DNA of 61,514 nt, counting the filler. It is 5 parts of 5 records of this genome, joined end to end, with 100 filler letters (N's around TTAATTAATTAA, not from the genome) between each part and the next. Parts side by side here need not be neighbours in the genome. Positions count along the whole stretch, not along the records: positions 1 to 18,799 come from SRR31156797_3759; 4 more parts are not named here. One strand, 5' to 3'. Of this stretch, positions 1 to 61,514 are shown one piece after another (positions within the stretch are counted from its first letter, which is position 1; every line of letters starts with the position of its first letter). The notes under the pieces are model-generated. The model did not search any database. It saw nothing but the letters and a program-made list of their open reading frames with translations, and was not told the DNA's origin. Made by a program: the position numbers and the translations under genes.

Positions 1-152
1 TCTAAAATGTGGAATAAAATTAAAAAATCTCATATTGGCTTCATAACCTTTATTTAAAGATATAATTTGTTCCCAAAAGTGTTCAAGAAGTAGAATTTAT
101 AGATTCTCTCAAACCTTTAGGACTTTTTGAACAACAAAAATCAATTTTTAAG

Positions 153-660
153 TTATAAATCTAAAGATTCATCTAGTCTGCCTTCAAATAATATCGCCAA
201 CTGTGAAATAGTTAAAGACCAATTCCAAATAGGCATTGTCCATTTTTTAGAGGCATTCTGAATACCCATATACAAAAGTTTAAGCAAACTATTTTTATTT
301 GGGAAAGCACCTTTAGTTTTTCTCACACTTTGTGTTCACTCTAAACTGTCTGTAAACGGATTCAATAATATTAGTGGAGATGATATGTCTAATCTCTTCA
401 TGATATTTAAAATATGCAGATAAATGTTCCCACTTGTTCCTCCATGACTTAATTACAATAGGATATTTTTTACCCCACTTAGATTCAAGGTTGTCAAGTT
501 CCATTTCAGGCAACCTCTTTAGAAACTGCCTGATAAACTAAACTTCAAGTCTTTCATTAACTCTTTTTGGTTTTTAGAGGCTACATATCTAATGGAGTTT
601 CTTATTTGATGTACAATACAGAGTTACACTTCTATTTTTGGAAAAATTGAATTAATTATT
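153..660 (-). pseudogene. IS256-family transposase, degraded C-terminal part
   Basis: Minus-strand segments read EV*LCIVHQIRNSIRYVASKNQKELMKDLK, KWGKKYPIVIKSWRNKWEHLSAYFKY..STNIIESVYRQFR and KTKGAFPNKNSLLKLLYMGIQNASKKWTMPIWNWSLTISQLAILFEGRL. These are IS256 motifs broken by a stop and frameshifts; the terminal stop is at 153-155. Confidence 0.88.
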
Positions 661-896
661 TACTGATTGATCTAAAAATTCGAGTGTATTTTTGATGTAT
701 TCTAGTTCCTGATTGACATGGCTAACTTGACTGTATATCTCAAAGTTTAAATTCATTTTCTCTATCATTTCATCAAAATTTTCTGTTTGCATTATTTATC
801 CTAACTATTTTATATTTATGATAAAATATTTATTTAAATTAATTCTTATCTATTTAAGTTTATTTGAAAATCACACTAATAATATAAGTGCATTTC

Positions 897-1235
897 TTAT
901 TCAACTACTCTAACTCCCTTTGGTAAATTTTTTAAGAAATTAGACTTACCTAATTTACGTATAATTTTTTCATTAACTTCTGTAAAATCAACTACGTCAC
1001 TATCATTTTTTGAAGATACTAGTGATATTGATTTATTTTCTTTCATATTTTTTAATCTATGACCTTTAGATACAGAAGCATTAAGAACATTTTTTGCCAC
1101 TTCTGACATATTACTTTTTTCAGTAAAACCATATGTTAAAACTTTAGCAAAACTTCTTTCAATAGGATTTTTATTTTGTATGTTATTCTCTTTTGAAATA
1201 ATTTTTATTTTCATTAATAATGCTCTCTTTTTCAT
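897..1235 (-). CDS. hypothetical protein
   Basis: 112-aa ORF in very AT-rich DNA; no recognisable motif. Confidence 0.5.
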   Translation of the reverse strand: MKKRALLMKIKIISKENNIQNKNPIERSFAKVLTYGFTEKSNMSEVAKNVLNASVSKGHRLKNMKENKSISLVSSKNDSDVVDFTEVNEKIIRKLGKSNFLKNLPKGVRVVE

Positions 1236-1592
1236 AGATAATATTATTATATAAAAATCTAACTTGAATCATTAAGTGTCAAAAACTTAGAGTCTAATTT
1301 GTTGTTGTATCTTGCAATTATGTTTTGCAAGACTTCAATTTTAGTTCTTTCTTGTATATTTAAGTTTGTTTTGGAAACTACAATTATCTTCTGTTGAAAT
1401 TGGTGAAGGTGTAGTGAACTGCCAACACTATATAGAACGCAAATTAAATAGACTTATTCACTGATTATTTTATAGTATTTTTAATTGGAAATGACAATTT
1501 GTTAGAACAAAGGAGCTATATGAAGTTAAAAGAACTTTCAAGATTAGATAAACTATGTCAGGAAAGAAATAATATTAATAACTCTAAATAAT

Positions 1593-1673
1593 CTTTTCAT
1601 TTTTTGCATTAAAAAATGAAATAATAGCACTTTATTATCATAACTTTTCATTTTTTGATATAAAAAATGAAAT
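1593..1673. repeat. two tandem 30-bp palindromic repeats
   Basis: CTTTTCATTTTTTGCATTAAAAAATGAAAT (1593-1622) and CTTTTCATTTTTTGATATAAAAAATGAAAT (1644-1673); 27/30 identical, each with self-complementary arms. Confidence 0.8.
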
Positions 1674-2797
1674 TAATTTATCACAACAGTGTATCTTGTT
1701 CCTCTTCCAGAAGTTCCTTCAATTTGTTTAATGCAATCCCACTCAAGTAATTGTTTTAAATCATTTGAGGCAGTTGAAGTTGAAGCTTTAGTAATTGCAG
1801 CATATTTTGATTTTGTAATACCACCTTCAAAGTTTTCAACACCTTTATCAAGAACTTTATTTAAAACTTTAATTTGTCTTGCATTTAAATCTTTATCTCT
1901 ATGTGTATCCCAGAACTTAGTTTTTTCTAATATATACTGTATACCAGTTCTTGCTTCTTGCAAAGATTTTAATAAAGTTTTTAAAAAATACTCTATCCAT
2001 AATGTAATATCTAAAGGTTTATCTTTTTTTCTATATCCTGTAGTTTTTTCAAGTACTTCATAATAGTCTCTTTTTCTTTCATATATTGTCTTTGATATTG
2101 AATATATTTTTGAATAGTATGAATTCTCAACTCTAGCTAATGCATACTCAGATATTGTTCTTGCAATTCTTCCATTACCATCATCAAATGGATGTATTAT
2201 TAAAAACCATAGATGAGCAATAGCTGCTTTTATTAATCCATCATCTGTTTTATTGAACCATACAAAAAAACTAATCATTTCATCAGTAAGAGTATCTGAT
2301 GGAGGAGCTTCATAATAAACTATTTCTTTAGGTCCACCTCCACCTATTATCATCTCATAATCACCTCTTAATTCCCCTACATTGATTTTAACTCCTTCAT
2401 GGTTTCTTCCTGTTGGGAATATAGCACCATGCCATCTTTCAAGTCTTTCAATATCTAAATCATTATTGTAATTTGTACAGGCATCAAATAAAATACTTAC
2501 AAGGCCATCAGTTACATAATCAGTATTTGTAAACTCTTCAATACCTAATCTTTTTGCAATTGACTTTCTTACACTATCTCTATTTAAAAATTCTCCTTCT
2601 ATTGCAGAGCTACTGATAATTTCATCAGTTAAAGTTTCAGCTAATTTTTCTTGCATTTTTTCTTTTGAGGCAAATGAATATAATGCTGATAAAGAACCTT
2701 GTAAAAATGTAATCTCTTTTATTAGTGGATTAATACTTGTAGCATCAAACTCAAATGATGGGTAATTATCAAATTCCCATATCCATCTTTTACTCAT
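1673..2797 (-). CDS. Fic family protein (DUF4172-like N-terminus, Fic domain, C-terminal winged HTH)
   Basis: Canonical Fic motif HPFDDGNGRIAR, SSAIEGE inhibitory-type motif, N-terminal WIW..YPSF.FD, C-terminal TASNDLKQL..GRGTRY. Start placed at ATG 2797 (MSKRW) behind AAAGGT; the ORF track starts at 2848. Confidence 0.93.
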   Translation of the reverse strand: MSKRWIWEFDNYPSFEFDATSINPLIKEITFLQGSLSALYSFASKEKMQEKLAETLTDEIISSSAIEGEFLNRDSVRKSIAKRLGIEEFTNTDYVTDGLVSILFDACTNYNNDLDIERLERWHGAIFPTGRNHEGVKINVGELRGDYEMIIGGGGPKEIVYYEAPPSDTLTDEMISFFVWFNKTDDGLIKAAIAHLWFLIIHPFDDGNGRIARTISEYALARVENSYYSKIYSISKTIYERKRDYYEVLEKTTGYRKKDKPLDITLWIEYFLKTLLKSLQEARTGIQYILEKTKFWDTHRDKDLNARQIKVLNKVLDKGVENFEGGITKSKYAAITKASTSTASNDLKQLLEWDCIKQIEGTSGRGTRYTVVIN

Positions 2798-3099
2798 CAC
2801 TTTTACCTTTTTTAATGACATTATAATAGAAATTGTACGATAAAGCAAACTTTACGTATAAATATTTGTACGTAAAATAAATATTTTCGTATAAAAGAAT
2901 TTTTTTAAAGTTGAAATAGGTATTCTTTCATGATAGGAATTTTATAAAATTTTAAGAAGTCTTACTCTTCTTGTCAAATGAAGAACAAAATTACTCTTTT
3001 ATAACTTATAAAAATACAATTTATATGGCTATACAAGAGATTCAAACTGACTAAAATAAGATTTCATTTGACAATAGATAAAAATTCCATCTGATTTTT

Positions 3100-6000
3100 C
3101 TAATATTTTAATCTTTTTCTACTACCATAAAGGTTTGCTCTTAACTGATGATCATTTTTTTTACTTACTGATGAAATGTAATTTAGTCTATCTAATTTAT
3201 TAAGAAATTGTTCAATAAGTGGCTCTTTGGGAAAGACCTCGTTCCCTGCATTTATATTTTTTAAATATCGGTATCTCCCACCTAAACTTAAAAGTGTTTC
3301 ATCTATTAATTCAACGCTTATATTTTTATCTTCAATATCTACAAAAAGTTTTAACTTATCATCTTTTGATAATTTTAATTTTATAAAGAATAAATAAACA
3401 GTGTCATTAATTTTTTTGATATTTTCTTTAATTAAATTATTAAAAATCTCTTTGTAGAAATCTTCATCATCTTTAATTTCTAAGTCATTTGCAAATGTAT
3501 TAATAATATTAATCTTATTCTCTACTGAAAATTTAGAACTTTTTACTATTGCTTTAAAGTAATATGTATTATTAACAAAAGAACTAAAATTAGTTGTAAT
3601 ATCATCAGGTTTTGATTCAAGTAGTTTAATTGCTGCAACTTTATTAATAAATTCTACAGAAGAAAAAGTCTCTTTATTTATTTCTACAATTTGTAATTCA
3701 ATCATTTTTAATATTATAGGCATTGAAAAATTTTCTATATCAATTCTTTCAATTGATATAGTATCTTTCATTGCAGTGAGTAAATAATTATATGATTCAT
3801 CAGGTAATGTTATATGGTAAAGGATAAAGTCTGTAATTTTTTCAAATGAATCATCGTGCTTATTATTTAGTTCTTCATTTGTAAGGATATGTTTTGATAG
3901 AGTCTTACATACTTCTGCATTTGATAAGTAATTAATAAAAACTTCTTCATCAAATTTTTTTGTATAGTAATAGTCTAATAGATTATACCAAGAAGTTTCT
4001 GTTTTATATGATTTCAAAAGTAAATATTTATCTTCGTTATTGATTAAAGATAAATCATTTATTTTTATTTTCATTGAGTTAATAATATCAGACTTTAATA
4101 GAGGGTTTAAAGCAATATGATTTATAAGTTTTATGATGCCTTTTTCTTCTTTATTTAGTTCCTTTATTTTAAAATATATATTTAAGACATAATCATCTAT
4201 ATGTTTATTTATGAATCTTGTTAATTCATCATTAATAGTTTCTAATATTTCTAAACTAAATATTTTAATATTTCTAGGATCAACAAGATATCTATTAATT
4301 AGGATACTTTCTAGATTTGCTTTATTGAGCTTGAAATGCCAGTTTTCAACTAAATAATTATAGAGTTCATTAGAAATTTCACAATTTGGTAGGGAAGAAA
4401 AATTAATGTTAAAATGTTTAATGATATTTCTAAAATCAATATTATCTATAAAGCTCTTGAAAAATTCATCATTACCTTTATCTTCTAAATATCTAACTAC
4501 TCCATCTTCACTGTTTTTATTTAATAATGTGATTAAAGATTCATCTTGACAATCTACTAATAGTCTAAAAAAAGAATCTTTTTCAACTGAATTATCATCT
4601 ATAAAATCATCCCAAAAATCTTTTTGATATGAGATGATTTCTGTTAATAATTGTGATTTTTTTTCTTTGGTATTTTCCCATTCCATATATTCTTTTATAA
4701 AGTCAAATTCATTATCATAGTTAATTAAAGTTTTTATAACATTTCTTAAGTTTTCTTTATAATCATTTTTATTTTCTATAAGATGATTTATCAAATAAAA
4801 ATTTAATATAGACTTTGATGAGTAACTTTCTATTCTTATATCTTTTAAAAGGTTTGGAATATTTGTTAATTTATAATTATATGGGAAAATTTCTTTATCA
4901 TTTAAAACACTATGTAAAAAATTTAAATCTTCAATTTTTTCATCACCATCATAAAAATATGAGATATAGTTTTTATAGTGTTTATCAATGTAACCGAATC
5001 TAATTAGGTAAGATAACAGTTCATCTTCATGGATTTCTTTTTCCAAAACTGCATTTTTTGAAGTAAATGTAATTAAACCTTGTATTTCTAATGTTTTAAT
5101 TCTTTTAATTTCTTGTTGTATATTGAAAAGCTCTATTTTCAGTTCTTGCTCAGTTCTTTCATTCTTTTCTTCAATTATTTTCACACGCTCTAAATAAGTT
5201 TTATCAGGATTAATTTCTTTTTCTATATCTTGAAATGTAAAAGTTGAGTTTTCAAAGCCACCAGTTAAATTATAGTATTTATATTTACCTGCCGTGAATA
5301 ATAAATTAAAATCTGAATCTCTAATTATTTCATAAATTTGAATTTGTCTGTTATTCAGGTAGAAAGAACGTAAATTTTGTTGCTTTGTTAATATTTTACT
5401 AATGTAAAAAGTTTTTAATTCTAGTAAATTATTAAACTTTTCATTTTCTATATTCGTGAGTTTATTTTCAAATTCTTTTTCTTTAATTCTAAGATTACTA
5501 ATTATTTTATTAACAATAAGGTTTTTATTTTCAATAGTAAATAAGTTATATATTAAGCCTTCTTTTACATGAAGTTTCTCAAAATCTGCTGGCTTATAAT
5601 TTTTATATATAATAATTGCAAAAAGTTTATCTAAACTCAAATTTTCAATCTTTTCTAATTTTTCTCGATATTGCAAAAATTCATTAAAAACATTTTTTAA
5701 AAACCTCATATCATCGATAAATAAAGAAATATCTTTTAAAAATTGTTGATCCATCTCATCTAAAAGAGTTTTATTTTCTTTTCCTTCTTTTATTTCAATA
5801 ATAATACTATTAAACATCTCTTTTAGTTTTGTGTATGAGTTAGAAAAATTTATTACTGGTATTACAGGAATTAGGAAATCAAAGAACTTTGTTCTTTCTT
5901 TATTTATAAAAATATTGTCTCTAATTGCATAAATAAAGATAATTCCAGTTTCTTTTGCTTTTGGATTATTCTTCATTATTTGATTACTGCTATTTAATAG

Positions 6001-6870
6001 TTTATTAAGTTCTCTGAGCTTTATAAATATTTCTGTATTATCAAAACGATCTATATCTTCAATAACTAATATATTATATTGTGTAACTTCAAAGAAGTAT
6101 ATAATCTCATCAATATGTTCATTCAGTACAGAGAGGTTATTACTATTTTCACTTAAATCTATCTCTGGAGCTTGAAGACTTAATTTTTGTAATTTAATAT
6201 TTCCAGATTTTTTTATAAAAAAATATAAGAATGCAAATATACCAGTTGAAAAAATAAAACTAAACAAAAAAGTGAGCATTAAAAAGTTTTTAACATCAAA
6301 TAAATAATATATAAAAGTAAATGGCGAAAATAGTTCAATGACTGAAATAAACCAAGCTGATAGAATAATTGTTTTTAATGTAATATCTTTTATAGATCTA
6401 ATTCTTTTAAATCTAGAATTAGGTATCTCTTTATCACTAACTTTATAGAACATTTGTTGTAAAATACTTTTTTCTATCAGTTTGATATCTATCTCATTTT
6501 TATTAGATACTTTTTCTTCTTCTATATCTTTCTTTATTTCATTATTTTCATTGTTATCATTTTCAAGACCATTTTCTTTAAATGTAGCAAGTGAGATATT
6601 TAATATTTTATAATTATCCAAATAAGAGTACTCATTTTCAAAACTTTTTAGAATACTACTTTTTCCTGAACCATATGCGCCAGAAAGAGCTATATTAGTT
6701 ACATCTTTTTCATCTATAGCCCATTTAAGAGTTTTTATATAGTGAATATCATCAATGTTTTTTACAGGAGCAAGTGAATAAAATTTTAATTCATTCTTTT
6801 CATTTTCAATTTGTTCTTTTTTTATTTTCTTTTCATACCATTCCATAATAATTTTACAAAGCTTTATCAT
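3100..6870 (-). CDS. YobI/KAP-like P-loop NTPase with two TM helices inside the NTPase domain
   Basis: NIALSGAYGSGKSS (Walker A), ISLATF, IEKSILQQMFY, hydrophobic hairpin, VIEDIDRF (Walker B), ERTKFFDFLIPVIPVIN, DDMRFLKNVFNEF; long helical C-terminus. Confidence 0.85.
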   Translation of the reverse strand: MIKLCKIIMEWYEKKIKKEQIENEKNELKFYSLAPVKNIDDIHYIKTLKWAIDEKDVTNIALSGAYGSGKSSILKSFENEYSYLDNYKILNISLATFKENGLENDNNENNEIKKDIEEEKVSNKNEIDIKLIEKSILQQMFYKVSDKEIPNSRFKRIRSIKDITLKTIILSAWFISVIELFSPFTFIYYLFDVKNFLMLTFLFSFIFSTGIFAFLYFFIKKSGNIKLQKLSLQAPEIDLSENSNNLSVLNEHIDEIIYFFEVTQYNILVIEDIDRFDNTEIFIKLRELNKLLNSSNQIMKNNPKAKETGIIFIYAIRDNIFINKERTKFFDFLIPVIPVINFSNSYTKLKEMFNSIIIEIKEGKENKTLLDEMDQQFLKDISLFIDDMRFLKNVFNEFLQYREKLEKIENLSLDKLFAIIIYKNYKPADFEKLHVKEGLIYNLFTIENKNLIVNKIISNLRIKEKEFENKLTNIENEKFNNLLELKTFYISKILTKQQNLRSFYLNNRQIQIYEIIRDSDFNLLFTAGKYKYYNLTGGFENSTFTFQDIEKEINPDKTYLERVKIIEEKNERTEQELKIELFNIQQEIKRIKTLEIQGLITFTSKNAVLEKEIHEDELLSYLIRFGYIDKHYKNYISYFYDGDEKIEDLNFLHSVLNDKEIFPYNYKLTNIPNLLKDIRIESYSSKSILNFYLINHLIENKNDYKENLRNVIKTLINYDNEFDFIKEYMEWENTKEKKSQLLTEIISYQKDFWDDFIDDNSVEKDSFFRLLVDCQDESLITLLNKNSEDGVVRYLEDKGNDEFFKSFIDNIDFRNIIKHFNINFSSLPNCEISNELYNYLVENWHFKLNKANLESILINRYLVDPRNIKIFSLEILETINDELTRFINKHIDDYVLNIYFKIKELNKEEKGIIKLINHIALNPLLKSDIINSMKIKINDLSLINNEDKYLLLKSYKTETSWYNLLDYYYTKKFDEEVFINYLSNAEVCKTLSKHILTNEELNNKHDDSFEKITDFILYHITLPDESYNYLLTAMKDTISIERIDIENFSMPIILKMIELQIVEINKETFSSVEFINKVAAIKLLESKPDDITTNFSSFVNNTYYFKAIVKSSKFSVENKINIINTFANDLEIKDDEDFYKEIFNNLIKENIKKINDTVYLFFIKLKLSKDDKLKLFVDIEDKNISVELIDETLLSLGGRYRYLKNINAGNEVFPKEPLIEQFLNKLDRLNYISSVSKKNDHQLRANLYGSRKRLKY

Positions 6871-6883
6871 TTATCTTCACCTC

Positions 6884-9532
6884 TTAGTACTTTTTAATAG
6901 AGTTATAAATAAGTTTTTTTAGGTCATCATTAGCTACATTTTTTATATCATTAGGAGTTAAAATGCTCTGATATATATTCAAATAAAGTTCAGTGATTTT
7001 ATCAGACTTTATTTTTTTACGTAGAAAAGACTTATATGTTGTAGTTGTAACAATTAGAAGTAAAATTAATAATGTATTTAGAACATCACTTCCTATATTA
7101 TTTATAAAAGGAATTGTGATATCAATATAAGATTCAATTTTTGGTTTATAAATATAAAACAATAGTGTTAAAAATAACATACTTATAGGTATTACAAAAA
7201 GAATAAATTTTTTAAATTTTTCATCAAATAATATTCTTTGAATTATATTCAATCTTAGTTTAGGACGAATATATTTAACTAAATATTTATCAAAAACTTT
7301 AAAACTTTCTTGACTTTTATATTCTTTATCTTGAGAAAACAAATTTAAAAAATATGAAGATATAAAAGAAATAACCTCCTTAGATAATTTAATATCATAG
7401 ATATCAGATATTGATAAAGTTTCAAAAACAGAATTTGAAATTATTCTATAATATTCATCCTCTTGGTATATTTTATGGACAAAAAATAAAGCAAAGAGAA
7501 ATTCTAAAAAGGATTTATGAGCAAATTTAAAAGAGTCTGTTCCTGACAGATCCTTTACTAAAATTCCTGATGTTCTAACATCATTAAAAACAGTTTCAAT
7601 TGCATGTTCATAATCATTTAATCTTTTCTTTAATGGTATATTGTTCTCTTGGTCATGACTAATTTCATTTGGTATATCGTAATACAATTTAGAAACAGTT
7701 GTTTCTAAATCATTTTTATTTATTTGATTTGTATAGTTATTGTTTGAAATCATACTTGCAGCAATACCTATCATAAAATATTCTCTTTCATTTGTAGTTA
7801 AAGTTGGTGTTACACCAGTTTTTCCTATAGTACTAAGTTTTAATTCTTGTCTTTTGTAAGAGTGTTTTATAAAACTATTTATAACGGTTGAAGAATTAAT
7901 ATTTTCTTTGTCTAAAGTATTCCAGATTATACTTGTTTGATATAATGTTGAAGGTCTTGAAATTAAATCATTAAAGCTTGTATTATTTCTACTATTTACT
8001 AATTTTAAAATTTCATTTTTAATATATATATCAACATTTCTTAATGACAATTCAATTTGTTCTTTATTGAGAGGAAGCAAATGAATAGGTTTACTATAAA
8101 ATATTTGATTTGAATTTTTATCAAAATTTAAAAATCTTTTCATTTCTTCTGTGTCTAAAAATAAATTAGGTCTACCTGTAATGATTACTTTAGATTTTTC
8201 ATACCTCATAAATTCTAGTAATCTTTTAAAGTGATTGTGGCGAGTATACTTATCTCCTACTAAATCCATTTCATCAAAGCCTTCTAGTATAATTAGTAAT
8301 TTACCTGCATGTAACAACTTTTCAATTGCTTTAGCACTAATATCAAATTTACTTGACCATGAAGAGATAATACTTAAAATATTTTCATTTTTGGGACTTT
8401 TACCTCTTAATTCTATAATTATTGGTATACGGTTATATTCATTTTTTATCATTTCAAGTGCAATTTTTAAGGAAAGAACACTTTTCCCTTGTCCATATTC
8501 ACCAAGTAAAGATATATGATGCTCTATTTTAGGTTCTTTGACCCAGTTTAATAAATACTTTTCTAAATGATCTATCTCTTTTTCATCTTTTGTATCTATT
8601 AGTTTTCCTCTAGGTTCCACATAAGTATCTTGTAGTCTTAAATTATCTCCACTTGTAATTTCTTTTTTTAAAAATTGATCTTCTATATAATCAAAGTACT
8701 CACTAAAATCAATTAATGAATTTAGTATTAAATCTTGTGTTATATATTCAATTGTTATATCATTAAGTTGTTTTGTCTTTATCTCTTTAAGCTTTGTGTC
8801 TTTTTTTGTCATAACAATTATTTTTAAAAATTCTTTTTCTTTGTATGTTGTATTTAGAAAATCGATTTTCTTTATTATCTCAGCATCTTCAGGCATTGTT
8901 AACGTGCAATAAATTGCAATATCTTTATTTGAATATTTTGATATATATAATGATTCTATGCTATGCCAGTCTTCTTCAGAATTTATTTTAAATTGTTTTG
9001 ATTTTAAGCGTAATAGTTCTTTTGCTTCAGTATGCCAATCTTTATTTTCATCAAGATAGTCTAATTCTTCAGTAAAATTATTTTCTTTATCTCTATCTTC
9101 ATCTTTAATTATTTCAATTTTTTTTATTGTTGCACCATTAAAAAGAGCTTCCATAAAATCATAATTTCTATTTTTATTTTCTAATTCTAAATCTTTTTGA
9201 CTTTTACCACCATCCCATTTATTATAAATTGCTGAGATAAAAGAGCCAAGAAATATTAATACAACTACAGATAATGTTCTTCCTGTCCAATCAGTAGTTG
9301 GTACTTCTATATCATCAAGAGGTAATAAATTAAATAGTTTTATAACGGTTATTAATAAACTATTATCTGAGTATAAATGTGATATAACAAAAATACAGAA
9401 ACTAATAAATAAACCTGTAGCAAAAAAAGCAAATCTTTCTCTTGTATATACTTTTCTCCGTTTTATTATATAAATTGTAATAAGTGAAAAAATGATTAGA
9501 AAAATGAGTCCAATACTGAGAGTAAAAACCAT
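6884..9532 (-). CDS. membrane-anchored NACHT-domain NTPase
   Basis: LLGEYGQGKS (Walker A), RIPIIIELR, LIILEGFDEM (Walker B), IITGRP, FKFAHKSFLEFLFA (NACHT winged-helix motif). About 3 N-terminal and 2 C-terminal hydrophobic segments. Confidence 0.88.
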   Translation of the reverse strand: MVFTLSIGLIFLIIFSLITIYIIKRRKVYTRERFAFFATGLFISFCIFVISHLYSDNSLLITVIKLFNLLPLDDIEVPTTDWTGRTLSVVVLIFLGSFISAIYNKWDGGKSQKDLELENKNRNYDFMEALFNGATIKKIEIIKDEDRDKENNFTEELDYLDENKDWHTEAKELLRLKSKQFKINSEEDWHSIESLYISKYSNKDIAIYCTLTMPEDAEIIKKIDFLNTTYKEKEFLKIIVMTKKDTKLKEIKTKQLNDITIEYITQDLILNSLIDFSEYFDYIEDQFLKKEITSGDNLRLQDTYVEPRGKLIDTKDEKEIDHLEKYLLNWVKEPKIEHHISLLGEYGQGKSVLSLKIALEMIKNEYNRIPIIIELRGKSPKNENILSIISSWSSKFDISAKAIEKLLHAGKLLIILEGFDEMDLVGDKYTRHNHFKRLLEFMRYEKSKVIITGRPNLFLDTEEMKRFLNFDKNSNQIFYSKPIHLLPLNKEQIELSLRNVDIYIKNEILKLVNSRNNTSFNDLISRPSTLYQTSIIWNTLDKENINSSTVINSFIKHSYKRQELKLSTIGKTGVTPTLTTNEREYFMIGIAASMISNNNYTNQINKNDLETTVSKLYYDIPNEISHDQENNIPLKKRLNDYEHAIETVFNDVRTSGILVKDLSGTDSFKFAHKSFLEFLFALFFVHKIYQEDEYYRIISNSVFETLSISDIYDIKLSKEVISFISSYFLNLFSQDKEYKSQESFKVFDKYLVKYIRPKLRLNIIQRILFDEKFKKFILFVIPISMLFLTLLFYIYKPKIESYIDITIPFINNIGSDVLNTLLILLLIVTTTTYKSFLRKKIKSDKITELYLNIYQSILTPNDIKNVANDDLKKLIYNSIKKY

Positions 9533-9824
9533 AAAAATCCTTTAAATAGTATATATTTTATATAAATATATATTATATTAAGATTAGGATAATAAGGCAT
9601 AGTATTAATAATTTGTCATTAATCTATTATGTCATATATTTTTATTTATTCCACTTTTGAAATATGTTTTTATAATAGTATAATTCTAAATCTAAATAAA
9701 TTTAATATTAAATATCTTAGTTTAATATTACTTTATAAAGACATTAAAATAGTAAGTCTTTAATTGATGTCTCATAAGGTTTTAAAATTATGCTTTGATA
9801 GATATAAAAAGTTTAGTATATGTC

Positions 9825-10076
9825 TTAAATATTTTCAAAAAAATCAGTAACATCTACTTCTAGGACATAAGCAATTTTAACTAAATGCTCAATATTAAAG
9901 TGTTTATTCTGAAGACAAATTTCTGAATGAGATATTACTCCTACAGCTTTATGCCCTATTGCTAAAGCTAAAGCAAGTTGAGAAATCCCCTTTTTTTCTC
10001 TAATTCTTTTTACGTTAGATCCAATTGTTTTATATTTTTCATTCATTTTTTCTTTTGAAATATCACAATTTTTCAA
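9825..10076 (-). CDS. XRE-family HTH transcriptional regulator
   Basis: IGSNVKRIREKKGISQLALALAIG..FNIEHLVKIAYVLEVDVTDFF pattern. Confidence 0.88.
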   Translation of the reverse strand: MKNCDISKEKMNEKYKTIGSNVKRIREKKGISQLALALAIGHKAVGVISHSEICLQNKHFNIEHLVKIAYVLEVDVTDFFENI

Positions 10077-10082
10077 TATATA

Positions 10083-10149
10083 ACCTATCCATAGTTAGTT
10101 TTTATAAGTATAATTGCTATAGAATAGTTTTACAACTATCTATAGTTAG
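10083..10149. promoter_or_regulatory. paired palindromic operators in a divergent promoter
   Basis: ACCTATCCATAGTTAG (10083-10098) and AACTATCTATAGTTAG (10134-10149), 14/16 identical, core AACTAT-N2-ATAGTT; each lies next to a divergent gene start. Confidence 0.6.
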
Positions 10150-10156
10150 GTAAAAA

Positions 10157-10762
10157 ATGAAAACTTATATTTATAATTTTGAATTAATTGAATTTAAAAT
10201 CTCAATTTTAGAAGAACTTAAAAAAGAGTTATTGCTTACAAAAGATTTTAAAATAAGAAAAAATTCTAAAGCATATAATGAAATTGACAAAATAATTTTA
10301 AGCTTAAATGTTAAGATTGATGGATTATCAAGTGAATTATCAAATTCCATTAAAGAGGATATTTTCTCTACCATAAAATTAGAAACAAGTACTCTCGAAA
10401 GTCTTTTTGAATTAAAAGATGAACTTGATATAGATTCTGTAGCAGAATTATTAAAATTATTAGTGATGACATATAAAGAATATTTTATATTTGACAAATT
10501 AACTAAAATTAATCATGTAAATTTAAATAGAAATTTAGAACATGAGCTGAATAAAACAAATTTTTATATTTGTACAAAAGCTGATAATTTAAAAAATAAA
10601 ATTTTATATAAACTTGATGACATAAAAATATATGAGAATATTGAATATATTAATTTTGATGAATTCAAGGAGTATATTATGGGGAATGAAGTATTTTATA
10701 TTTCTTGTAGATTTACATTACAAGAAATTGATAAATTTATTGCTATATGGAAGAGTTATTAA
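10157..10762 (+). CDS. hypothetical protein
   Basis: 201-aa ORF with AGGT RBS, divergent from the XRE gene. Confidence 0.65.
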   Translation: MKTYIYNFELIEFKISILEELKKELLLTKDFKIRKNSKAYNEIDKIILSLNVKIDGLSSELSNSIKEDIFSTIKLETSTLESLFELKDELDIDSVAELLKLLVMTYKEYFIFDKLTKINHVNLNRNLEHELNKTNFYICTKADNLKNKILYKLDDIKIYENIEYINFDEFKEYIMGNEVFYISCRFTLQEIDKFIAIWKSY

Positions 10763-10817
10763 TTTGAGTCATAATTGATATGTATTTTTATCAAATTTAG
10801 ATAGCCCTTTTTATTAA

Positions 10818-10836
10818 AATTGACATTTTGTCAATT
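10818..10836. promoter_or_regulatory. palindrome upstream of the recombinase operon
   Basis: AATTGACA-TTT-TGTCAATT, perfect 8-bp arms containing TTGACA, about 55 nt before the integrase start. Confidence 0.55.
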
Positions 10837-10892
10837 AATTTTTTTAATCATTCTTATCCTGTTATTCTTTCAAAAGTTTTAAAGGAGTATTA

Positions 10893-12206
10893 ATGGTTAT
10901 TGCAATTAATAATGGTTTTGAAATATCAACATACTTTAATAATGAAGTAATTGATTTAGTAGATTCATATAAATGGTCAATTTGGATGATAGAAGTTCAA
11001 AATTATTCAATTAACACTGTAGAAAGTTTTATGGCTTCTATGAATAGGTTTTGGATTTACAGTTTATATACTTATCCAAAAAAGAATCAAGGTTTTACTG
11101 ATTATTTATCAGGATATCGCAGAGCACTACTTAATGGCTATGAAATATTAGTTAAAAGAGAAAATGAACAATTTGATGAAACTTTATATATAAGTATAAG
11201 TGGATCAATTCCTAAAAAAAAGTCTACTATAAATAAAGAGATAGCAGGAATAAATCTATATTTCAAGTATACAGAAGAATATGATTTAATTACTAATACA
11301 AAGTATATTAATTATTTATATGAAAAACAAAAAAGTTCACATAGTTTTTTAAGTTCTATACAAATAAAAAAATCAAATATGTATTTAAAAACATTTGGGG
11401 AGAAACAAAAATATTTAAAGCCATATAAAATAGTAAAAACAGCTGGAGATGGAATAAAATATTTCCCTTTTGAATTATTTGATAAACTATTAAAAATAAG
11501 TAAGCCAAGAGAAAAATTAATTTACATTTTATGTGGTATTTGTTCTGCACGTTTGGGACAAGCTTTGAATTTGACTTTATATGATTTAGATTATGACAAG
11601 TTAGATGTTTGGCTATTAAACCCTCAATCAGATTCAACAAATGGCATATTTGAAACTTCACGGAGGAAATGGTTATTAGAAAAATATCATATTGATACAA
11701 ATATAACCAACCCTCACAATGGACCTGATTTAAAATTTAAGTATCCAATACCTTTAAATCATAACTCATTGTACTGGTTAGATGAAGATAAATACAAAAA
11801 AATATTTTTCGATACTTTAATTGAATATCAAAAATCAGATACTTATTTATCTGAATTAAAACGTTTTCCTATTCATCCCTTTCTCTTTGTAACAAAAACT
11901 GGACATAGATTAAGAGCACGTTCAGTACAGAAGTCATTCAGTAGAAGTCTTGAAAAACTTCAAAAATATAACAAAAAGTATAATCTTAAATCCCTATCAA
12001 TGCACAGCTTACGTCATATGTTTGGACATGCAATGGCAGAACATTATGTTCAAACTGGTGATGAATCACTAATTTATGTTTGTCAAAATGCTATGGGTCA
12101 TTCTAGTTTAGATTCAACTCTAGTATATTTTAAAATTTCTCCCGAAAGCATTAAAAATAAAATTAAAGAAGTTTCATCAACCTTATACGATTTGAAAGGA
12201 AATTAA
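10893..12206 (+). CDS. tyrosine recombinase (GmtY/IntA-like)
   Basis: Catalytic set present: SARLGQALNL (R), MHSLRH (HxxR), AMGHSS (H), TLVY (Y); AAGGAG RBS. Confidence 0.9.
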   Translation: MVIAINNGFEISTYFNNEVIDLVDSYKWSIWMIEVQNYSINTVESFMASMNRFWIYSLYTYPKKNQGFTDYLSGYRRALLNGYEILVKRENEQFDETLYISISGSIPKKKSTINKEIAGINLYFKYTEEYDLITNTKYINYLYEKQKSSHSFLSSIQIKKSNMYLKTFGEKQKYLKPYKIVKTAGDGIKYFPFELFDKLLKISKPREKLIYILCGICSARLGQALNLTLYDLDYDKLDVWLLNPQSDSTNGIFETSRRKWLLEKYHIDTNITNPHNGPDLKFKYPIPLNHNSLYWLDEDKYKKIFFDTLIEYQKSDTYLSELKRFPIHPFLFVTKTGHRLRARSVQKSFSRSLEKLQKYNKKYNLKSLSMHSLRHMFGHAMAEHYVQTGDESLIYVCQNAMGHSSLDSTLVYFKISPESIKNKIKEVSSTLYDLKGN

Positions 12207-12207
12207 A

Positions 12208-12795
12208 ATGAAAAAAGACAATTTGAAAAATTATAGGGACAAAAGAGTAAAGAAAAATACTCTTTTACTTAAGCGTGCAATTGAACATATTATAAAGTTT
12301 GATGGCACGATTAGTATGTCAACAGTTGCAAAAGTTACGAGAGAAATAGCTAGTTTTGAGAATGGGGAAAAGGGATTAACGCTTTCTGCAATTTCAAAAA
12401 ATAAAAATTACCGTTCTTTAATACAAGAAGCTGAAAATAAAATAAATAATTCGACTAGCAATGTCTTAAATTTAAATATATTATCTCAGGGAGATGCGAG
12501 GTTACAACTACATGGTTTAAGAGTAGAAAATGAAAAAATGAAGGATGAAATTAAAATTTTAAGGCATAAATTGAAAACAACAGAATTTGAAGATAGTTGT
12601 AGCAGTTATAGAAAAATAGTTATAAATGAAGATGAAAATATTGCATTGATATCGATAAAAAACCTAATCAATATCTTAATGGAAGAAGAAATTGCATATT
12701 TAGATAATAAAACTATGGATTTAAAACTAGCAACTTTTGATTCACTTTTACTAAATGGAAAATTAGTAAAAAAATTTTTAGGAGATAAAAAATGA
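12208..12795 (+). CDS. recombinase-associated helical protein (GmtX/Srap/TnpC-like)
   Basis: ISMSTVAKVT..GLTLSAISKNKNYRSLI followed by coiled coil LRVENEKMKDEIKILRHKL; 1-nt gap to the upstream recombinase and 4-nt overlap with the downstream one. Confidence 0.6.
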   Translation: MKKDNLKNYRDKRVKKNTLLLKRAIEHIIKFDGTISMSTVAKVTREIASFENGEKGLTLSAISKNKNYRSLIQEAENKINNSTSNVLNLNILSQGDARLQLHGLRVENEKMKDEIKILRHKLKTTEFEDSCSSYRKIVINEDENIALISIKNLINILMEEEIAYLDNKTMDLKLATFDSLLLNGKLVKKFLGDKK

Positions 12796-15638
12796 TTGTA
12801 GAATATGTAAATAATTTACCAGACTTAAACTTATCGGATTCGTTTATCATTTTAAAGAGTGCTTTCTCAACTTTTACTGAGGATTGGCTAAATTTTCAAG
12901 ATTTACATATAAGTTCATTTTCTAAAAATTTAACGGATAAAAAATTGAAAGGTTTACATCAATATAAACACGGTTCTAGAGCATTTCTATTGCTAGATTT
13001 TTATATTCAAGAATTTGTAGGATTACACGATAGTTTTTTGGTTTTAGAAAGCTTTTTTGATAATGAAAGCTATAAATTTGTTAATAAAATGAATTATTTG
13101 GAATTGATTGAATTATATATTTCAGGAAATAAGTTAAAACTTAAAAATGGATATTCAATAAATTCTATTATAGATAAATTTTTTATATATCAATGGTCTA
13201 ATAATAAACTATTATTTCCTTTAGGAATTTTTTTAAATGGCTTTCAACGAAAAAAAGGTTGGGAAAAGTTTGTAGTTAAAAAAAACACTTTTTTAGAAAA
13301 GTGTATTATAAAATTAAAAAATAAAGGAACATCTTCTACATCTTCTACTGTTAGATATAGTTTTTTGTCTTATATTATAACAGCAACAACTTGGAAAAAC
13401 ATATCACAAATTAATGAAAAGTCATTAATAGAAATTAAAGATTTTTTAACTCAAAAATATAAAGATAATAAAAGACGAAAAGATAGCATTACATTATCAA
13501 TTAATGATATACGTTATCTCCTTATTGATAATGGTAGGGATGACATAGTGCATCCTAATAAATTAAAAAAGAAATTTCAAGAATCATCTGAAGTAAGTTA
13601 TAGTAGATTTGATTGGATTGATATAAACTTATATCCAAATTTTTTACAAATAAAAGATGATATAAAAAAGTATTGTCAAGAACTTAGATCTGAAGGTATT
13701 AAACTTTCATCCATTGATGGTAAACTAGTTTCATTAAATCACTTTTGTAAATTTTTATATAAACATTATAAATCTTCAGAACTTAATGAGAATCTCGTAA
13801 ATAAACTTTATGATGTTAATGATTTTAATTCATTTCATTTTTATTTAAAAAATAAAAAATTAAATAAAGATAGGGAAGTTAATATTTTTAAAGAAACGAG
13901 TCGTTTTTTAGACTTTTTAGGAATTTATACCCAATTCGCTAAAAATAATACTCCAAGATATAAAGGCATTAATAAAACATCATCAAGAAGTGCTATGCCT
14001 AGGGAAATGTTATTACATTTAATAGATATAGTAAAAAATAGACCTCCAAAAAAACCTGTATATTGGGATAAGAATAAGGCAAGTCTTCATTGGTGGAAAC
14101 ATAAGGATGTTTATCCAGTTTTTCCATTAATGGCATTACTTCACTATTATATACCATTACGAGGTGCACAAATACGAAATTTATGTAGAGATATTTCTTT
14201 TAAGATTAATCCTATTACACAAAGGATAGATTCAATTATTATTAATACAGATAAGAATGTTAATAGAAAAGAACTACAAGAAATACCGTGTGTTTGGGAT
14301 GATCTACAAATATTTAAAGAGTTCATCAATTGGCATAAAAAGTATTTCCCTTATTTGCCAAAGGTCAGATATAATAATGATGAAAATTCTGCTTTTAAAG
14401 AGTTTACACCTTTAATGATTATTGATGGTAATAATCAACCCTTAAGTCAACAAACTTATTTTACTTACCATAAAAGAATTTTATCTCAATACCAAATTGA
14501 GATGAATGAAAAGTATAGATTAAATGAAATTGAATTTTGTCCAAAGGTTGCATGGTTTAAAGATGAAAAAAAAGTCTTTTTCAAGAATATTGACGAATTA
14601 AATAACTCTAATGATAATTATCTAAATCTAAATGTTGAAGTTGCATATGATGTTCATTCCATTCGAGTAACTGGAATTACTAGATATCTAGATGCCGGAT
14701 TGGGATTACATTTAATTACACTACTCAGTGGACATACAGACTTAAATACAATTATTAGAGTTTATGTCAAGCTCACAAAAGAAGAACAAATGAAAAAGTT
14801 AAAAAGCTCCATTAATGGTTTGTTTTTTGGTGAGAAAAAAACATTAGAAAAAAATTTAAAAGAATTTGTATTTGATGAATTGTCCTCAAATGTACCTAGT
14901 TCTACTAATAATCATTATGGAAAAAAAATAGAAGCATTAGTAGAAGAAAATTCTCTTTTTTCATTACATAGAAAAGATACTTTTGCTAATAAATCTAAAA
15001 ATGTATTTGAAATAGGCACAGAAATTGCGAAAAAGATACATCCCTCTTTGTGGCAGACGCATATTTTTGGGATATGTCCAGGTGTTTTATGTGAAAGTGG
15101 ACGAGAAAGAAAATGTAGTTTATGTCCATATTTAATAACAGGAAAACTGTTTATGCATGGAGTGATTCATCAGACAAATTTAACTTTCGCTAAATTTTAT
15201 AGACTTAATAAAGAAATGCAAGAAGAAAAGGAAAAAGGATATAACTCTTATGCAAAGGCACAAGAATTGGAAATTATAATGGAAGAAATATTAGGTTGGT
15301 CAGAAATTTTAAATAAGATTGAAAAAAATCTTTCATTGGATACTAATAGTCTAGGAACTCTAAATAAATCTATTTTTACCTATGATTCTCAAGATGAGAC
15401 AATAGCCTACCTTGAAAATGCATATGATGCAAAAGCCTTGGGTGTTGAACATGACAATTTTGGATTAAAGGTTCTAACTATAAAAGCGGCAAAACTATTA
15501 GCAGTGAATGGAGAAATAGGAAAATGTTTAAAATTTTTAGATTCAAATGAACAAACAATAGATTTTTTACTTTCTTATTATAAAAAGGATAAAAAAATAT
15601 CATTAATTAGTGGAGTATCAGAACTGATTGAAAAGTAA
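12792..15638 (+). CDS. large tyrosine recombinase (GmtZ/VPA1269/IntB-like)
   Basis: PLRGAQIRNL (R), INTDK (K), VHSIRVTGIT (HxxR), LSGH, RVY (Y), then Cys cluster CPGVLC..CSLCPYLITG and a helical tail; ATGA overlap with the upstream gene. Confidence 0.82.
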   Translation: MIVEYVNNLPDLNLSDSFIILKSAFSTFTEDWLNFQDLHISSFSKNLTDKKLKGLHQYKHGSRAFLLLDFYIQEFVGLHDSFLVLESFFDNESYKFVNKMNYLELIELYISGNKLKLKNGYSINSIIDKFFIYQWSNNKLLFPLGIFLNGFQRKKGWEKFVVKKNTFLEKCIIKLKNKGTSSTSSTVRYSFLSYIITATTWKNISQINEKSLIEIKDFLTQKYKDNKRRKDSITLSINDIRYLLIDNGRDDIVHPNKLKKKFQESSEVSYSRFDWIDINLYPNFLQIKDDIKKYCQELRSEGIKLSSIDGKLVSLNHFCKFLYKHYKSSELNENLVNKLYDVNDFNSFHFYLKNKKLNKDREVNIFKETSRFLDFLGIYTQFAKNNTPRYKGINKTSSRSAMPREMLLHLIDIVKNRPPKKPVYWDKNKASLHWWKHKDVYPVFPLMALLHYYIPLRGAQIRNLCRDISFKINPITQRIDSIIINTDKNVNRKELQEIPCVWDDLQIFKEFINWHKKYFPYLPKVRYNNDENSAFKEFTPLMIIDGNNQPLSQQTYFTYHKRILSQYQIEMNEKYRLNEIEFCPKVAWFKDEKKVFFKNIDELNNSNDNYLNLNVEVAYDVHSIRVTGITRYLDAGLGLHLITLLSGHTDLNTIIRVYVKLTKEEQMKKLKSSINGLFFGEKKTLEKNLKEFVFDELSSNVPSSTNNHYGKKIEALVEENSLFSLHRKDTFANKSKNVFEIGTEIAKKIHPSLWQTHIFGICPGVLCESGRERKCSLCPYLITGKLFMHGVIHQTNLTFAKFYRLNKEMQEEKEKGYNSYAKAQELEIIMEEILGWSEILNKIEKNLSLDTNSLGTLNKSIFTYDSQDETIAYLENAYDAKALGVEHDNFGLKVLTIKAAKLLAVNGEIGKCLKFLDSNEQTIDFLLSYYKKDKKISLISGVSELIEK

Positions 15639-15693
15639 ATATAAATTGAGTATTATTGGATAAAACAATTATTTAAGATTATAGGAATATATA

Positions 15694-16458
15694 TTGGAAG
15701 AATTTGTAGAATTAGAGCCTAATTTAGAAGAAATTGTGCTAAGGTTAGAAAAGCTAGTAATATCTTCAGAAAAAGAAATTTATGGTAAAAGGCAAGATGT
15801 TGCTGAGGCATTAGGTATGAGTGCATCAAATCTTAGCCAGGCAATTAAACGGAACTCAATTCCTTATTCAAAACTATATACTTTTTCAAGAACTAATAAT
15901 ATATCATTAGATTGGATACTTGATGGAATTAACTTAGAAATTATATTAAAAAAACATCAGTTACATCATTTTGAAATTTTAGTTACACAAAATAAAGGAA
16001 AAATTTTTGAACTAATGTGTTTAGATATCGATGAACGATTACATCAGATTAAACTTATTTCTGAAGATTTAAATAATAAAGATGGGTTAATGAGTAAAGC
16101 TGTAATACCATTAAGCAGTTTTAATAGTATTTCATTAGTTAGTTTAACTATATCAAAGTTGGAAAGTATAGGAATGAATGTTGTTATTTCAAAATATCCT
16201 GAAGATATAGGAAACTATAAACCTTTCTGGACAAAAAAAATTTATGAGTGTATTATTGATAAGAAAGTATATAGAATTATACACTGTGAAAATTTCAATG
16301 TTGCTTCTAACTATATAGGTGCAGCGTTGGGGGGAGGCACTAATGAAGAAGAAAAATTTAGATGGAAGTGTTATGATTTATTTGACGAATCATCAGAAGA
16401 AATAGTTTTAATCATGGCAAAAAGGTTTGCTGAAGATTCGGTGTTTAAGTATGAATAG
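15694..16458 (+). CDS. phage CI-type HTH repressor domain fused to an unknown C-terminal domain
   Basis: RQDVAEALGMSASNLSQAIKRNSIPY..NNISLDWILDG matches the Phage_CI_repr pattern; no S24 peptidase motif seen. Confidence 0.72.
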   Translation: MEEFVELEPNLEEIVLRLEKLVISSEKEIYGKRQDVAEALGMSASNLSQAIKRNSIPYSKLYTFSRTNNISLDWILDGINLEIILKKHQLHHFEILVTQNKGKIFELMCLDIDERLHQIKLISEDLNNKDGLMSKAVIPLSSFNSISLVSLTISKLESIGMNVVISKYPEDIGNYKPFWTKKIYECIIDKKVYRIIHCENFNVASNYIGAALGGGTNEEEKFRWKCYDLFDESSEEIVLIMAKRFAEDSVFKYE

Positions 16459-16515
16459 TTATTGATCTAAATATATTTCATTAATTAAAATCTTTTTATT
16501 AGCAAAATATTAAAT

Positions 16516-16549
16516 AAAAAAGTTAACGCAAGAAGAGTTAACTTTTTTT
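16516..16549. terminator. bidirectional intrinsic terminator
   Basis: AAAAAAGTTAAC-gcaagaaga-GTTAACTTTTTTT between convergent genes. Confidence 0.65.
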
Positions 16550-16559
16550 GTTTTAAAAT

Positions 16560-16940
16560 CTATAATAAGCTAAGAAGAAAAGGTTCAATATTATTTTTAT
16601 TATAAATTTTATAGTTTTTAGGTTTAAGTTTTTTAAGAAACAAAAATATAACTTCAAAAAAATCAAGATTGGGGGTTTGTATAGATATTCTCTTAATTTT
16701 TGTACCGGTCTCTTTTTTAATATCAATATGAATTATATTTCTTATATTAATTTCAAATTGAATAATAGAGCTATGCTTATAAATACTAAAAATAAAAAAA
16801 TCATTGAAAATATTTTTAGATTCTAAATTATTTTCAAAAAGTAAATCAGAGAAATGTCCTTCAATTAATGTTGTTGTTTTTTCTATTTCAGAGTGTTCGA
16901 TTAAAGCTTCTAATAAGTTTTGCTCTTTTGTTTTTTTCAT
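16560..16940 (-). CDS. hypothetical protein
   Basis: 126-aa ORF with AAGGAT RBS, ending at the shared terminator. Confidence 0.6.
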   Translation of the reverse strand: MKKTKEQNLLEALIEHSEIEKTTTLIEGHFSDLLFENNLESKNIFNDFFIFSIYKHSSIIQFEINIRNIIHIDIKKETGTKIKRISIQTPNLDFFEVIFLFLKKLKPKNYKIYNKNNIEPFLLSLL

Positions 16941-17067
16941 TTTATATCCTTTTAATAGTTTAGTGTTTTTTTATAATTTTTTTTTCAAATTAAGTTGATT
17001 TCTTGAAAATATTGAAATAATAGACTTTATAAATATTCAAGTTAATATTCATGGCATAGAAAAGTTT

Positions 17068-18351
17068 AAAAAAGCAGGTACGCACTTTGATTTGCCAATA
17101 TCTTTATTGATATGTTTATATGAAGAAAAGAAAGTCAGCTTTGAGAATTTTCATATCTTTGGTGAATTATCTTTAAATGGTGAAATAAAAGATAGCTTTT
17201 CAATATTTCCTATAATATTGTCATTGAAAAAACAGAATAAGATAACAAATGTTTTAGTTTGTGAAGAAACAGCTAAAAAAATATCAAAAATACCAAATAT
17301 AAATATTTATAGTGTTAAAAATCTAAATGAAGCAATAGAGTTTTTTAAAAATGACGAGAAGAAAAAATATCTATTTAAAACCCAAAATCTTAATTCAAAT
17401 AAAATAAAAATCAACAATAAAGATTTTTATTACACTTGTGAGTATCCTTTGGATTTTTTAGATATAAAAGGTCAAGTTAATGCAAAAAGAGCAGCACTTA
17501 TAGCAGCTGCAGGCAATCACAACATAATCTACGAGGGAAGCCCTGGATGTGGTAAATCAATGATTGCAAAAAGATTGCCTTATATAATGGCTCCCATGAG
17601 TTTGGAAGAGATTTTAGAAGTTGCCAAGCTTCAAGCTCTAAATCTAAAAGAACCAGACTTTAAACCAGTAAGAGTACATCGTACTCCACATTGTACTAGT
17701 ACAAAAGCTTCAATCTTAGGAGGAAATAGTTTAGGAGAAGTTGCCTTAGCAAATAATGGGATGCTATTTTTCGATGAGTTACCGCACTTTAGTTCATCTA
17801 TACTAGAGGCATTGAGAGAACCTTTACAAGACAATAAACTTCTAGTGAGTCGTGCAAGTAGTAAAATAATCTATGATACGAAGTTTTTATTTATAGCTGC
17901 AATGAACCCATGTCCATGTGGAAATCAGTTACTTACAACAAAATCTTGTAGATGTAATGAACTAGAAATAAAAAGGTATAAGTCAAGATTATCAGAACCC
18001 TTTCTTGATAGAGTTGATTTATATGTTGTGATGAATGAATCAAATATAAAAGATAAAGTAGGTTTATCCTCAAAACAGATTCATGAAAATGTGATTGAAG
18101 CTTTTAAGATGCAAGTTTTAAGAGGTCAAGATGAATTAAATGGAAAGTTAGATGATGAAAAAATAAAAGAGTTTTGTATTTTGAATAAAGAATCAGAAGA
18201 GTTATTAGAACTAGCTTCACAAAATTTTGATTTGTCTTTTAGAAGTATAAATAAAGTACTAAAAGTATCTAGAACAATTGCGGATATTGAAGGTTTTGAA
18301 AAGATACAAAAGCAACATTTAATTGAAGCTTTAAGTTATAGAAGAAGATAA
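17068..18351 (+). pseudogene. comM: ComM/YifB Mg-chelatase-like AAA+ ATPase, 5'-truncated
   Basis: Frame reads KKAGTHFDLPI from 17068, then GELSLNGEI, IKGQVNAKRAALIAAAGNHN, GSPGCGKS, FFDELPHF, AAMNPCPCG, LSEPFLDRVD, EALSYR. An in-frame TGA at 16996-16998 leaves no room for the normal N-terminal ~60 residues. Confidence 0.88.
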
Positions 18352-18469
18352 GTTCTTTTCTTTTTTTATCAATCTAAAGATTATTAGTTGACACAAGTCA
18401 ATGATAAAAATTATTAATATGGATATCATTTCTTAATTTAAGTAATTGCAGTGAAATGGTAGGTAAAAG

Positions 18470-18799
18470 TTGAAGAAGTTTTTTAAACAATTTAAAAAAG
18501 TTAATACAGAGCCACTTGAGCGTTCAAATATAATATGGTCTTGGATTGGTTCTTTTATAGGAATAATGAGTATTACTTTATTACATAGAAATGTATTGGG
18601 TGATTTCGATTTAGGTTTAGTAATAGGTTCTTTTGGTGCAAGTGCTGTATTAGTTTATGGTGCTATCAATTCTCCTTTAGCACAACCACGAAACCTTATA
18701 GGTGGGCACATATTGTCTGCATTAGTTGGAGTAGTTTCTTTTAAACTTTTTTCAGAAAATCTTCTTTTGTGTTCAGCTTTTGCTGTTGCAACATCTATT
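18470..18799 (+). CDS. HPP family membrane protein (partial, contig end)
   Basis: IGSFGASAVLVYGAINSPLAQPRNLIGGH motif. Confidence 0.9.
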
Positions 18800-18899
18800 N
18801 NNNNNNNNNNNNNNNNNNNNNNNNNNNNNNNNNNNNNNNNNNNTTAATTAATTAANNNNNNNNNNNNNNNNNNNNNNNNNNNNNNNNNNNNNNNNNNNN
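18800..18899. other. artificial contig spacer
   Basis: N-run + TTAATTAATTAA (stops in six frames) + N-run; composition and taxonomy change across it. Confidence 0.98.
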
Positions 18900-19087
18900 A
18901 CAATACTACAACAACAACATAGATCTTAGCAAATTTGCCGGAATACTTACAGCCCTTGCAACTGCAATGCTGGTGTACTATTCCTTCATGGCATGATCTG
19001 TGATCTGCCATGAGGCGTTTTTAATTATTCTTTTCCTCCTACACCAATGTTCCATTCTTTTTAATATTTTAAGCCTATTAGAGTTCA

Positions 19088-19684
19088 TTAGATCTCATCA
19101 TCTGAAAGACCATAGAATTTCCTGTAGTCCTCAATTGCTTTTCTGGCCTGTTTCGGATATCTTTCAAGCATGCATTTCAGGAATTCATCCCTTGAAGTGA
19201 AATCCTTCATCCTGCTGATGAGTTTTGTAGCATATTCTTTTGAAAGAGCGTTCCCTTTCTGTATCTCGAATGTCAGGCAGAGGGCATCCTGTGGGAAATA
19301 CTTCTTGCGGATGTATGGTGCCACAGAACCCAGAAGCACATCATGGTCAAGCCTGCTAAATGCCGGTACACCGATACGCTGCAATCTTTCAGTCCCTGTG
19401 AGTTTCTCTAGATTCTCCGCAGAATAGGAATGGATCTCGATATACACATCAGGCCTGAGCTCTTCCACAGCCTCTATGATAGCTGTGCCGATCTCAGTGA
19501 AGTAACTGTCATCGAGTGTCGAGATGTAGTTGCCTTTGTTCACAAGAGGGATCACTGCAAGGGTCCCCTTCTTCGGAGCCTCGATGTTCTCAAGGATATC
19601 GGACGTATCCTTCCATTCCTCACCGTGCAGACCTGCCACGAACAACCTGACGGGCTCACCTTCTCCAAGTATCCTGTATGACAT
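19088..19684 (-). CDS. DUF2119-like archaeal zinc-hydrolase-fold protein
   Basis: RLFVAGLHGEEW, YISTLD..Y, YIEIHSYS, GSVAPYIR, CLTFEI. Confidence 0.75.
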   Translation of the reverse strand: MSYRILGEGEPVRLFVAGLHGEEWKDTSDILENIEAPKKGTLAVIPLVNKGNYISTLDDSYFTEIGTAIIEAVEELRPDVYIEIHSYSAENLEKLTGTERLQRIGVPAFSRLDHDVLLGSVAPYIRKKYFPQDALCLTFEIQKGNALSKEYATKLISRMKDFTSRDEFLKCMLERYPKQARKAIEDYRKFYGLSDDEI

Positions 19685-19730
19685 GTTTCTCTGAATCCAC
19701 CATTATCTGCTCTTGTCTTTATGGTTCATC

Positions 19731-20405
19731 CTAATCCTTATCGGAATGCCCAATCTTCTGCGCAATGATGTAGATCTCCTGCCTATCCGAATCCAGAACA
19801 TCAAGTATCTTTACTTTCATGGACTCTACTTTAGCAAGTATGGGTTTACTGTTCTTCTCCTTTCCCATCTTGACGACCTGAAGCAATTTCCCATTATTCT
19901 TCAACAGCGGCAGCACCCTCTCAAGAGCAGCCAGGGAGTCCATTGGCTCAAGGGTCATATCGCTGAGAATAACATCCACCTTTTCCGGTACCATCTCTTC
20001 AAGAGGTATCTGGAACACGTCTCCGAACATCACAGAGACATTATCCTTTTCCTGAACCACTTTCCCGAGCTCTTCGTCAAAATCCCTGCTGAACTCCACG
20101 CCCTTGACGGATGACGCGAGCTCGGATGCCATCAAAAGAAAACCCCCGGCACTGGAACCCAGATCCAGCACGCAGTCACCCGGAGATATCACACCTGTCT
20201 CATCCTGTATCCTCTTGAGCTTGAAGTATCCCCTGGGCATATCAAGCCCTTCGTCCACATCGATATCAGAATCCGCACCAATGTCCTTTGAAGGCTTTTT
20301 AATAACGGTGCCATCGACCCTGACACTTCCGTTGAGTATGGCTGTCTTGGCCCTTCCCCGTGACTTGAAATATTCCATTTCCACAAGGTATGCATCCAGT
20401 CTCAT
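19731..20405 (-). CDS. TlyA-like rRNA methyltransferase (S4 + FtsJ domains)
   Basis: MRLDAYLV..SRGRAK..I..G.V.VDG (S4); RGYFKL, VLDLGSSAGGF, VILSDMT. Confidence 0.85.
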   Translation of the reverse strand: MRLDAYLVEMEYFKSRGRAKTAILNGSVRVDGTVIKKPSKDIGADSDIDVDEGLDMPRGYFKLKRIQDETGVISPGDCVLDLGSSAGGFLLMASELASSVKGVEFSRDFDEELGKVVQEKDNVSVMFGDVFQIPLEEMVPEKVDVILSDMTLEPMDSLAALERVLPLLKNNGKLLQVVKMGKEKNSKPILAKVESMKVKILDVLDSDRQEIYIIAQKIGHSDKD

Positions 20406-20455
20406 GGTTCAAATAATACGGAACTGTAGTATTTATAGTATCAACATGTGAGCAC

Positions 20456-20512
20456 TGTAGAAATCAATAAATTAGGTTAATCGTAAGCCATGAAGAACTT
20501 AAACCATCCCGA
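20456..20512 (+). repeat. left 57-bp imperfect inverted repeat
   Basis: TGTAGAAATCAATAAATTAGGTTAATCGTAAGCCATGAAGAACTTAAACCATCCCGA; 48/57 identical to the reverse complement of 22291-22347. Confidence 0.85.
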
Positions 20513-20889
20513 AGGGCACGGCGAAGCCGGCACAATCCGAAAAGATGGATAAGATAGTCTGTGTCTTCAACTCTTTTGTTTCTTACCGCACATAAGCATC
20601 TACAATTTCCTCAAAATCATAGATGAAAACCATTCCTGGGCCGGTTGGAGGGTCTGTTATATACTCCGACTCCCATTGAGGATGAGAGCACCGTCGTGCT
20701 TATTTGCATCTCTTATTCTTTTAGACTAAATACCTGATGTTGGCCTATTGTAAAAACACTATCAATAGAATAAGTCTAATTAGCAATTAGAATATGTTTG
20801 GTGAAACTATAACTGATAATTAGAGTAAATAGAACTAAATTCTAATTGGCAATGATAATGTATATAAGGGACAGAACCAATCTGCTACT

Positions 20890-22152
20890 ATGGATACTGA
20901 AACCCTGAAGAAGACACTCATATCCCAGAATGCGATACCTGATGAGGAATACATAGAACGGGATATTTTCAATAAGATAAGGAATGCTGAAAGCAATCCA
21001 TTTGTAATCATAATCAACGGGATAAGGCGTTGTGGTAAATCGACCTTGCTTCAACAGATAAGGGAGATAAGCAAGGAGGATCGGTATTACCTGAACTTCG
21101 ATGACGAGCGCCTGATCGGGTTCAATGTTGATGATTTTCAGAAAATGCACGAGATATTCATTGAATTATATAATCCACAGAAGACCTTTTTCTTTGATGA
21201 GGTCCAGAACATTGACAAATGGGAAGCCTTTGTAAGACGTATCCACGATGAAGGTAACAAGGTCTATATAACAGGGTCTAACGCTTCTATGCTGAGCCGG
21301 GAACTTGGGACCCGACTCACCGGAAGACATATCTCGTACACACTTTATCCTTTCTCTTTCAGGGAATATCTCCGGTTCAACAACGTTTCTTATGGCAGGG
21401 ATGAACTCTATCTTACAGAGTCACGTTCAGTGATAAAAAAACATTTCAATGAATATCTTAGTGTTGGAGGGATTCCGGAATACCTGAAATACAGGAACGA
21501 GGATTATTTCAGGTCGCTTTATGACAGTATAATCTACAGGGATGTGATCGCACGGTACAATCTCTCTGGCGAGAGAACGCTAAAGGAACTTATCCACTAT
21601 CTTGCATCCAATATCGGGCGTGAGTTCAGCTACAATTCCCTGCGGAAAATGCTTGGATTGTCTAATTCATCGACCGTAAAGGAATATCTTAATTATTTTG
21701 AGAACAGTTTCCTTATCTTCACCATCCAGAGGTATTCTCCGTCATTGAAGAAACAGATATATTCCAACAAGAAGGTCTACTTTATAGACAACGGTCTTGT
21801 AAACACTATCTCTTTTCGCTTTTCCGAGAACCGCGGAAGCATGCTGGAAAACATTGTATTCCTTGCTTTGAGAAGAAAAGGTGGTCAGATCTATTATCAC
21901 AAGGATAAAAAAGAGTGTGATTTTGTTATAAAAGATAGTTATGAGATACGTGAAGCGATTCAGGTAACTCATAACATGGATGACCCCAGGACCAGAGAAC
22001 GGGAAATTGAAGGTCTTAAAGAAGCAATGGATGAATACGGTCTGAAAGAGGGTCTTATATTGACGGGAGATACTGAAGACAACATCGTCCTTGATGACAA
22101 AAGAACAATATTCATAAAACCTGTCTGGAAATGGATGCTGCAAAATAGCTAG
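20890..22152 (+). CDS. AAA_14/DUF4143 family ATPase
   Basis: GIRRCGKST, YLNFDDERL, FFDEVQ, ITGSNAS, LTGRH, YPFSFRE, GGIPE, KVYFIDNGL, ECDFV..IQV. Confidence 0.92.
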   Translation: MDTETLKKTLISQNAIPDEEYIERDIFNKIRNAESNPFVIIINGIRRCGKSTLLQQIREISKEDRYYLNFDDERLIGFNVDDFQKMHEIFIELYNPQKTFFFDEVQNIDKWEAFVRRIHDEGNKVYITGSNASMLSRELGTRLTGRHISYTLYPFSFREYLRFNNVSYGRDELYLTESRSVIKKHFNEYLSVGGIPEYLKYRNEDYFRSLYDSIIYRDVIARYNLSGERTLKELIHYLASNIGREFSYNSLRKMLGLSNSSTVKEYLNYFENSFLIFTIQRYSPSLKKQIYSNKKVYFIDNGLVNTISFRFSENRGSMLENIVFLALRRKGGQIYYHKDKKECDFVIKDSYEIREAIQVTHNMDDPRTREREIEGLKEAMDEYGLKEGLILTGDTEDNIVLDDKRTIFIKPVWKWMLQNS

Positions 22153-22290
22153 GAACAGGAATGATCAGTAGTGTGTTGATCAGGATATATTTTGCAGCCC
22201 TGAACTCACAATCTCATATCTGGACTGTTGTCCGTGGTATTAAACATGAGTGCTATCGTCCTGTTGATGTCATCAGAGTGCCGGTCTTCA

Positions 22291-22347
22291 TCGGGATGGT
22301 TTAAGTTATTCATGAATTGCGATTTACCTAACTTATTGTTCCCTACA
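22291..22347 (-). repeat. right 57-bp imperfect inverted repeat
   Basis: Reverse complement is TGTAGGGAACAATAAGTTAGGTAAATCGCAATTCATGAATAACTTAAACCATCCCGA. Confidence 0.85.
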
Positions 22348-22464
22348 TTCTTATGTTTCTGAAAGTTTACAAAAAATCATCGATAAACAAAGAACAATGC
22401 GACCATTATTGACAAAACAGGTTTATACAATGCTAACCGATGCTTTCCCCCCAATGGTGATGAT

Positions 22465-23130
22465 GTGTTAAAGGCAGTAATATTCGATATGGACGGTGTG
22501 CTTGTTGATTCAATGTCCGATCACGCTGAAGCGGTTCAGCACATATTTGATGAGATAGGTGTCGAGATGGACAAGCAGGACATCTTTGAGCGGGAAGGTG
22601 AGAGGACCGTGGACATAGTGGAATTCCTGCTTGAAAAGGGGACTGGGGATGCATCGAAATACAATATATCGGATATTGTTGAGAGATACATTGCCGAGTT
22701 CAACAGGATAGCTGAAACGAAGGTCTTTGAAGGGATGCAGGAATGCCTGAACCTCCTGAAACAGAAATTCGACCTTGCTGTTGTGTCGGGTTCTGACAGA
22801 CCGATTGTCCATGATATAATTGATTCTAAGTATCCCGGAGTATTCAGGGAACTTGTTACCGCAGATGATGTGCAGCGTGGTAAACCTGAACCTGACCCAT
22901 ATCTGAAAGCTGTTGAAATGCTTGGTATCTCAGGCCATGAGGCCATAGTAGTAGAGAATGCGCCCATGGGCGTTGAGGCTGCTAAAAGGGCGGGTCTGTG
23001 CTGTGTGGCAGTACCCACATACCTGGATGCGGAAAAGTTCCATCAGGCAGACATGGTCATTGAGAACCACATCCGCCTTGTAGAGTTCCTGAACGGACTG
23101 GAACCCTCTTATGACTGTTCCCGGCCATAA
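22465..23130 (+). CDS. HAD-superfamily phosphatase
   Basis: VIFDMDGVLVDS, VVSGS, GKPEPDPY, VVENAPMGVEAAKRAG. Confidence 0.93.
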   Translation: MLKAVIFDMDGVLVDSMSDHAEAVQHIFDEIGVEMDKQDIFEREGERTVDIVEFLLEKGTGDASKYNISDIVERYIAEFNRIAETKVFEGMQECLNLLKQKFDLAVVSGSDRPIVHDIIDSKYPGVFRELVTADDVQRGKPEPDPYLKAVEMLGISGHEAIVVENAPMGVEAAKRAGLCCVAVPTYLDAEKFHQADMVIENHIRLVEFLNGLEPSYDCSRP

Positions 23131-23497
23131 TCATAGTCACACTTATTGATATGTACCAGTTATATATCATATTTGATATTTGCCAGTCAATACACACTCA
23201 AACAAAATAGACATAATTAACGAGAAAGATTGAAAATCGTTTTATGCTATCTTTTTTCATCTGGCACGTTTACTGGATTTTTTTTAAATGGTATTGTTGA
23301 TACAACTTTACTCAACATCAATTGTTTTTTTGTACAAGAAAAATCGTACCTGCTCTTTAAGTGTATAATGGTAACATATACATAATATCGCAAGACTTAT
23401 ATAATAACACCAGGAATATAATTGCCTAGAGGATATAGAAAATACAAGAAAACATGTTGAAAGATTAAAAAATAGGGTGAACTTAAGGGGAAGTAAG

Positions 23498-25897
23498 ATG
23501 AGTGAGGAAAAAAATTTCAGTGTTTTTGATCCCTCAATACGTTTTGAACATCGGGAATTTTATGAAGAGATCGTCACCGAACTGAATGTTCTTGTTCCGG
23601 TATGCTTTTATGGAGAAGCTACAGCTGTTGCGGTCAGTGAAAATTCAGTAGAACGTGATCAGATCACCGAATTAATGAAAAATGTAGAAAGTTTCTCGAG
23701 ACAATTGTTGCAGATCACAAAGAAACTATTTGACCAATATTATGTTGCCAAAGAAGAACAACATGAATCGATCCTTCATACAACTGCCTACAATAAGATC
23801 AACACCCTTGACAGGAATCTTCTTGAGAGGACTTGCGATGTGAGATGGTGGGCACTGGAAACAGCATTTGGAGACTGTATTTCGTTTTACGAAAGAACAA
23901 AACAAAGATCATTATCGATTCTACGAATTCTAGAGGAAGACCAGGATCGATCTCATTCCCGGGAACCGGGAATTAATGAAGGAAAAGATTATCCCCTTTC
24001 AACGGCAGGGTCTAATATACATCACCTGATCGCTGATGAACTTAGAGATTTTCCGAAATTATTGAAATATGGTGCATTAAAGGACTTTATCGGAAGATTC
24101 AAGCATCTTTGCTATGAATTAAAGGACAGAGATAAAGACCAAAAGATTCTTGAGTACTATCTACAGGATCTGAGAGATCTGGATTCCAGAATATCCTTTG
24201 CCTGTGATCGACTGGAAGACATTAAAAGCTCCTATACACTTTATCGGGATCTGGTCATTGCCGATCCTGAAGGATATATCGTCGCTAATTCTAACAGCCT
24301 TAGAAGATCAGAAGTTCTGGGCTTAAGAGTAAACGATGAGGATTGGTTCATCAGGGCTTTAAAAACCCAGAACGGAACAGAATATGTTGCTCAGGATATC
24401 TGTCCATCAGAGATAGAGGAGCAGCTTTCTCTGGTATATTCTACCGGCGTCCGTGAAAATAGTGATGAGAATGGCAATGTGATCGGAGCGATGGGCATAT
24501 TTTTTGATTTTCAGGGAGAGGCCAGGATAATCCTGGATGAATATATGCCTTTGACCCAGGCAGGGATCATACAGGATGGCTGTTATTCGATGTTTACCAG
24601 CAGTGATGGAAAAATTATTGCCTCGACAGATGAAGATATACTCGAGGTTGGAAAAAAAGCGCATGTTCCAAGAAATAACCGCTCCTTAGATGATGGCGAA
24701 CAGATAAACACTTATATGGCTTTTGAAGGAGTCGATTCTGCCATCTTTTCTTCCAGAACGAACGGTTATCTGGACTATCGCGGGCTTGGCTGGAGTTCCC
24801 ATATAATCATTCCAAAATCACATATTTTTGCGAGCACGGTCCAGGCTGATGGATACAATATCGAATCAAATGAATTGATGAATTCCAATATCAATCCAGA
24901 TATCAATAAACAGACCTACGCAAAAATACAGAATGACAAAAATGAAATTCAACTGATATCGCTCAACGGGACCATATATGCCTCAAAAATGGGAGAACGT
25001 GGTGATCAGCTGGGACCTATTTTCAATCAGATCACCAGATCCAGTAATTTCATTACGTCGAAAATGGAAGAATTGCTACAGGAGATGGCAGCCGTTGAAT
25101 TACAGCTGAATTTAAAGACGCTGGAAAACTTTGCTAAACAGGCTATAGATCTGATCGACAGGAATCTCTTTGAAAGATCAGCCGATATCCGCTGGTGGTC
25201 AACTGATGAATATTTCTGGAAAGCACTTTCAAATCCATCTGAAAATGAATTCATGAAAGCCAGCAATCGCCTGAAAGTTATCAATGGCAGTTATACCATG
25301 TACAGGAATCTGGTATTAGCAGATTCGCACGGAAATATCAAGGCCTGCTCAAATACAGAATTGATGAGTGAACTTGGCGAACTTGATGTGTCTGATCATA
25401 TCTGGTTCCAGGAGGGAGCCCGTACTTTGCGCTCAAACCAATATGCTGTTCAGGATGCTATTAATTCCCCGCTGGAAATAGATAAGGAACGGTCGCTGAT
25501 CTATGCTGGTGGTGTTCGCAAAAATGGTGAGAGGGAAGGTGAGACCATAGGAGTACTGGGTGTCCTGTTCGATTGGGACACCGAAGCTAAAACGATATTG
25601 GAAACATGCCTTCCTAAAGACAAGAACGGAGAGGTAATTCCTGGCAGTGTTGCTGTGTACATTAACCAGGACCGTGAAGTGATCGAGACAACGGGCAGAG
25701 AAGAATTCTCTGTGGGGTCGATCCTTGCCCTGCCCGATGAAGTCTCTGCCCTGCAGTCTGGAGAGAAGATATCCGGCATTTTGGAATTCGATTATCAAAA
25801 ATATGTCTACGGTGCCTGCAGGACAAAAGGGTACAGGGAATATCCGGGATTGAACTGGATCGCCTGCGTCCTCCGACCTATCTCTACAAACTCATGA
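23498..25897 (+). CDS. soluble tandem Cache-domain protein with a degenerate MCP-like hairpin
   Basis: Two copies of DRNL.ER..D.RWW..SYT.YR.LV.AD..G..WF..IG..G..FD..RT.GY..Y.GL.W; central IQLISLNGTIYASKMGERG; no TM helix. Start set at ATG 23498. Confidence 0.75.
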   Translation: MSEEKNFSVFDPSIRFEHREFYEEIVTELNVLVPVCFYGEATAVAVSENSVERDQITELMKNVESFSRQLLQITKKLFDQYYVAKEEQHESILHTTAYNKINTLDRNLLERTCDVRWWALETAFGDCISFYERTKQRSLSILRILEEDQDRSHSREPGINEGKDYPLSTAGSNIHHLIADELRDFPKLLKYGALKDFIGRFKHLCYELKDRDKDQKILEYYLQDLRDLDSRISFACDRLEDIKSSYTLYRDLVIADPEGYIVANSNSLRRSEVLGLRVNDEDWFIRALKTQNGTEYVAQDICPSEIEEQLSLVYSTGVRENSDENGNVIGAMGIFFDFQGEARIILDEYMPLTQAGIIQDGCYSMFTSSDGKIIASTDEDILEVGKKAHVPRNNRSLDDGEQINTYMAFEGVDSAIFSSRTNGYLDYRGLGWSSHIIIPKSHIFASTVQADGYNIESNELMNSNINPDINKQTYAKIQNDKNEIQLISLNGTIYASKMGERGDQLGPIFNQITRSSNFITSKMEELLQEMAAVELQLNLKTLENFAKQAIDLIDRNLFERSADIRWWSTDEYFWKALSNPSENEFMKASNRLKVINGSYTMYRNLVLADSHGNIKACSNTELMSELGELDVSDHIWFQEGARTLRSNQYAVQDAINSPLEIDKERSLIYAGGVRKNGEREGETIGVLGVLFDWDTEAKTILETCLPKDKNGEVIPGSVAVYINQDREVIETTGREEFSVGSILALPDEVSALQSGEKISGILEFDYQKYVYGACRTKGYREYPGLNWIACVLRPISTNS

Positions 25898-26025
25898 AAG
25901 TATGAAATTGATCTTTATATGATTTTACCGAACCCATAAACCATACGTTTTCAGGCTTATCTTAGCTGAATGAATTTCAATTATTTAATGTCTGGAATTT
26001 ACGATATGGAATGATCGTCTTGCGA

Positions 26026-27120
26026 TCATTCCCGGTCAAAATTATAGTTGCACTTTATTCCGCTCTCATCGGAACAAAGGTTGCATGAGACACATTTTGC
26101 GACCTCTGTCTCGCCTTTCCTGATCTTTGCAACAAGGTCAGGTTCGCAGATGAGAGGTCTGCAAATGGAAACCATATCGGCATATCCGTCATCAAGTATC
26201 TGTTCCATGACAGCTTTGGAGCGTATGCCGCCCACAACCATAACAGGAACATCCACTGCTTCCTTTATCATTTTGGAATAATCCCTGTAATAGGCCTCGG
26301 AATCAGCATTGTCTATCTTTGTCCTGAACATCTGCTGCCCGGCCTCCACAATTCCGCCACTGACCTCTATTGCACAGACACCATTCTCAGCAAGGATCTT
26401 TGCGATCTCAACGCACTCCGGTGCATCAAGGGTGTTCTTCGTGCCCTCGGGGAAACCATCAGTTGCGTTCAGCTTAACAAGTATCGGGAACTCATCACCG
26501 ATCATCTCATGTATCTTTTCTATGATATCAAGGATGATCTGTGTCCTCTTCTCAGTTGAGCCACCCCATCTGTCCTTACGCCTGTTTGTGTATGGTGAGA
26601 TGAAGTTGCTTAGCAGGAAACCGTGGGCTACATGCAGCTGGACACCATCGAAACCTGCTTCCTTTGCCCTTCTGGCAGCATTGGAGAAGTCTTCGATGGT
26701 CTGAAGGACTTCCTCTTCGGTCATTTCCTCAGGAGTGACGCCGTTCCTCTTGTTGGTCACAGCAGAAGGTGCAAGGATTACGGGATTCTCAGCGCTCATC
26801 ATGGTCTGCCTGCCGCCGTGGACGATCTGCACAACGATCTTGCTTCCGTGCTCATGGACTCTTGAGACTATTTTCCTGTAAGGTTCGATGAACCTGTCAT
26901 CATAAATGCCCTGCTGGAGATTGTCGCTTTTACCATTTGGGTTTACATAGGCATATCCTGTGATGATAAGCCCGATCTCGCCACGTGCAAGTTCCTCGTA
27001 AAGGTCACCTATCCTGTCAGTGGGAGTTCCATCCGGCTCTGCCATCCACTCATGGGTCGCAGAACGTACAAAACGATTTGGGACTTCCATGTTCCCAAGT
27101 GATATCGGTTCGAATAACAT
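26026..27120 (-). CDS. NADH:flavin oxidoreductase (Old Yellow Enzyme family)
   Basis: NRFVRSATHE, QIVHGGRQ, AGFDGVQLHVAHGFLLSNFISPYTNRR, VGGIRS, C-terminal CVSCNLC. Confidence 0.93.
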   Translation of the reverse strand: MLFEPISLGNMEVPNRFVRSATHEWMAEPDGTPTDRIGDLYEELARGEIGLIITGYAYVNPNGKSDNLQQGIYDDRFIEPYRKIVSRVHEHGSKIVVQIVHGGRQTMMSAENPVILAPSAVTNKRNGVTPEEMTEEEVLQTIEDFSNAARRAKEAGFDGVQLHVAHGFLLSNFISPYTNRRKDRWGGSTEKRTQIILDIIEKIHEMIGDEFPILVKLNATDGFPEGTKNTLDAPECVEIAKILAENGVCAIEVSGGIVEAGQQMFRTKIDNADSEAYYRDYSKMIKEAVDVPVMVVGGIRSKAVMEQILDDGYADMVSICRPLICEPDLVAKIRKGETEVAKCVSCNLCSDESGIKCNYNFDRE

Positions 27121-27162
27121 GCAGGAATATTGATGCCAGTGGCTTATATGCTTTTCTTAGCC

Positions 27163-27873
27163 TCATGCATCGTCATACCTAGCTTCATCCAGTTCTTCCT
27201 TCAGAGCTTCGTTATTAATTCTGTAGACAAGCATGGATGCAAATAGAAGTGCAAATGCCAGCATGTTAACAGCAAGAGTCAACTGAAGTGATGTTCCTTC
27301 AAGCCCGCCGCCGCTGCCACCGTAGGATGAGCTTCCGAACATCAGAGGATGGGCTGAACGCCACAACCTGATGGAAAAGAAACTGAGCGGAACCGATAGG
27401 AAACCAATGATACCAAAGACGGCTGTAAGACGTGCTCTCTTCTCAGGTTCCTCAAGTGCCTGGCGTAGCATCAGGTAGGCAAGATAGACAAGGAATAGTG
27501 CAAGAGATGTTGTGAGCCTCGGCTCCCATATCCAGTACCAACCCCATGTGGCTTTTGCCCATATGGAGCCTGTGGCGAGTACAAGGAATGCAAAGACAAC
27601 ACCCACCTCTGCGGCAGAATGGGCAACGATATCCCATTTACTGCTGTTTTCTCTTAGCTGCATTATACTTGCGATGAAAACAACGGTGAAAGCCAGATAT
27701 GAGACCATTGCTATTGGCAGGTGGAAATAGAATATCTTAAAGCTGCTGTCTAATATCTCGCCTGCATTGCTTTTCATTTCCGGGACATAGAAAAATACCA
27801 TTCCAATGGCAATTAGCATAACAGGGATGGTGACAGCTGCAAGTATTCTTTCTTTTTTCCTGTCGATTAACAT
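27163..27873 (-). CDS. ccmC: cytochrome c maturation heme exporter subunit CcmC
   Basis: IFYFHLP, TGSIWAKATWGWYWIWEPRLT (WWD domain), RSAHP; six TM segments. Confidence 0.88.
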   Translation of the reverse strand: MLIDRKKERILAAVTIPVMLIAIGMVFFYVPEMKSNAGEILDSSFKIFYFHLPIAMVSYLAFTVVFIASIMQLRENSSKWDIVAHSAAEVGVVFAFLVLATGSIWAKATWGWYWIWEPRLTTSLALFLVYLAYLMLRQALEEPEKRARLTAVFGIIGFLSVPLSFFSIRLWRSAHPLMFGSSSYGGSGGGLEGTSLQLTLAVNMLAFALLFASMLVYRINNEALKEELDEARYDDA

Positions 27874-28229
27874 GTTAATTCCCTGTTTTATAGAGATTCC
27901 TTGTTTAAATGCTTTTCATATACAGAACTTCAATGCTACCTCAAATAAAAGTGGTCTGCGTAGAAATGGCAATGATGGGGCTGTATTAGAGAGCAGATCA
28001 CAATTTGGGTATATACAAAATTATGCTTATGTATGGTTTTAGTATGACTAATTAAAACAAAAGTGTTAAATATAGTAATTGTTTTTTCATAAAGCGTATA
28101 GTACGTAGAATTATAGGGTCAACTTGTATTATTGAAGTTCCCTGGAATTCAAATTTTAGTTCCTAAACTAAAGCAGGGTATAATGCAGGAACAGGTTGAG
28201 AATTAGAGATCTATGCAGGAGCATTTACG

Positions 28230-28697
28230 ATGAAAAGATCATTAAGCATTTTATTGGCAGGGATGCTGCTAATAGGAGTAGTTGCAATTTCCGGATGTAC
28301 TGACAGTACAACTGAAGCAGCAAGTACTGAAGGAACCGGAACAGAAACAGAAACATATGAATTAATTGCAGCAACTGGTGCACATGGCGGGGAACCTGAA
28401 TCCGGCTTTAATCCGGTTACTGGCTGGGGTTATAACCATGAGCCTTTAATTCAGAGTACTCTTTTTAAAAGAGATAGTACTGCGGCCCTGATAAACGACC
28501 TTGCTACCGATTACTCAGTTACTGAAGATGGATATATATGGACCGTGACCATAAGGAACGATGTCAAATTCCATGACGGAGAAGCACTGACAGCAGAGGA
28601 CGTAGCATTCACATTCAACACTGCAGCAAATGCCGGTGGAAATGTGGACCTTTCCATGCTTGAAAAAGCCACAGCTATAGATGATGAGACTGTTGAA
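28230..28697 (+). CDS. ABC transporter substrate-binding lipoprotein, family 5 (peptide/nickel), partial
   Basis: Lipobox ISGC; DLATDY..DG..WTVTIRNDVKFHDGEALTAEDVAFTF. Confidence 0.9.
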
Positions 28698-28797
28698 NNN
28701 NNNNNNNNNNNNNNNNNNNNNNNNNNNNNNNNNNNNNNNNNTTAATTAATTAANNNNNNNNNNNNNNNNNNNNNNNNNNNNNNNNNNNNNNNNNNNN
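28698..28797. other. artificial contig spacer
   Basis: Same N/TTAATTAATTAA/N linker. Confidence 0.98.
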
Positions 28798-31617
28798 CAT
28801 TACGAAGCTCCTGAATACTACAAGGATGCTATGGTAGTGGCTTATAAAGTGCCTGAATCATTCAAAACATTAAAATCTTTGCAACCTAAAGTTACTTCGA
28901 GCGGAGGTAGTTTTAATCTTGATTTATTAACCGATGGTGATTTAGAATCTTCATCATCACTTCCCAATGCTCCTGCAGGAAAAAAATCCTGGATTCAGTT
29001 TGAATTCAACAAATCCGAAACTATTCATTCTGTTTCGATAGTAGGTGGTGGCGAGGTTGGCATGTTTGGCCGTGGCGGAAGCCAATTAACCAGAGCACTG
29101 GAAGTAAGTAACGATGGTAATAATTTTGAACAGGTTGTGATACTACATAATGGGGGGATAGCACAAACAACGGTAACATTTGCTCCACAAACCGCCAAAT
29201 TTTTTCGGGTAACTTTTAAATCGCCGGAACCGGCACCAATGCCAGATATGGAAGCATTATCGGAAATGGAAGGTTTCTTCAATTTTGCCGACCTCAGGAA
29301 TGCTCCACAGGGAACCGACGTTTCCGAAATAGTTTTACATACAAATCCATTGATTAACCGCTTCGAAGAAAAAGCAGGTTTTGCTGTTATTACAAATGTT
29401 GAGAAGCTAGCAACTCCGGTAGCGGATGAAACAAATATAATCGCCCCTGAAAGTATTGTTGATTTAACCGATCAAATGCAGGCTGATGGAACATTAAACT
29501 GGACAGCTCCCGAAGGAACCTGGAATATTATCCGTTTCGGATATTCATTACTTGGAATAAACAATCATCCGGCTTCACCTGAAGCTACCGGGCTTGAAGT
29601 TGACAAGCTAAACGAAGTTTATGTGAAAAATTATTTTGAAAACTACCTAGACCAATACCTCGATGCCACTGGTGGAAAAATGGGTGAAGAAGGTTTAAAA
29701 TACATTATTACCGATAGCTGGGAAGCGGGCGCTGCCAACTGGACCGATGATATGGAGGAAGAATTCAATCAAAGAAATAATTACGATTTAAAAGCCTGGG
29801 TCCCGACTCTTACAGGAAAAATTGTTGAAAGTTCAGAAGCAAGCGAAAAATTCCTTTGGGATTATAGAAATACACTTGAAGAGATGGTGGCTCAAAACCA
29901 CTACGACGAATTAACAACTATTCTTCACAACAGAGGAATGGGCCGCTACACCGAATCTCATGAAAGTGGAAGAGCATTAATTGCAGATGGTATGGAAGTA
30001 AAACGATCGGCAGATATTCCAATGAGTGCCACCTGGACTCCGGGAGGCCTGGGAGCTGCGCCCGATGGAGGACCTGAAGCACGCCACGAAGCCGACATTC
30101 GTGAATCGGCATCGGTTGCACACATTTACGGCCAAAATATTAATGCTGCCGAATCGTTCACAGCGATTGGAAGTACATGGGCATTTTCACCTGAAAGGAT
30201 TAAACCAACAGCCGATTTTATGCTGGCCAGCGGTTTAAACCGGTTTGTAATTCACACTTCTGTTCATCAACCGGTCGACGATAAATTTCCCGGGTTAGGA
30301 TTAGGACCTTTCGGCCAGTGGTTTACCCGTCACGAAACCTGGGCTGAACAAGCTAAACCATGGATAGATTATTTGGCAAGAAGCTCTTACATGCTTCAAC
30401 AAGGGCAGTTTATTGCCGATATTATTTATATCTACGGTCAAGGATCAAACCTGACTTCACTTTTTGGCAATGAATTACCGGCCATTCCTCAAGGATATAA
30501 TTACGATTTCCTGAATGCTGGTGCTGTTCCTTCTGTTCTTTCTGTGCAAGACGGAAAAATAAAAACAGAAAGTGGAATGGAATACAAAATTTTAATTTTA
30601 GATGAAAGTACCCGATACATGACACTTCCCGTTTTAAAGAAAATTCAGGAATTGGTAAACAACGGAGCTGTTGTGGTAGGCCCAAAACCAATAAATACAC
30701 CATCGCTGAATGATGACCAGAATGAGTTTCAAACCATTACAGAGCAGCTATGGGCTAACGAAAATGTATATTCAAATATTTCAATTGAAGATGCTCTTAA
30801 TAAACTGCAGATAGAACCCGATTTTATTGTAGAAGAAAAAAGTACGGCCGGAAAGTTCGATTTTGTACATCGTTCATTAGGCAACCAGGAATTTTATTGG
30901 GTAAACACCACTGCTACAGAAAAACAATCGGTAAAACTTTCATTCCGGGTTTCCGGGTTTAAACCTGAAATTTGGAATCCGGTTACCGGCAAAATATCTG
31001 AAGTTTCCTACAATATTCAAGAAAACAGGACTCTGGTAAATCTTGAATTAGCTCCAGAAGATGCAATTTTTGTGGTATTCAGGGAACAAACAAATACAAA
31101 TTCATATGAAATACCTCGGTTTTCCGAAAGTATATTAGCCAATGTTTCCGGTGAATGGAACGTGAAATTTCAATCTGAACGAGGAGCTCCTGAAAGTGCC
31201 GTGTTTAATAAACTTTCAGCATGGAACGAAAATGAGACAGACGGAATTAAGTATTTTTCGGGAACAGCAGAATATACCAAAACAATTTCTATGTCAGAAG
31301 AATGGATTACTGATGGAAGTGAAATTTGGCTGGATTTAGGAGAAGTAAAAAATCTTGCCGAGGTTACGTTAAATGGCCAATCGCTGGGAATTGTATGGAA
31401 AAAACCATTTAGAGTTAAATTGAACGAAGCAGCAAAATCAGGAGAAAACCAGCTCTCTGTAAAAGTAACCAATTTATGGGTTAACCGTTTAATTGGCGAT
31501 CAGCAACCAAATACAAAGGAGGTAATAACTTATACAACGCAGGCCTTTTACCAGGCAGACTCTCCCCTCCTTTCTTCCGGATTACTCGGACCGGTTCAGA
31601 TTGTAGAAATTAATTAA
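28798..31617 (+). CDS. GH106 alpha-L-rhamnosidase (5'-partial)
   Basis: ATGLEVDKL, ITDSWEAG..NWT, SVAHIYGQ..AAESFT, GLNRFVIHTSVHQP, LDLGEVKNLAEV, SGLLGPV; frame open to the contig edge. Confidence 0.88.
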   Translation, partial: HYEAPEYYKDAMVVAYKVPESFKTLKSLQPKVTSSGGSFNLDLLTDGDLESSSSLPNAPAGKKSWIQFEFNKSETIHSVSIVGGGEVGMFGRGGSQLTRALEVSNDGNNFEQVVILHNGGIAQTTVTFAPQTAKFFRVTFKSPEPAPMPDMEALSEMEGFFNFADLRNAPQGTDVSEIVLHTNPLINRFEEKAGFAVITNVEKLATPVADETNIIAPESIVDLTDQMQADGTLNWTAPEGTWNIIRFGYSLLGINNHPASPEATGLEVDKLNEVYVKNYFENYLDQYLDATGGKMGEEGLKYIITDSWEAGAANWTDDMEEEFNQRNNYDLKAWVPTLTGKIVESSEASEKFLWDYRNTLEEMVAQNHYDELTTILHNRGMGRYTESHESGRALIADGMEVKRSADIPMSATWTPGGLGAAPDGGPEARHEADIRESASVAHIYGQNINAAESFTAIGSTWAFSPERIKPTADFMLASGLNRFVIHTSVHQPVDDKFPGLGLGPFGQWFTRHETWAEQAKPWIDYLARSSYMLQQGQFIADIIYIYGQGSNLTSLFGNELPAIPQGYNYDFLNAGAVPSVLSVQDGKIKTESGMEYKILILDESTRYMTLPVLKKIQELVNNGAVVVGPKPINTPSLNDDQNEFQTITEQLWANENVYSNISIEDALNKLQIEPDFIVEEKSTAGKFDFVHRSLGNQEFYWVNTTATEKQSVKLSFRVSGFKPEIWNPVTGKISEVSYNIQENRTLVNLELAPEDAIFVVFREQTNTNSYEIPRFSESILANVSGEWNVKFQSERGAPESAVFNKLSAWNENETDGIKYFSGTAEYTKTISMSEEWITDGSEIWLDLGEVKNLAEVTLNGQSLGIVWKKPFRVKLNEAAKSGENQLSVKVTNLWVNRLIGDQQPNTKEVITYTTQAFYQADSPLLSSGLLGPVQIVEIN

Positions 31618-31635
31618 TAAAAACAACAATTATAA

Positions 31636-34600
31636 ATGACTCATAACCGATTAATTAAAACATGTTTTGTTTTCCTTTTTACAATAACTTTATGTGGATT
31701 AGGATTTCAAAGTAATGCAGTGCCCAAAATTTCAGCACAACAGAATAATACTTCCCTTGCACAGTTAAAAGTTCAGTCGGAAGTAATGCCATTGGCTGTA
31801 GAAGACAAAAAACCGTTATTCAGCTGGCAGATGTTATCTTCTGAAATTGGCCAAAAACAAGAAGCTTACCAAATTATTGTTTCCAGAGAAACCGACGATA
31901 AAGTAGTATGGAACAGCGGTAAAGTTGAAAGTGGAGAATCCAATAATATTTCATATATGGGAGTTGCCCTTCAACCAGAAATGAGTTACTCCTGGGAAAT
32001 AACCGTTTGGGATAAAAATGGGAATAAACTAAATGAATCCTCGAGGTTTGAAACCGGATTAATGAATCCAAAACTACATGCCTGGGAAGGTGCTGAATTT
32101 ATTGGAACAAATGAATTAACACTCGATGCTACCTCTGCATTGCTTTTTGAAATCAATACTGATTTTCAAATCATAGAAGGAAACACTGCTTCTGTTATTT
32201 TTGGTGCAAACGATTTTCGATTCTCTGACAAATTTCTGAATATCGAAAATGTGGAAGGCGAGAATTATGTACGTTTCACTTTCGACATCTCGGAAGCCGG
32301 ATCTGAAACAGGAACAGTGCTGAAAATATACAGAGTTGGATATGTGCAAGGCGATTCACCAACAAAGCCATACCTCGAAATTTCAGAAAAAAATAATCCC
32401 GGTACAAACATCAATGAATTGATTACGGCATCCGGTAAAAATCAAAAACATAACCTTTCAATCTCTGTCAATGCCGGTGAAATTACAGTAAGAATCGACG
32501 GAAAAGAATTGTTACTCGAAGCACCCCCGGCTGCAAACGGTATGGAAGCCGGTGCACCTCCACAAAGGTTTCGAAGGGCACCTTCAATTTCAGTCAGCAA
32601 TTATAGTACAGGAAATAATTTTAACACTTATCCAAACCTTAATTCTGTTGGATTTGCAGCAGTACCGGGCTCAAAAGTTGTTTTTTCTGATTATAAAATA
32701 TTGAATTCAGGACAAAGCAATCCGGAAAATAATGTTGTTTTTGGTGCGAATACGAAAGCAAACTATTCCATTTTTAAAGAATTACAGGGAATTTCTGTGA
32801 ACAATTCAAACAACTCCATTACAGTTGAGAACATAACTGAAGAAGTTTTAATTGGATATGCCGATCCAAGTCATGGCTCACTTTCCATGTTACGTACCGA
32901 TTTTTCCACGGAAGAAGGAAAAGAAATTTCAAAAGCGAAAATGTATGTTACAGCAATGGGTGCTTACGAAATGTTTATTAACGGGCAAAGAATGGGGAAT
33001 GACTGGTTTCCGCCGGGCGACAGCCAGTTCCGTGAAACTCTTTGTTACTACGCATACAATGTTACCGATATGATTAAAAACGGAAATAACTCCCTGGGAG
33101 CCATTTTAAATCCGGGTTGGTACACTGGATACATGACTTATAGCCCCCGGAATTTTAACTTTTTCGGCGACACCGAAGCACTACTGGCTAAACTGGTTAT
33201 TACATATAACGATGGTTCAAAAAAAGTTGTAATAACCGACAATAAAAGCTGGAAGATATTTAAAGATGGTCCGATCGAATATGGAAGTTTCTTTCAGGGC
33301 GAACGTTATAATGCAAATAAAGAAAAAAACATTTCTGTAAATGATAATATTAACGGTTGGGCAACCACTGCATACGATGACAGTAAATGGGAAAAACCGG
33401 AGATTGTTAAACCACGAGATTGGATAAACTTCGATATAGTTGCCCGCTACGATCGTCCGGTGCGTATAGTTGAAACTTTACAGGCAAAATCATTATCAGA
33501 AATCTATAGCAATGATAAACATACGTATACTTATGACATGGGCGTTAACATGGTTGGAGTGCCATCGATTACCATTCCTGAAGGTTGGCTAAAGAAAGGA
33601 GATCAGGTAATCCTTCGGTATGGAGAACAACTGTATCCCGGTTTGCGGGGCGATGATAAAGAATATGTGGATTTATACGGTTTTAACAGAAAAGGTAAAG
33701 GCATAGCCGGACGTATTCAAAGAGAAACATACCGGGCTGCTTTGGCAACCGATTTCTATACGGCCAAAGGAAATGACGAAGTAATTTTTACACCAACAAC
33801 TACCTATCGGGGTTATCAATACATTCAGATTACTATTCCCGGACACGAAGGCCCACTTCCGCTGGAAAATGTAAAAGGACTGGTTCTCTCGTCCGATCAA
33901 TTACCTACCGGAACCTATTTAGCCACAACAAAAGATGGAAATACAGGTGAATGGATTAACCAACTTTTTAAAAATATTCAAAGAAGCCAGTTGGGCAACT
34001 TTTTTACCATTCCTACTGATTGTCCGCAAAGAAATGAACGGATGGGTTGGACCGGCGATGCACAAGCATACACCCGCACCGGAACGTATAATTCTGATGC
34101 AAGAAATTTCTTCCGCCAATGGATGGTTGCTTTAAGAGCCGACCAGGGAGTAGGAAATGCAACCGAAGCACCTGGAGGAATTGGAAGTACGGTGCCCACA
34201 TATAACATGGCCGATGACGAAAGTTTTGCCGATGGTACAACCTGGGCTGGTGCTGTTTGTATGGTACCCTGGCAATTGTACATCCAGTATGGCGATAAAC
34301 AGATTATTGAAGAAAACATGGAAACCATGATGGCCTGGTTAAATGGAATGGATTTTTACGACTTTAATGAAGAATATACTTTCTTATCGTCAAAAACAAC
34401 CGGATTATCTGATTGGCTTGCCCCGGACAGTCACACTCCGGCCGACCTTGCAAACAATGCTATCTATATTTATTTAATGGAAGTTACAGCCATAATGGCC
34501 GATGCAATAGGAGAAACAGATTACGCTGAAATTCTAACAGACAGGCATGCAAAGGCAAAAGCCGAATGGAATGAATTATATGTCGATCCGGCTTCCGGCA

Positions 34601-35472
34601 GAACAAGAAATGCCGAAGGGTATATTGTTCATTCTCAAACTTCTTATGCCACACCGTTAAACTTTAATGCTTTTAATGAAAATAACATAAAAAAAGCTCA
34701 GGCATATTTAGCTGAATTAGCTGCCAATCCAACATTAAGTAATACAAATCCCGATGGCACAAGAGTTGAATATCCGGTTGTTCAGGGTCGCGGAGGATTT
34801 GGACAAAGTTCATCGGAATCGGCAGACGACTATTTGCCATATACAATTACTACCGGATTTTCCGGTACTCCCAACATTTTGCCGGCGTTGAGCAGAGGAG
34901 GATACATCCAGGAAGCAAACAGCATGTTCACATGTACTGATTATCCATCGTGGTTATACCCGGTTACCGAAGGAGCTACCTCGATATGGGAACGCTGGAA
35001 TGGATATGAAGCTGCTTTTGGGGAAAACACCCAAAATAACATGAACTCATTTAACCATTTTGCTCTTGGGGCTGTTGGACAATGGATGTATGAATTCCAA
35101 CTGGGAATTACTTCCGATCATGAATACGGAAAAGCAGGATATAAAGATTTTGTACTTCAGCCCGTTGCAGGCAATGGTTTTACCTCGCTAAAAGGAAGTT
35201 ATGAATCTAACTACGGAACTATTAAAAGCAGCTGGACTGCCGATGGGAATGGAAATATTACTTCATTCAACACTACGGTTCCTGCCAATACAACAGCAAC
35301 ATTGTACCTTCCGGTTAACAATGAAATAAAAAATATGAATTCTTCAGAAGGAGCTGTTTTTGTTGAAAAAACAAAACGAAATAATCTGGAAGTAGCGAAA
35401 TACAATCTTACTTCGGGTAACTTTGAATTTGTTGTTGCAGAAGAAAAAATAGATATAAAAACAGTCAAATAA
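31636..35472 (+). CDS. GH78 alpha-L-rhamnosidase
   Basis: Signal peptide; YVTAMGAYE, IPTDCPQRNERMGWTGDAQ, GATSIWERWNG..MNSFNHFALGAV, VPANTTATLYLP. Confidence 0.92.
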   Translation: MTHNRLIKTCFVFLFTITLCGLGFQSNAVPKISAQQNNTSLAQLKVQSEVMPLAVEDKKPLFSWQMLSSEIGQKQEAYQIIVSRETDDKVVWNSGKVESGESNNISYMGVALQPEMSYSWEITVWDKNGNKLNESSRFETGLMNPKLHAWEGAEFIGTNELTLDATSALLFEINTDFQIIEGNTASVIFGANDFRFSDKFLNIENVEGENYVRFTFDISEAGSETGTVLKIYRVGYVQGDSPTKPYLEISEKNNPGTNINELITASGKNQKHNLSISVNAGEITVRIDGKELLLEAPPAANGMEAGAPPQRFRRAPSISVSNYSTGNNFNTYPNLNSVGFAAVPGSKVVFSDYKILNSGQSNPENNVVFGANTKANYSIFKELQGISVNNSNNSITVENITEEVLIGYADPSHGSLSMLRTDFSTEEGKEISKAKMYVTAMGAYEMFINGQRMGNDWFPPGDSQFRETLCYYAYNVTDMIKNGNNSLGAILNPGWYTGYMTYSPRNFNFFGDTEALLAKLVITYNDGSKKVVITDNKSWKIFKDGPIEYGSFFQGERYNANKEKNISVNDNINGWATTAYDDSKWEKPEIVKPRDWINFDIVARYDRPVRIVETLQAKSLSEIYSNDKHTYTYDMGVNMVGVPSITIPEGWLKKGDQVILRYGEQLYPGLRGDDKEYVDLYGFNRKGKGIAGRIQRETYRAALATDFYTAKGNDEVIFTPTTTYRGYQYIQITIPGHEGPLPLENVKGLVLSSDQLPTGTYLATTKDGNTGEWINQLFKNIQRSQLGNFFTIPTDCPQRNERMGWTGDAQAYTRTGTYNSDARNFFRQWMVALRADQGVGNATEAPGGIGSTVPTYNMADDESFADGTTWAGAVCMVPWQLYIQYGDKQIIEENMETMMAWLNGMDFYDFNEEYTFLSSKTTGLSDWLAPDSHTPADLANNAIYIYLMEVTAIMADAIGETDYAEILTDRHAKAKAEWNELYVDPASGRTRNAEGYIVHSQTSYATPLNFNAFNENNIKKAQAYLAELAANPTLSNTNPDGTRVEYPVVQGRGGFGQSSSESADDYLPYTITTGFSGTPNILPALSRGGYIQEANSMFTCTDYPSWLYPVTEGATSIWERWNGYEAAFGENTQNNMNSFNHFALGAVGQWMYEFQLGITSDHEYGKAGYKDFVLQPVAGNGFTSLKGSYESNYGTIKSSWTADGNGNITSFNTTVPANTTATLYLPVNNEIKNMNSSEGAVFVEKTKRNNLEVAKYNLTSGNFEFVVAEEKIDIKTVK

Positions 35473-35504
35473 CAAAATTGACATATTATAATTTAACAAA
35501 TAAC

Positions 35505-35540
35505 AATATCCCGGACCAAGTTTGGTCTGGGATATTTCTT
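35505..35540 (+). terminator. intrinsic terminator
   Basis: AATATCCCGGACCAAG-TTTGGTCTGGGATATT followed by TCTT, after the GH78 gene. Confidence 0.75.
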
Positions 35541-35647
35541 AGTAAAAATGTTGTGAATTGATGCAAAATCATCCTTATTTTTCTAACTTCGTTTTCATCC
35601 AAAATACCGGAAGAGAATAACATCTATCGAAAAACATAGGTTCTTGC

Positions 35648-36271
35648 TTGTTTAAATTGAATAACGAAAGAAACATAAAATCGCTTCTAATCCTGATTTC
35701 TGCAAATGCAGATGAAAAAGCTTTTAAACAGTTTTTCGATATTTACGCTTCCCGCCTGTACCAATTCTCAAATTCATTTTTAAAAAATAAATTCCTTGCC
35801 GACGAAGTAATTTCCGATGTATTTTTTAAAATCTGGGTAAACCGTCAAAACCTGGTTAATATTCAAAATATAAAAGCTTACCTCTACAAAGCAACTTACA
35901 ATACAACTATAAATTTCATAGAAGAGGAAAAAAGAAAAAAGGCAATTGCACTTGAAGATATCGAAGTAGATATTAGCGTTGATTATATTTCTCCGGAAAC
36001 AAGCTTAATAAACGAAGAGCTTAAACAGATATTAAATAAAGCCATCGAATCGTTACCACCACGGTGTAAAATCATTTACAAACTGGCAAAAGTTGAAGAG
36101 ATGAAATATAAAGAAATTGCAGAACTACTTAACATCTCGGTAAAAACCATTGACAACCAACTTTCTATTGCCATTAAAAAAATAGGCGAGAACATAAGAT
36201 CTTACCTTGAAAATAAAGATGAAACCAAAAATTTTATGGTTCTTTTTCAACTTTTTATTCCCAAAAATTAA
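35648..36271 (+). CDS. ECF RNA polymerase sigma-70 factor (Bacteroidota type)
   Basis: DEKAFKQFF..ADEVISDVFFKIW; AIESLPPRCKIIYKL..MKYKEIAELLNISVKTIDNQL. Confidence 0.93.
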   Translation: MFKLNNERNIKSLLILISANADEKAFKQFFDIYASRLYQFSNSFLKNKFLADEVISDVFFKIWVNRQNLVNIQNIKAYLYKATYNTTINFIEEEKRKKAIALEDIEVDISVDYISPETSLINEELKQILNKAIESLPPRCKIIYKLAKVEEMKYKEIAELLNISVKTIDNQLSIAIKKIGENIRSYLENKDETKNFMVLFQLFIPKN

Positions 36272-36341
36272 TTTTTTATTCTCTCCCTTTAGGGGATTTC
36301 AAAATAACTACTGTTTAAGTAAATAGAAAACACAATTTTTT

Positions 36342-37352
36342 ATGAACGAAAAAGATATCTGGCAATATATCTCCAGAAAATTTTCAGGCGAAATCACCCC
36401 CAAAGAAGAAGCATTTATAAAAAAATGGCGCGAGGCAGATGATGTAAATAATGAAACGTATAAGCGTGTTGAACAGGTTTGGGCAAATAAAACCAACGAA
36501 AAGATAAACACAAACCACATTTATAAATCGTTGCAATACAGAATCTCTGAATATCAGAAGAAGCAAAAAAACACCCGGTTTATTTATTATTTCCAAAGAA
36601 TTGCAGCCATATTTTTCTTCTTAATCGTTTCGGTATTTATAATTAAAAATTACCTGATGGAAGAAAAACAACAGGAAATCGTTTATCAGGAAATTCATGT
36701 TCCAAGAGGAAGCAGAACTTCAATTATTCTGTCCGACAGCACAAAAGTATGGTTAAGTAACGATTCAAAATTAAAGTACCCCAGTACTTTTAATGGAGAT
36801 TACAGGGAACTGGAACTTTCCGGAGAGGCATATTTTGAAGTCGCTCACAACGAAAAGAGACCTTTTATAGTGAATATTGGCGATAACAGAATTAAAGTTA
36901 TTGGAACAGTTTTTTCGGTAACTGCCTATCCCGGCGACAACACAGTAAAAACAGATTTGATTTCAGGAAGTATACAATTTGACATTCTTGTTGGTTCTGA
37001 AAAAAACCAATACAAATCTTATAAGCTAAAACCTTCTGAAAGTGTTGTTCTCGATAAAACCACAGGAAAGTTATATGAAGCAGAGGTATTAGCCGATTTT
37101 TATGATTACTGGGAAAAAGGAGTTTATGTTTTCACCAATGAATCGCTTGAAAACCTGGCAAATAAAATATCGCGTATTTATAACGTGGAAGTTGTATTTG
37201 GAAATGAGGTTTTGAAAAGCAAACGATTTAGCGGGATTTTAAGTGTAAACGACAATATTTTTACCTTTTTCGAAGCAATAAAACGTACATCAATCGAGCC
37301 TGTTGAATACAGCTACGATGATAATAAGATATACATTAAACTAAAAAACTAA
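36342..37352 (+). CDS. FecR-family anti-sigma factor
   Basis: Single TM; LSDSTKVWLSNDSKL, LSGEAYFEVAHN, VIGTVFSV. Confidence 0.92.
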   Translation: MNEKDIWQYISRKFSGEITPKEEAFIKKWREADDVNNETYKRVEQVWANKTNEKINTNHIYKSLQYRISEYQKKQKNTRFIYYFQRIAAIFFFLIVSVFIIKNYLMEEKQQEIVYQEIHVPRGSRTSIILSDSTKVWLSNDSKLKYPSTFNGDYRELELSGEAYFEVAHNEKRPFIVNIGDNRIKVIGTVFSVTAYPGDNTVKTDLISGSIQFDILVGSEKNQYKSYKLKPSESVVLDKTTGKLYEAEVLADFYDYWEKGVYVFTNESLENLANKISRIYNVEVVFGNEVLKSKRFSGILSVNDNIFTFFEAIKRTSIEPVEYSYDDNKIYIKLKN

Positions 37353-37379
37353 TTTGCCTATGTAAAAATAGAAAAAGAA

Positions 37380-37459
37380 AAGACGGTAATGCTACCAACA
37401 TTTCCCGTCTTAACCGACCCCAGAGGTCTGATTTTTAACGCCATAGCCCAAAAGGCTAT
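37380..37459 (+). promoter_or_regulatory. structured fecR-susC intergenic leader
   Basis: AAGACGG-TAATG..CATT-TC-CCGTCTT stem, then GACC..GGTC and ATAGCC-CAAAA-GGCTAT hairpins. Confidence 0.5.
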
Positions 37460-37486
37460 AAGTCATTAACTTAACAAAACAAAAGT

Positions 37487-39222
37487 ATGAAAAAAAACAA
37501 TTTCTGTGAAGAAAGCAATAGTTTTCTTCCGGTGAAAAAATTATTGCTAATGGCAAAGATTACATCACTTTTAATATTTATTACTTTTTTACAAGTATCG
37601 GCAAACAGTTATTCGCAAACCGGCAAAGTCGACTTAAATGTGAATAACAAAACGTTAGTTGATATCTTTCAGCAAATTGAAGAAGAAAGTAATTATCGTT
37701 TCTTTTATGATAATGAACAAGTGGACCTATCCAAAAAAGTTACTTTTCAAAGCGAGGATGAAAATTTATCGGTAATACTTGAAGAGATATTTAAGGGTAC
37801 CGACCTCACGTATGAAATGATGGATAACCTGATTCTGGTTAAATCAAAAAGCGGAATCACCCGCTCAAAAACAAGTTCTTTAACTGTTCAGCAAAACCAG
37901 ATTTCAGGTAAAGTTACCGACAGTAACGGGCAACCATTACCCGGAGTAACAGTAGTAATTAAGGGAACAACCAACGGAACTATAACCGATTTTGATGGAA
38001 ACTACACCCTCTCAAATGTACCTGAGGGAACGGTTCTTCAGTTCTCGTTTGTTGGCATGAGAACCATTGATATAGAAGTTGGAAATCAAACTTCCATTAA
38101 TGCAACTATGACTGAAGACACTATTGGACTGGAGGAAGTTATAGCAATTGGTTATGGTACCCAAAAGAAAGAAACCGTTACAGGTGCAATAACACAAGTA
38201 CGAACCGATGATGTTAAAATGAGTCCGGTTACAAAATTAACCGATGGTTTAGCTGGTCGTATGTCGGGTGTAATTATCAATCAACGGGGTGGCCAGCCCG
38301 GACGTACCGAAACTGAAATTTTTATTCGTGGTAAAAGTACAACCGAAGACAGTTCTCCATTGTATGTAATCGACGGAATTGCCCGCGACTATAATGGATT
38401 GGATCGCCTTGATCCAAATGAGATAGAATCAATTACCATTTTGAAAGATGCTTCGGCAGCTATTTATGGTGCAAGAGCAGCAAATGGTGTAATTCTGATT
38501 ACCACCAAACGCGGTGCTGTTGGTAAACCAACCATTCAGTTTTCATATAATCATGGTTTTTCACAACCTACAAGGATGGAAAATCTGGCAAATTCAGTTC
38601 AGTATGCCGAAACATGGAACCTGGTAAACGAAATTAGAGGAATGTCTCCGCAATATTCGGCTGAAGAAATTCAAAAATTCAAAGATGGCTCTGACCCGTT
38701 ATTGTATCCAAATACAAATTGGAACGACGTAGTTTATAAAAACTGGAACAGCCAGGACAAAGCTAATGTTTCTGTTCGCGGCGGCTCCGAAAATGTAAAA
38801 TACTTTGTTTCTGCTGGTTACCTCAATCAAAGCTCTCCTTTTAACGAAGGTTTTGGTTTCAACAAACAATACAATGTAAGATCGAATATTGATGCTACCA
38901 TCAATAAAAACCTGACGGTATCGCTTGATTTATCTGCCCGTTTAGATGATATTTTATCGGCAGACGTAGATTTACCTCATATCTCGCTGGGGTATCCCTA
39001 TGTAAATGCTATTTTCCCCGGTACTGATTATTACGCAAATGCACGTACCGGCGATAATGTTTTACAAATGGTGCAGGATAAAGAATATGCTTACACTTCA
39101 ACCGACAGAGGAGTACTTACTGGCTCACTTTCTGCCACTTACAAAATTCCAGGTATTGAAGGATTAAGCCTTTCAGGAACTTTTGCCTATGACTACAATA
39201 AAAACTACGAAAAAGATTATGT
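37487..39222 (+). CDS. susC: SusC/RagA TonB-dependent transducer with N-terminal STN domain (partial)
   Basis: STN extension, GKVTDSNGQPLPGVTV, LEEVIAIGYGTQKK, IESITILKDASAAIYGARAANGVILITTKRG. Confidence 0.93.
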
Positions 39223-39322
39223 NNNNNNNNNNNNNNNNNNNNNNNNNNNNNNNNNNNNNNNNNNNNTTAATTAATTAANNNNNNNNNNNNNNNNNNNNNN
39301 NNNNNNNNNNNNNNNNNNNNNN
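39223..39322. other. artificial contig spacer
   Basis: Same linker. Confidence 0.98.
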
Positions 39323-39323
39323 C

Positions 39324-41171
39324 ATGTACGCTTTGGGCTGGACCCAGCATACTGTTGGCGTGCAGAATATTCGTTCCGCAGGTATCATTCAGCTTCTGCT
39401 CGGTAACATAGGTGTTGCCGGTGGCGGTATCAATGCCCTGCGCGGTGAACCTAATGTTCAGGGTTCTACTGACCACACTCTGTTGTATCACATCATTCCC
39501 GGTTATATGGCCATGCCGCACAACGGCTGGCAGACCTATGATGAATACATCAAGGGCAACACCCCTGTGTCCAATGATCCGCAGTCTGCCAACTGGTGGC
39601 AGCACAAGCCCAAGTACTTCGCCAGCCTGCTCAAGGCTTGGTACGGCGACAACGCCACCAAGGAAAACGGCTTCTGTTACGAGTACCTGCCCAAGATCGA
39701 GAAGGGTGAAGATTACTCGTACATGTATCTGTTTGATCGTATGTATCACAACAAGATTCGTGGTGGTATCATCATTGGTTTGAACCCCATGAATAGTGTG
39801 CCTAATACCAATAAGGTCAGAAAAGCACTGGATAATCTCGACTGGCTCGTGACTTCCGAGTTGCACCATTCCGAGACTACGGACAACTGGAAGCGTCCCG
39901 GCGTTGATCCCAAGAAGGTCAAGACCGAAGTCTTCCTGTTGCCTTCCGCTCACAGATTGGAAAAAGACGGTTCTGTCACCAACTCGGGTCGTTGGCTGCT
40001 CTGGCATTACGCCGCAACCAAGCCTGCCTTTGAAGCCAAGCCTTTCGGGGACATGTTCTGTGGCATCATGAAACGTGTGCAGAAGCTTTATGGGAAAGAA
40101 GGCGGCAAGCTGCCTGAAGCCCTGACCAAGCTCGATTATCCTGAAAAGTATGATCCTGAAGATATGTGTGCACGTATCAATGGGCGCTTTACTCGTGATG
40201 TCGAATTCAAGGGCACAAAGTACAAGAAGGGGCAGCAGGTTCCGACCTTTACCGCTCTGGCCGACGATGGTTCCACCAGCAGTCTGAACTGGCTGTACGC
40301 AGGCAGTTATACTGAAAAAGATGGCAACAAGGCCAAACGTCGTAGTACTGAACAGACCGCCATGCAGAAGAACATTGGTTTGTTCCCCAAATGGGCATGG
40401 TGTTGGCCGGTCAACCGTCGCATTCTGTACAACCGCGCTTCTGTCGATCTCAATGGTAAGCCTTACAACAAGGCCAAAGCTGTCATCGAATGGAAAGACG
40501 GTAAATGGATCGGTGATGTGCCGGATGGCGGATGGCCGCCGATGGCTACCGGTAAGGGCAAGAATCCGTTCATCATGTCCAAGCACGGTTTCGGTCAGAT
40601 CTTCGGCCCTGGTCGTCAAGATGGTCCGTTCTCCGAACATTACGAGCCGGTTGAGACGCCTGTGAAGACGAACAAGTTCTCCAAGCAGCTCAGTAGTCCG
40701 GTTTACAAGTTCGTTGACTCCGAGATGGATAAACTGGCTGCTCCGGCAGACCCCAAGTACCCCGTAGTACTGACGACTTACAGCGTGACCGAACATTGGT
40801 GTGGTGGCGGTGAGACCCGCAACATTCCGAACCTGCTTGAAGCCGAGCCGCAGCTCTACGTTGAGATGAGCCCGGAACTGGCACAGGAAAAGGGCATCAA
40901 GAATGGTGACGGTGTGATTGTTGAGTCCATTCGTGGTCGTGTCGAGGCTTTTGCCATGGTCACGATCCGCATGCGGCCTCTCAAGATTCATGGACGGACT
41001 ATCCATGAAATAGGCATGCCGTTCTGCTTTGGCTGGACGACCCCGGGAACTGGTGATTCCACGAACAGGTTGACACCGTTTGTTGGTGATCCGAATACGA
41101 CCATTCCCGAATTCAAAGCCTGCTGCGTAAACATTCGCAAGGCCAACAAGCTCACCGAGCTGGCAACCTAA
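39324..41171 (+). CDS. fdhA: formate dehydrogenase alpha subunit (FdnG/FdhA type), 5'-partial
   Basis: YALGWTQH, GGGINALRGEPNVQGSTD, WPVNRRILYNRAS, EHYEPVE, GDPNTTIPEFKA. Confidence 0.95.
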   Translation: MYALGWTQHTVGVQNIRSAGIIQLLLGNIGVAGGGINALRGEPNVQGSTDHTLLYHIIPGYMAMPHNGWQTYDEYIKGNTPVSNDPQSANWWQHKPKYFASLLKAWYGDNATKENGFCYEYLPKIEKGEDYSYMYLFDRMYHNKIRGGIIIGLNPMNSVPNTNKVRKALDNLDWLVTSELHHSETTDNWKRPGVDPKKVKTEVFLLPSAHRLEKDGSVTNSGRWLLWHYAATKPAFEAKPFGDMFCGIMKRVQKLYGKEGGKLPEALTKLDYPEKYDPEDMCARINGRFTRDVEFKGTKYKKGQQVPTFTALADDGSTSSLNWLYAGSYTEKDGNKAKRRSTEQTAMQKNIGLFPKWAWCWPVNRRILYNRASVDLNGKPYNKAKAVIEWKDGKWIGDVPDGGWPPMATGKGKNPFIMSKHGFGQIFGPGRQDGPFSEHYEPVETPVKTNKFSKQLSSPVYKFVDSEMDKLAAPADPKYPVVLTTYSVTEHWCGGGETRNIPNLLEAEPQLYVEMSPELAQEKGIKNGDGVIVESIRGRVEAFAMVTIRMRPLKIHGRTIHEIGMPFCFGWTTPGTGDSTNRLTPFVGDPNTTIPEFKACCVNIRKANKLTELAT

Positions 41172-41182
41172 AGGAGTACGCC

Positions 41183-41917
41183 ATGCCCAAGACGATATTA
41201 GTCGATACGTCCCGCTGCACAGCGTGCCGCGGTTGTCAAATAGCCTGCAAGGAGTGGCATGAGCTGCCTGCCAACAAGACCACGCAGTATAAGTGGGGCA
41301 GCCATCAGAATCCGCAGGATCTGAATGCCAATAACTATAAGCTCGTTCGTTTCAATGAGCACCTCGAAGATGGTAAGGTTCGGTGGAACTTCTTCCCCGA
41401 CCAGTGCCGTCACTGTGATCTGGCACCCTGCAAGGAAATGGGTGACATGTATATTGAGGAAGCCATCGTCAAGGATGAAGAGACCGGCGCGGTTATCTTC
41501 ACCGACAAGACCAAGGGTTTCACCAAGGAACAGTTCGAGGAAATAAAGGATTCCTGTCCGTACAACATCCCACGTCGCAATGAAAAGACCGGGGTCATGG
41601 CTAAATGCACCATGTGTAATGACAGGATTCATAACGGGATGCCGCCGGCATGTGTCAAGGTGTGTCCCACCGGCGCCATGCAGTTCGGAGAGCGGAGTGA
41701 TATGCTCAAGCTCGCGAATGCCCGGCTGGCAACATTGAAAAAGGAATACCCCAAGGCGCGCCTTGCTGATCCTGACGAAGTGAACGTCATCTACCTGCTT
41801 ATTGATGACCCCGAGAACTATCATGAGTTCTCCGTTGCTCAGGCAACGGTCGGTCCCATGAGCAAGAAGCAGTTCCTCGCAACATTGGCCAGACCCTTCA
41901 GGGCGATGAAAGCGTAA
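41183..41917 (+). CDS. fdhB: formate dehydrogenase iron-sulfur subunit
   Basis: CTACRGCQIACKEW, CRHCDLAPC, CPYNIPR, CTMCNDR..PACVKVCPTGA. Confidence 0.93.
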   Translation: MPKTILVDTSRCTACRGCQIACKEWHELPANKTTQYKWGSHQNPQDLNANNYKLVRFNEHLEDGKVRWNFFPDQCRHCDLAPCKEMGDMYIEEAIVKDEETGAVIFTDKTKGFTKEQFEEIKDSCPYNIPRRNEKTGVMAKCTMCNDRIHNGMPPACVKVCPTGAMQFGERSDMLKLANARLATLKKEYPKARLADPDEVNVIYLLIDDPENYHEFSVAQATVGPMSKKQFLATLARPFRAMKA

Positions 41918-42001
41918 CAATTAATCCTCTCCACTTGATGGGGCGGGATGCCGATGCACGGAGCATTCCGCCCCTATCAGGTAGGGTGCATGGAGCACTT
42001 C

Positions 42002-42916
42002 ATGAGCAATGTATCTGCCAGCAAGGCGGTTGAAACGACCCTTGAGTCCATTCGTAAACGTACTTCGGCCTATGGCCAGCTCGCTGATCGGTTTGGGCAG
42101 GTTTTTCTGGCTGTCGCCGGATTGCGTGACGACCTTATGAAAAAAGGGGTGAGTGTACCTGACATTGATCCTGGCAGGATTGCTGCCGGGGCGCCTGTTT
42201 TGGCGGGAATAGATATGACCAAGTGGAGCGAGGCTCTGACCGATTCGGCTAAGGTCTTGCTTCCCATATTATCCGAAGTGCTCGAACTGGATGAAGAAAC
42301 GCAGAAATCTCTGACGGGCCATCTGGTAAACCCCGACATTCTTTCGGGACTTGCCCAGGCTCGAATTGAGGGCGATTGGAAGCACTTTGAGAACACCTCC
42401 GTATGTCCAGAAATCGTGTCGGCTGACACGCTCTTGTATATTTCAGAGATTGTTTCCGCGCCTGTCCTTTGTGCTATCGTCGAAACCCTGGGTGAGTCCC
42501 TTTCTTCCCTGACATGGGAGCAGGGGCATTGTCCCGTGTGTGGCTCCTCACCGTCCATTTCTCACCTTTCCCCTAAAGAAGTCACTGATCTCGATCAATT
42601 GGTCGGTGGCGGTGGCAAAAAGTTTCTTCATTGCTCCCTGTGTGGTCATGACTGGCGTTTCAAGCGGAACGTATGTCCGTCCTGCGGCAATGATGACAAT
42701 GAAACCCGTGAAGTTTTTTATGTCGATAATACGCAATATGAACGCATTGAAGCGTGCCATAAATGTGGTAAGTATTTGCTGAATATTGATATGCGCGAAT
42801 GTGAGCCCCGTCCGAATCTGGATGCTATCCAATTGGGCCTTATCCATCTCGATATCTATGCCCATGAGAACAAATTGAGTCCTATTACTTCGACTCTGTG
42901 GAATACGCTTGAATAA
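42002..42916 (+). CDS. fdhE: formate dehydrogenase accessory protein FdhE
   Basis: CPVCGSSP, LHCSLCGHDW..CPSCGN, EACHKCGKYL; start at ATG 42002 behind GGAG. Confidence 0.9.
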   Translation: MSNVSASKAVETTLESIRKRTSAYGQLADRFGQVFLAVAGLRDDLMKKGVSVPDIDPGRIAAGAPVLAGIDMTKWSEALTDSAKVLLPILSEVLELDEETQKSLTGHLVNPDILSGLAQARIEGDWKHFENTSVCPEIVSADTLLYISEIVSAPVLCAIVETLGESLSSLTWEQGHCPVCGSSPSISHLSPKEVTDLDQLVGGGGKKFLHCSLCGHDWRFKRNVCPSCGNDDNETREVFYVDNTQYERIEACHKCGKYLLNIDMRECEPRPNLDAIQLGLIHLDIYAHENKLSPITSTLWNTLE

Positions 42917-42933
42917 CGGATCGGAGGCAGGAC

Positions 42934-43719
42934 ATGCCGCATGTTAAATTGTACGCACTGAAGAATGAAGCCGAGGACTGGCGTCAGGAGAATCCTGAAC
43001 CGACTCAATCGGTGCAACTGGCATGCCCGGTTACTCTCCAGCAATTTGCCGGTGGCAAGCTCGCTTTCAAGGAGGGGCTTGTCGCCGTTGAATCGGATAT
43101 CAGTGTCGTCGTGAACGGTCGGGAGTTCGGTCTGCTGACACGGACCCCTGGCGATGACTTGTCTTTGATCGTGGGGCATCTCTTTACGTGTTCCATGATT
43201 CGCGAGAGTGATGACGTGCTGGATTGTTCTTTCCATTATCGGTCTTCTTCCCGCGCGGAGGTGACGCTCAAGTCACCTGACGGCATTCACCGACTGTTCC
43301 CTTCTCCGAGGCCTGCGCATATCACGCCAGATAGACTTTTCGAGTTGAAACAGACCTTCGAGCGGCGGCAGAATTTGTACAAGAACACTCGTTCGACCCA
43401 TGCGGCAGCCCTGTTTTCCATTGATGGTGAGTTGATCGCTTTTGGTGAAGATGTGGGGCGGCACAATGCTTTTGACAAGGCTATTGGACGAGCACTTCTG
43501 GAAGGGACTCTTGATCGGGTGAATATCGCCATGTTGTCATCACGGCTGGCACTTGAACTGACCCTCAAGGCTGCGACAGCCAATATCCCCATTCTTTGCG
43601 GGTTTTCTGCAGCGACCAGCTCTGCCATCAATTACGCTGAACGGAATAACATCACTTTGGCGGGTCGTATCAGAAAGGATACATTTGACGTGTATTCCAA
43701 TGGCTGGCGGTTTCAATAG
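42934..43719 (+). CDS. fdhD: sulfurtransferase FdhD
   Basis: RTPGDD, THAAALF, EDVGRHNAFDKAIG, SSRLALE, SAATSSA. Confidence 0.92.
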   Translation: MPHVKLYALKNEAEDWRQENPEPTQSVQLACPVTLQQFAGGKLAFKEGLVAVESDISVVVNGREFGLLTRTPGDDLSLIVGHLFTCSMIRESDDVLDCSFHYRSSSRAEVTLKSPDGIHRLFPSPRPAHITPDRLFELKQTFERRQNLYKNTRSTHAAALFSIDGELIAFGEDVGRHNAFDKAIGRALLEGTLDRVNIAMLSSRLALELTLKAATANIPILCGFSAATSSAINYAERNNITLAGRIRKDTFDVYSNGWRFQ

Positions 43720-43776
43720 AGGTTTTGCCGAGACTCTTTGAGTCTTTATGAAGAAAATGTTTTTTTCCGTTGTAAT

Positions 43777-43812
43777 AAAAAGAGGCTCCCGGTTTATGCC
43801 GGGAGCCTCTTT
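43777..43812. terminator. bidirectional intrinsic terminator
   Basis: AAAAAGAGGCTCCCGG-TTTATG-CCGGGAGCCTCTTT between convergent genes. Confidence 0.85.
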
Positions 43813-43831
43813 AGGCATATACAATAAAAAA

Positions 43832-45646
43832 TTATAATGAAGCGTAACGTTCGATTTTACCTTTGTAGGCCATAATACCCTCAACAATGCCGTTTGCGAG
43901 ATAGTCAAGATACCTGTCGGATTTGAGCCGCTTGGCTTCTGTTTTGTTGGTGATATATCCCAATTCGACCAGCACGGAAGGCATTTTTGCACCCATCAAC
44001 ACATAGAAGGGAGCCTCGCGAGTGCCCATGTTCTTGAGGGAGTATTTTTTGCGAACCCGTTTTATTGTGCTTGACTGAACATCCGAAGCAAGGTCCCGTG
44101 ATTCCTTGATTTTGGAGTTGACCATCAAGTCGGTCAGAATGAATTGGAGGTCGGATATTGAGCGCGGGTCCACTGCGTTTTCACGAGCTGCAATGCGGAC
44201 AGCGTCTTTGGATTTAGCAAGGTTCAAGCTGTATGTCTCCATTCCATGAATACTACGACTCCGGTTGGCGTTGCAGTGAATGGACAGGAATAGATCGGCC
44301 TTTTTGACGTTGGCCATGGCTGTTCTCTTTTCCAAAGCAATAAACACGTCCGTGGTCCGGGTGTACGCGATATTGAAACCTTTTGCCTTGAGCTTTTTAC
44401 CGAGAAGTTTTGCAAAACGGAGATTGATATCCTTTTCGCGCAGACCATTGGAAACGGCTCCGGGGTCCTTACCACCATGCCCCGGATCAATCATGATTGT
44501 CTTGACGGTCAGGCCGAGCTGTTCAAGTAGGTCTCCGGCCATTTTTTTACTTCCGTAAGGCGGACGATATTTGGAATTCGCCGTGGTCTTTTTGGGAGCA
44601 GCCTTGGCTGCCGCTTTGCGCGCGGCAAGGGTTTTCTCATCGGGGGCGTAGACATCAATGACAATTCGATACGGATTTTGAAGCGGGAAAACTTTGTATT
44701 CCTGAAGATTCAGGAAATCGAGAACGACGCGGGTGGTGTTCTTATTGTATTGCCCTGTACGGATGGAACGCAGAATGCCGTCGGAAACCGTCGTGGACGC
44801 GGTGACATCATGCCCCAGGCGAGAATTGCTGATATCGACGTAAAGTCTGTGCGGCCGATTCACTGCCGCATTGGGCTGGAGTACCTGATAGCGATATTTG
44901 GCTTGATCATCGAGTTCGAGAACCACGCGGGTGTATTCGTCACTGGAGGTATATCGAACCACGTCCAGATGAGCCATACCGGAAGGGTCTTTCGGTTTAA
45001 TGCTTGTCGATTTAGTCTTGGTTGTAGACTTTTTTGTTGTCGTTTTTGTGGCAACAGCATTAAGTGATTTGTTCCCGGAGGCCGAACCCCCTGAAACTTT
45101 CGCGATAGCCCAGTCGTATTTGCCCAGCCTTTTGAGGGCGGTCTTGGCTTTATTTTTCATATCCGAACGTGGATAATCAACAATGATGGTTGCCAGATCC
45201 AGCCGGGCATTAGTGGTTTCCCTGAGCCGTTTGGCATAAACTCCGGCCCGTCGGTAGAGGCAATCATCAGCCCATCCGTGGCGAGGATAACGAGCAAGCA
45301 CCCGACCAAAATAGTCTACGGCCCGTCGAAAATCGGATTTCAAACCGCTTTGTATGCCAAGTTCTTCGTGAACCCGGCCAATGTAATATAACGCTTTTGG
45401 CGCATATGGGCCATTGGGGTCCGCCTTGAGACAGCGGGAAAAGGACTTCTCAACTTTTTCCCAGTTGGAGCGATATTTGGCTCGTTTACTGTTTTTGGTC
45501 AACGCATGGAAATCAGAGTGGCCAACGATAAAGTAGGATTTGGCTGAAGCGGTGAGACCTGTGTTTGGGCACAGGAAAATGACGGCAAAAAAGAAAGCCG
45601 AGAATAAGAGCAGAAGATGTAATTTCGCAGCGTAATGCAGCTTCAT
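43832..45646 (-). CDS. N-acetylmuramoyl-L-alanine amidase (TPR + AMIN + Amidase_3)
   Basis: TRVVL AMIN motifs; IDPGHGGKDPGA, LSIHCNA, MPSVLVELGYITN. Confidence 0.92.
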   Translation of the reverse strand: MKLHYAAKLHLLLLFSAFFFAVIFLCPNTGLTASAKSYFIVGHSDFHALTKNSKRAKYRSNWEKVEKSFSRCLKADPNGPYAPKALYYIGRVHEELGIQSGLKSDFRRAVDYFGRVLARYPRHGWADDCLYRRAGVYAKRLRETTNARLDLATIIVDYPRSDMKNKAKTALKRLGKYDWAIAKVSGGSASGNKSLNAVATKTTTKKSTTKTKSTSIKPKDPSGMAHLDVVRYTSSDEYTRVVLELDDQAKYRYQVLQPNAAVNRPHRLYVDISNSRLGHDVTASTTVSDGILRSIRTGQYNKNTTRVVLDFLNLQEYKVFPLQNPYRIVIDVYAPDEKTLAARKAAAKAAPKKTTANSKYRPPYGSKKMAGDLLEQLGLTVKTIMIDPGHGGKDPGAVSNGLREKDINLRFAKLLGKKLKAKGFNIAYTRTTDVFIALEKRTAMANVKKADLFLSIHCNANRSRSIHGMETYSLNLAKSKDAVRIAARENAVDPRSISDLQFILTDLMVNSKIKESRDLASDVQSSTIKRVRKKYSLKNMGTREAPFYVLMGAKMPSVLVELGYITNKTEAKRLKSDRYLDYLANGIVEGIMAYKGKIERYASL

Positions 45647-45784
45647 TGTTTCAAACCAAGGCTGATTGAAAGATACTCCAACAGACGATTCGTCTAAATC
45701 ATATATGTCAGAACATACAGTTTGGCTGCATTTTTCAGAAAAATCTAAAAAAAGTCCAGAAAAGAATGCGATAATTGGAAAGAA

Positions 45785-46531
45785 TTAGGCTATCCCGGTA
45801 GTAAGCCATTGGGCCCAATCGTCTCTGCCGTTCTGTTTTGCCATGGCTGCGGCACTACTCCAATCATATTCTACCGTCATGAATTCGGTTTCCCACCCAG
45901 AGCGGTTTCGCGTGAGAATTGCGTATCTTGCATGGGGTGAACCGCTGGCCATTATATGCGGCGGAGTGTCGTCGTCATAGGCAGGAAGCCCTACGCTGCC
46001 GGGGTTGACGATGGTGATGTCGTCGCACATGATCAGCCCCGCGTGATGAGAATGTCCGGCCAGAACCAGTGAACAACCGTTCGCTTCGGGCATGAGATGT
46101 TCACGAAGTTTTGCGTGGTCTCGCATGGCAGGCAGGCCGGTGGTCACGTCTTCCAACAGATACGTCATGTCATCTTTGGGCGTTCCATGACAAAGAAGAA
46201 TGTCGGGTTCTGGATGGAATGTTGCTGGAAGTGTTTTCAGCCATTCCAGTCCCTTTTTGCCGATACCTTTCAATGTGCTTCGAAAAGTAGACACCTTTTC
46301 CCAATCCGGGCCCCCTTCGATGAGGATTCTGTCCTGATTGCCGAGGATGGCTGGCATGTCCTCTCTTTTAAGTATGGCCCATGTGCCTGCCGGGTCCAAT
46401 GGGCCGTAAAAAGTGTCTCCGAGATTGCAGAAATGATTTATGCCGTGTGCCCGAGCATGGGCAAGAACTGCTTCGAGTGCAAGGCTATTGCCATGGATAT
46501 CTGCCAATACGGCTATGGAGTCTTTGTGCAT
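45785..46531 (-). CDS. metallophosphoesterase
   Basis: ADIHGN, LGD, GNQD, HGTP, GHSH, NPGSVG. Confidence 0.9.
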   Translation of the reverse strand: MHKDSIAVLADIHGNSLALEAVLAHARAHGINHFCNLGDTFYGPLDPAGTWAILKREDMPAILGNQDRILIEGGPDWEKVSTFRSTLKGIGKKGLEWLKTLPATFHPEPDILLCHGTPKDDMTYLLEDVTTGLPAMRDHAKLREHLMPEANGCSLVLAGHSHHAGLIMCDDITIVNPGSVGLPAYDDDTPPHIMASGSPHARYAILTRNRSGWETEFMTVEYDWSSAAAMAKQNGRDDWAQWLTTGIA

Positions 46532-46630
46532 AGTGGAACGACTATTGGATAAAATCAGCTCTATTGCAAGGAGGCTTTCCTTTACTCGGTGAGAGGCAGG
46601 CCCTATATTGATACGTACGAGAGAACTATC

Positions 46631-47110
46631 ATGAGTACCATTATTGTCGGCATATCAGACATGCGGTTTTCAGTTGACCCTGAGGACATGCTCGTCACCT
46701 ATTCTCTGGGATCATGCATTGGGGTCTCTGCCTATGACCCTAAGGCACACATCGGCGGCCTGATTCATTGTCTGTTGCCGTCGCCGGGGGAGGCCCCGGA
46801 AGGAGACCGGAGCAATCCTTTCAAGTTTGTCACTACTGGCGTTCCTGTCATGGTTCGCCGTTTAGTTGAAGCAGGTGCCAAGCAGAGTCGCCTGGTATTC
46901 AAGGGAGCCGGCGGAGCCAATATTCGGAGTCAGTATCATATTCCCATTGGTGTGGAAAATGCCGAAGCATTGCGAGGGGTACTTACTTATAATAATGCCC
47001 GACTGGCTGCTGAAGAATTTGGAGGAACCATACCTCGAAGTATGTTTCTTCATATGGATACAGGTCGAGTTGTTGTTCGTTCAAAAGGCATATTCCGCGA
47101 TCTTGATTGA
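46631..47110 (+). CDS. cheD: chemoreceptor glutamine deamidase CheD
   Basis: TYSLGSCIGV, GGLIHCLLP, GAGGA, IGVENA, FGGTIPR; start at ATG 46631. Confidence 0.9.
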   Translation: MSTIIVGISDMRFSVDPEDMLVTYSLGSCIGVSAYDPKAHIGGLIHCLLPSPGEAPEGDRSNPFKFVTTGVPVMVRRLVEAGAKQSRLVFKGAGGANIRSQYHIPIGVENAEALRGVLTYNNARLAAEEFGGTIPRSMFLHMDTGRVVVRSKGIFRDLD

Positions 47111-47124
47111 TTTTTGGTCTGCAT

Positions 47125-47155
47125 AAAAAAAGGACGGCCCGTTTCTGGACCGTCC
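47125..47155 (-). terminator. intrinsic terminator
   Basis: GGACGGCC..GGACCGTCC stem with an A7 run, i.e. a U-tract on the minus strand. Confidence 0.7.
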
Positions 47156-47177
47156 CTGAATCTGATATTCCTTCCAA

Positions 47178-47840
47178 CTATTGAGGCTGGTATACCTTAT
47201 TGATAACGGTCAATTTGACCGGTACGTCACTCATTCTGCCGGAACGGGCTGTCTGTGATTCGAGGATCTTGTTGACGACATCCATACCTCTGATGACTTT
47301 ACCGAAGGCACAGTAACCCATGGTGGTACTTCCCGAGTATGTGCCTGTGCCGATTTGTTCAGCGGTCTGCTTGTAGTCGAGAATAGGGTTGTCTTCCACG
47401 TTGAAGAAGAACTCAGAGGTTGTAGAAAGCGGTTTGTCTGATCGTGCCATGGCGATCGTGCCTTTCTTGTTTAACAACCCTGTGGCGGCTTCGTTGGCAA
47501 TAGGGGGCAGTGTGGTCTTTCTTTTGAGCTGATATGTATAACCTCCGCCCTGAACAATATTCATGGAAGAGTCGTCTGAGCCTGCCGGGGGCTTACGTTG
47601 GCGAATGACCCGATGAAAGACCGTTTTATCGTAAAATCCTGAATCAACGTATTTGAGAAAGTTGGCAACAGTTTTGGGTGCATCTTTGGGGTAGAGCATC
47701 ACGATGATACGTCCTGCGGATGTCTCCATGACCACGACAGGGTTGGGTCCGGCTTGTGCGTTGGATGGAAAGATAGCCATCGCTGCAAGGAGCATGCAGG
47801 ACGTCACCACTGATAAAAGGATGTTTCGTGCGATATTCAT
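47178..47840 (-). CDS. cyclophilin-type peptidyl-prolyl isomerase (periplasmic)
   Basis: Signal peptide; APKTVANFL, FHRVI, QGGG, GTIAMAR, YCAFGKVIRGMDVV. Confidence 0.93.
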   Translation of the reverse strand: MNIARNILLSVVTSCMLLAAMAIFPSNAQAGPNPVVVMETSAGRIIVMLYPKDAPKTVANFLKYVDSGFYDKTVFHRVIRQRKPPAGSDDSSMNIVQGGGYTYQLKRKTTLPPIANEAATGLLNKKGTIAMARSDKPLSTTSEFFFNVEDNPILDYKQTAEQIGTGTYSGSTTMGYCAFGKVIRGMDVVNKILESQTARSGRMSDVPVKLTVINKVYQPQ

Positions 47841-47894
47841 TGTGTCACCTTTGCTTGAAATGATCAGAAGAATTATGTTGTTTCGCGAAACTGG

Positions 47895-48704
47895 TCAACT
47901 CTTCAAGGCATTGAGCAACAATGCCCTTGCCCCGGTTTCGTCCATATCCAGTCCGGTCCAGAGTCGAAATTGCGCCAGCCCTTGGTGTAGAAACATTTCC
48001 AATCCGGAAATAGTGTTGCAACCAGCTATGTTGGCTTCCCGCAAAAAACGGGTTTCAAGCGGGTTGTAGACAATGTCATAGGCCACCATGTTCGGGGTGA
48101 AAGCGTCCACAGGCCACGGTGAAAGCCTTTCGAGATCACCGGACATGCCCAGCGGAGTCGTGTTGCAAACCAATTCCCATGCGGTGGTGGTGCGTGTATC
48201 CCACTCAATGCATTTGATTTTGAATTCTTCGGCCAGCTTTTTCGTTTTGTCGTATGTCCTGTTGGTTACGCCGATGTGTTGTACGCCCAATTCTTTCAGC
48301 CCGACAATGGCGGCCCGTGCCGCACCGCCTGCACCCAGCACAAGAGCCGAGTCAGGGGGGTGGTTCAATGAGCGAAGGGGGGCGATAAAACCGATGACAT
48401 CAGTGTTTTCACCACACAGAGTAGCATCGTTCCAATAGAGAGTATTGACTGCGCCGACCTGTGCCGCACGGTCGGAGATTGCGTCCAGATGGTCCATGAC
48501 TGTTTGTTTGTGCGGAATGGTCACGCTGAGACCGGAAATAGGCCGGGTGCGAATTTGCCCCATGAATGAAGACAAGTCGTCCGGTGAGACCGGCCATGCC
48601 GCATAGCTGGCCTCCACGTCGAGTTCGCCAAACCCCCAATTGTGCAGGGTTGGGCTCATGGTGTGCCCCAGCGGCCAGCCTATTATTCCGTAGCTTTTGA
48701 ACAT
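47895..48704 (-). CDS. aroE: shikimate dehydrogenase
   Basis: GWPLGHTMSP, SVTIPHK, GAVNT, NTDVIG, LGAGGAARA, YDIVYNP, GLEMFLHQG; start MFKSYG at 48704. Confidence 0.94.
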   Translation of the reverse strand: MFKSYGIIGWPLGHTMSPTLHNWGFGELDVEASYAAWPVSPDDLSSFMGQIRTRPISGLSVTIPHKQTVMDHLDAISDRAAQVGAVNTLYWNDATLCGENTDVIGFIAPLRSLNHPPDSALVLGAGGAARAAIVGLKELGVQHIGVTNRTYDKTKKLAEEFKIKCIEWDTRTTTAWELVCNTTPLGMSGDLERLSPWPVDAFTPNMVAYDIVYNPLETRFLREANIAGCNTISGLEMFLHQGLAQFRLWTGLDMDETGARALLLNALKS

Positions 48705-48712
48705 GGTAATTT

Positions 48713-49639
48713 TTACAGTTCTTCGGCTTGTTCCAGATTGCCGATGTTCCGGCCAGACCATTTTTCTTCCATGGAGCCGAGGTTTGCCTTGAGCATTTTG
48801 AAGAGAACTCCCTTGGGGCCAACTTCAACAAATTCCCGAATGCCCGTTACCCACATGGCCTGCATGGTTTGAATCCAGAGCACGCTGGAGGTCATCTGGC
48901 TTTGCATGGTGGTCAAGATTTGTTCAGGGTCGGGCTGCGGGAGAGCCGTGGCGTTGTGATGTACCGGAAAAGCTGGAGCGCTCCAGGAGAGTGTGCCGAG
49001 AAAAGTACTGAATTCGTCGGCTGCTTCCTGGATAAGCGGGCTGTGGAATGCGCCGGATACGGCCAATCGAATTGCGCGCCCTTTTGCTTCCTTGACGAGT
49101 GCCTCGGCAGCATCGAGTGCTTCTTTTTCACCGCTGATGACGAACTGAGCCGGAGTATTGTAATTGGCTATGCGCAATTCTTTACCTGTGGTTTTAGCCG
49201 CCTTGTCGACAATCTCTTCCACGATGTCCTGTTGGAGTTTGACCACAGCGGCCATGCCATGGCCTGCGCCACCGGATTCGGCCATGAGCCGACCACGCAG
49301 GGTGACAGCCTTGATGCAGTCTTGCATGCTCAGGATGCCTGCAGCGCCAAGAGATGCGAATTCGCCCAGACTGTGTCCTGCTGTTGCTGCGGGAGTCAGC
49401 TTGTTCTTTACTGTTAACCATAAGGACAGATTGACCACGGTTAACGCAGGTTGCAAAGCCCGTGTATCGGCCATGTCTGCGGCCTCGCCATCCCAGTATA
49501 TTTCGCGAAGGGGCAGGCCTGATTCATTTTCAGCCAGTTTCCAAAGGTCCAGAGCCGCGTTGTCGTTTTCGGCAACGTCCTGTCCCATTCCTTTTTCTTG
49601 GGAACCTTGTCCCGGAAAGAGTACGCCAATCTTGGTCAT
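48713..49639 (-). CDS. fabD: malonyl-CoA-ACP transacylase
   Basis: FPGQGSQ, GHSLGE, ANYNTPAQFVISG, VSGAFHSP, EVGP; start at ATG 49639 behind AGGAG. Confidence 0.94.
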   Translation of the reverse strand: MTKIGVLFPGQGSQEKGMGQDVAENDNAALDLWKLAENESGLPLREIYWDGEAADMADTRALQPALTVVNLSLWLTVKNKLTPAATAGHSLGEFASLGAAGILSMQDCIKAVTLRGRLMAESGGAGHGMAAVVKLQQDIVEEIVDKAAKTTGKELRIANYNTPAQFVISGEKEALDAAEALVKEAKGRAIRLAVSGAFHSPLIQEAADEFSTFLGTLSWSAPAFPVHHNATALPQPDPEQILTTMQSQMTSSVLWIQTMQAMWVTGIREFVEVGPKGVLFKMLKANLGSMEEKWSGRNIGNLEQAEEL

Positions 49640-49810
49640 TATATTCTCCTTGTATGGATGGCGGGGATGGTTGCCCCGTCCATAATATGTCATGTTTGGT
49701 GATATCTGAGATATCGCGTCCGAGAATGATGCGTCAAGCAGTCCGTTGCCTGTTCGTTGACAGGAAAAAGACAAAGCAGGTAGATCAGAGAGCATAATTG
49801 GAGCAACAAC

Positions 49811-50434
49811 ATGAAGATATTGATTATTGGTAACGGTGGACATGCCCGGATGGTCGCGTCTGTTTTGGCAGCCATGGAAGGCGTTCAGCCATTAGGATAT
49901 GTGACCAAGGAGAGCAAGGCTGGAGTTCTTGGTCCTTTGGATTTGCCTATATTAGGTGACGATGATTGCGTGTCCTCTGTGGATCATGATGGCGTGATTG
50001 TGGCTGTGGGAGATAATCATATTCGGCAACGCCTTTTTGATCGATTGATCGCCGACGGTGAAAACTTGGTGAATGCAGTGCATCCCAGTGCAATAATAGC
50101 TCCTGACGTAATTCTTGGGGGGGGGTGTGTTGTTTGTCCCGGTGTTATTTTGAATACAGGCGCAGTTATTGGGGACAACGTTATTCTCAATACCGGCTGC
50201 GTTGTAGAGCATGAATGCTTAATTGATTCGCATGTCCATGTGGCACCCGGCGCGAAATTGGCTGGAGGTGTGGTCGTCAACAAGAAGGCTTTTGTTGGGC
50301 TCGGGGCGTGTATTATTCAATGTCTTACGATTGGAGTGGATAGCGTCGTTGGTGCCGGGGCTGTTGTTGTTGAGGACGTTCTTTCGGCCTCGACCGTCAT
50401 GGGAATCCCGGCAAAATCAAAAAAAGACGTATAA
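49811..50434 (+). CDS. NeuD/PglD-like sugar acetyltransferase (hexapeptide repeats)
   Basis: IGNGGHA, AVGDNHIR, VHPSA, VVEHEC, hexapeptide repeats, GIPAK. Confidence 0.9.
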   Translation: MKILIIGNGGHARMVASVLAAMEGVQPLGYVTKESKAGVLGPLDLPILGDDDCVSSVDHDGVIVAVGDNHIRQRLFDRLIADGENLVNAVHPSAIIAPDVILGGGCVVCPGVILNTGAVIGDNVILNTGCVVEHECLIDSHVHVAPGAKLAGGVVVNKKAFVGLGACIIQCLTIGVDSVVGAGAVVVEDVLSASTVMGIPAKSKKDV

Positions 50435-50757
50435 AGTCCATTTTTATTATTAGTTGTCTGCAATGGTTGAATAAAACCTCTCCACAAGCTATAACTCTCT
50501 GAAATTGAACGTTTTTAAAATTCAAACAGGTATTTCAACAGGTTAAGCGGGGCAACGTGTTATTTTTCCAGAACATTTCTAGACTGGCCGCTAGCCCTTG
50601 CTGTGCAAGGCTTTCTATAAAAAACGCCAACTGACTTGATTTAACTGGATTTCCCGGTTATAAAAACGGGTAACTGTCAAAAATTCTCCGATGGAACGGA
50701 ATGTTTCCATGCCGTTGAAAGGCTTAGGTTTCAGACCGAACGGAGTGGAAAGAAGGA

Positions 50758-51183
50758 ATGGCTCACGTGGATTCTGACTGTATTTTTTGTAAAATTGTGG
50801 CAGGGGAAATTCCCTGTGCCAAAGTGTTTGAGTCGGAAACCTGTCTGGCTTTTCTCGATATCGCACCTGTGAATGCGGGGCATGCCTTGGTGCTACCCAA
50901 GGGGCATTACCCCACATTGATGGACATTCCCGTAGAAATGGGAAGCGATTTGCTTGAGGCTTTGTCTGTCGTGGGCAAGGCAGTCATTGAGGCTACCGGA
51001 GCCGACGGCCTGAACCTTATGCAGAATAATTACGAGGCTGCCGGACAGTTGGTGCATCATGCACATTATCATCTCATTCCGAGATTCTCGGACGACGGAT
51101 TGCGCCTGTGGGAGCAGACTCCGTATAAAGACCCTGACGAGATGAATCGGCTTGCGGCTGAAATCGTAAAAATTGTGAAGTAA
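50758..51183 (+). CDS. HIT family protein
   Basis: CIFCKIVAGEIP, GHALVLPK, AGQLVHHAHYHLIPR. Confidence 0.94.
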   Translation: MAHVDSDCIFCKIVAGEIPCAKVFESETCLAFLDIAPVNAGHALVLPKGHYPTLMDIPVEMGSDLLEALSVVGKAVIEATGADGLNLMQNNYEAAGQLVHHAHYHLIPRFSDDGLRLWEQTPYKDPDEMNRLAAEIVKIVK

Positions 51184-51212
51184 TTTCTGAAAACCTTTTC
51201 TGGAGGCGATCA

Positions 51213-51497
51213 ATGGGCACCCTCACAAAAGCTGGCATCGTAGATTACATTTACGAACGCACTGACAAGAATCGCGCCGAAATCAAGGACTTGGTTGAAT
51301 CCATCCTTGAGATCATGAAGACAGCAGTCAAGAAAGACCACGCTCTTCTGATCAGCGGTTTTGGCAAATTTGAAGCGTATGACAAGCGGGCACGCAAGGG
51401 GCGCAATCCCCAGACCACCCAGACGATTACTTTGCCGCCGCGCAAAGTGGTTGTATTCAGGTTGTCTCGCAAGTTCCGCGCCGAACTGAATCGTTAG
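51213..51497 (+). CDS. ihfA: integration host factor subunit (alpha-like)
   Basis: TLTKA, ISGFGKF, RKGRNPQT, RKVVVFR. Confidence 0.85.
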   Translation: MGTLTKAGIVDYIYERTDKNRAEIKDLVESILEIMKTAVKKDHALLISGFGKFEAYDKRARKGRNPQTTQTITLPPRKVVVFRLSRKFRAELNR

Positions 51498-51549
51498 GAT
51501 TGTTTATGAGGCCCGAATTGCTTCGAGCCTCTTGAATTGTCTGTCGAGA

Positions 51550-52176
51550 TTATTTGTCGGCCGATTTCTTGAATACAAACCCTTCGGGGTAGTCTGTCTT
51601 GAGTTTGGCAAGTGCGTTTTCGGCCGAAGTTTCGTCCGGGAATGAGCCTGCCTGTACGCGGAATAGACCCGTATCTGTTTTGGACAATACAGAGTCCTTG
51701 TACCCATCCGAAAGGAGCTGTGCGAGGACTTTGTTTGCATTTTCCAAGTCGGAAAAAGCACCGATTTGGACATAGTACATACCGGGTTCCGTTTCGGTTG
51801 GGGATGTGACCTCTTCAGTAATAGTCACTTTTTCGGTGACAGTCACTTCTTCGGTTATGACTTCTTTTTCCGCTGCAATGGCCGTCTTGGCTTCATCTTT
51901 TGCAGTCTCAGCTTGGGGCAATGGTTCCTCGGCCAAATCGTCTTCACCCACATCAGCCGGCTGAACAGCCGCTTCTGCCGGAGCATCAACGACGTATGTC
52001 TCTTCAATGATTTCTGGCTGTTCTTCGGCTTTTTGTGGAGATGGTGCGGCTTTCACTTCGACCTGTCGAGCCGGTTGTTTGACTGGAGGCGCCGATTCAA
52101 TGTGTTTACGGAAACACCCACTGAGTACCAGCGCGGACGTTGCCAACACAATCAGGGTCAATATGCTTTTTTTCAT
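51550..52176 (-). CDS. SPOR-domain lipoprotein
   Basis: Lipobox LSGC, acidic linker, YYVQIGAFSDLENA..FRVQAGSF. Confidence 0.88.
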   Translation of the reverse strand: MKKSILTLIVLATSALVLSGCFRKHIESAPPVKQPARQVEVKAAPSPQKAEEQPEIIEETYVVDAPAEAAVQPADVGEDDLAEEPLPQAETAKDEAKTAIAAEKEVITEEVTVTEKVTITEEVTSPTETEPGMYYVQIGAFSDLENANKVLAQLLSDGYKDSVLSKTDTGLFRVQAGSFPDETSAENALAKLKTDYPEGFVFKKSADK

Positions 52177-52320
52177 GGGATAACTCCCCCTTTTCTTCAT
52201 TTTTATGGATAGTGAACCATGTCTAGAGATAATCTAAACGATATCCAAGCGCAAGGGTGAATGGTCAGCTCAGGGTTATGAGTGTGGACGGAGCAGCGTT
52301 GGTTGAGATAGTATCAGTAA

Positions 52321-53685
52321 ATGCAAATCGGACGGTATGAAATACGGGGCCTTCTCGGGCGGGGCGGCATGGGTGCGGTGTATAAAGCGGCTATGCCAGT
52401 GACCGGGCGTATTGTCGCGCTCAAGGTTTTAAAACCCGCAGAGATGCTTGAGGACATTGTGGGCGAGGATACGCTCAGGGAAATGTTTTTCAAGGAAGCG
52501 GCCACTATGGCGAGCATCAGCCATGGCAATGTGGCCTCCATTCTGGATGTGGGCACCGGAGATCTCGATACACCACCGCATTTTACCATGGAATATTTTT
52601 GCGGCAATCTCGGTGTGCTTATGGGCGAAAATTATGAGGTTGAGTTGGAATCGCGCCGTCTTGGTGTTGAGGCCTCTCTGCATATTGCACGAGGCATGCT
52701 GCATGGTCTGGATAGGCTGCATTTCGAGGGAGTTGTCCATCGAGACGTCAAGCCATTTAACGTGATGCTTGCCGAGGACCACGGTGGGCCGGGGCAGGTC
52801 AAACTTATTGATTTTGGTCTGAGCAAATTGCGTGGAGAAAAGCCCGTCAGACATAAGGGCATGGTTGTTGGTTCCCCATATTATACCGCTCCTGAGCAGG
52901 AAGCTGATCCAGAAAGCGCTGATGCCCGTTCCGATATTTATTCTGTGGGAGTGACGCTCTATCGTATGCTCACCGGAGCTTTGCCGGAAGAACGTGGCAA
53001 CTCTCAACGGTTGTGCGACATTCATGCGGATCTTGATTGTGCTTGGGATGATTTTTTCGATCAGGCGTTAGCGGTGAATCCAGAAAAAAGATTTCAGGAT
53101 GCCATGGCCATGATTGACGCTCTCAATATTTTGGAAACGGCATGGTTGTCTCAAAAAGATGCTACCTGTGTGGCCCCGGATTTGTTGTTTGAGCCTGAAC
53201 GCCATGATCCAGAATGGTTACCGCGCCATGAATCCGTAAAAGTTGGCAGCAAGGGTGCCCGTGCTTTTTTTGACCTTGATGAATTGTGGAGACCTAATGA
53301 ATATGGTCCCGGCGAGTTTAAGGATTCCGGTGATGGAACAGTTTTGGATCGCGTATCTGGTCGGGTTTGGGAAAAAGCAGGGTCGCGGTATCCTTTGACC
53401 TGGGAACGTGCGCACGCCCACGTAGCTCGGTTGAATCGTCACGGTTTTGCCGGGCATACGGATTGGCGTTTACCTACAGTGGATGAATTGACCACAGTAT
53501 TTACAGGTCGTACCGAGCCGGGCGAATTCTGTTTGGAACCTGTGTTTGATCCACGTAAGGCGCGGCTTTGGTCGTCTGACACTAAGGCCTTTACCGCAGC
53601 ATGGTATGCGGACGCCGAATTGGGTTTTGTCTGGTGGCAGGATAGAACATGTCGCTTCTTTGTTCGAGCTGTGTGTGGTCGCTGA
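52321..53685 (+). CDS. Ser/Thr protein kinase with C-terminal DUF1566 domain
   Basis: LGRGGMGAVY, VALK, HRDVKPFN, DFG, APE, SDIYSVG; then DGTVLD..GRVWE..DWRLPTVDEL..VRAV. Confidence 0.9.
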   Translation: MQIGRYEIRGLLGRGGMGAVYKAAMPVTGRIVALKVLKPAEMLEDIVGEDTLREMFFKEAATMASISHGNVASILDVGTGDLDTPPHFTMEYFCGNLGVLMGENYEVELESRRLGVEASLHIARGMLHGLDRLHFEGVVHRDVKPFNVMLAEDHGGPGQVKLIDFGLSKLRGEKPVRHKGMVVGSPYYTAPEQEADPESADARSDIYSVGVTLYRMLTGALPEERGNSQRLCDIHADLDCAWDDFFDQALAVNPEKRFQDAMAMIDALNILETAWLSQKDATCVAPDLLFEPERHDPEWLPRHESVKVGSKGARAFFDLDELWRPNEYGPGEFKDSGDGTVLDRVSGRVWEKAGSRYPLTWERAHAHVARLNRHGFAGHTDWRLPTVDELTTVFTGRTEPGEFCLEPVFDPRKARLWSSDTKAFTAAWYADAELGFVWWQDRTCRFFVRAVCGR

Positions 53686-53968
53686 CTTCGGATGAGGCGG
53701 GCGAATCGTGCAATGCGGTGAGCTTGATGCCGTCGAGGGTTGAATATTCACCGTTTACCGAGGAGTGAGTCCGACCTTTCGAATGATTCACCGTTCACCG
53801 GGCGTATTTGAACCGTTCACCTAAAAAATGGCGCGGTTGCACGTTTCTTTGAATAAATGATAACGTGTCCAGCGCGGCCATCCCCGCAATGGGAACGACA
53901 TTTCAGAAGGTTGCGGTCCATTTCGACGGAGACCTTGAAGACACAACCATAGATCAGGAGATACCAGA

Positions 53969-55951
53969 ATGAGCGAAGAGAAGAAAATCGAGAGTCTGCA
54001 AAAAGACGGGCAGATATTCGAACCTGACACCTCAATGCAGGCCCAGGCATGGATTCAGAACATGGAAGCCTATGACGCGGCCAATGAAAAGGCGCTCAAT
54101 GATCCTGAAGGCTACTGGGGAGACAGAGCCAAGGAACTTTTGACCTGGTTTTCCGATTTTGATTCCGTACTTGAAGCAGACTACGACAAACCTGAATTCA
54201 AATGGTTCGCTGGCGGTACGACTAATGTTTCCTATAATTGTCTGGATCGGCATTTGACCAATGGTCGTCGTAACAAAGCCGCGCTTATCTGGCAGGGCGA
54301 ACCCGAAGAAGATACCCGGGTCTACACCTATCAGATGTTGCACACCGAGGTTTGCCGTTTCGCCAATGTCTTGAAAAAGAAAGGCGTCAAACGTGGTGAT
54401 CGTGTTGCGCTTTATATGCCCATGATTCCCGAGCTGGCCATTGCCATGCTCGCTTGCACCCGTCTTGGCGCATTGCATTCCATCGTTTTCGCAGGATTTT
54501 CTTCTATCGCGTTGCAATCACGCATCGATGATTGTCAGGCCAAGGTCCTGATTACCTCCGACGCAGTTTTGCGCGCAGGTAAGACCATCCCGCTCAAGCC
54601 CAACGCTGATGAAGCGCTCAAGGATTGCCCCACGGTCGAGCAGTGCATCGTGGTCCAGCGTGGTGGCAACGAAGTCAACATGGTAGAAGGCCGTGATTCC
54701 TGGTGGCACGATGAAATCAGTGCCGATGATATTACCTCCGAGTGCGATTTCGAAAAAATGGAATCCGAAGATCCTCTTTTCATTTTGTACACTTCCGGCT
54801 CCACCGGTAAGCCCAAGGGCGTGCTGCACACCACCGGCGGATATCTGACCTATGCAGCGCATACCACTCAGTACGTGTTCGACGTGAAAGACGACGATGT
54901 CTACTGGTGCACAGCTGATATTGGTTGGATCACCGGTCATTCCTATATTGTATATGGTCCGTTGGCTCTGGGTGCTACATCCGTCATGTTCGAAGGTGTA
55001 CCGAGTTATCCTAAGCCGGATCGTTTTTGGCAGATCGTGGACAAATTCAAGGTTAATATTTTCTACACCGCACCAACTGTTATTCGTGCGCTCATGCGTG
55101 AAGGTGAAGAGTGGACCAAGAAGTACGATCTCTCTTCTCTGCGTCTGCTTGGGTCTGTGGGTGAACCTATTAACCCGGAAGCATGGCTTTGGTATCATAA
55201 CAATGTTGGTGGCGGTAAGTTGCCCATCGTAGATACATGGTGGCAGACCGAGACCGGTGGTATTATGATTTCCGCGATGCCTTACGCTACACCACTCAAA
55301 CCCGGTTCCGCTACAAAAGCCCTGCCCGGTATTTCTGCCAAAATTGTGCGGCGCGATGGTTCGCCTGCCGGTCCCAATGAAGGTGGCCATCTCATTATCG
55401 ACAAACCGTGGCCCGGTATGCTTCGTAATGTCTGGGGCGACCCTGAACGGTACAAGTCCACCTATTTTGCCGGATTCCCCGGAGCGTATGAAGCCGGTGA
55501 TGGTGCCCGCGTAGATGATGATGGGTATTTTTGGATCATGGGTCGTCTGGATGACGTTATCAACGTGTCCGGTCACCGCATGGGTACCGCAGAAATCGAG
55601 TCAGCACTGGTTGCACACAAGGATGTGACGGAAGCCGCAGTCGTCGGTATGCCCCACGACATCAAAGGCGAAACTATTTACGCCTACGTCACTCTCAGGT
55701 CCGGTTTGGAGCCTGACGACGATATGGTCAAGGAACTCAAGATTTGGGTACGTAAGGAGATTGGTCCTATCGCAACGCCTGAATTCATTCAGTTTGCGGA
55801 TGGCCTGCCCAAGACTCGTTCCGGCAAGATTATGCGCCGTGTTTTACGCAAGATCGTTGAAGGTTCAAACGAGTTTGGTGACACCTCGACACTCGCCGAT
55901 CCGGGTGTTGTTACTGATTTGGTTGAAGGAAACAAAGACCTCGTCGGATAG
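53969..55951 (+). CDS. acs: acetate-CoA ligase
   Basis: [44 protein letters not shown]. Confidence 0.97.
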
Positions 55952-55971
55952 TTGTTACAACAATAAGAATG

Positions 55972-56005
55972 AAAAGGCTCTGCACGGTGTGCGGGGCCTT
56001 TTTTT
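55972..56005 (+). terminator. intrinsic terminator after acs
   Basis: AAAAGGCTCTGCAC-GGT-GTGCGGGGCCTTTTTTT. Confidence 0.85.
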
Positions 56006-56076
56006 GCGTTGCGTGCTTCGCAGTAAAAAGGCACACGATATTATTCCAAAGGTTTCGCCTTTACGGCGACCTGCTT

Positions 56077-56176
56077 NNNNNNNNNNNNNNNNNNNNNNNN
56101 NNNNNNNNNNNNNNNNNNNNTTAATTAATTAANNNNNNNNNNNNNNNNNNNNNNNNNNNNNNNNNNNNNNNNNNNN
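56077..56176. other. artificial contig spacer
   Basis: Same linker. Confidence 0.98.
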
Positions 56177-56477
56177 ATAATCTTGATGTGTACATTTTCT
56201 TAAATAAGTTTTCAAACTCATCTGTTTTTCTCTGATATTTTTTAAATACTGAGTAATTAAGTTCTTTAGAAAATTGTCTTACTTTTGGAACTTTAAGCTC
56301 TAAATTAAATTGTAGAGTAGTCATTAATTTTCTTGAGTTATAACCATCAGCACAAGTATCATAACACTCTAAAAACACCTCTCTTTCTTCATACATGATC
56401 TCATTTAGCATATTTTCTATTTGCCCTTTAAAAGTATTAATTATCATTTGTTCTAAATTCCCATTTAGTTCAAACAT
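56177..56477 (-). mobile_element. IS256-like transposase N-terminal fragment (cut by contig end, probably degenerate)
   Basis: IM..ER..FL..DGYNSRKLMT..LELKVPKVR..FKKYQR..MY pattern. Confidence 0.72.
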
Positions 56478-56957
56478 TTAATTCCCCTTCCCTGCTTCAA
56501 AGATAAGTATATTTTATAATCAAAACAATACTTTGTATTTAATTCCCCTTATTAAATTAAATACCAATTAAAATTATATCAAAAAAAAGCAAAAAAGAGT
56601 CAAAATATATCTTAATTTAGACTCTTTTAAATACAAAATAAATTTATCATGATAAGATATAAGTTAAGACCTTTTTTTCGAATCTATGATTCTTCTCTCT
56701 ATTTTTTCTTTTTTTCGCTTTGATATTATACTTAATATTTTAAATAACATGTCAACGACAAGCCCTATCGGGAAAACTAAAAATAATTTATGTTTGGTTA
56801 TTTTATGAGCTAATTAACTTAAAATTTTTTTTATTTTTTCATTGACATAACATTTAAAATAAAGTCATTTTCGAAGCGAGAAAAAAATTTCAAAAAAATG
56901 TTTTTTTATAATATAGGACTGTCCAGAATGGTCTAATTAAAAGGGAGATGATTTAAT

Positions 56958-57272
56958 ATGAAAAGTTTCGAAAGAAAGCAAAAAGAAGGGTTTGCTAAAC
57001 TGAATAATGCACTAGTTAAGGCTGGGTTTAAAAAAGAAGAGATTAGAAAAGGCGTTTTCGAATATAAAAGGCTGATACTAAATGAAGCTAATGATAGAAA
57101 AATATTACAGCATATAACAGTCGTTAAAGGAAGTACATTTAATACTAAGTTTGTAGATGAAATCTACTTCGATGTTAAGACTGGAAAGAAAGTATTTGAA
57201 AGCTCTATAAAAACAGAAGATGTAATAAGCAAACAAGTAAGAATATTAGATTTTAAAGATAAACAATGTTAA
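56958..57272 (+). CDS. hypothetical protein
   Basis: 104-aa ORF with AAGGGAG RBS. Confidence 0.7.
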   Translation: MKSFERKQKEGFAKLNNALVKAGFKKEEIRKGVFEYKRLILNEANDRKILQHITVVKGSTFNTKFVDEIYFDVKTGKKVFESSIKTEDVISKQVRILDFKDKQC

Positions 57273-57376
57273 CTATAGTTAAACAACTTTATACTAAAAT
57301 AGCTATTTTTAGGTGTAGATCACAAAGTTAAATAACCAAAATTTAGATAAAATTGTTTAATACAACTAGACAAAAT

Positions 57377-57403
57377 AAAAGAGCTTGATTAATTTCAAGC
57401 TCT
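57377..57403 (-). terminator. intrinsic terminator at the end of the phage-like operon
   Basis: AAAAGAGCTTGA-TTAATT-TCAAGCTCT. Confidence 0.65.
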
Positions 57404-57689
57404 ACTTAACTTTGACAAATATTAATGCCATTACCTGGACTAAAACTAAGAATAAAATTGATCCAACGGTTCTAGAACCAATTTTCTTTAGGTCAGCTTT
57501 TAATTCCTCAAAATTCTTGTTAAAAGTTAAAATAGGATTATCCTGGACTGCAGTTTTCGTTATCCATTTATTTTGTTTTTCTGCAATAGTATCAACTTTA
57601 AATTCAAGTTTATCATTCTCAATTTCTAACTTATCAACTTTTTCTTTAAGTGTTTTTATATTAACACAATCACCTGTACAGTTATCCAT
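57402..57689 (-). CDS. coiled-coil protein with C-terminal TM helix (holin/XhlA-like)
   Basis: IKTLKEKVDKLEIENDKLE coiled coil, TM VGSILFLVLVQVMALIFV; 2 nt from the peptidase gene. Confidence 0.55.
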   Translation of the reverse strand: MDNCTGDCVNIKTLKEKVDKLEIENDKLEFKVDTIAEKQNKWITKTAVQDNPILTFNKNFEELKADLKKIGSRTVGSILFLVLVQVMALIFVKVK

Positions 57690-57691
57690 AG

Positions 57692-58054
57692 CTAGACCTG
57701 AATATGAGGGGCATCTGGAAAGCCTAACCAGTCAATACCACACTCAATTTGAATACCAAGAATATTAGCACACTTTTTAAAGTGATCTGTTAATATTTTA
57801 AAATTTTCCTCAGTAGTTGGTATTGGATAGAAATCGAGTGCTTTACTTGGTTTAAGATTATGTTTTGACTCGGGGAATTTAAGATTTGATTTTCCTTCTA
57901 GGTAATACTTATCTTGAAGCCATTCTGGTCTTTCCCCTTCCTTGATTGAGAAATCTATTGGTGAAGTTGCTAAAGCATAAGTCATTAAAATAATTAAGTT
58001 ATAGTCACAAGTTAATAATTGTTTCTTTGAGTTCTCACCCCAATGATATTTCAT
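57692..58054 (-). CDS. M15-family L-alanyl-D-glutamate peptidase (endolysin-like)
   Basis: DFSIKEGER..Q..Y, SKH..SKALDFYP, IECGIDWLGFPDAPHIQ; AGGAGG RBS. Confidence 0.85.
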   Translation of the reverse strand: MKYHWGENSKKQLLTCDYNLIILMTYALATSPIDFSIKEGERPEWLQDKYYLEGKSNLKFPESKHNLKPSKALDFYPIPTTEENFKILTDHFKKCANILGIQIECGIDWLGFPDAPHIQV

Positions 58055-58070
58055 ATAGAACCTCCTATTT

Positions 58071-58105
58071 AAAAAGGCTTAATAAGCTACTAACTTATCA
58101 AGCCT
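58071..58105 (-). terminator. intrinsic terminator
   Basis: Minus strand reads AAGGCTTGATAAG-TTAGTAG-CTTATTAAGCCTTTTT. Confidence 0.72.
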
Positions 58106-58124
58106 TATATATTTTAAATTAAAA

Positions 58125-58496
58125 CTATAACGACATGTTTATTGAAACATCTGTTACAGAAGCTCCACCGATTTGTGTCGATTTTAAAGAATTTTTAAGT
58201 GCTAAAATATCAGCCTTGTCATTTGATTGTTTTCCTTTGATGTATACAGCACCTGCACCATCTCTATTACAAACTACTGACATATATTCTAATTCTTTAG
58301 ACCCACCTGCAGGGACTGTGTACGTTCCATCTTCTTCAAAATATCTATGAGAAGCTTTTCTCGCACTTGAGATTCCATCATTCTCTACAATGCCAATAAT
58401 CCCTTGAATATCTGATTCTTTGTAATCTCCAAAAAATTCAAACTTATCACTTGCAATTCCTACTTTTGCTGTTACTATTCCGCCTTTATAATCCAT
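58125..58496 (-). CDS. hypothetical protein, putative phage structural protein
   Basis: 123 aa, AGGAGG RBS, beta-rich pattern, phage-like operon. Confidence 0.6.
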   Translation of the reverse strand: MDYKGGIVTAKVGIASDKFEFFGDYKESDIQGIIGIVENDGISSARKASHRYFEEDGTYTVPAGGSKELEYMSVVCNRDGAGAVYIKGKQSNDKADILALKNSLKSTQIGGASVTDVSINMSL

Positions 58497-58524
58497 TGCG
58501 TTTTCCTCCTATTTTTTTTAATAA

Positions 58525-58920
58525 TTAAAATTTGAACTCTACTTTTACTGGTCTTGAATTAATACCGGGATAATCAGTTGCTGTCTGAGTTAAGATAAAT
58601 GTTTCTAATGCAGTTCTTTTATCTGGATCATCAGCAAAAGGTCCTTTGATAATTCCATATTTACCATTTTCGAAAGTAGTCTTAACAGATGTCATAGTAA
58701 CTGTTTCACTTCCAGTTAATGTTACAGCTTTATAGTCATCCTCTTCAATATTTTTCGTTAAAGTATGACCTTTAAAGACTCTTTCACCATCTGCAGAGAA
58801 AATTGTTTTTAAGCTACTTAACTCAGATTCTAAACAATTATTTACAGTTATAACACCGTCACCATCTTCTTGCTGCCACATTAGAGTAGCTAATCCAATT
58901 TCATTTTGAAATGTTTTCAT
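58525..58920 (-). CDS. hypothetical protein, putative phage structural protein
   Basis: 131 aa, GGAGGT RBS, beta-rich pattern. Confidence 0.6.
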   Translation of the reverse strand: MKTFQNEIGLATLMWQQEDGDGVITVNNCLESELSSLKTIFSADGERVFKGHTLTKNIEEDDYKAVTLTGSETVTMTSVKTTFENGKYGIIKGPFADDPDKRTALETFILTQTATDYPGINSRPVKVEFKF

Positions 58921-58994
58921 TCTTTTTTACCTCCATTTTATTTAATTAGCGCCGCTTGGGCTATAAGCCCAAGGGCGTTGTTACTTGCGTTATT

Positions 58995-59387
58995 CTATCT
59001 ATATTTTACTAAGTGTCTTCTAATTTGAAACTCAGAACCATATATATTTTTCAATTGTAATTCTAACTCTTCAATAGAAACACTTTTTTTTACACCTGCC
59101 ATATATAACTTGTCAGCAGAAACCATTTGACCATTCAGTAAGTATCTTCCAAAAATAGATATATCTCTTTCATCTAAATCATTTTGAATGAGAGAAAATC
59201 TTGTTGTAGTTCTATGCACTTCTTTTACTAAATAAATAGTATTTGCTTCAATGAAATTAATGATTTTATCATCATCAACAAAACTATCTAATATAAAAAC
59301 AAATTGCTTAGATTTACCGTCTACATTAGAGATACAGCTAGCCCACTGTTTGACAGACGTTTTTATTTCTATTTTAGTATAAGCCAT
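58995..59387 (-). CDS. hypothetical protein
   Basis: 130-aa ORF co-oriented in the operon. Confidence 0.65.
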   Translation of the reverse strand: MAYTKIEIKTSVKQWASCISNVDGKSKQFVFILDSFVDDDKIINFIEANTIYLVKEVHRTTTRFSLIQNDLDERDISIFGRYLLNGQMVSADKLYMAGVKKSVSIEELELQLKNIYGSEFQIRRHLVKYR

Positions 59388-59394
59388 AGCATCA

Positions 59395-60066
59395 CTACCC
59401 TATTTTATCCATTATTTTAATCTCTTCTATTAATTGAAGTATTTTTTTAGTCAATACTGGGTTATCAGTCATTTGACTATTTTCAGATTGATTGTAGTCA
59501 GCATAACTATTTGAAAATGTCTTCGCCTCATGATTTCCAGTATTTCTTGTATTTTGAAAATTATTTAAGTCGCCATCGAGTTTATTTAAATCTCTATTTA
59601 ATTCTTCTTTCTTTTGTGACTTTTTAGCATTTCTGATTTTACCATTTAACATACTACCATCACGAAATGGTTTTAAAGTGACATATTCAAATACATTAGC
59701 ATTACCAACCGATTCACTAAAAGTCGGATTAGTTGAATCAATATTGTCACAATCACTATTATATTTAGCAATTCTTTGCTCTTTTAATCCCTCAATATAA
59801 TCAGTTGCTGTGTTTTGCACTTGCATAGCTTGTGTCATGATTTTAGCCTGCATTTGTGCACTAGCATTCATTTTAATATTAGAAGCAAATTTGCCCCAAA
59901 AACTTTCAGGATTAGCAACATCTGGAAAAACTTTATTTAATTCTGTTGTTACATAATCAATAGTAACTTCTAAACCTGCCTCCATAGCAGACTCTATTAT
60001 TATATTTGTAGCACTTGTCATTATTCCAGCAAGAGCATAAGCAATTGCACCAGATAACGGTTCCAT
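59395..60066 (-). CDS. hypothetical phage-like protein (N-terminal hydrophobic helix, Gln/Asn-rich helices)
   Basis: LSGAIAYALAGIMTSA then MNASAQMQAKIMTQAMQVQN; GAGGTG RBS. Confidence 0.65.
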   Translation of the reverse strand: MEPLSGAIAYALAGIMTSATNIIIESAMEAGLEVTIDYVTTELNKVFPDVANPESFWGKFASNIKMNASAQMQAKIMTQAMQVQNTATDYIEGLKEQRIAKYNSDCDNIDSTNPTFSESVGNANVFEYVTLKPFRDGSMLNGKIRNAKKSQKKEELNRDLNKLDGDLNNFQNTRNTGNHEAKTFSNSYADYNQSENSQMTDNPVLTKKILQLIEEIKIMDKIG

Positions 60067-60130
60067 AAATCACCTCTTGATTTACCATTAAAAAAATATT
60101 ATAATTAATAAAAAATATAAAGGAGAAAAA

Positions 60131-60310
60131 ATGAAAAATTCACTTTTAGGACTATTAATTATGATGCCAATGGTAATTATTTGGATTATTATTTTTTATT
60201 TTATTTTTAAACTATTAAATAAAATATTATATAAACAATGCCCATACTGTAAAAGCTATATTAATAAAAAAGCAACTAAATGCAAACATTGTAATTCTTT
60301 TATAAATTGA
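60131..60310 (+). CDS. small membrane-anchored zinc-ribbon protein (59 aa, absent from the ORF track)
   Basis: Hand translation MKNSLLGLLIMMPMVIIWIIIFYFIFKLLNKILYKQCPYCKSYINKKATKCKHCNSFIN*; AAGGAG RBS; CxxC..CxxC. Confidence 0.8.
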   Translation: MKNSLLGLLIMMPMVIIWIIIFYFIFKLLNKILYKQCPYCKSYINKKATKCKHCNSFIN

Positions 60311-60312
60311 CT

Positions 60313-61514
60313 CTATTCTGTCTCAGGTTTTGAATTTGCCACATTGTTTGAAACAGATTTTTTATATACTTCAGCAATAACATCAAATAAACTATAAGCA
60401 GATGAGTCATAATCAGTTATAAACCCAAATTGTTCATTTAGGCCTTTCAAAAAAGCAAAGTCATAAGTAACACCTTCGACCGACACACCTTTTGATTCAT
60501 ACTCTAATAAACCATTATGTAAACTAATCGTTTTATCAACATAATAACCACTATTTTTCAACCTTCCAAAATGACCTTTAGCCATTCCATCAATATCAAC
60601 CTCATTATTGAACTGCTGTTCATAACTCTCGATTTCTCTTGATTTTCTATCCTTACCTTCAGCTGTCGTACTTTCATCAACTGACTTTTGATATTCTGCT
60701 ACAGCTTTTTCAAGTGTTCTAGCACCTTCGATAAACTCACCTGAGCTATCTGTATAGCCATACTCACTGTTATTTCTAAGTTGACCCTGATTAATCATTG
60801 AATCACGCTTTGAGTTAGCCGTCTTAAGCTCAGAAACCATTTTTTCAAATGGTGTGTCCTCTTCACCCTCTGCACTAGTTCCATCGAGCTTAACAGAAGC
60901 GTCAGAAGTATCTAGAGCCACATTCTTATTAGCTACATCTAGCTCAACAGTCTTATCGGTTGTATCTAAAGGGATATTCTTATTAGTTGTATCAAGTTCT
61001 ACTGTTTTACCAGTGCTATCTAAATCAATACTTTTACCTGTAGTATCAAGAGATACAAATTTATCACTAGTATTAAGATTAACACTCTTACCTGATGTAT
61101 CCAAAGCAATCTCAGTACCTTCCTCAACTGCAACCGCTAATTGTACCCCATCAGTTGTGACCGAAACATACTTACCCTCTGTATCTAAAGTAACAGTCCC
61201 TGTAATTTCATCAATACTAAGCCTTGTACCATCAGGCACATTTACAGCAATTGACTTTGTATCATCCCAATCTAATTGAACAGTTTTATCAGTTGTATCA
61301 AGTTCTACTTTTGCATTAGTAGTATCTAAACTCATTTTTGCATTTCCACCAGACAGCCAATCCTTGTCAGCTTGTGACATTGAAAACATTACATTTTTAT
61401 TGTCCAAATCAGTTGTATCTAAACTTAATGTTGGAGGAGTACCCCAATTTACTGTAACTTCACCACTCACTGTTGTACCTCCTGTATCTGATGGTGTAAA
61501 AGGTTGTGTTTCTT
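60313..61514 (-). CDS. repeat-rich fibre/spike-like protein (probably 5'-partial)
   Basis: Frame open past 61470 to the window edge (..ETQPFTPSDTGGTTVSGEV); tandem 9-aa LDT(T/S)xKxVx repeats. Confidence 0.7.
   Translation of the reverse strand, partial: ETQPFTPSDTGGTTVSGEVTVNWGTPPTLSLDTTDLDNKNVMFSMSQADKDWLSGGNAKMSLDTTNAKVELDTTDKTVQLDWDDTKSIAVNVPDGTRLSIDEITGTVTLDTEGKYVSVTTDGVQLAVAVEEGTEIALDTSGKSVNLNTSDKFVSLDTTGKSIDLDSTGKTVELDTTNKNIPLDTTDKTVELDVANKNVALDTSDASVKLDGTSAEGEEDTPFEKMVSELKTANSKRDSMINQGQLRNNSEYGYTDSSGEFIEGARTLEKAVAEYQKSVDESTTAEGKDRKSREIESYEQQFNNEVDIDGMAKGHFGRLKNSGYYVDKTISLHNGLLEYESKGVSVEGVTYDFAFLKGLNEQFGFITDYDSSAYSLFDVIAEVYKKSVSNNVANSKPETE
60877..61104 (-). repeat. about 8.5 tandem 27-nt (9-aa) coding repeats
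   Basis: LDTSGKSVN LNTSDKFVS LDTTGKSID LDSTGKTVE LDTTNKNIP LDTTDKTVE LDVANKNVA LDTSDASVK LDGT. Confidence 0.88.

Follow-up and report, generated by a model that had tools for sequence, protein, structure and literature searches.

What moves an island that carries three coupled genes, two of them encoding tyrosine recombinases, in a Campylobacterota genome? The stretch of DNA analysed here (the window; 61,514 nucleotides, filler included) carries such a trio, which a preliminary description had assigned to the GMT/SE class as a lineage within Campylobacterota. The trio very probably serves the transposition of a non-conjugative, site-specific integrative element bearing defence genes, and the islands built around it are distant relatives, in rearranged form, of the two-recombinase elements GMT, SE and Tn554. 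GMT systems are compared here from the available parts of a preprint (10.1101/2023.03.28.534373), SEs and Tn554 from those of PMC10214605, and comM islands of other phyla from those of a review (PMC12378983).

Gene content of the module

The ORF list contains three plus-strand genes of 437, 195 and 948 codons, as the coupled operon first proposed requires; they encode a small recombinase (IntS), an accessory protein and a large recombinase (IntL) (Table 1). IntS and the accessory gene are separated by a single nucleotide (TAA-A-ATG), and the accessory gene overlaps IntL by four (ATGA). Upstream of IntS lies a palindrome that may serve as an operator: its pattern matches once within the window versus 0 times in 100 shuffles, and it recurs in element L002 (7901-7919), 66 bp upstream of the small recombinase.

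Table 1. Features of the island and its surroundings, in window coordinates
Feature	Position	Strand	Basis
SoFic-like Fic protein	1673..2848	-	PADLOC SoFic 140 bits
Tmn/YobI-like ATPase	3100..6870	-	PADLOC Tmn 245 bits; Pfam YobI-ATPase 361.6 bits
NACHT protein	6884..9532	-	26.3 bits, slightly under cut-off
HTH_3 protein upstream of trio	9825..10076	-	Pfam; homologues inside the G390, L051 and L071 elements
ORF of 201 aa upstream of trio	10157..10762	+	ORF list
Candidate operator, perfect palindrome AATTGACA-TTT-TGTCAATT	10818..10836	+	57 bp upstream of IntS ATG
IntS, small tyrosine recombinase, distant GmtY relative	10893..12206	+	437 aa ORF; Pfam, hhalign
Accessory protein, 195 aa, no known family	12208..12795	+	ORF; helical AF2 model
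IntL, large tyrosine recombinase with Cys4 cluster, distant GmtZ/VPA1269 relative	12792..15638	+	948 aa ORF
CI-repressor-like HTH protein, 254 aa	15694..16458	+	Phage_CI_repr 27.8 bits
ORF of 126 aa adjoining right end	16560..16940	-	no family
Terminal repeat of the right, recombinase-distal end (last bases ...CATAGAA, to 17061)	17031..17061	+	match to right end of G001
Spacer AAGTTT (6 bp), putative carried-over footprint of an earlier site	17062..17067	+	inferred
comM 3' part from about codon 73, gene interrupted	17068..18351	+	TIGR00368 positions 89-499 only

The Pfam Phage_integrase model scores 42.2 bits on IntS and 21.3 bits on IntL, below its 27.1-bit cut-off. Both proteins contain the R..H-x-x-R..H/W..Y set of the tyrosine recombinase superfamily, and the residues named at the outset prove invariant: R457, H622, R625, H648 and Y658 of IntL in an alignment of 26 large recombinases, and R220, H371, R374, H403 and Y412 of IntS in all 11 small ones. 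The same 26 sequences also preserve the C-terminal Cys cluster of IntL without exception (C762, C767, C775 and C778), a region across which the AF2 model is poor (pLDDT <50 for 748-784). A recombinase fold had been made decisive for the 948-aa protein, and a Foldseek search with its model has Tn1549 Int, XerH, IntI and Cre as top matches (E ~2e-4, ~400 columns); this fold match covers IntL only, the assignment of IntS resting on its Pfam score.

Thirteen homologues share 30-38% identity with the accessory protein of the window, which matches no Pfam or NCBIfam family. Its AF2 model, which has no recombinase match, comprises a helical N-terminal domain, a long helix (94-124) and a small C-terminal domain. 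Residues 5-84 resemble the helix-turn-helix domains of TnsD and TetR at Z 5-6.6, below the trustworthy level; support for the earlier label 'HTH/coiled-coil' is weak. The CI-like protein encoded after IntL is a probable regulator of the element. In relatives its homologues occupy one of three places: after IntL, close to the right end, or upstream of the trio in divergent orientation. Among the relative loci compared, no other conserved core gene accompanied the trio.

An island family in Campylobacterota

The trio forms the core of a family of Campylobacterota islands of 13.7-26.1 kb. Joint conservation of the three genes had been named as a point on which the proposal could fail. Their order is identical in 9/9 strong genome loci, is kept in a wider set of 14 genome loci (the nine plus five more, one of them on a plasmid and another the second copy of a two-copy genome). 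Of 27 strong metagenome loci, 24 show it as well, the remaining three being cut or distant; the genes were never found apart in the 14 genome loci or the metagenome loci. The survey of Campylobacterota for the trio and its flanks thus recovered an island family with a constant IntS-accessory-IntL order wherever the sequence was long enough.

Hosts are Sulfurimonas, Arcobacter/Aliarcobacter and relatives. In the kin of the window copy, 188-354 bp separate the left end from the start of IntS, so that the module marks one island border, and the cargo includes restriction-modification, CBASS, Tmn, SoFic, NACHT and candidate defence systems. Conjugation or phage genes are absent from the islands examined, which extends to the family what had been noted for this locus; searches of phage collections for the family returned zero matches. 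The literature search found no description of a Campylobacterota element family of this type.

Relationship to known two-recombinase elements

By hhalign, the IntL family aligns with a VPA1269/GmtZ-type protein over 604 columns that include the Cys cluster (probability 97.6%, E 3.1e-12), and IntS aligns with the GmtY-type neighbour of that protein (probability 95.7%, E 8.9e-9). IntS and GmtY, like IntL and GmtZ, are therefore homologous, down to the Cys cluster CPG..C...CSLC.Y.ITG, which supports assigning the trio to a GMT/SE-class lineage within Campylobacterota. The IntL profile also reaches proteins of 1118-1179 aa, and 9/9 of those sampled are GmtZ relatives. The suggested profile comparison with the three Gmt proteins thus succeeded by hhalign for GmtY and GmtZ and failed for GmtX, and the NCBIfam cut-offs were missed: IntS scores 53.5 bits against GmtY (NF040693; E 2.4e-14; cut-off 340 bits), and IntL has zero matches to GmtZ (NF047926; cut-off 600 bits) at E up to 0.01, a model on which the VPA1269/GmtZ-type hhalign partner itself scores just 262.9 bits. 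Identity of the accessory protein with GmtX (NF040692) was rejected: it has no NCBIfam match, hhalign gives a probability of 0.06%, and its gene sits between the recombinases.

As described in the available parts of the preprint (10.1101/2023.03.28.534373), GMT systems such as VPaI-6 of Vibrio parahaemolyticus share with the present islands two tyrosine recombinases, one small and one very large, together with a third, small protein, a module at one island border (here, in the Campylobacterota relatives), anti-phage cargo, a lineage-specific intragenic or intergenic site and apparently replicative spread; the relatives show a left end near IntS, defence cargo and one genome with two copies. 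The Campylobacterota trio differs in its order, Y-accessory-Z rather than Y-Z-X, in an accessory protein without detectable relation to GmtX, in NCBIfam scores far below the cut-offs, in its phylum and in the dominance of comM as target. The element itself carries its inverted repeats; the GMT circle, by contrast, lacks the flanking repeats according to the same parts of the preprint.

The likeness to SE-6283 and SE-6945 is one of description: these elements pair an ordinary RHRY recombinase with a large one, end in imperfect inverted repeats, use few selected targets and lack mobilisation genes (PMC10214605, available parts). Their four core genes are intA, tfp (recombinase fold without RHRY), intB and srap; in contrast, the Campylobacterota recombinases flank a 195-aa non-recombinase protein, and srap was not recognised. 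The ORF order and the 195-aa model agree with the earlier view that the accessory gene lies between the recombinases and that a CDS2/Tfp equivalent is missing. Tn554 of staphylococci, again by description, combines ordinary and large tyrosine recombinases with a small third protein, site specificity, a 6-bp footprint and imperfect inverted termini, but has the order tnpA-tnpB-tnpC, a Firmicutes host and another target (PMC10214605, available parts). The class had initially been noted as described from Gammaproteobacteria. This holds for SEs, whose synteny blocks are reported there only, as far as the available parts of PMC10214605 go, but not for GMT systems, which also occur in some Betaproteobacteria and a few Gram-positive families according to the preprint.

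Target site and termini

The element divides comM in two in G001, G002, G003, G302 and G390, and 14 of the 19 metagenome loci with upstream sequence adjoin comM. Insertions fall at four conserved positions within the gene, at about codons 42, 72, 229 and 306. The terminal inverted repeats are imperfect (TTCTA(A/G)G... and ...C(T/C)TAGAA), the two ends agreeing at 8-10 of the first 12 nt in 5/5 complete elements, and 14 of 18 loci have a second copy of the terminal motif 97-109 bp inward of the left end.

Left junctions continue directly in the comM reading frame, and all five complete comM copies give their best ComM alignment after deletion of the element plus 6 bp at its right end. The native target 6 bp thus occupies the recombinase-proximal junction and 6 foreign bp the distal one (5/5), which is the rule given for SEs and Tn554, where the target 6 bp is intA-proximal and the carried spacer distal (PMC10214605, available parts). 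Genome G302 holds two copies, 99.985% identical across 13,740 aligned columns, whose likeness stops exactly at the predicted ends. GATATC adjoins the left end of its comM copy and the right end of its second copy, which lies within a Metallophos gene and also has its native 6 bp IntS-proximal. The reappearance of the left-flank 6 bp of one copy at the right of the other follows the carry-over rule of SEs and Tn554, with the donor retained. Replication is inferred from this single two-copy genome; the G302 pair is equally compatible with a second acquisition or with cut-and-paste behind a replication fork.

The foreign spacers at codon 72 (TCGCCA, TTTGTG, TTTTTA and AAGTTT) are unlike the site's own 6 bp and, if the rule holds, previous sites were often elsewhere. 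L052, a complete metagenome element, lies in the opposite orientation and has 7 rather than 6 extra nt.

The window copy and its surroundings

In the window the right end matches that of G001 at 16 of 18 positions (13-30 from the tip; manual count), and contigs of two other runs track the window solely from 17066 rightwards. Reading AAGTTT as a carried-over spacer follows from the register with the five complete elements and the G302 pair. The adjoining comM 3' part is 72.6% identical to intact ComM (tblastn), true likeness starting at KKAGTHFDL; the same search with intact ComM found no comM 5' part in the whole window. The left-end motif has 0 matches in the window at up to 3 mismatches, and alignments are no better than shuffles. 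In G302 and G390 the place of the window's 126-aa ORF is taken by an ORF on the minus strand, 126 or 138 aa long, with no detectable similarity to it.

Upstream of the trio, the region 9825..10762 is probably island DNA. The defence genes at 1673..9532 may belong to the same element as the trio. Remnants of an IS256-family transposase occupy 153-513.

Proposed mechanism and alternative explanations

In the mechanism proposed, IntS and IntL, both catalytically complete, would act with the accessory protein on the imperfect terminal inverted repeats. The ends would be joined into a circle with a 6-bp spacer that duplicates the sequence flanking the left, IntS-proximal end; after insertion, the native 6 bp of the target would flank the left end and the carried spacer the right one. 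The donor would stay where it is, in a copy-out/paste-in process as in SEs, GMT systems and probably Tn554, presumably with strand bias. Neither a circle junction nor an empty donor site was seen in the public runs, whose assembled contigs cannot show rare forms. The four conserved comM motifs would be the preferred targets, and the CI-like protein probably represses the module. Insertion in comM disables a helicase that assists in natural transformation, a disruption that may benefit the element.

Non-identical 6-bp flanks are also a hallmark of Tn916-type coupling sequences, and Tn916 and Tn1549 carry a single Int with Xis and conjugation genes and are cut out to leave an empty site. Cut-and-paste of this kind, with staggered 6-7 bp cuts, a heteroduplex circle and an emptied donor, and with neither strand bias nor replication, would account for the unequal flanks of 6 bp (once 7 nt) and for the Tn1549 integrase as the top structural match to IntL; the Fig. 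2 legend of PMC10214605 refers to the heteroduplex spacer formed when Tn916 excises. It is nevertheless improbable here, given two recombinases, the absence of Xis-like and conjugation genes, the native 6 bp on the IntS-proximal side in all five complete comM copies and the second G302 copy, a donor still in place in G302 and homologous GMT islands that are experimentally replicative, with a circular form (preprint 10.1101/2023.03.28.534373, available parts). Extra Xer-like genes are common in islands and Pfam sees just a generic Phage_integrase domain, as would be expected of an ordinary integrase island in which one recombinase performs attP x attB recombination at an identical core and the others serve dimer resolution, inversion or regulation. 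We give this very little credence: inverted terminal repeats and unequal 6-bp flanks take the place of a duplicated core, the three genes are coupled or overlapping and never found apart, and each of the three GMT genes is needed for circle formation, according to the same parts of the preprint.

A third alternative concerns the window copy alone, whose trio lies 1.4 kb from the right end and not at the left end as in relatives. This position and the missing left end mean that the copy may be rearranged or immobile, a stranded remnant whose left end was lost by rearrangement, by tandem accretion with a second island or by recombination between copies at two sites. The sequence left of the trio represents neither the 5' part of comM nor a right end, and the window contains the IS256-family remnants, which, like the missing left-end motif, speaks for such a loss; yet all three ORFs keep their full length and catalytic residues, and the junction on the right is undamaged. 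The trio of L007 is set off from its left flank by small genes and a divergent regulator, so the left end of the window copy may simply lie further left, and the source-run contig (23,251 nt) reaches 4.7 kb beyond the window's first base. On balance a stranded remnant is rather unlikely, though a stronger contender than the other two, and a site-specific, two-recombinase transposition module remains the preferred reading.

Significance

That more distant trios may exist elsewhere is a prediction of the preprint 10.1101/2023.03.28.534373, and the Campylobacterota trio, from another phylum, appears to fulfil it. The trio also links two literatures, since recombinases homologous to GmtY and GmtZ are found at junctions that obey the 6-bp rule of SEs and Tn554; a term search of the available text of the preprint gave 0 occurrences each of 'Tn554' and 'strand-biased'. 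Genome G302 is a natural experiment in which the left-flank 6 bp was carried over and the donor kept. More tentatively, GMT systems, SEs, Tn554 and the Campylobacterota islands might form one ancient 'copy-out' superfamily with 6-bp carry-over, in which the accessory protein was swapped and the four-motif comM radiation was selected. Under this superfamily reading, radiation onto at least four comM motifs would point to selection for comM knock-out and escape from removal by transformation rather than for one DNA sequence, and a palindromic 6-bp overlap (GAGCTC, in L052) would permit insertion in either orientation.

Islands that target comM are found in other phyla, for example AbaR of Acinetobacter, where comM is likewise a recurrent, disrupted target and its loss may protect elements from removal by transformation; these are other element types, of Gammaproteobacteria, and the available parts of the review name no case from Campylobacterota (PMC12378983). 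With related recombinases striking four motifs of comM, 'why comM?' becomes a question that can be tested in a second phylum. Defence systems travel with the family among Sulfurimonas, Arcobacter/Aliarcobacter and relatives, and comM is inactivated. IntL homologues are labelled 'hypothetical protein' in most source records, and the islands thus go unrecognised in annotation.

A conserved two-recombinase module

The three tightly coupled genes that the preliminary description placed at 10893-15638 were recovered as ORFs of the same 437, 195 and 948 aa, with a 1-nt gap between the genes for the small recombinase (IntS) and the accessory protein (Acc) and an ATGA overlap between those for Acc and the large recombinase (IntL). 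The first contig (1-18799), home of this trio, has ~24% G+C.

Features of the window, and insertion sites in comM numbered on the intact ComM of genome G004
Feature	Position	Strand	Remarks
IS256/Mutator-family transposase	153-513	-	two ORF fragments at the contig's left edge
HTH_3 protein, 201-aa ORF, NACHT protein, Tmn/YobI-like ATPase, SoFic-like Fic protein			upstream of the trio
Perfect palindrome	10818-10836		57 bp upstream of IntS
IntS	10893-12206	+	437 aa; ORF call; Phage_integrase, Pfam 42.2 bits
Acc	12208-12795	+	195 aa; ORF call
IntL	12792-15638	+	948 aa; ORF call; Phage_integrase 21.3 bits, under the 27.1 cut-off
CI-repressor-like HTH protein	15694-16458		downstream of the trio
126-aa ORF		-	downstream of the CI-repressor-like gene
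Right end of element	17061		terminates in ...ATTCATGGCATAGAA
Spacer	17062-17067		AAGTTT
comM lacking its first ~70 codons	resumes at 17068		downstream of the trio; register as in G003; TIGR00368 match covers positions 89-499 only
N spacers between contigs	18800-18899, 28698-28797, 39223-39322, 56077-56176		pairs of 44-N runs
comM site 1	after E42		..IKE|SKDR..; left-flank 6 bp encode S/T/Q + E
comM site 2	after I72		..PSEI|KKTGTHFDL; left-flank 6 bp encode D/E + hydrophobic
comM site 3	after G229		..ILLEG|SPGCGKS, directly ahead of the Walker A loop; left-flank 6 bp encode E-G
comM site 4	~306		within ..GALF|FDELP

IntL has 46 homologues in an index of 5.8 billion proteins, at identities from 77% down to 28%; those with a named source come from Sulfurimonas or from Aliarcobacter, including A. 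cryaerophilus, and 'hypothetical protein' is the usual label. Both recombinases retain the catalytic set, as had been claimed: R457, H622, R625, H648 and Y658 of IntL are invariant in an alignment of 26 sequences, as are the four cysteines of its C-terminal cluster (C762, C767, C775 and C778), while R220, H371, R374, H403 and Y412 of IntS are kept in all 11 sequences. For IntL, whose AF2 model has a mean pLDDT of 74.1 and is poor across 663-784, the best PDB matches are tyrosine recombinases (Tn1549 Int, XerH, IntI and Cre; E ~2e-4, ~400 columns), consistent with a recombinase fold for the 948-aa protein.

A scan of genome contigs with the single IntL sequence found no loci; an alignment-based scan of species-representative genomes found nine strong ones, all titled as Campylobacterota MAGs and all with the order IntS-Acc-IntL, which bears out the reported position of the accessory gene between the recombinases. 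The trio is present in 14 loci, namely these nine, the two copies of genome G302, one locus each in genomes G390 and G377, and a Sulfurospirillum plasmid. Among strong metagenome loci 24 of 27 hold the full trio, the remaining three being cut or distant. Seven genomes in a 401-genome sample of the class have an IntL match at E <=1e-20, five of them strong and two encoding distant longer proteins. The survey of Campylobacterota that had been proposed thus found the trio kept together, with comM flanks in most metagenome loci that include upstream sequence.

Acc had been described as an HTH/coiled-coil protein. It has no family in Pfam or NCBIfam, no sequence match in the PDB (best E 0.35) and no structural match below 1e-3 in Foldseek. 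The model has a possible HTH-like N-terminal domain, a weak lead: structural comparison by VIA reached Z up to 6.6 only.

Several variants accompany the family. Longer IntL-like proteins (1168-1726 aa; P0057-P0111) match the profile in their C-terminal ~900 residues; ahead of these they have long additional N-terminal stretches, and in one of them a hemerythrin domain is weakly matched. The Sulfurospirillum trio (NZ_CP118374.1, 3734-18145 of a 200-kb plasmid) is 27-40% identical to the others, and an IS21 separates its IntS from its Acc. The element is flanked on both sides by fragments that bear the annotation 'DNA/RNA non-specific endonuclease', which suggests that its target is a gene other than comM. 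In two elements that are distant from each other, that of the window and locus L002 (7901-7919), IntS is preceded at 57-66 bp by an AATT(G/C)ACA-N3-TGT(C/G)AATT palindrome, and looser palindromes containing GTGAATT occur in other elements. The palindrome is a candidate operator and a lead only. A promoter/terminator scan returned 49 promoter-like sites, compared with 63.6 in shuffles.

Relationship to GMT islands, SEs and Tn554

The trio was compared with the GmtY-GmtZ-GmtX (GMT) islands, which, according to part of the preprint describing them (10.1101/2023.03.28.534373), form circles, need all three genes, insert site-specifically, spread by replication and have defence genes as cargo. The window IntS matches the NCBIfam GmtY model at 53.5 bits, below the 340-bit cut-off, and none of the trio proteins matches NCBIfam GmtZ or GmtX. 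A bridge is provided by a betaproteobacterial plasmid with the GMT layout (recombinase, 'VPA1269 family protein' and GmtX, in that order), in which the small recombinase scores 230.9 bits to the GmtY model and the 'VPA1269 family protein' 262.9 bits to the GmtZ model. Profile alignment by hhalign joins IntL to the latter with a probability of 97.6% (E 3.1e-12, 604 columns), the match spanning YDVHSLRV and GLCPG..C...CSLC.Y.ITG, and IntS to the GmtY-type recombinase with 95.7% (E 8.9e-9). Between Acc and GmtX there is no match, the probability being 0.06%. The profile check proposed earlier therefore succeeds for the two recombinases, as relatives of GmtY and GmtZ, and fails for the accessory protein. 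The IntL profile, run in a full HMMER search against 1.84 billion representatives, returned 632 clusters at E <=1e-3, 126 at <=1e-10 and 72 at <=1e-30; in the 1118-1179 aa range the sampled matches, with E from 2e-15 to 9e-10, were GmtZ relatives in nine of nine cases, and some intermediate proteins match GmtZ weakly.

The interpretation of the trio as a Campylobacterota lineage of the class formed by GMT islands and integrative elements of the strand-biased circularizing type (SEs) is upheld. 'Campylobacter', 'Tn554' and 'strand-biased' have no occurrence in the GMT preprint, and tfp-srap blocks are reported in Gammaproteobacteria only in the part of the SE report covered (PMC10214605). The comM-disrupting elements named in the portion of a competence-parasite review covered (PMC12378983) are from other taxa only. 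The literature searched, hosts and sites tabulated in the GMT and SE supplements aside, yielded no pertinent described Campylobacterota family in which the trio would fall. Within the two-recombinase GMT/SE/Tn554 kind of element, the trio makes up a new Campylobacterota branch that is rearranged and highly divergent.

Islands inserted in comM

Campylobacterota trio islands specialise on comM. The gene is split around the trio in genomes G001, G002, G003, G302 and G390. It is uninterrupted in G004 and G377, so targets other than comM exist. Among metagenome loci with sequence upstream of IntS, 14 of 19 adjoin a comM fragment, and comM likeness breaks off exactly at TTCTA in 12 of the 13 junctions inspected (leaving out L057, which lies on the same contig as L001). 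In this class, comM is a hotspot for islands of more than one family.

Complete elements, five in all, range in length from 13,739 to 26,133 bp. Their left, IntS-proximal end lies 188-354 bp upstream of IntS and reads TTCTA(A/G)G... (TACTAAT in G390), and their right, recombinase-distal end is the inverted ...C(T/C)TAGAA (GTTAGAA in G390), so that 8-10 of the first 12 nt are alike at the two ends in all five. In 14 of 18 loci the motif recurs as a second direct copy, 97-109 bp in from the left end.

The cargo of the islands is predicted anti-phage defence. Relatives carry pairs of a type III-like methylase and a ResIII helicase, CBASS (SMODS + SAVED), PDC-M60, a DdmD-like protein and NACHT-trypsin, and the window has Tmn, SoFic and NACHT. 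Conjugation and phage genes had been reported as not visible in the part of the island shown; no conjugation or phage structural genes were seen in the islands either, and neither 50,697 phage records nor viral contigs contained an IntL relative.

Carry-over of six base pairs

All five complete comM copies gave the best ComM alignment after removal of the element together with 6 bp at its right end; removing 0, 3 or 9 bp instead scored ~10 points lower and left one more gap block. The 6 bp of the left flank encode residues expected from intact ComM, and those of the right flank (TCGCCA, TTTGTG, TTTTTA, CACGAC and TTAAAT) are foreign to it. In SEs, as part of their description has it (PMC10214605), the intA-proximal 6 bp enter the circular form and are placed at the distal end on insertion, and the central 6 bp of the target finish at the proximal end; the footprint of Tn554 is likewise given there as 6 bp. 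The comM-island junctions have the same 6-bp asymmetry. An exception is L052, a complete 14.5-kb metagenome element (134-14598) inserted in the opposite orientation at the site after I72, where the palindrome GAGCTC forms the native hexamer. Its right end carries 7 additional nt, not 6, all of which must be removed to restore comM.

G302 offers a direct natural test of the carry-over. It holds two copies of the element, 99.985% identical over 13,740 aligned columns, whose likeness is bounded precisely by the TTCTAAGG... and ...CTTAGAA predicted as ends. The comM copy has the junctions GATATC|TTCTAAGG and CTTAGAA|TTTGTG; the second copy, close to where a Metallophos gene has its 3' end, has ACTTCA|TTCTAAGG and CTTAGAA|GATATC. 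Since GATATC stands both left of the comM copy and right of the second copy, the hexamer reads as carried from the left flank of the former to the right junction of the latter with the donor retained; a given hexamer would match by chance once in 4096. Transfer from the second copy to comM is excluded, because the right spacer of the comM copy is not ACTTCA. This natural evidence supports 6-bp carry-over with a retained donor. The second copy (L050, 1512-15250) differs from the comM copy (L039) by two gap openings, one of which splits IntL into ORFs of 867 and 214 aa; with IntL broken, this daughter may have lost its activity already.

By analogy with SEs, GMT islands and comM-targeting elements elsewhere, we infer a circular form with strand bias, roles for Acc and the CI-like protein, and a selective value of striking comM. 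No circle junction was seen in public-run contigs aligned to the window. Contig joints in these runs lie in AT-rich DNA, span 21-27 nt on a side, and were taken as noise. Runs X2 to X5 hold small shares only and are uninformative on habitat.

The copy in the window

The right end of the window's own element is clear. Its subterminal sequence agrees with the right end in G001 at 16 of 18 positions (our own count), and with intact ComM as tblastn query the comM likeness is genuine from KKAGTHFDL on. Contigs of two other public runs track the window from 17066 rightwards only; in one, the 85 letters left of that point are unlike the window, as expected for relatives whose sequence differs here and is probably intact comM. 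The order of CI-like gene, small minus-strand ORF and right end is common to the window and G390, the nearest relative in which the element is complete.

The left end was not found in the window by seven types of search. The pattern search gave 4 matches against 2.09 expected, the inverted-repeat search AT-rich noise, blastn-short with six left ends only AT-rich matches of 10-17 nt, and the 26-nt left-end consensus none; all Smith-Waterman scores fell within the null from shuffles, and the region upstream of IntS aligned to that of G390 with a score of 85.5, against a null median of 89. The best hit of a mismatch scan (11/12 to the right end) lies inside the NACHT ORF and was taken as chance. 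Two candidates seen by eye, at 10702 (TTCTTGTAG) and 9684 (TTCTAAAT), were rejected, being flanked by neither comM nor a right end.

The trio stands 1.4 kb from the right end in the window, as against the left end in relatives, and the DNA to its left contains neither comM nor a recognisable end. The element may reach left past the contig, in which case the defence genes upstream of the trio would be its cargo; the source run's contig, of 23,251 nt, runs 4.7 kb beyond the window's first base. Alternatively, two islands may lie in tandem at this locus, or the window copy may be rearranged.

One of the window's IS256 fragments shares 69% identity with a portion of a 401-aa copy that is intact within the G002 element. 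Along the window pieces G+C moves from ~0.24 through 0.45 and 0.50 to ~0.25-0.3, and more than one organism of a single bin may have contributed the pieces.

Other islands in comM differ in their recombinases. L046 (G259:C1:207700-225300) is a 17-kb insertion at comM ~codon 220 with the recombinases split between the island ends, a distant IntS-like protein of 498 aa (24-29% identical to the family IntS) and an IntL-like one of 1537 aa. In L047 (G382:C1:1410100-1425600) and L016 (G005), comM is broken at ~codon 285-292 by a 15-kb island without an IntS or IntL homologue; in common with trio-bearing islands it has two small genes and one for Endonuclease I. Endonuclease I (EndA-like) genes occur in four comM-inserted islands (L040 2210-2935, L041 4197-4700, L043 3114-3824 and L047 10621-11328), with mutual identities of 46-88%, and are a lead only; as a parallel, nucleases of integrated elements in C. 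jejuni reportedly inhibit transformation.
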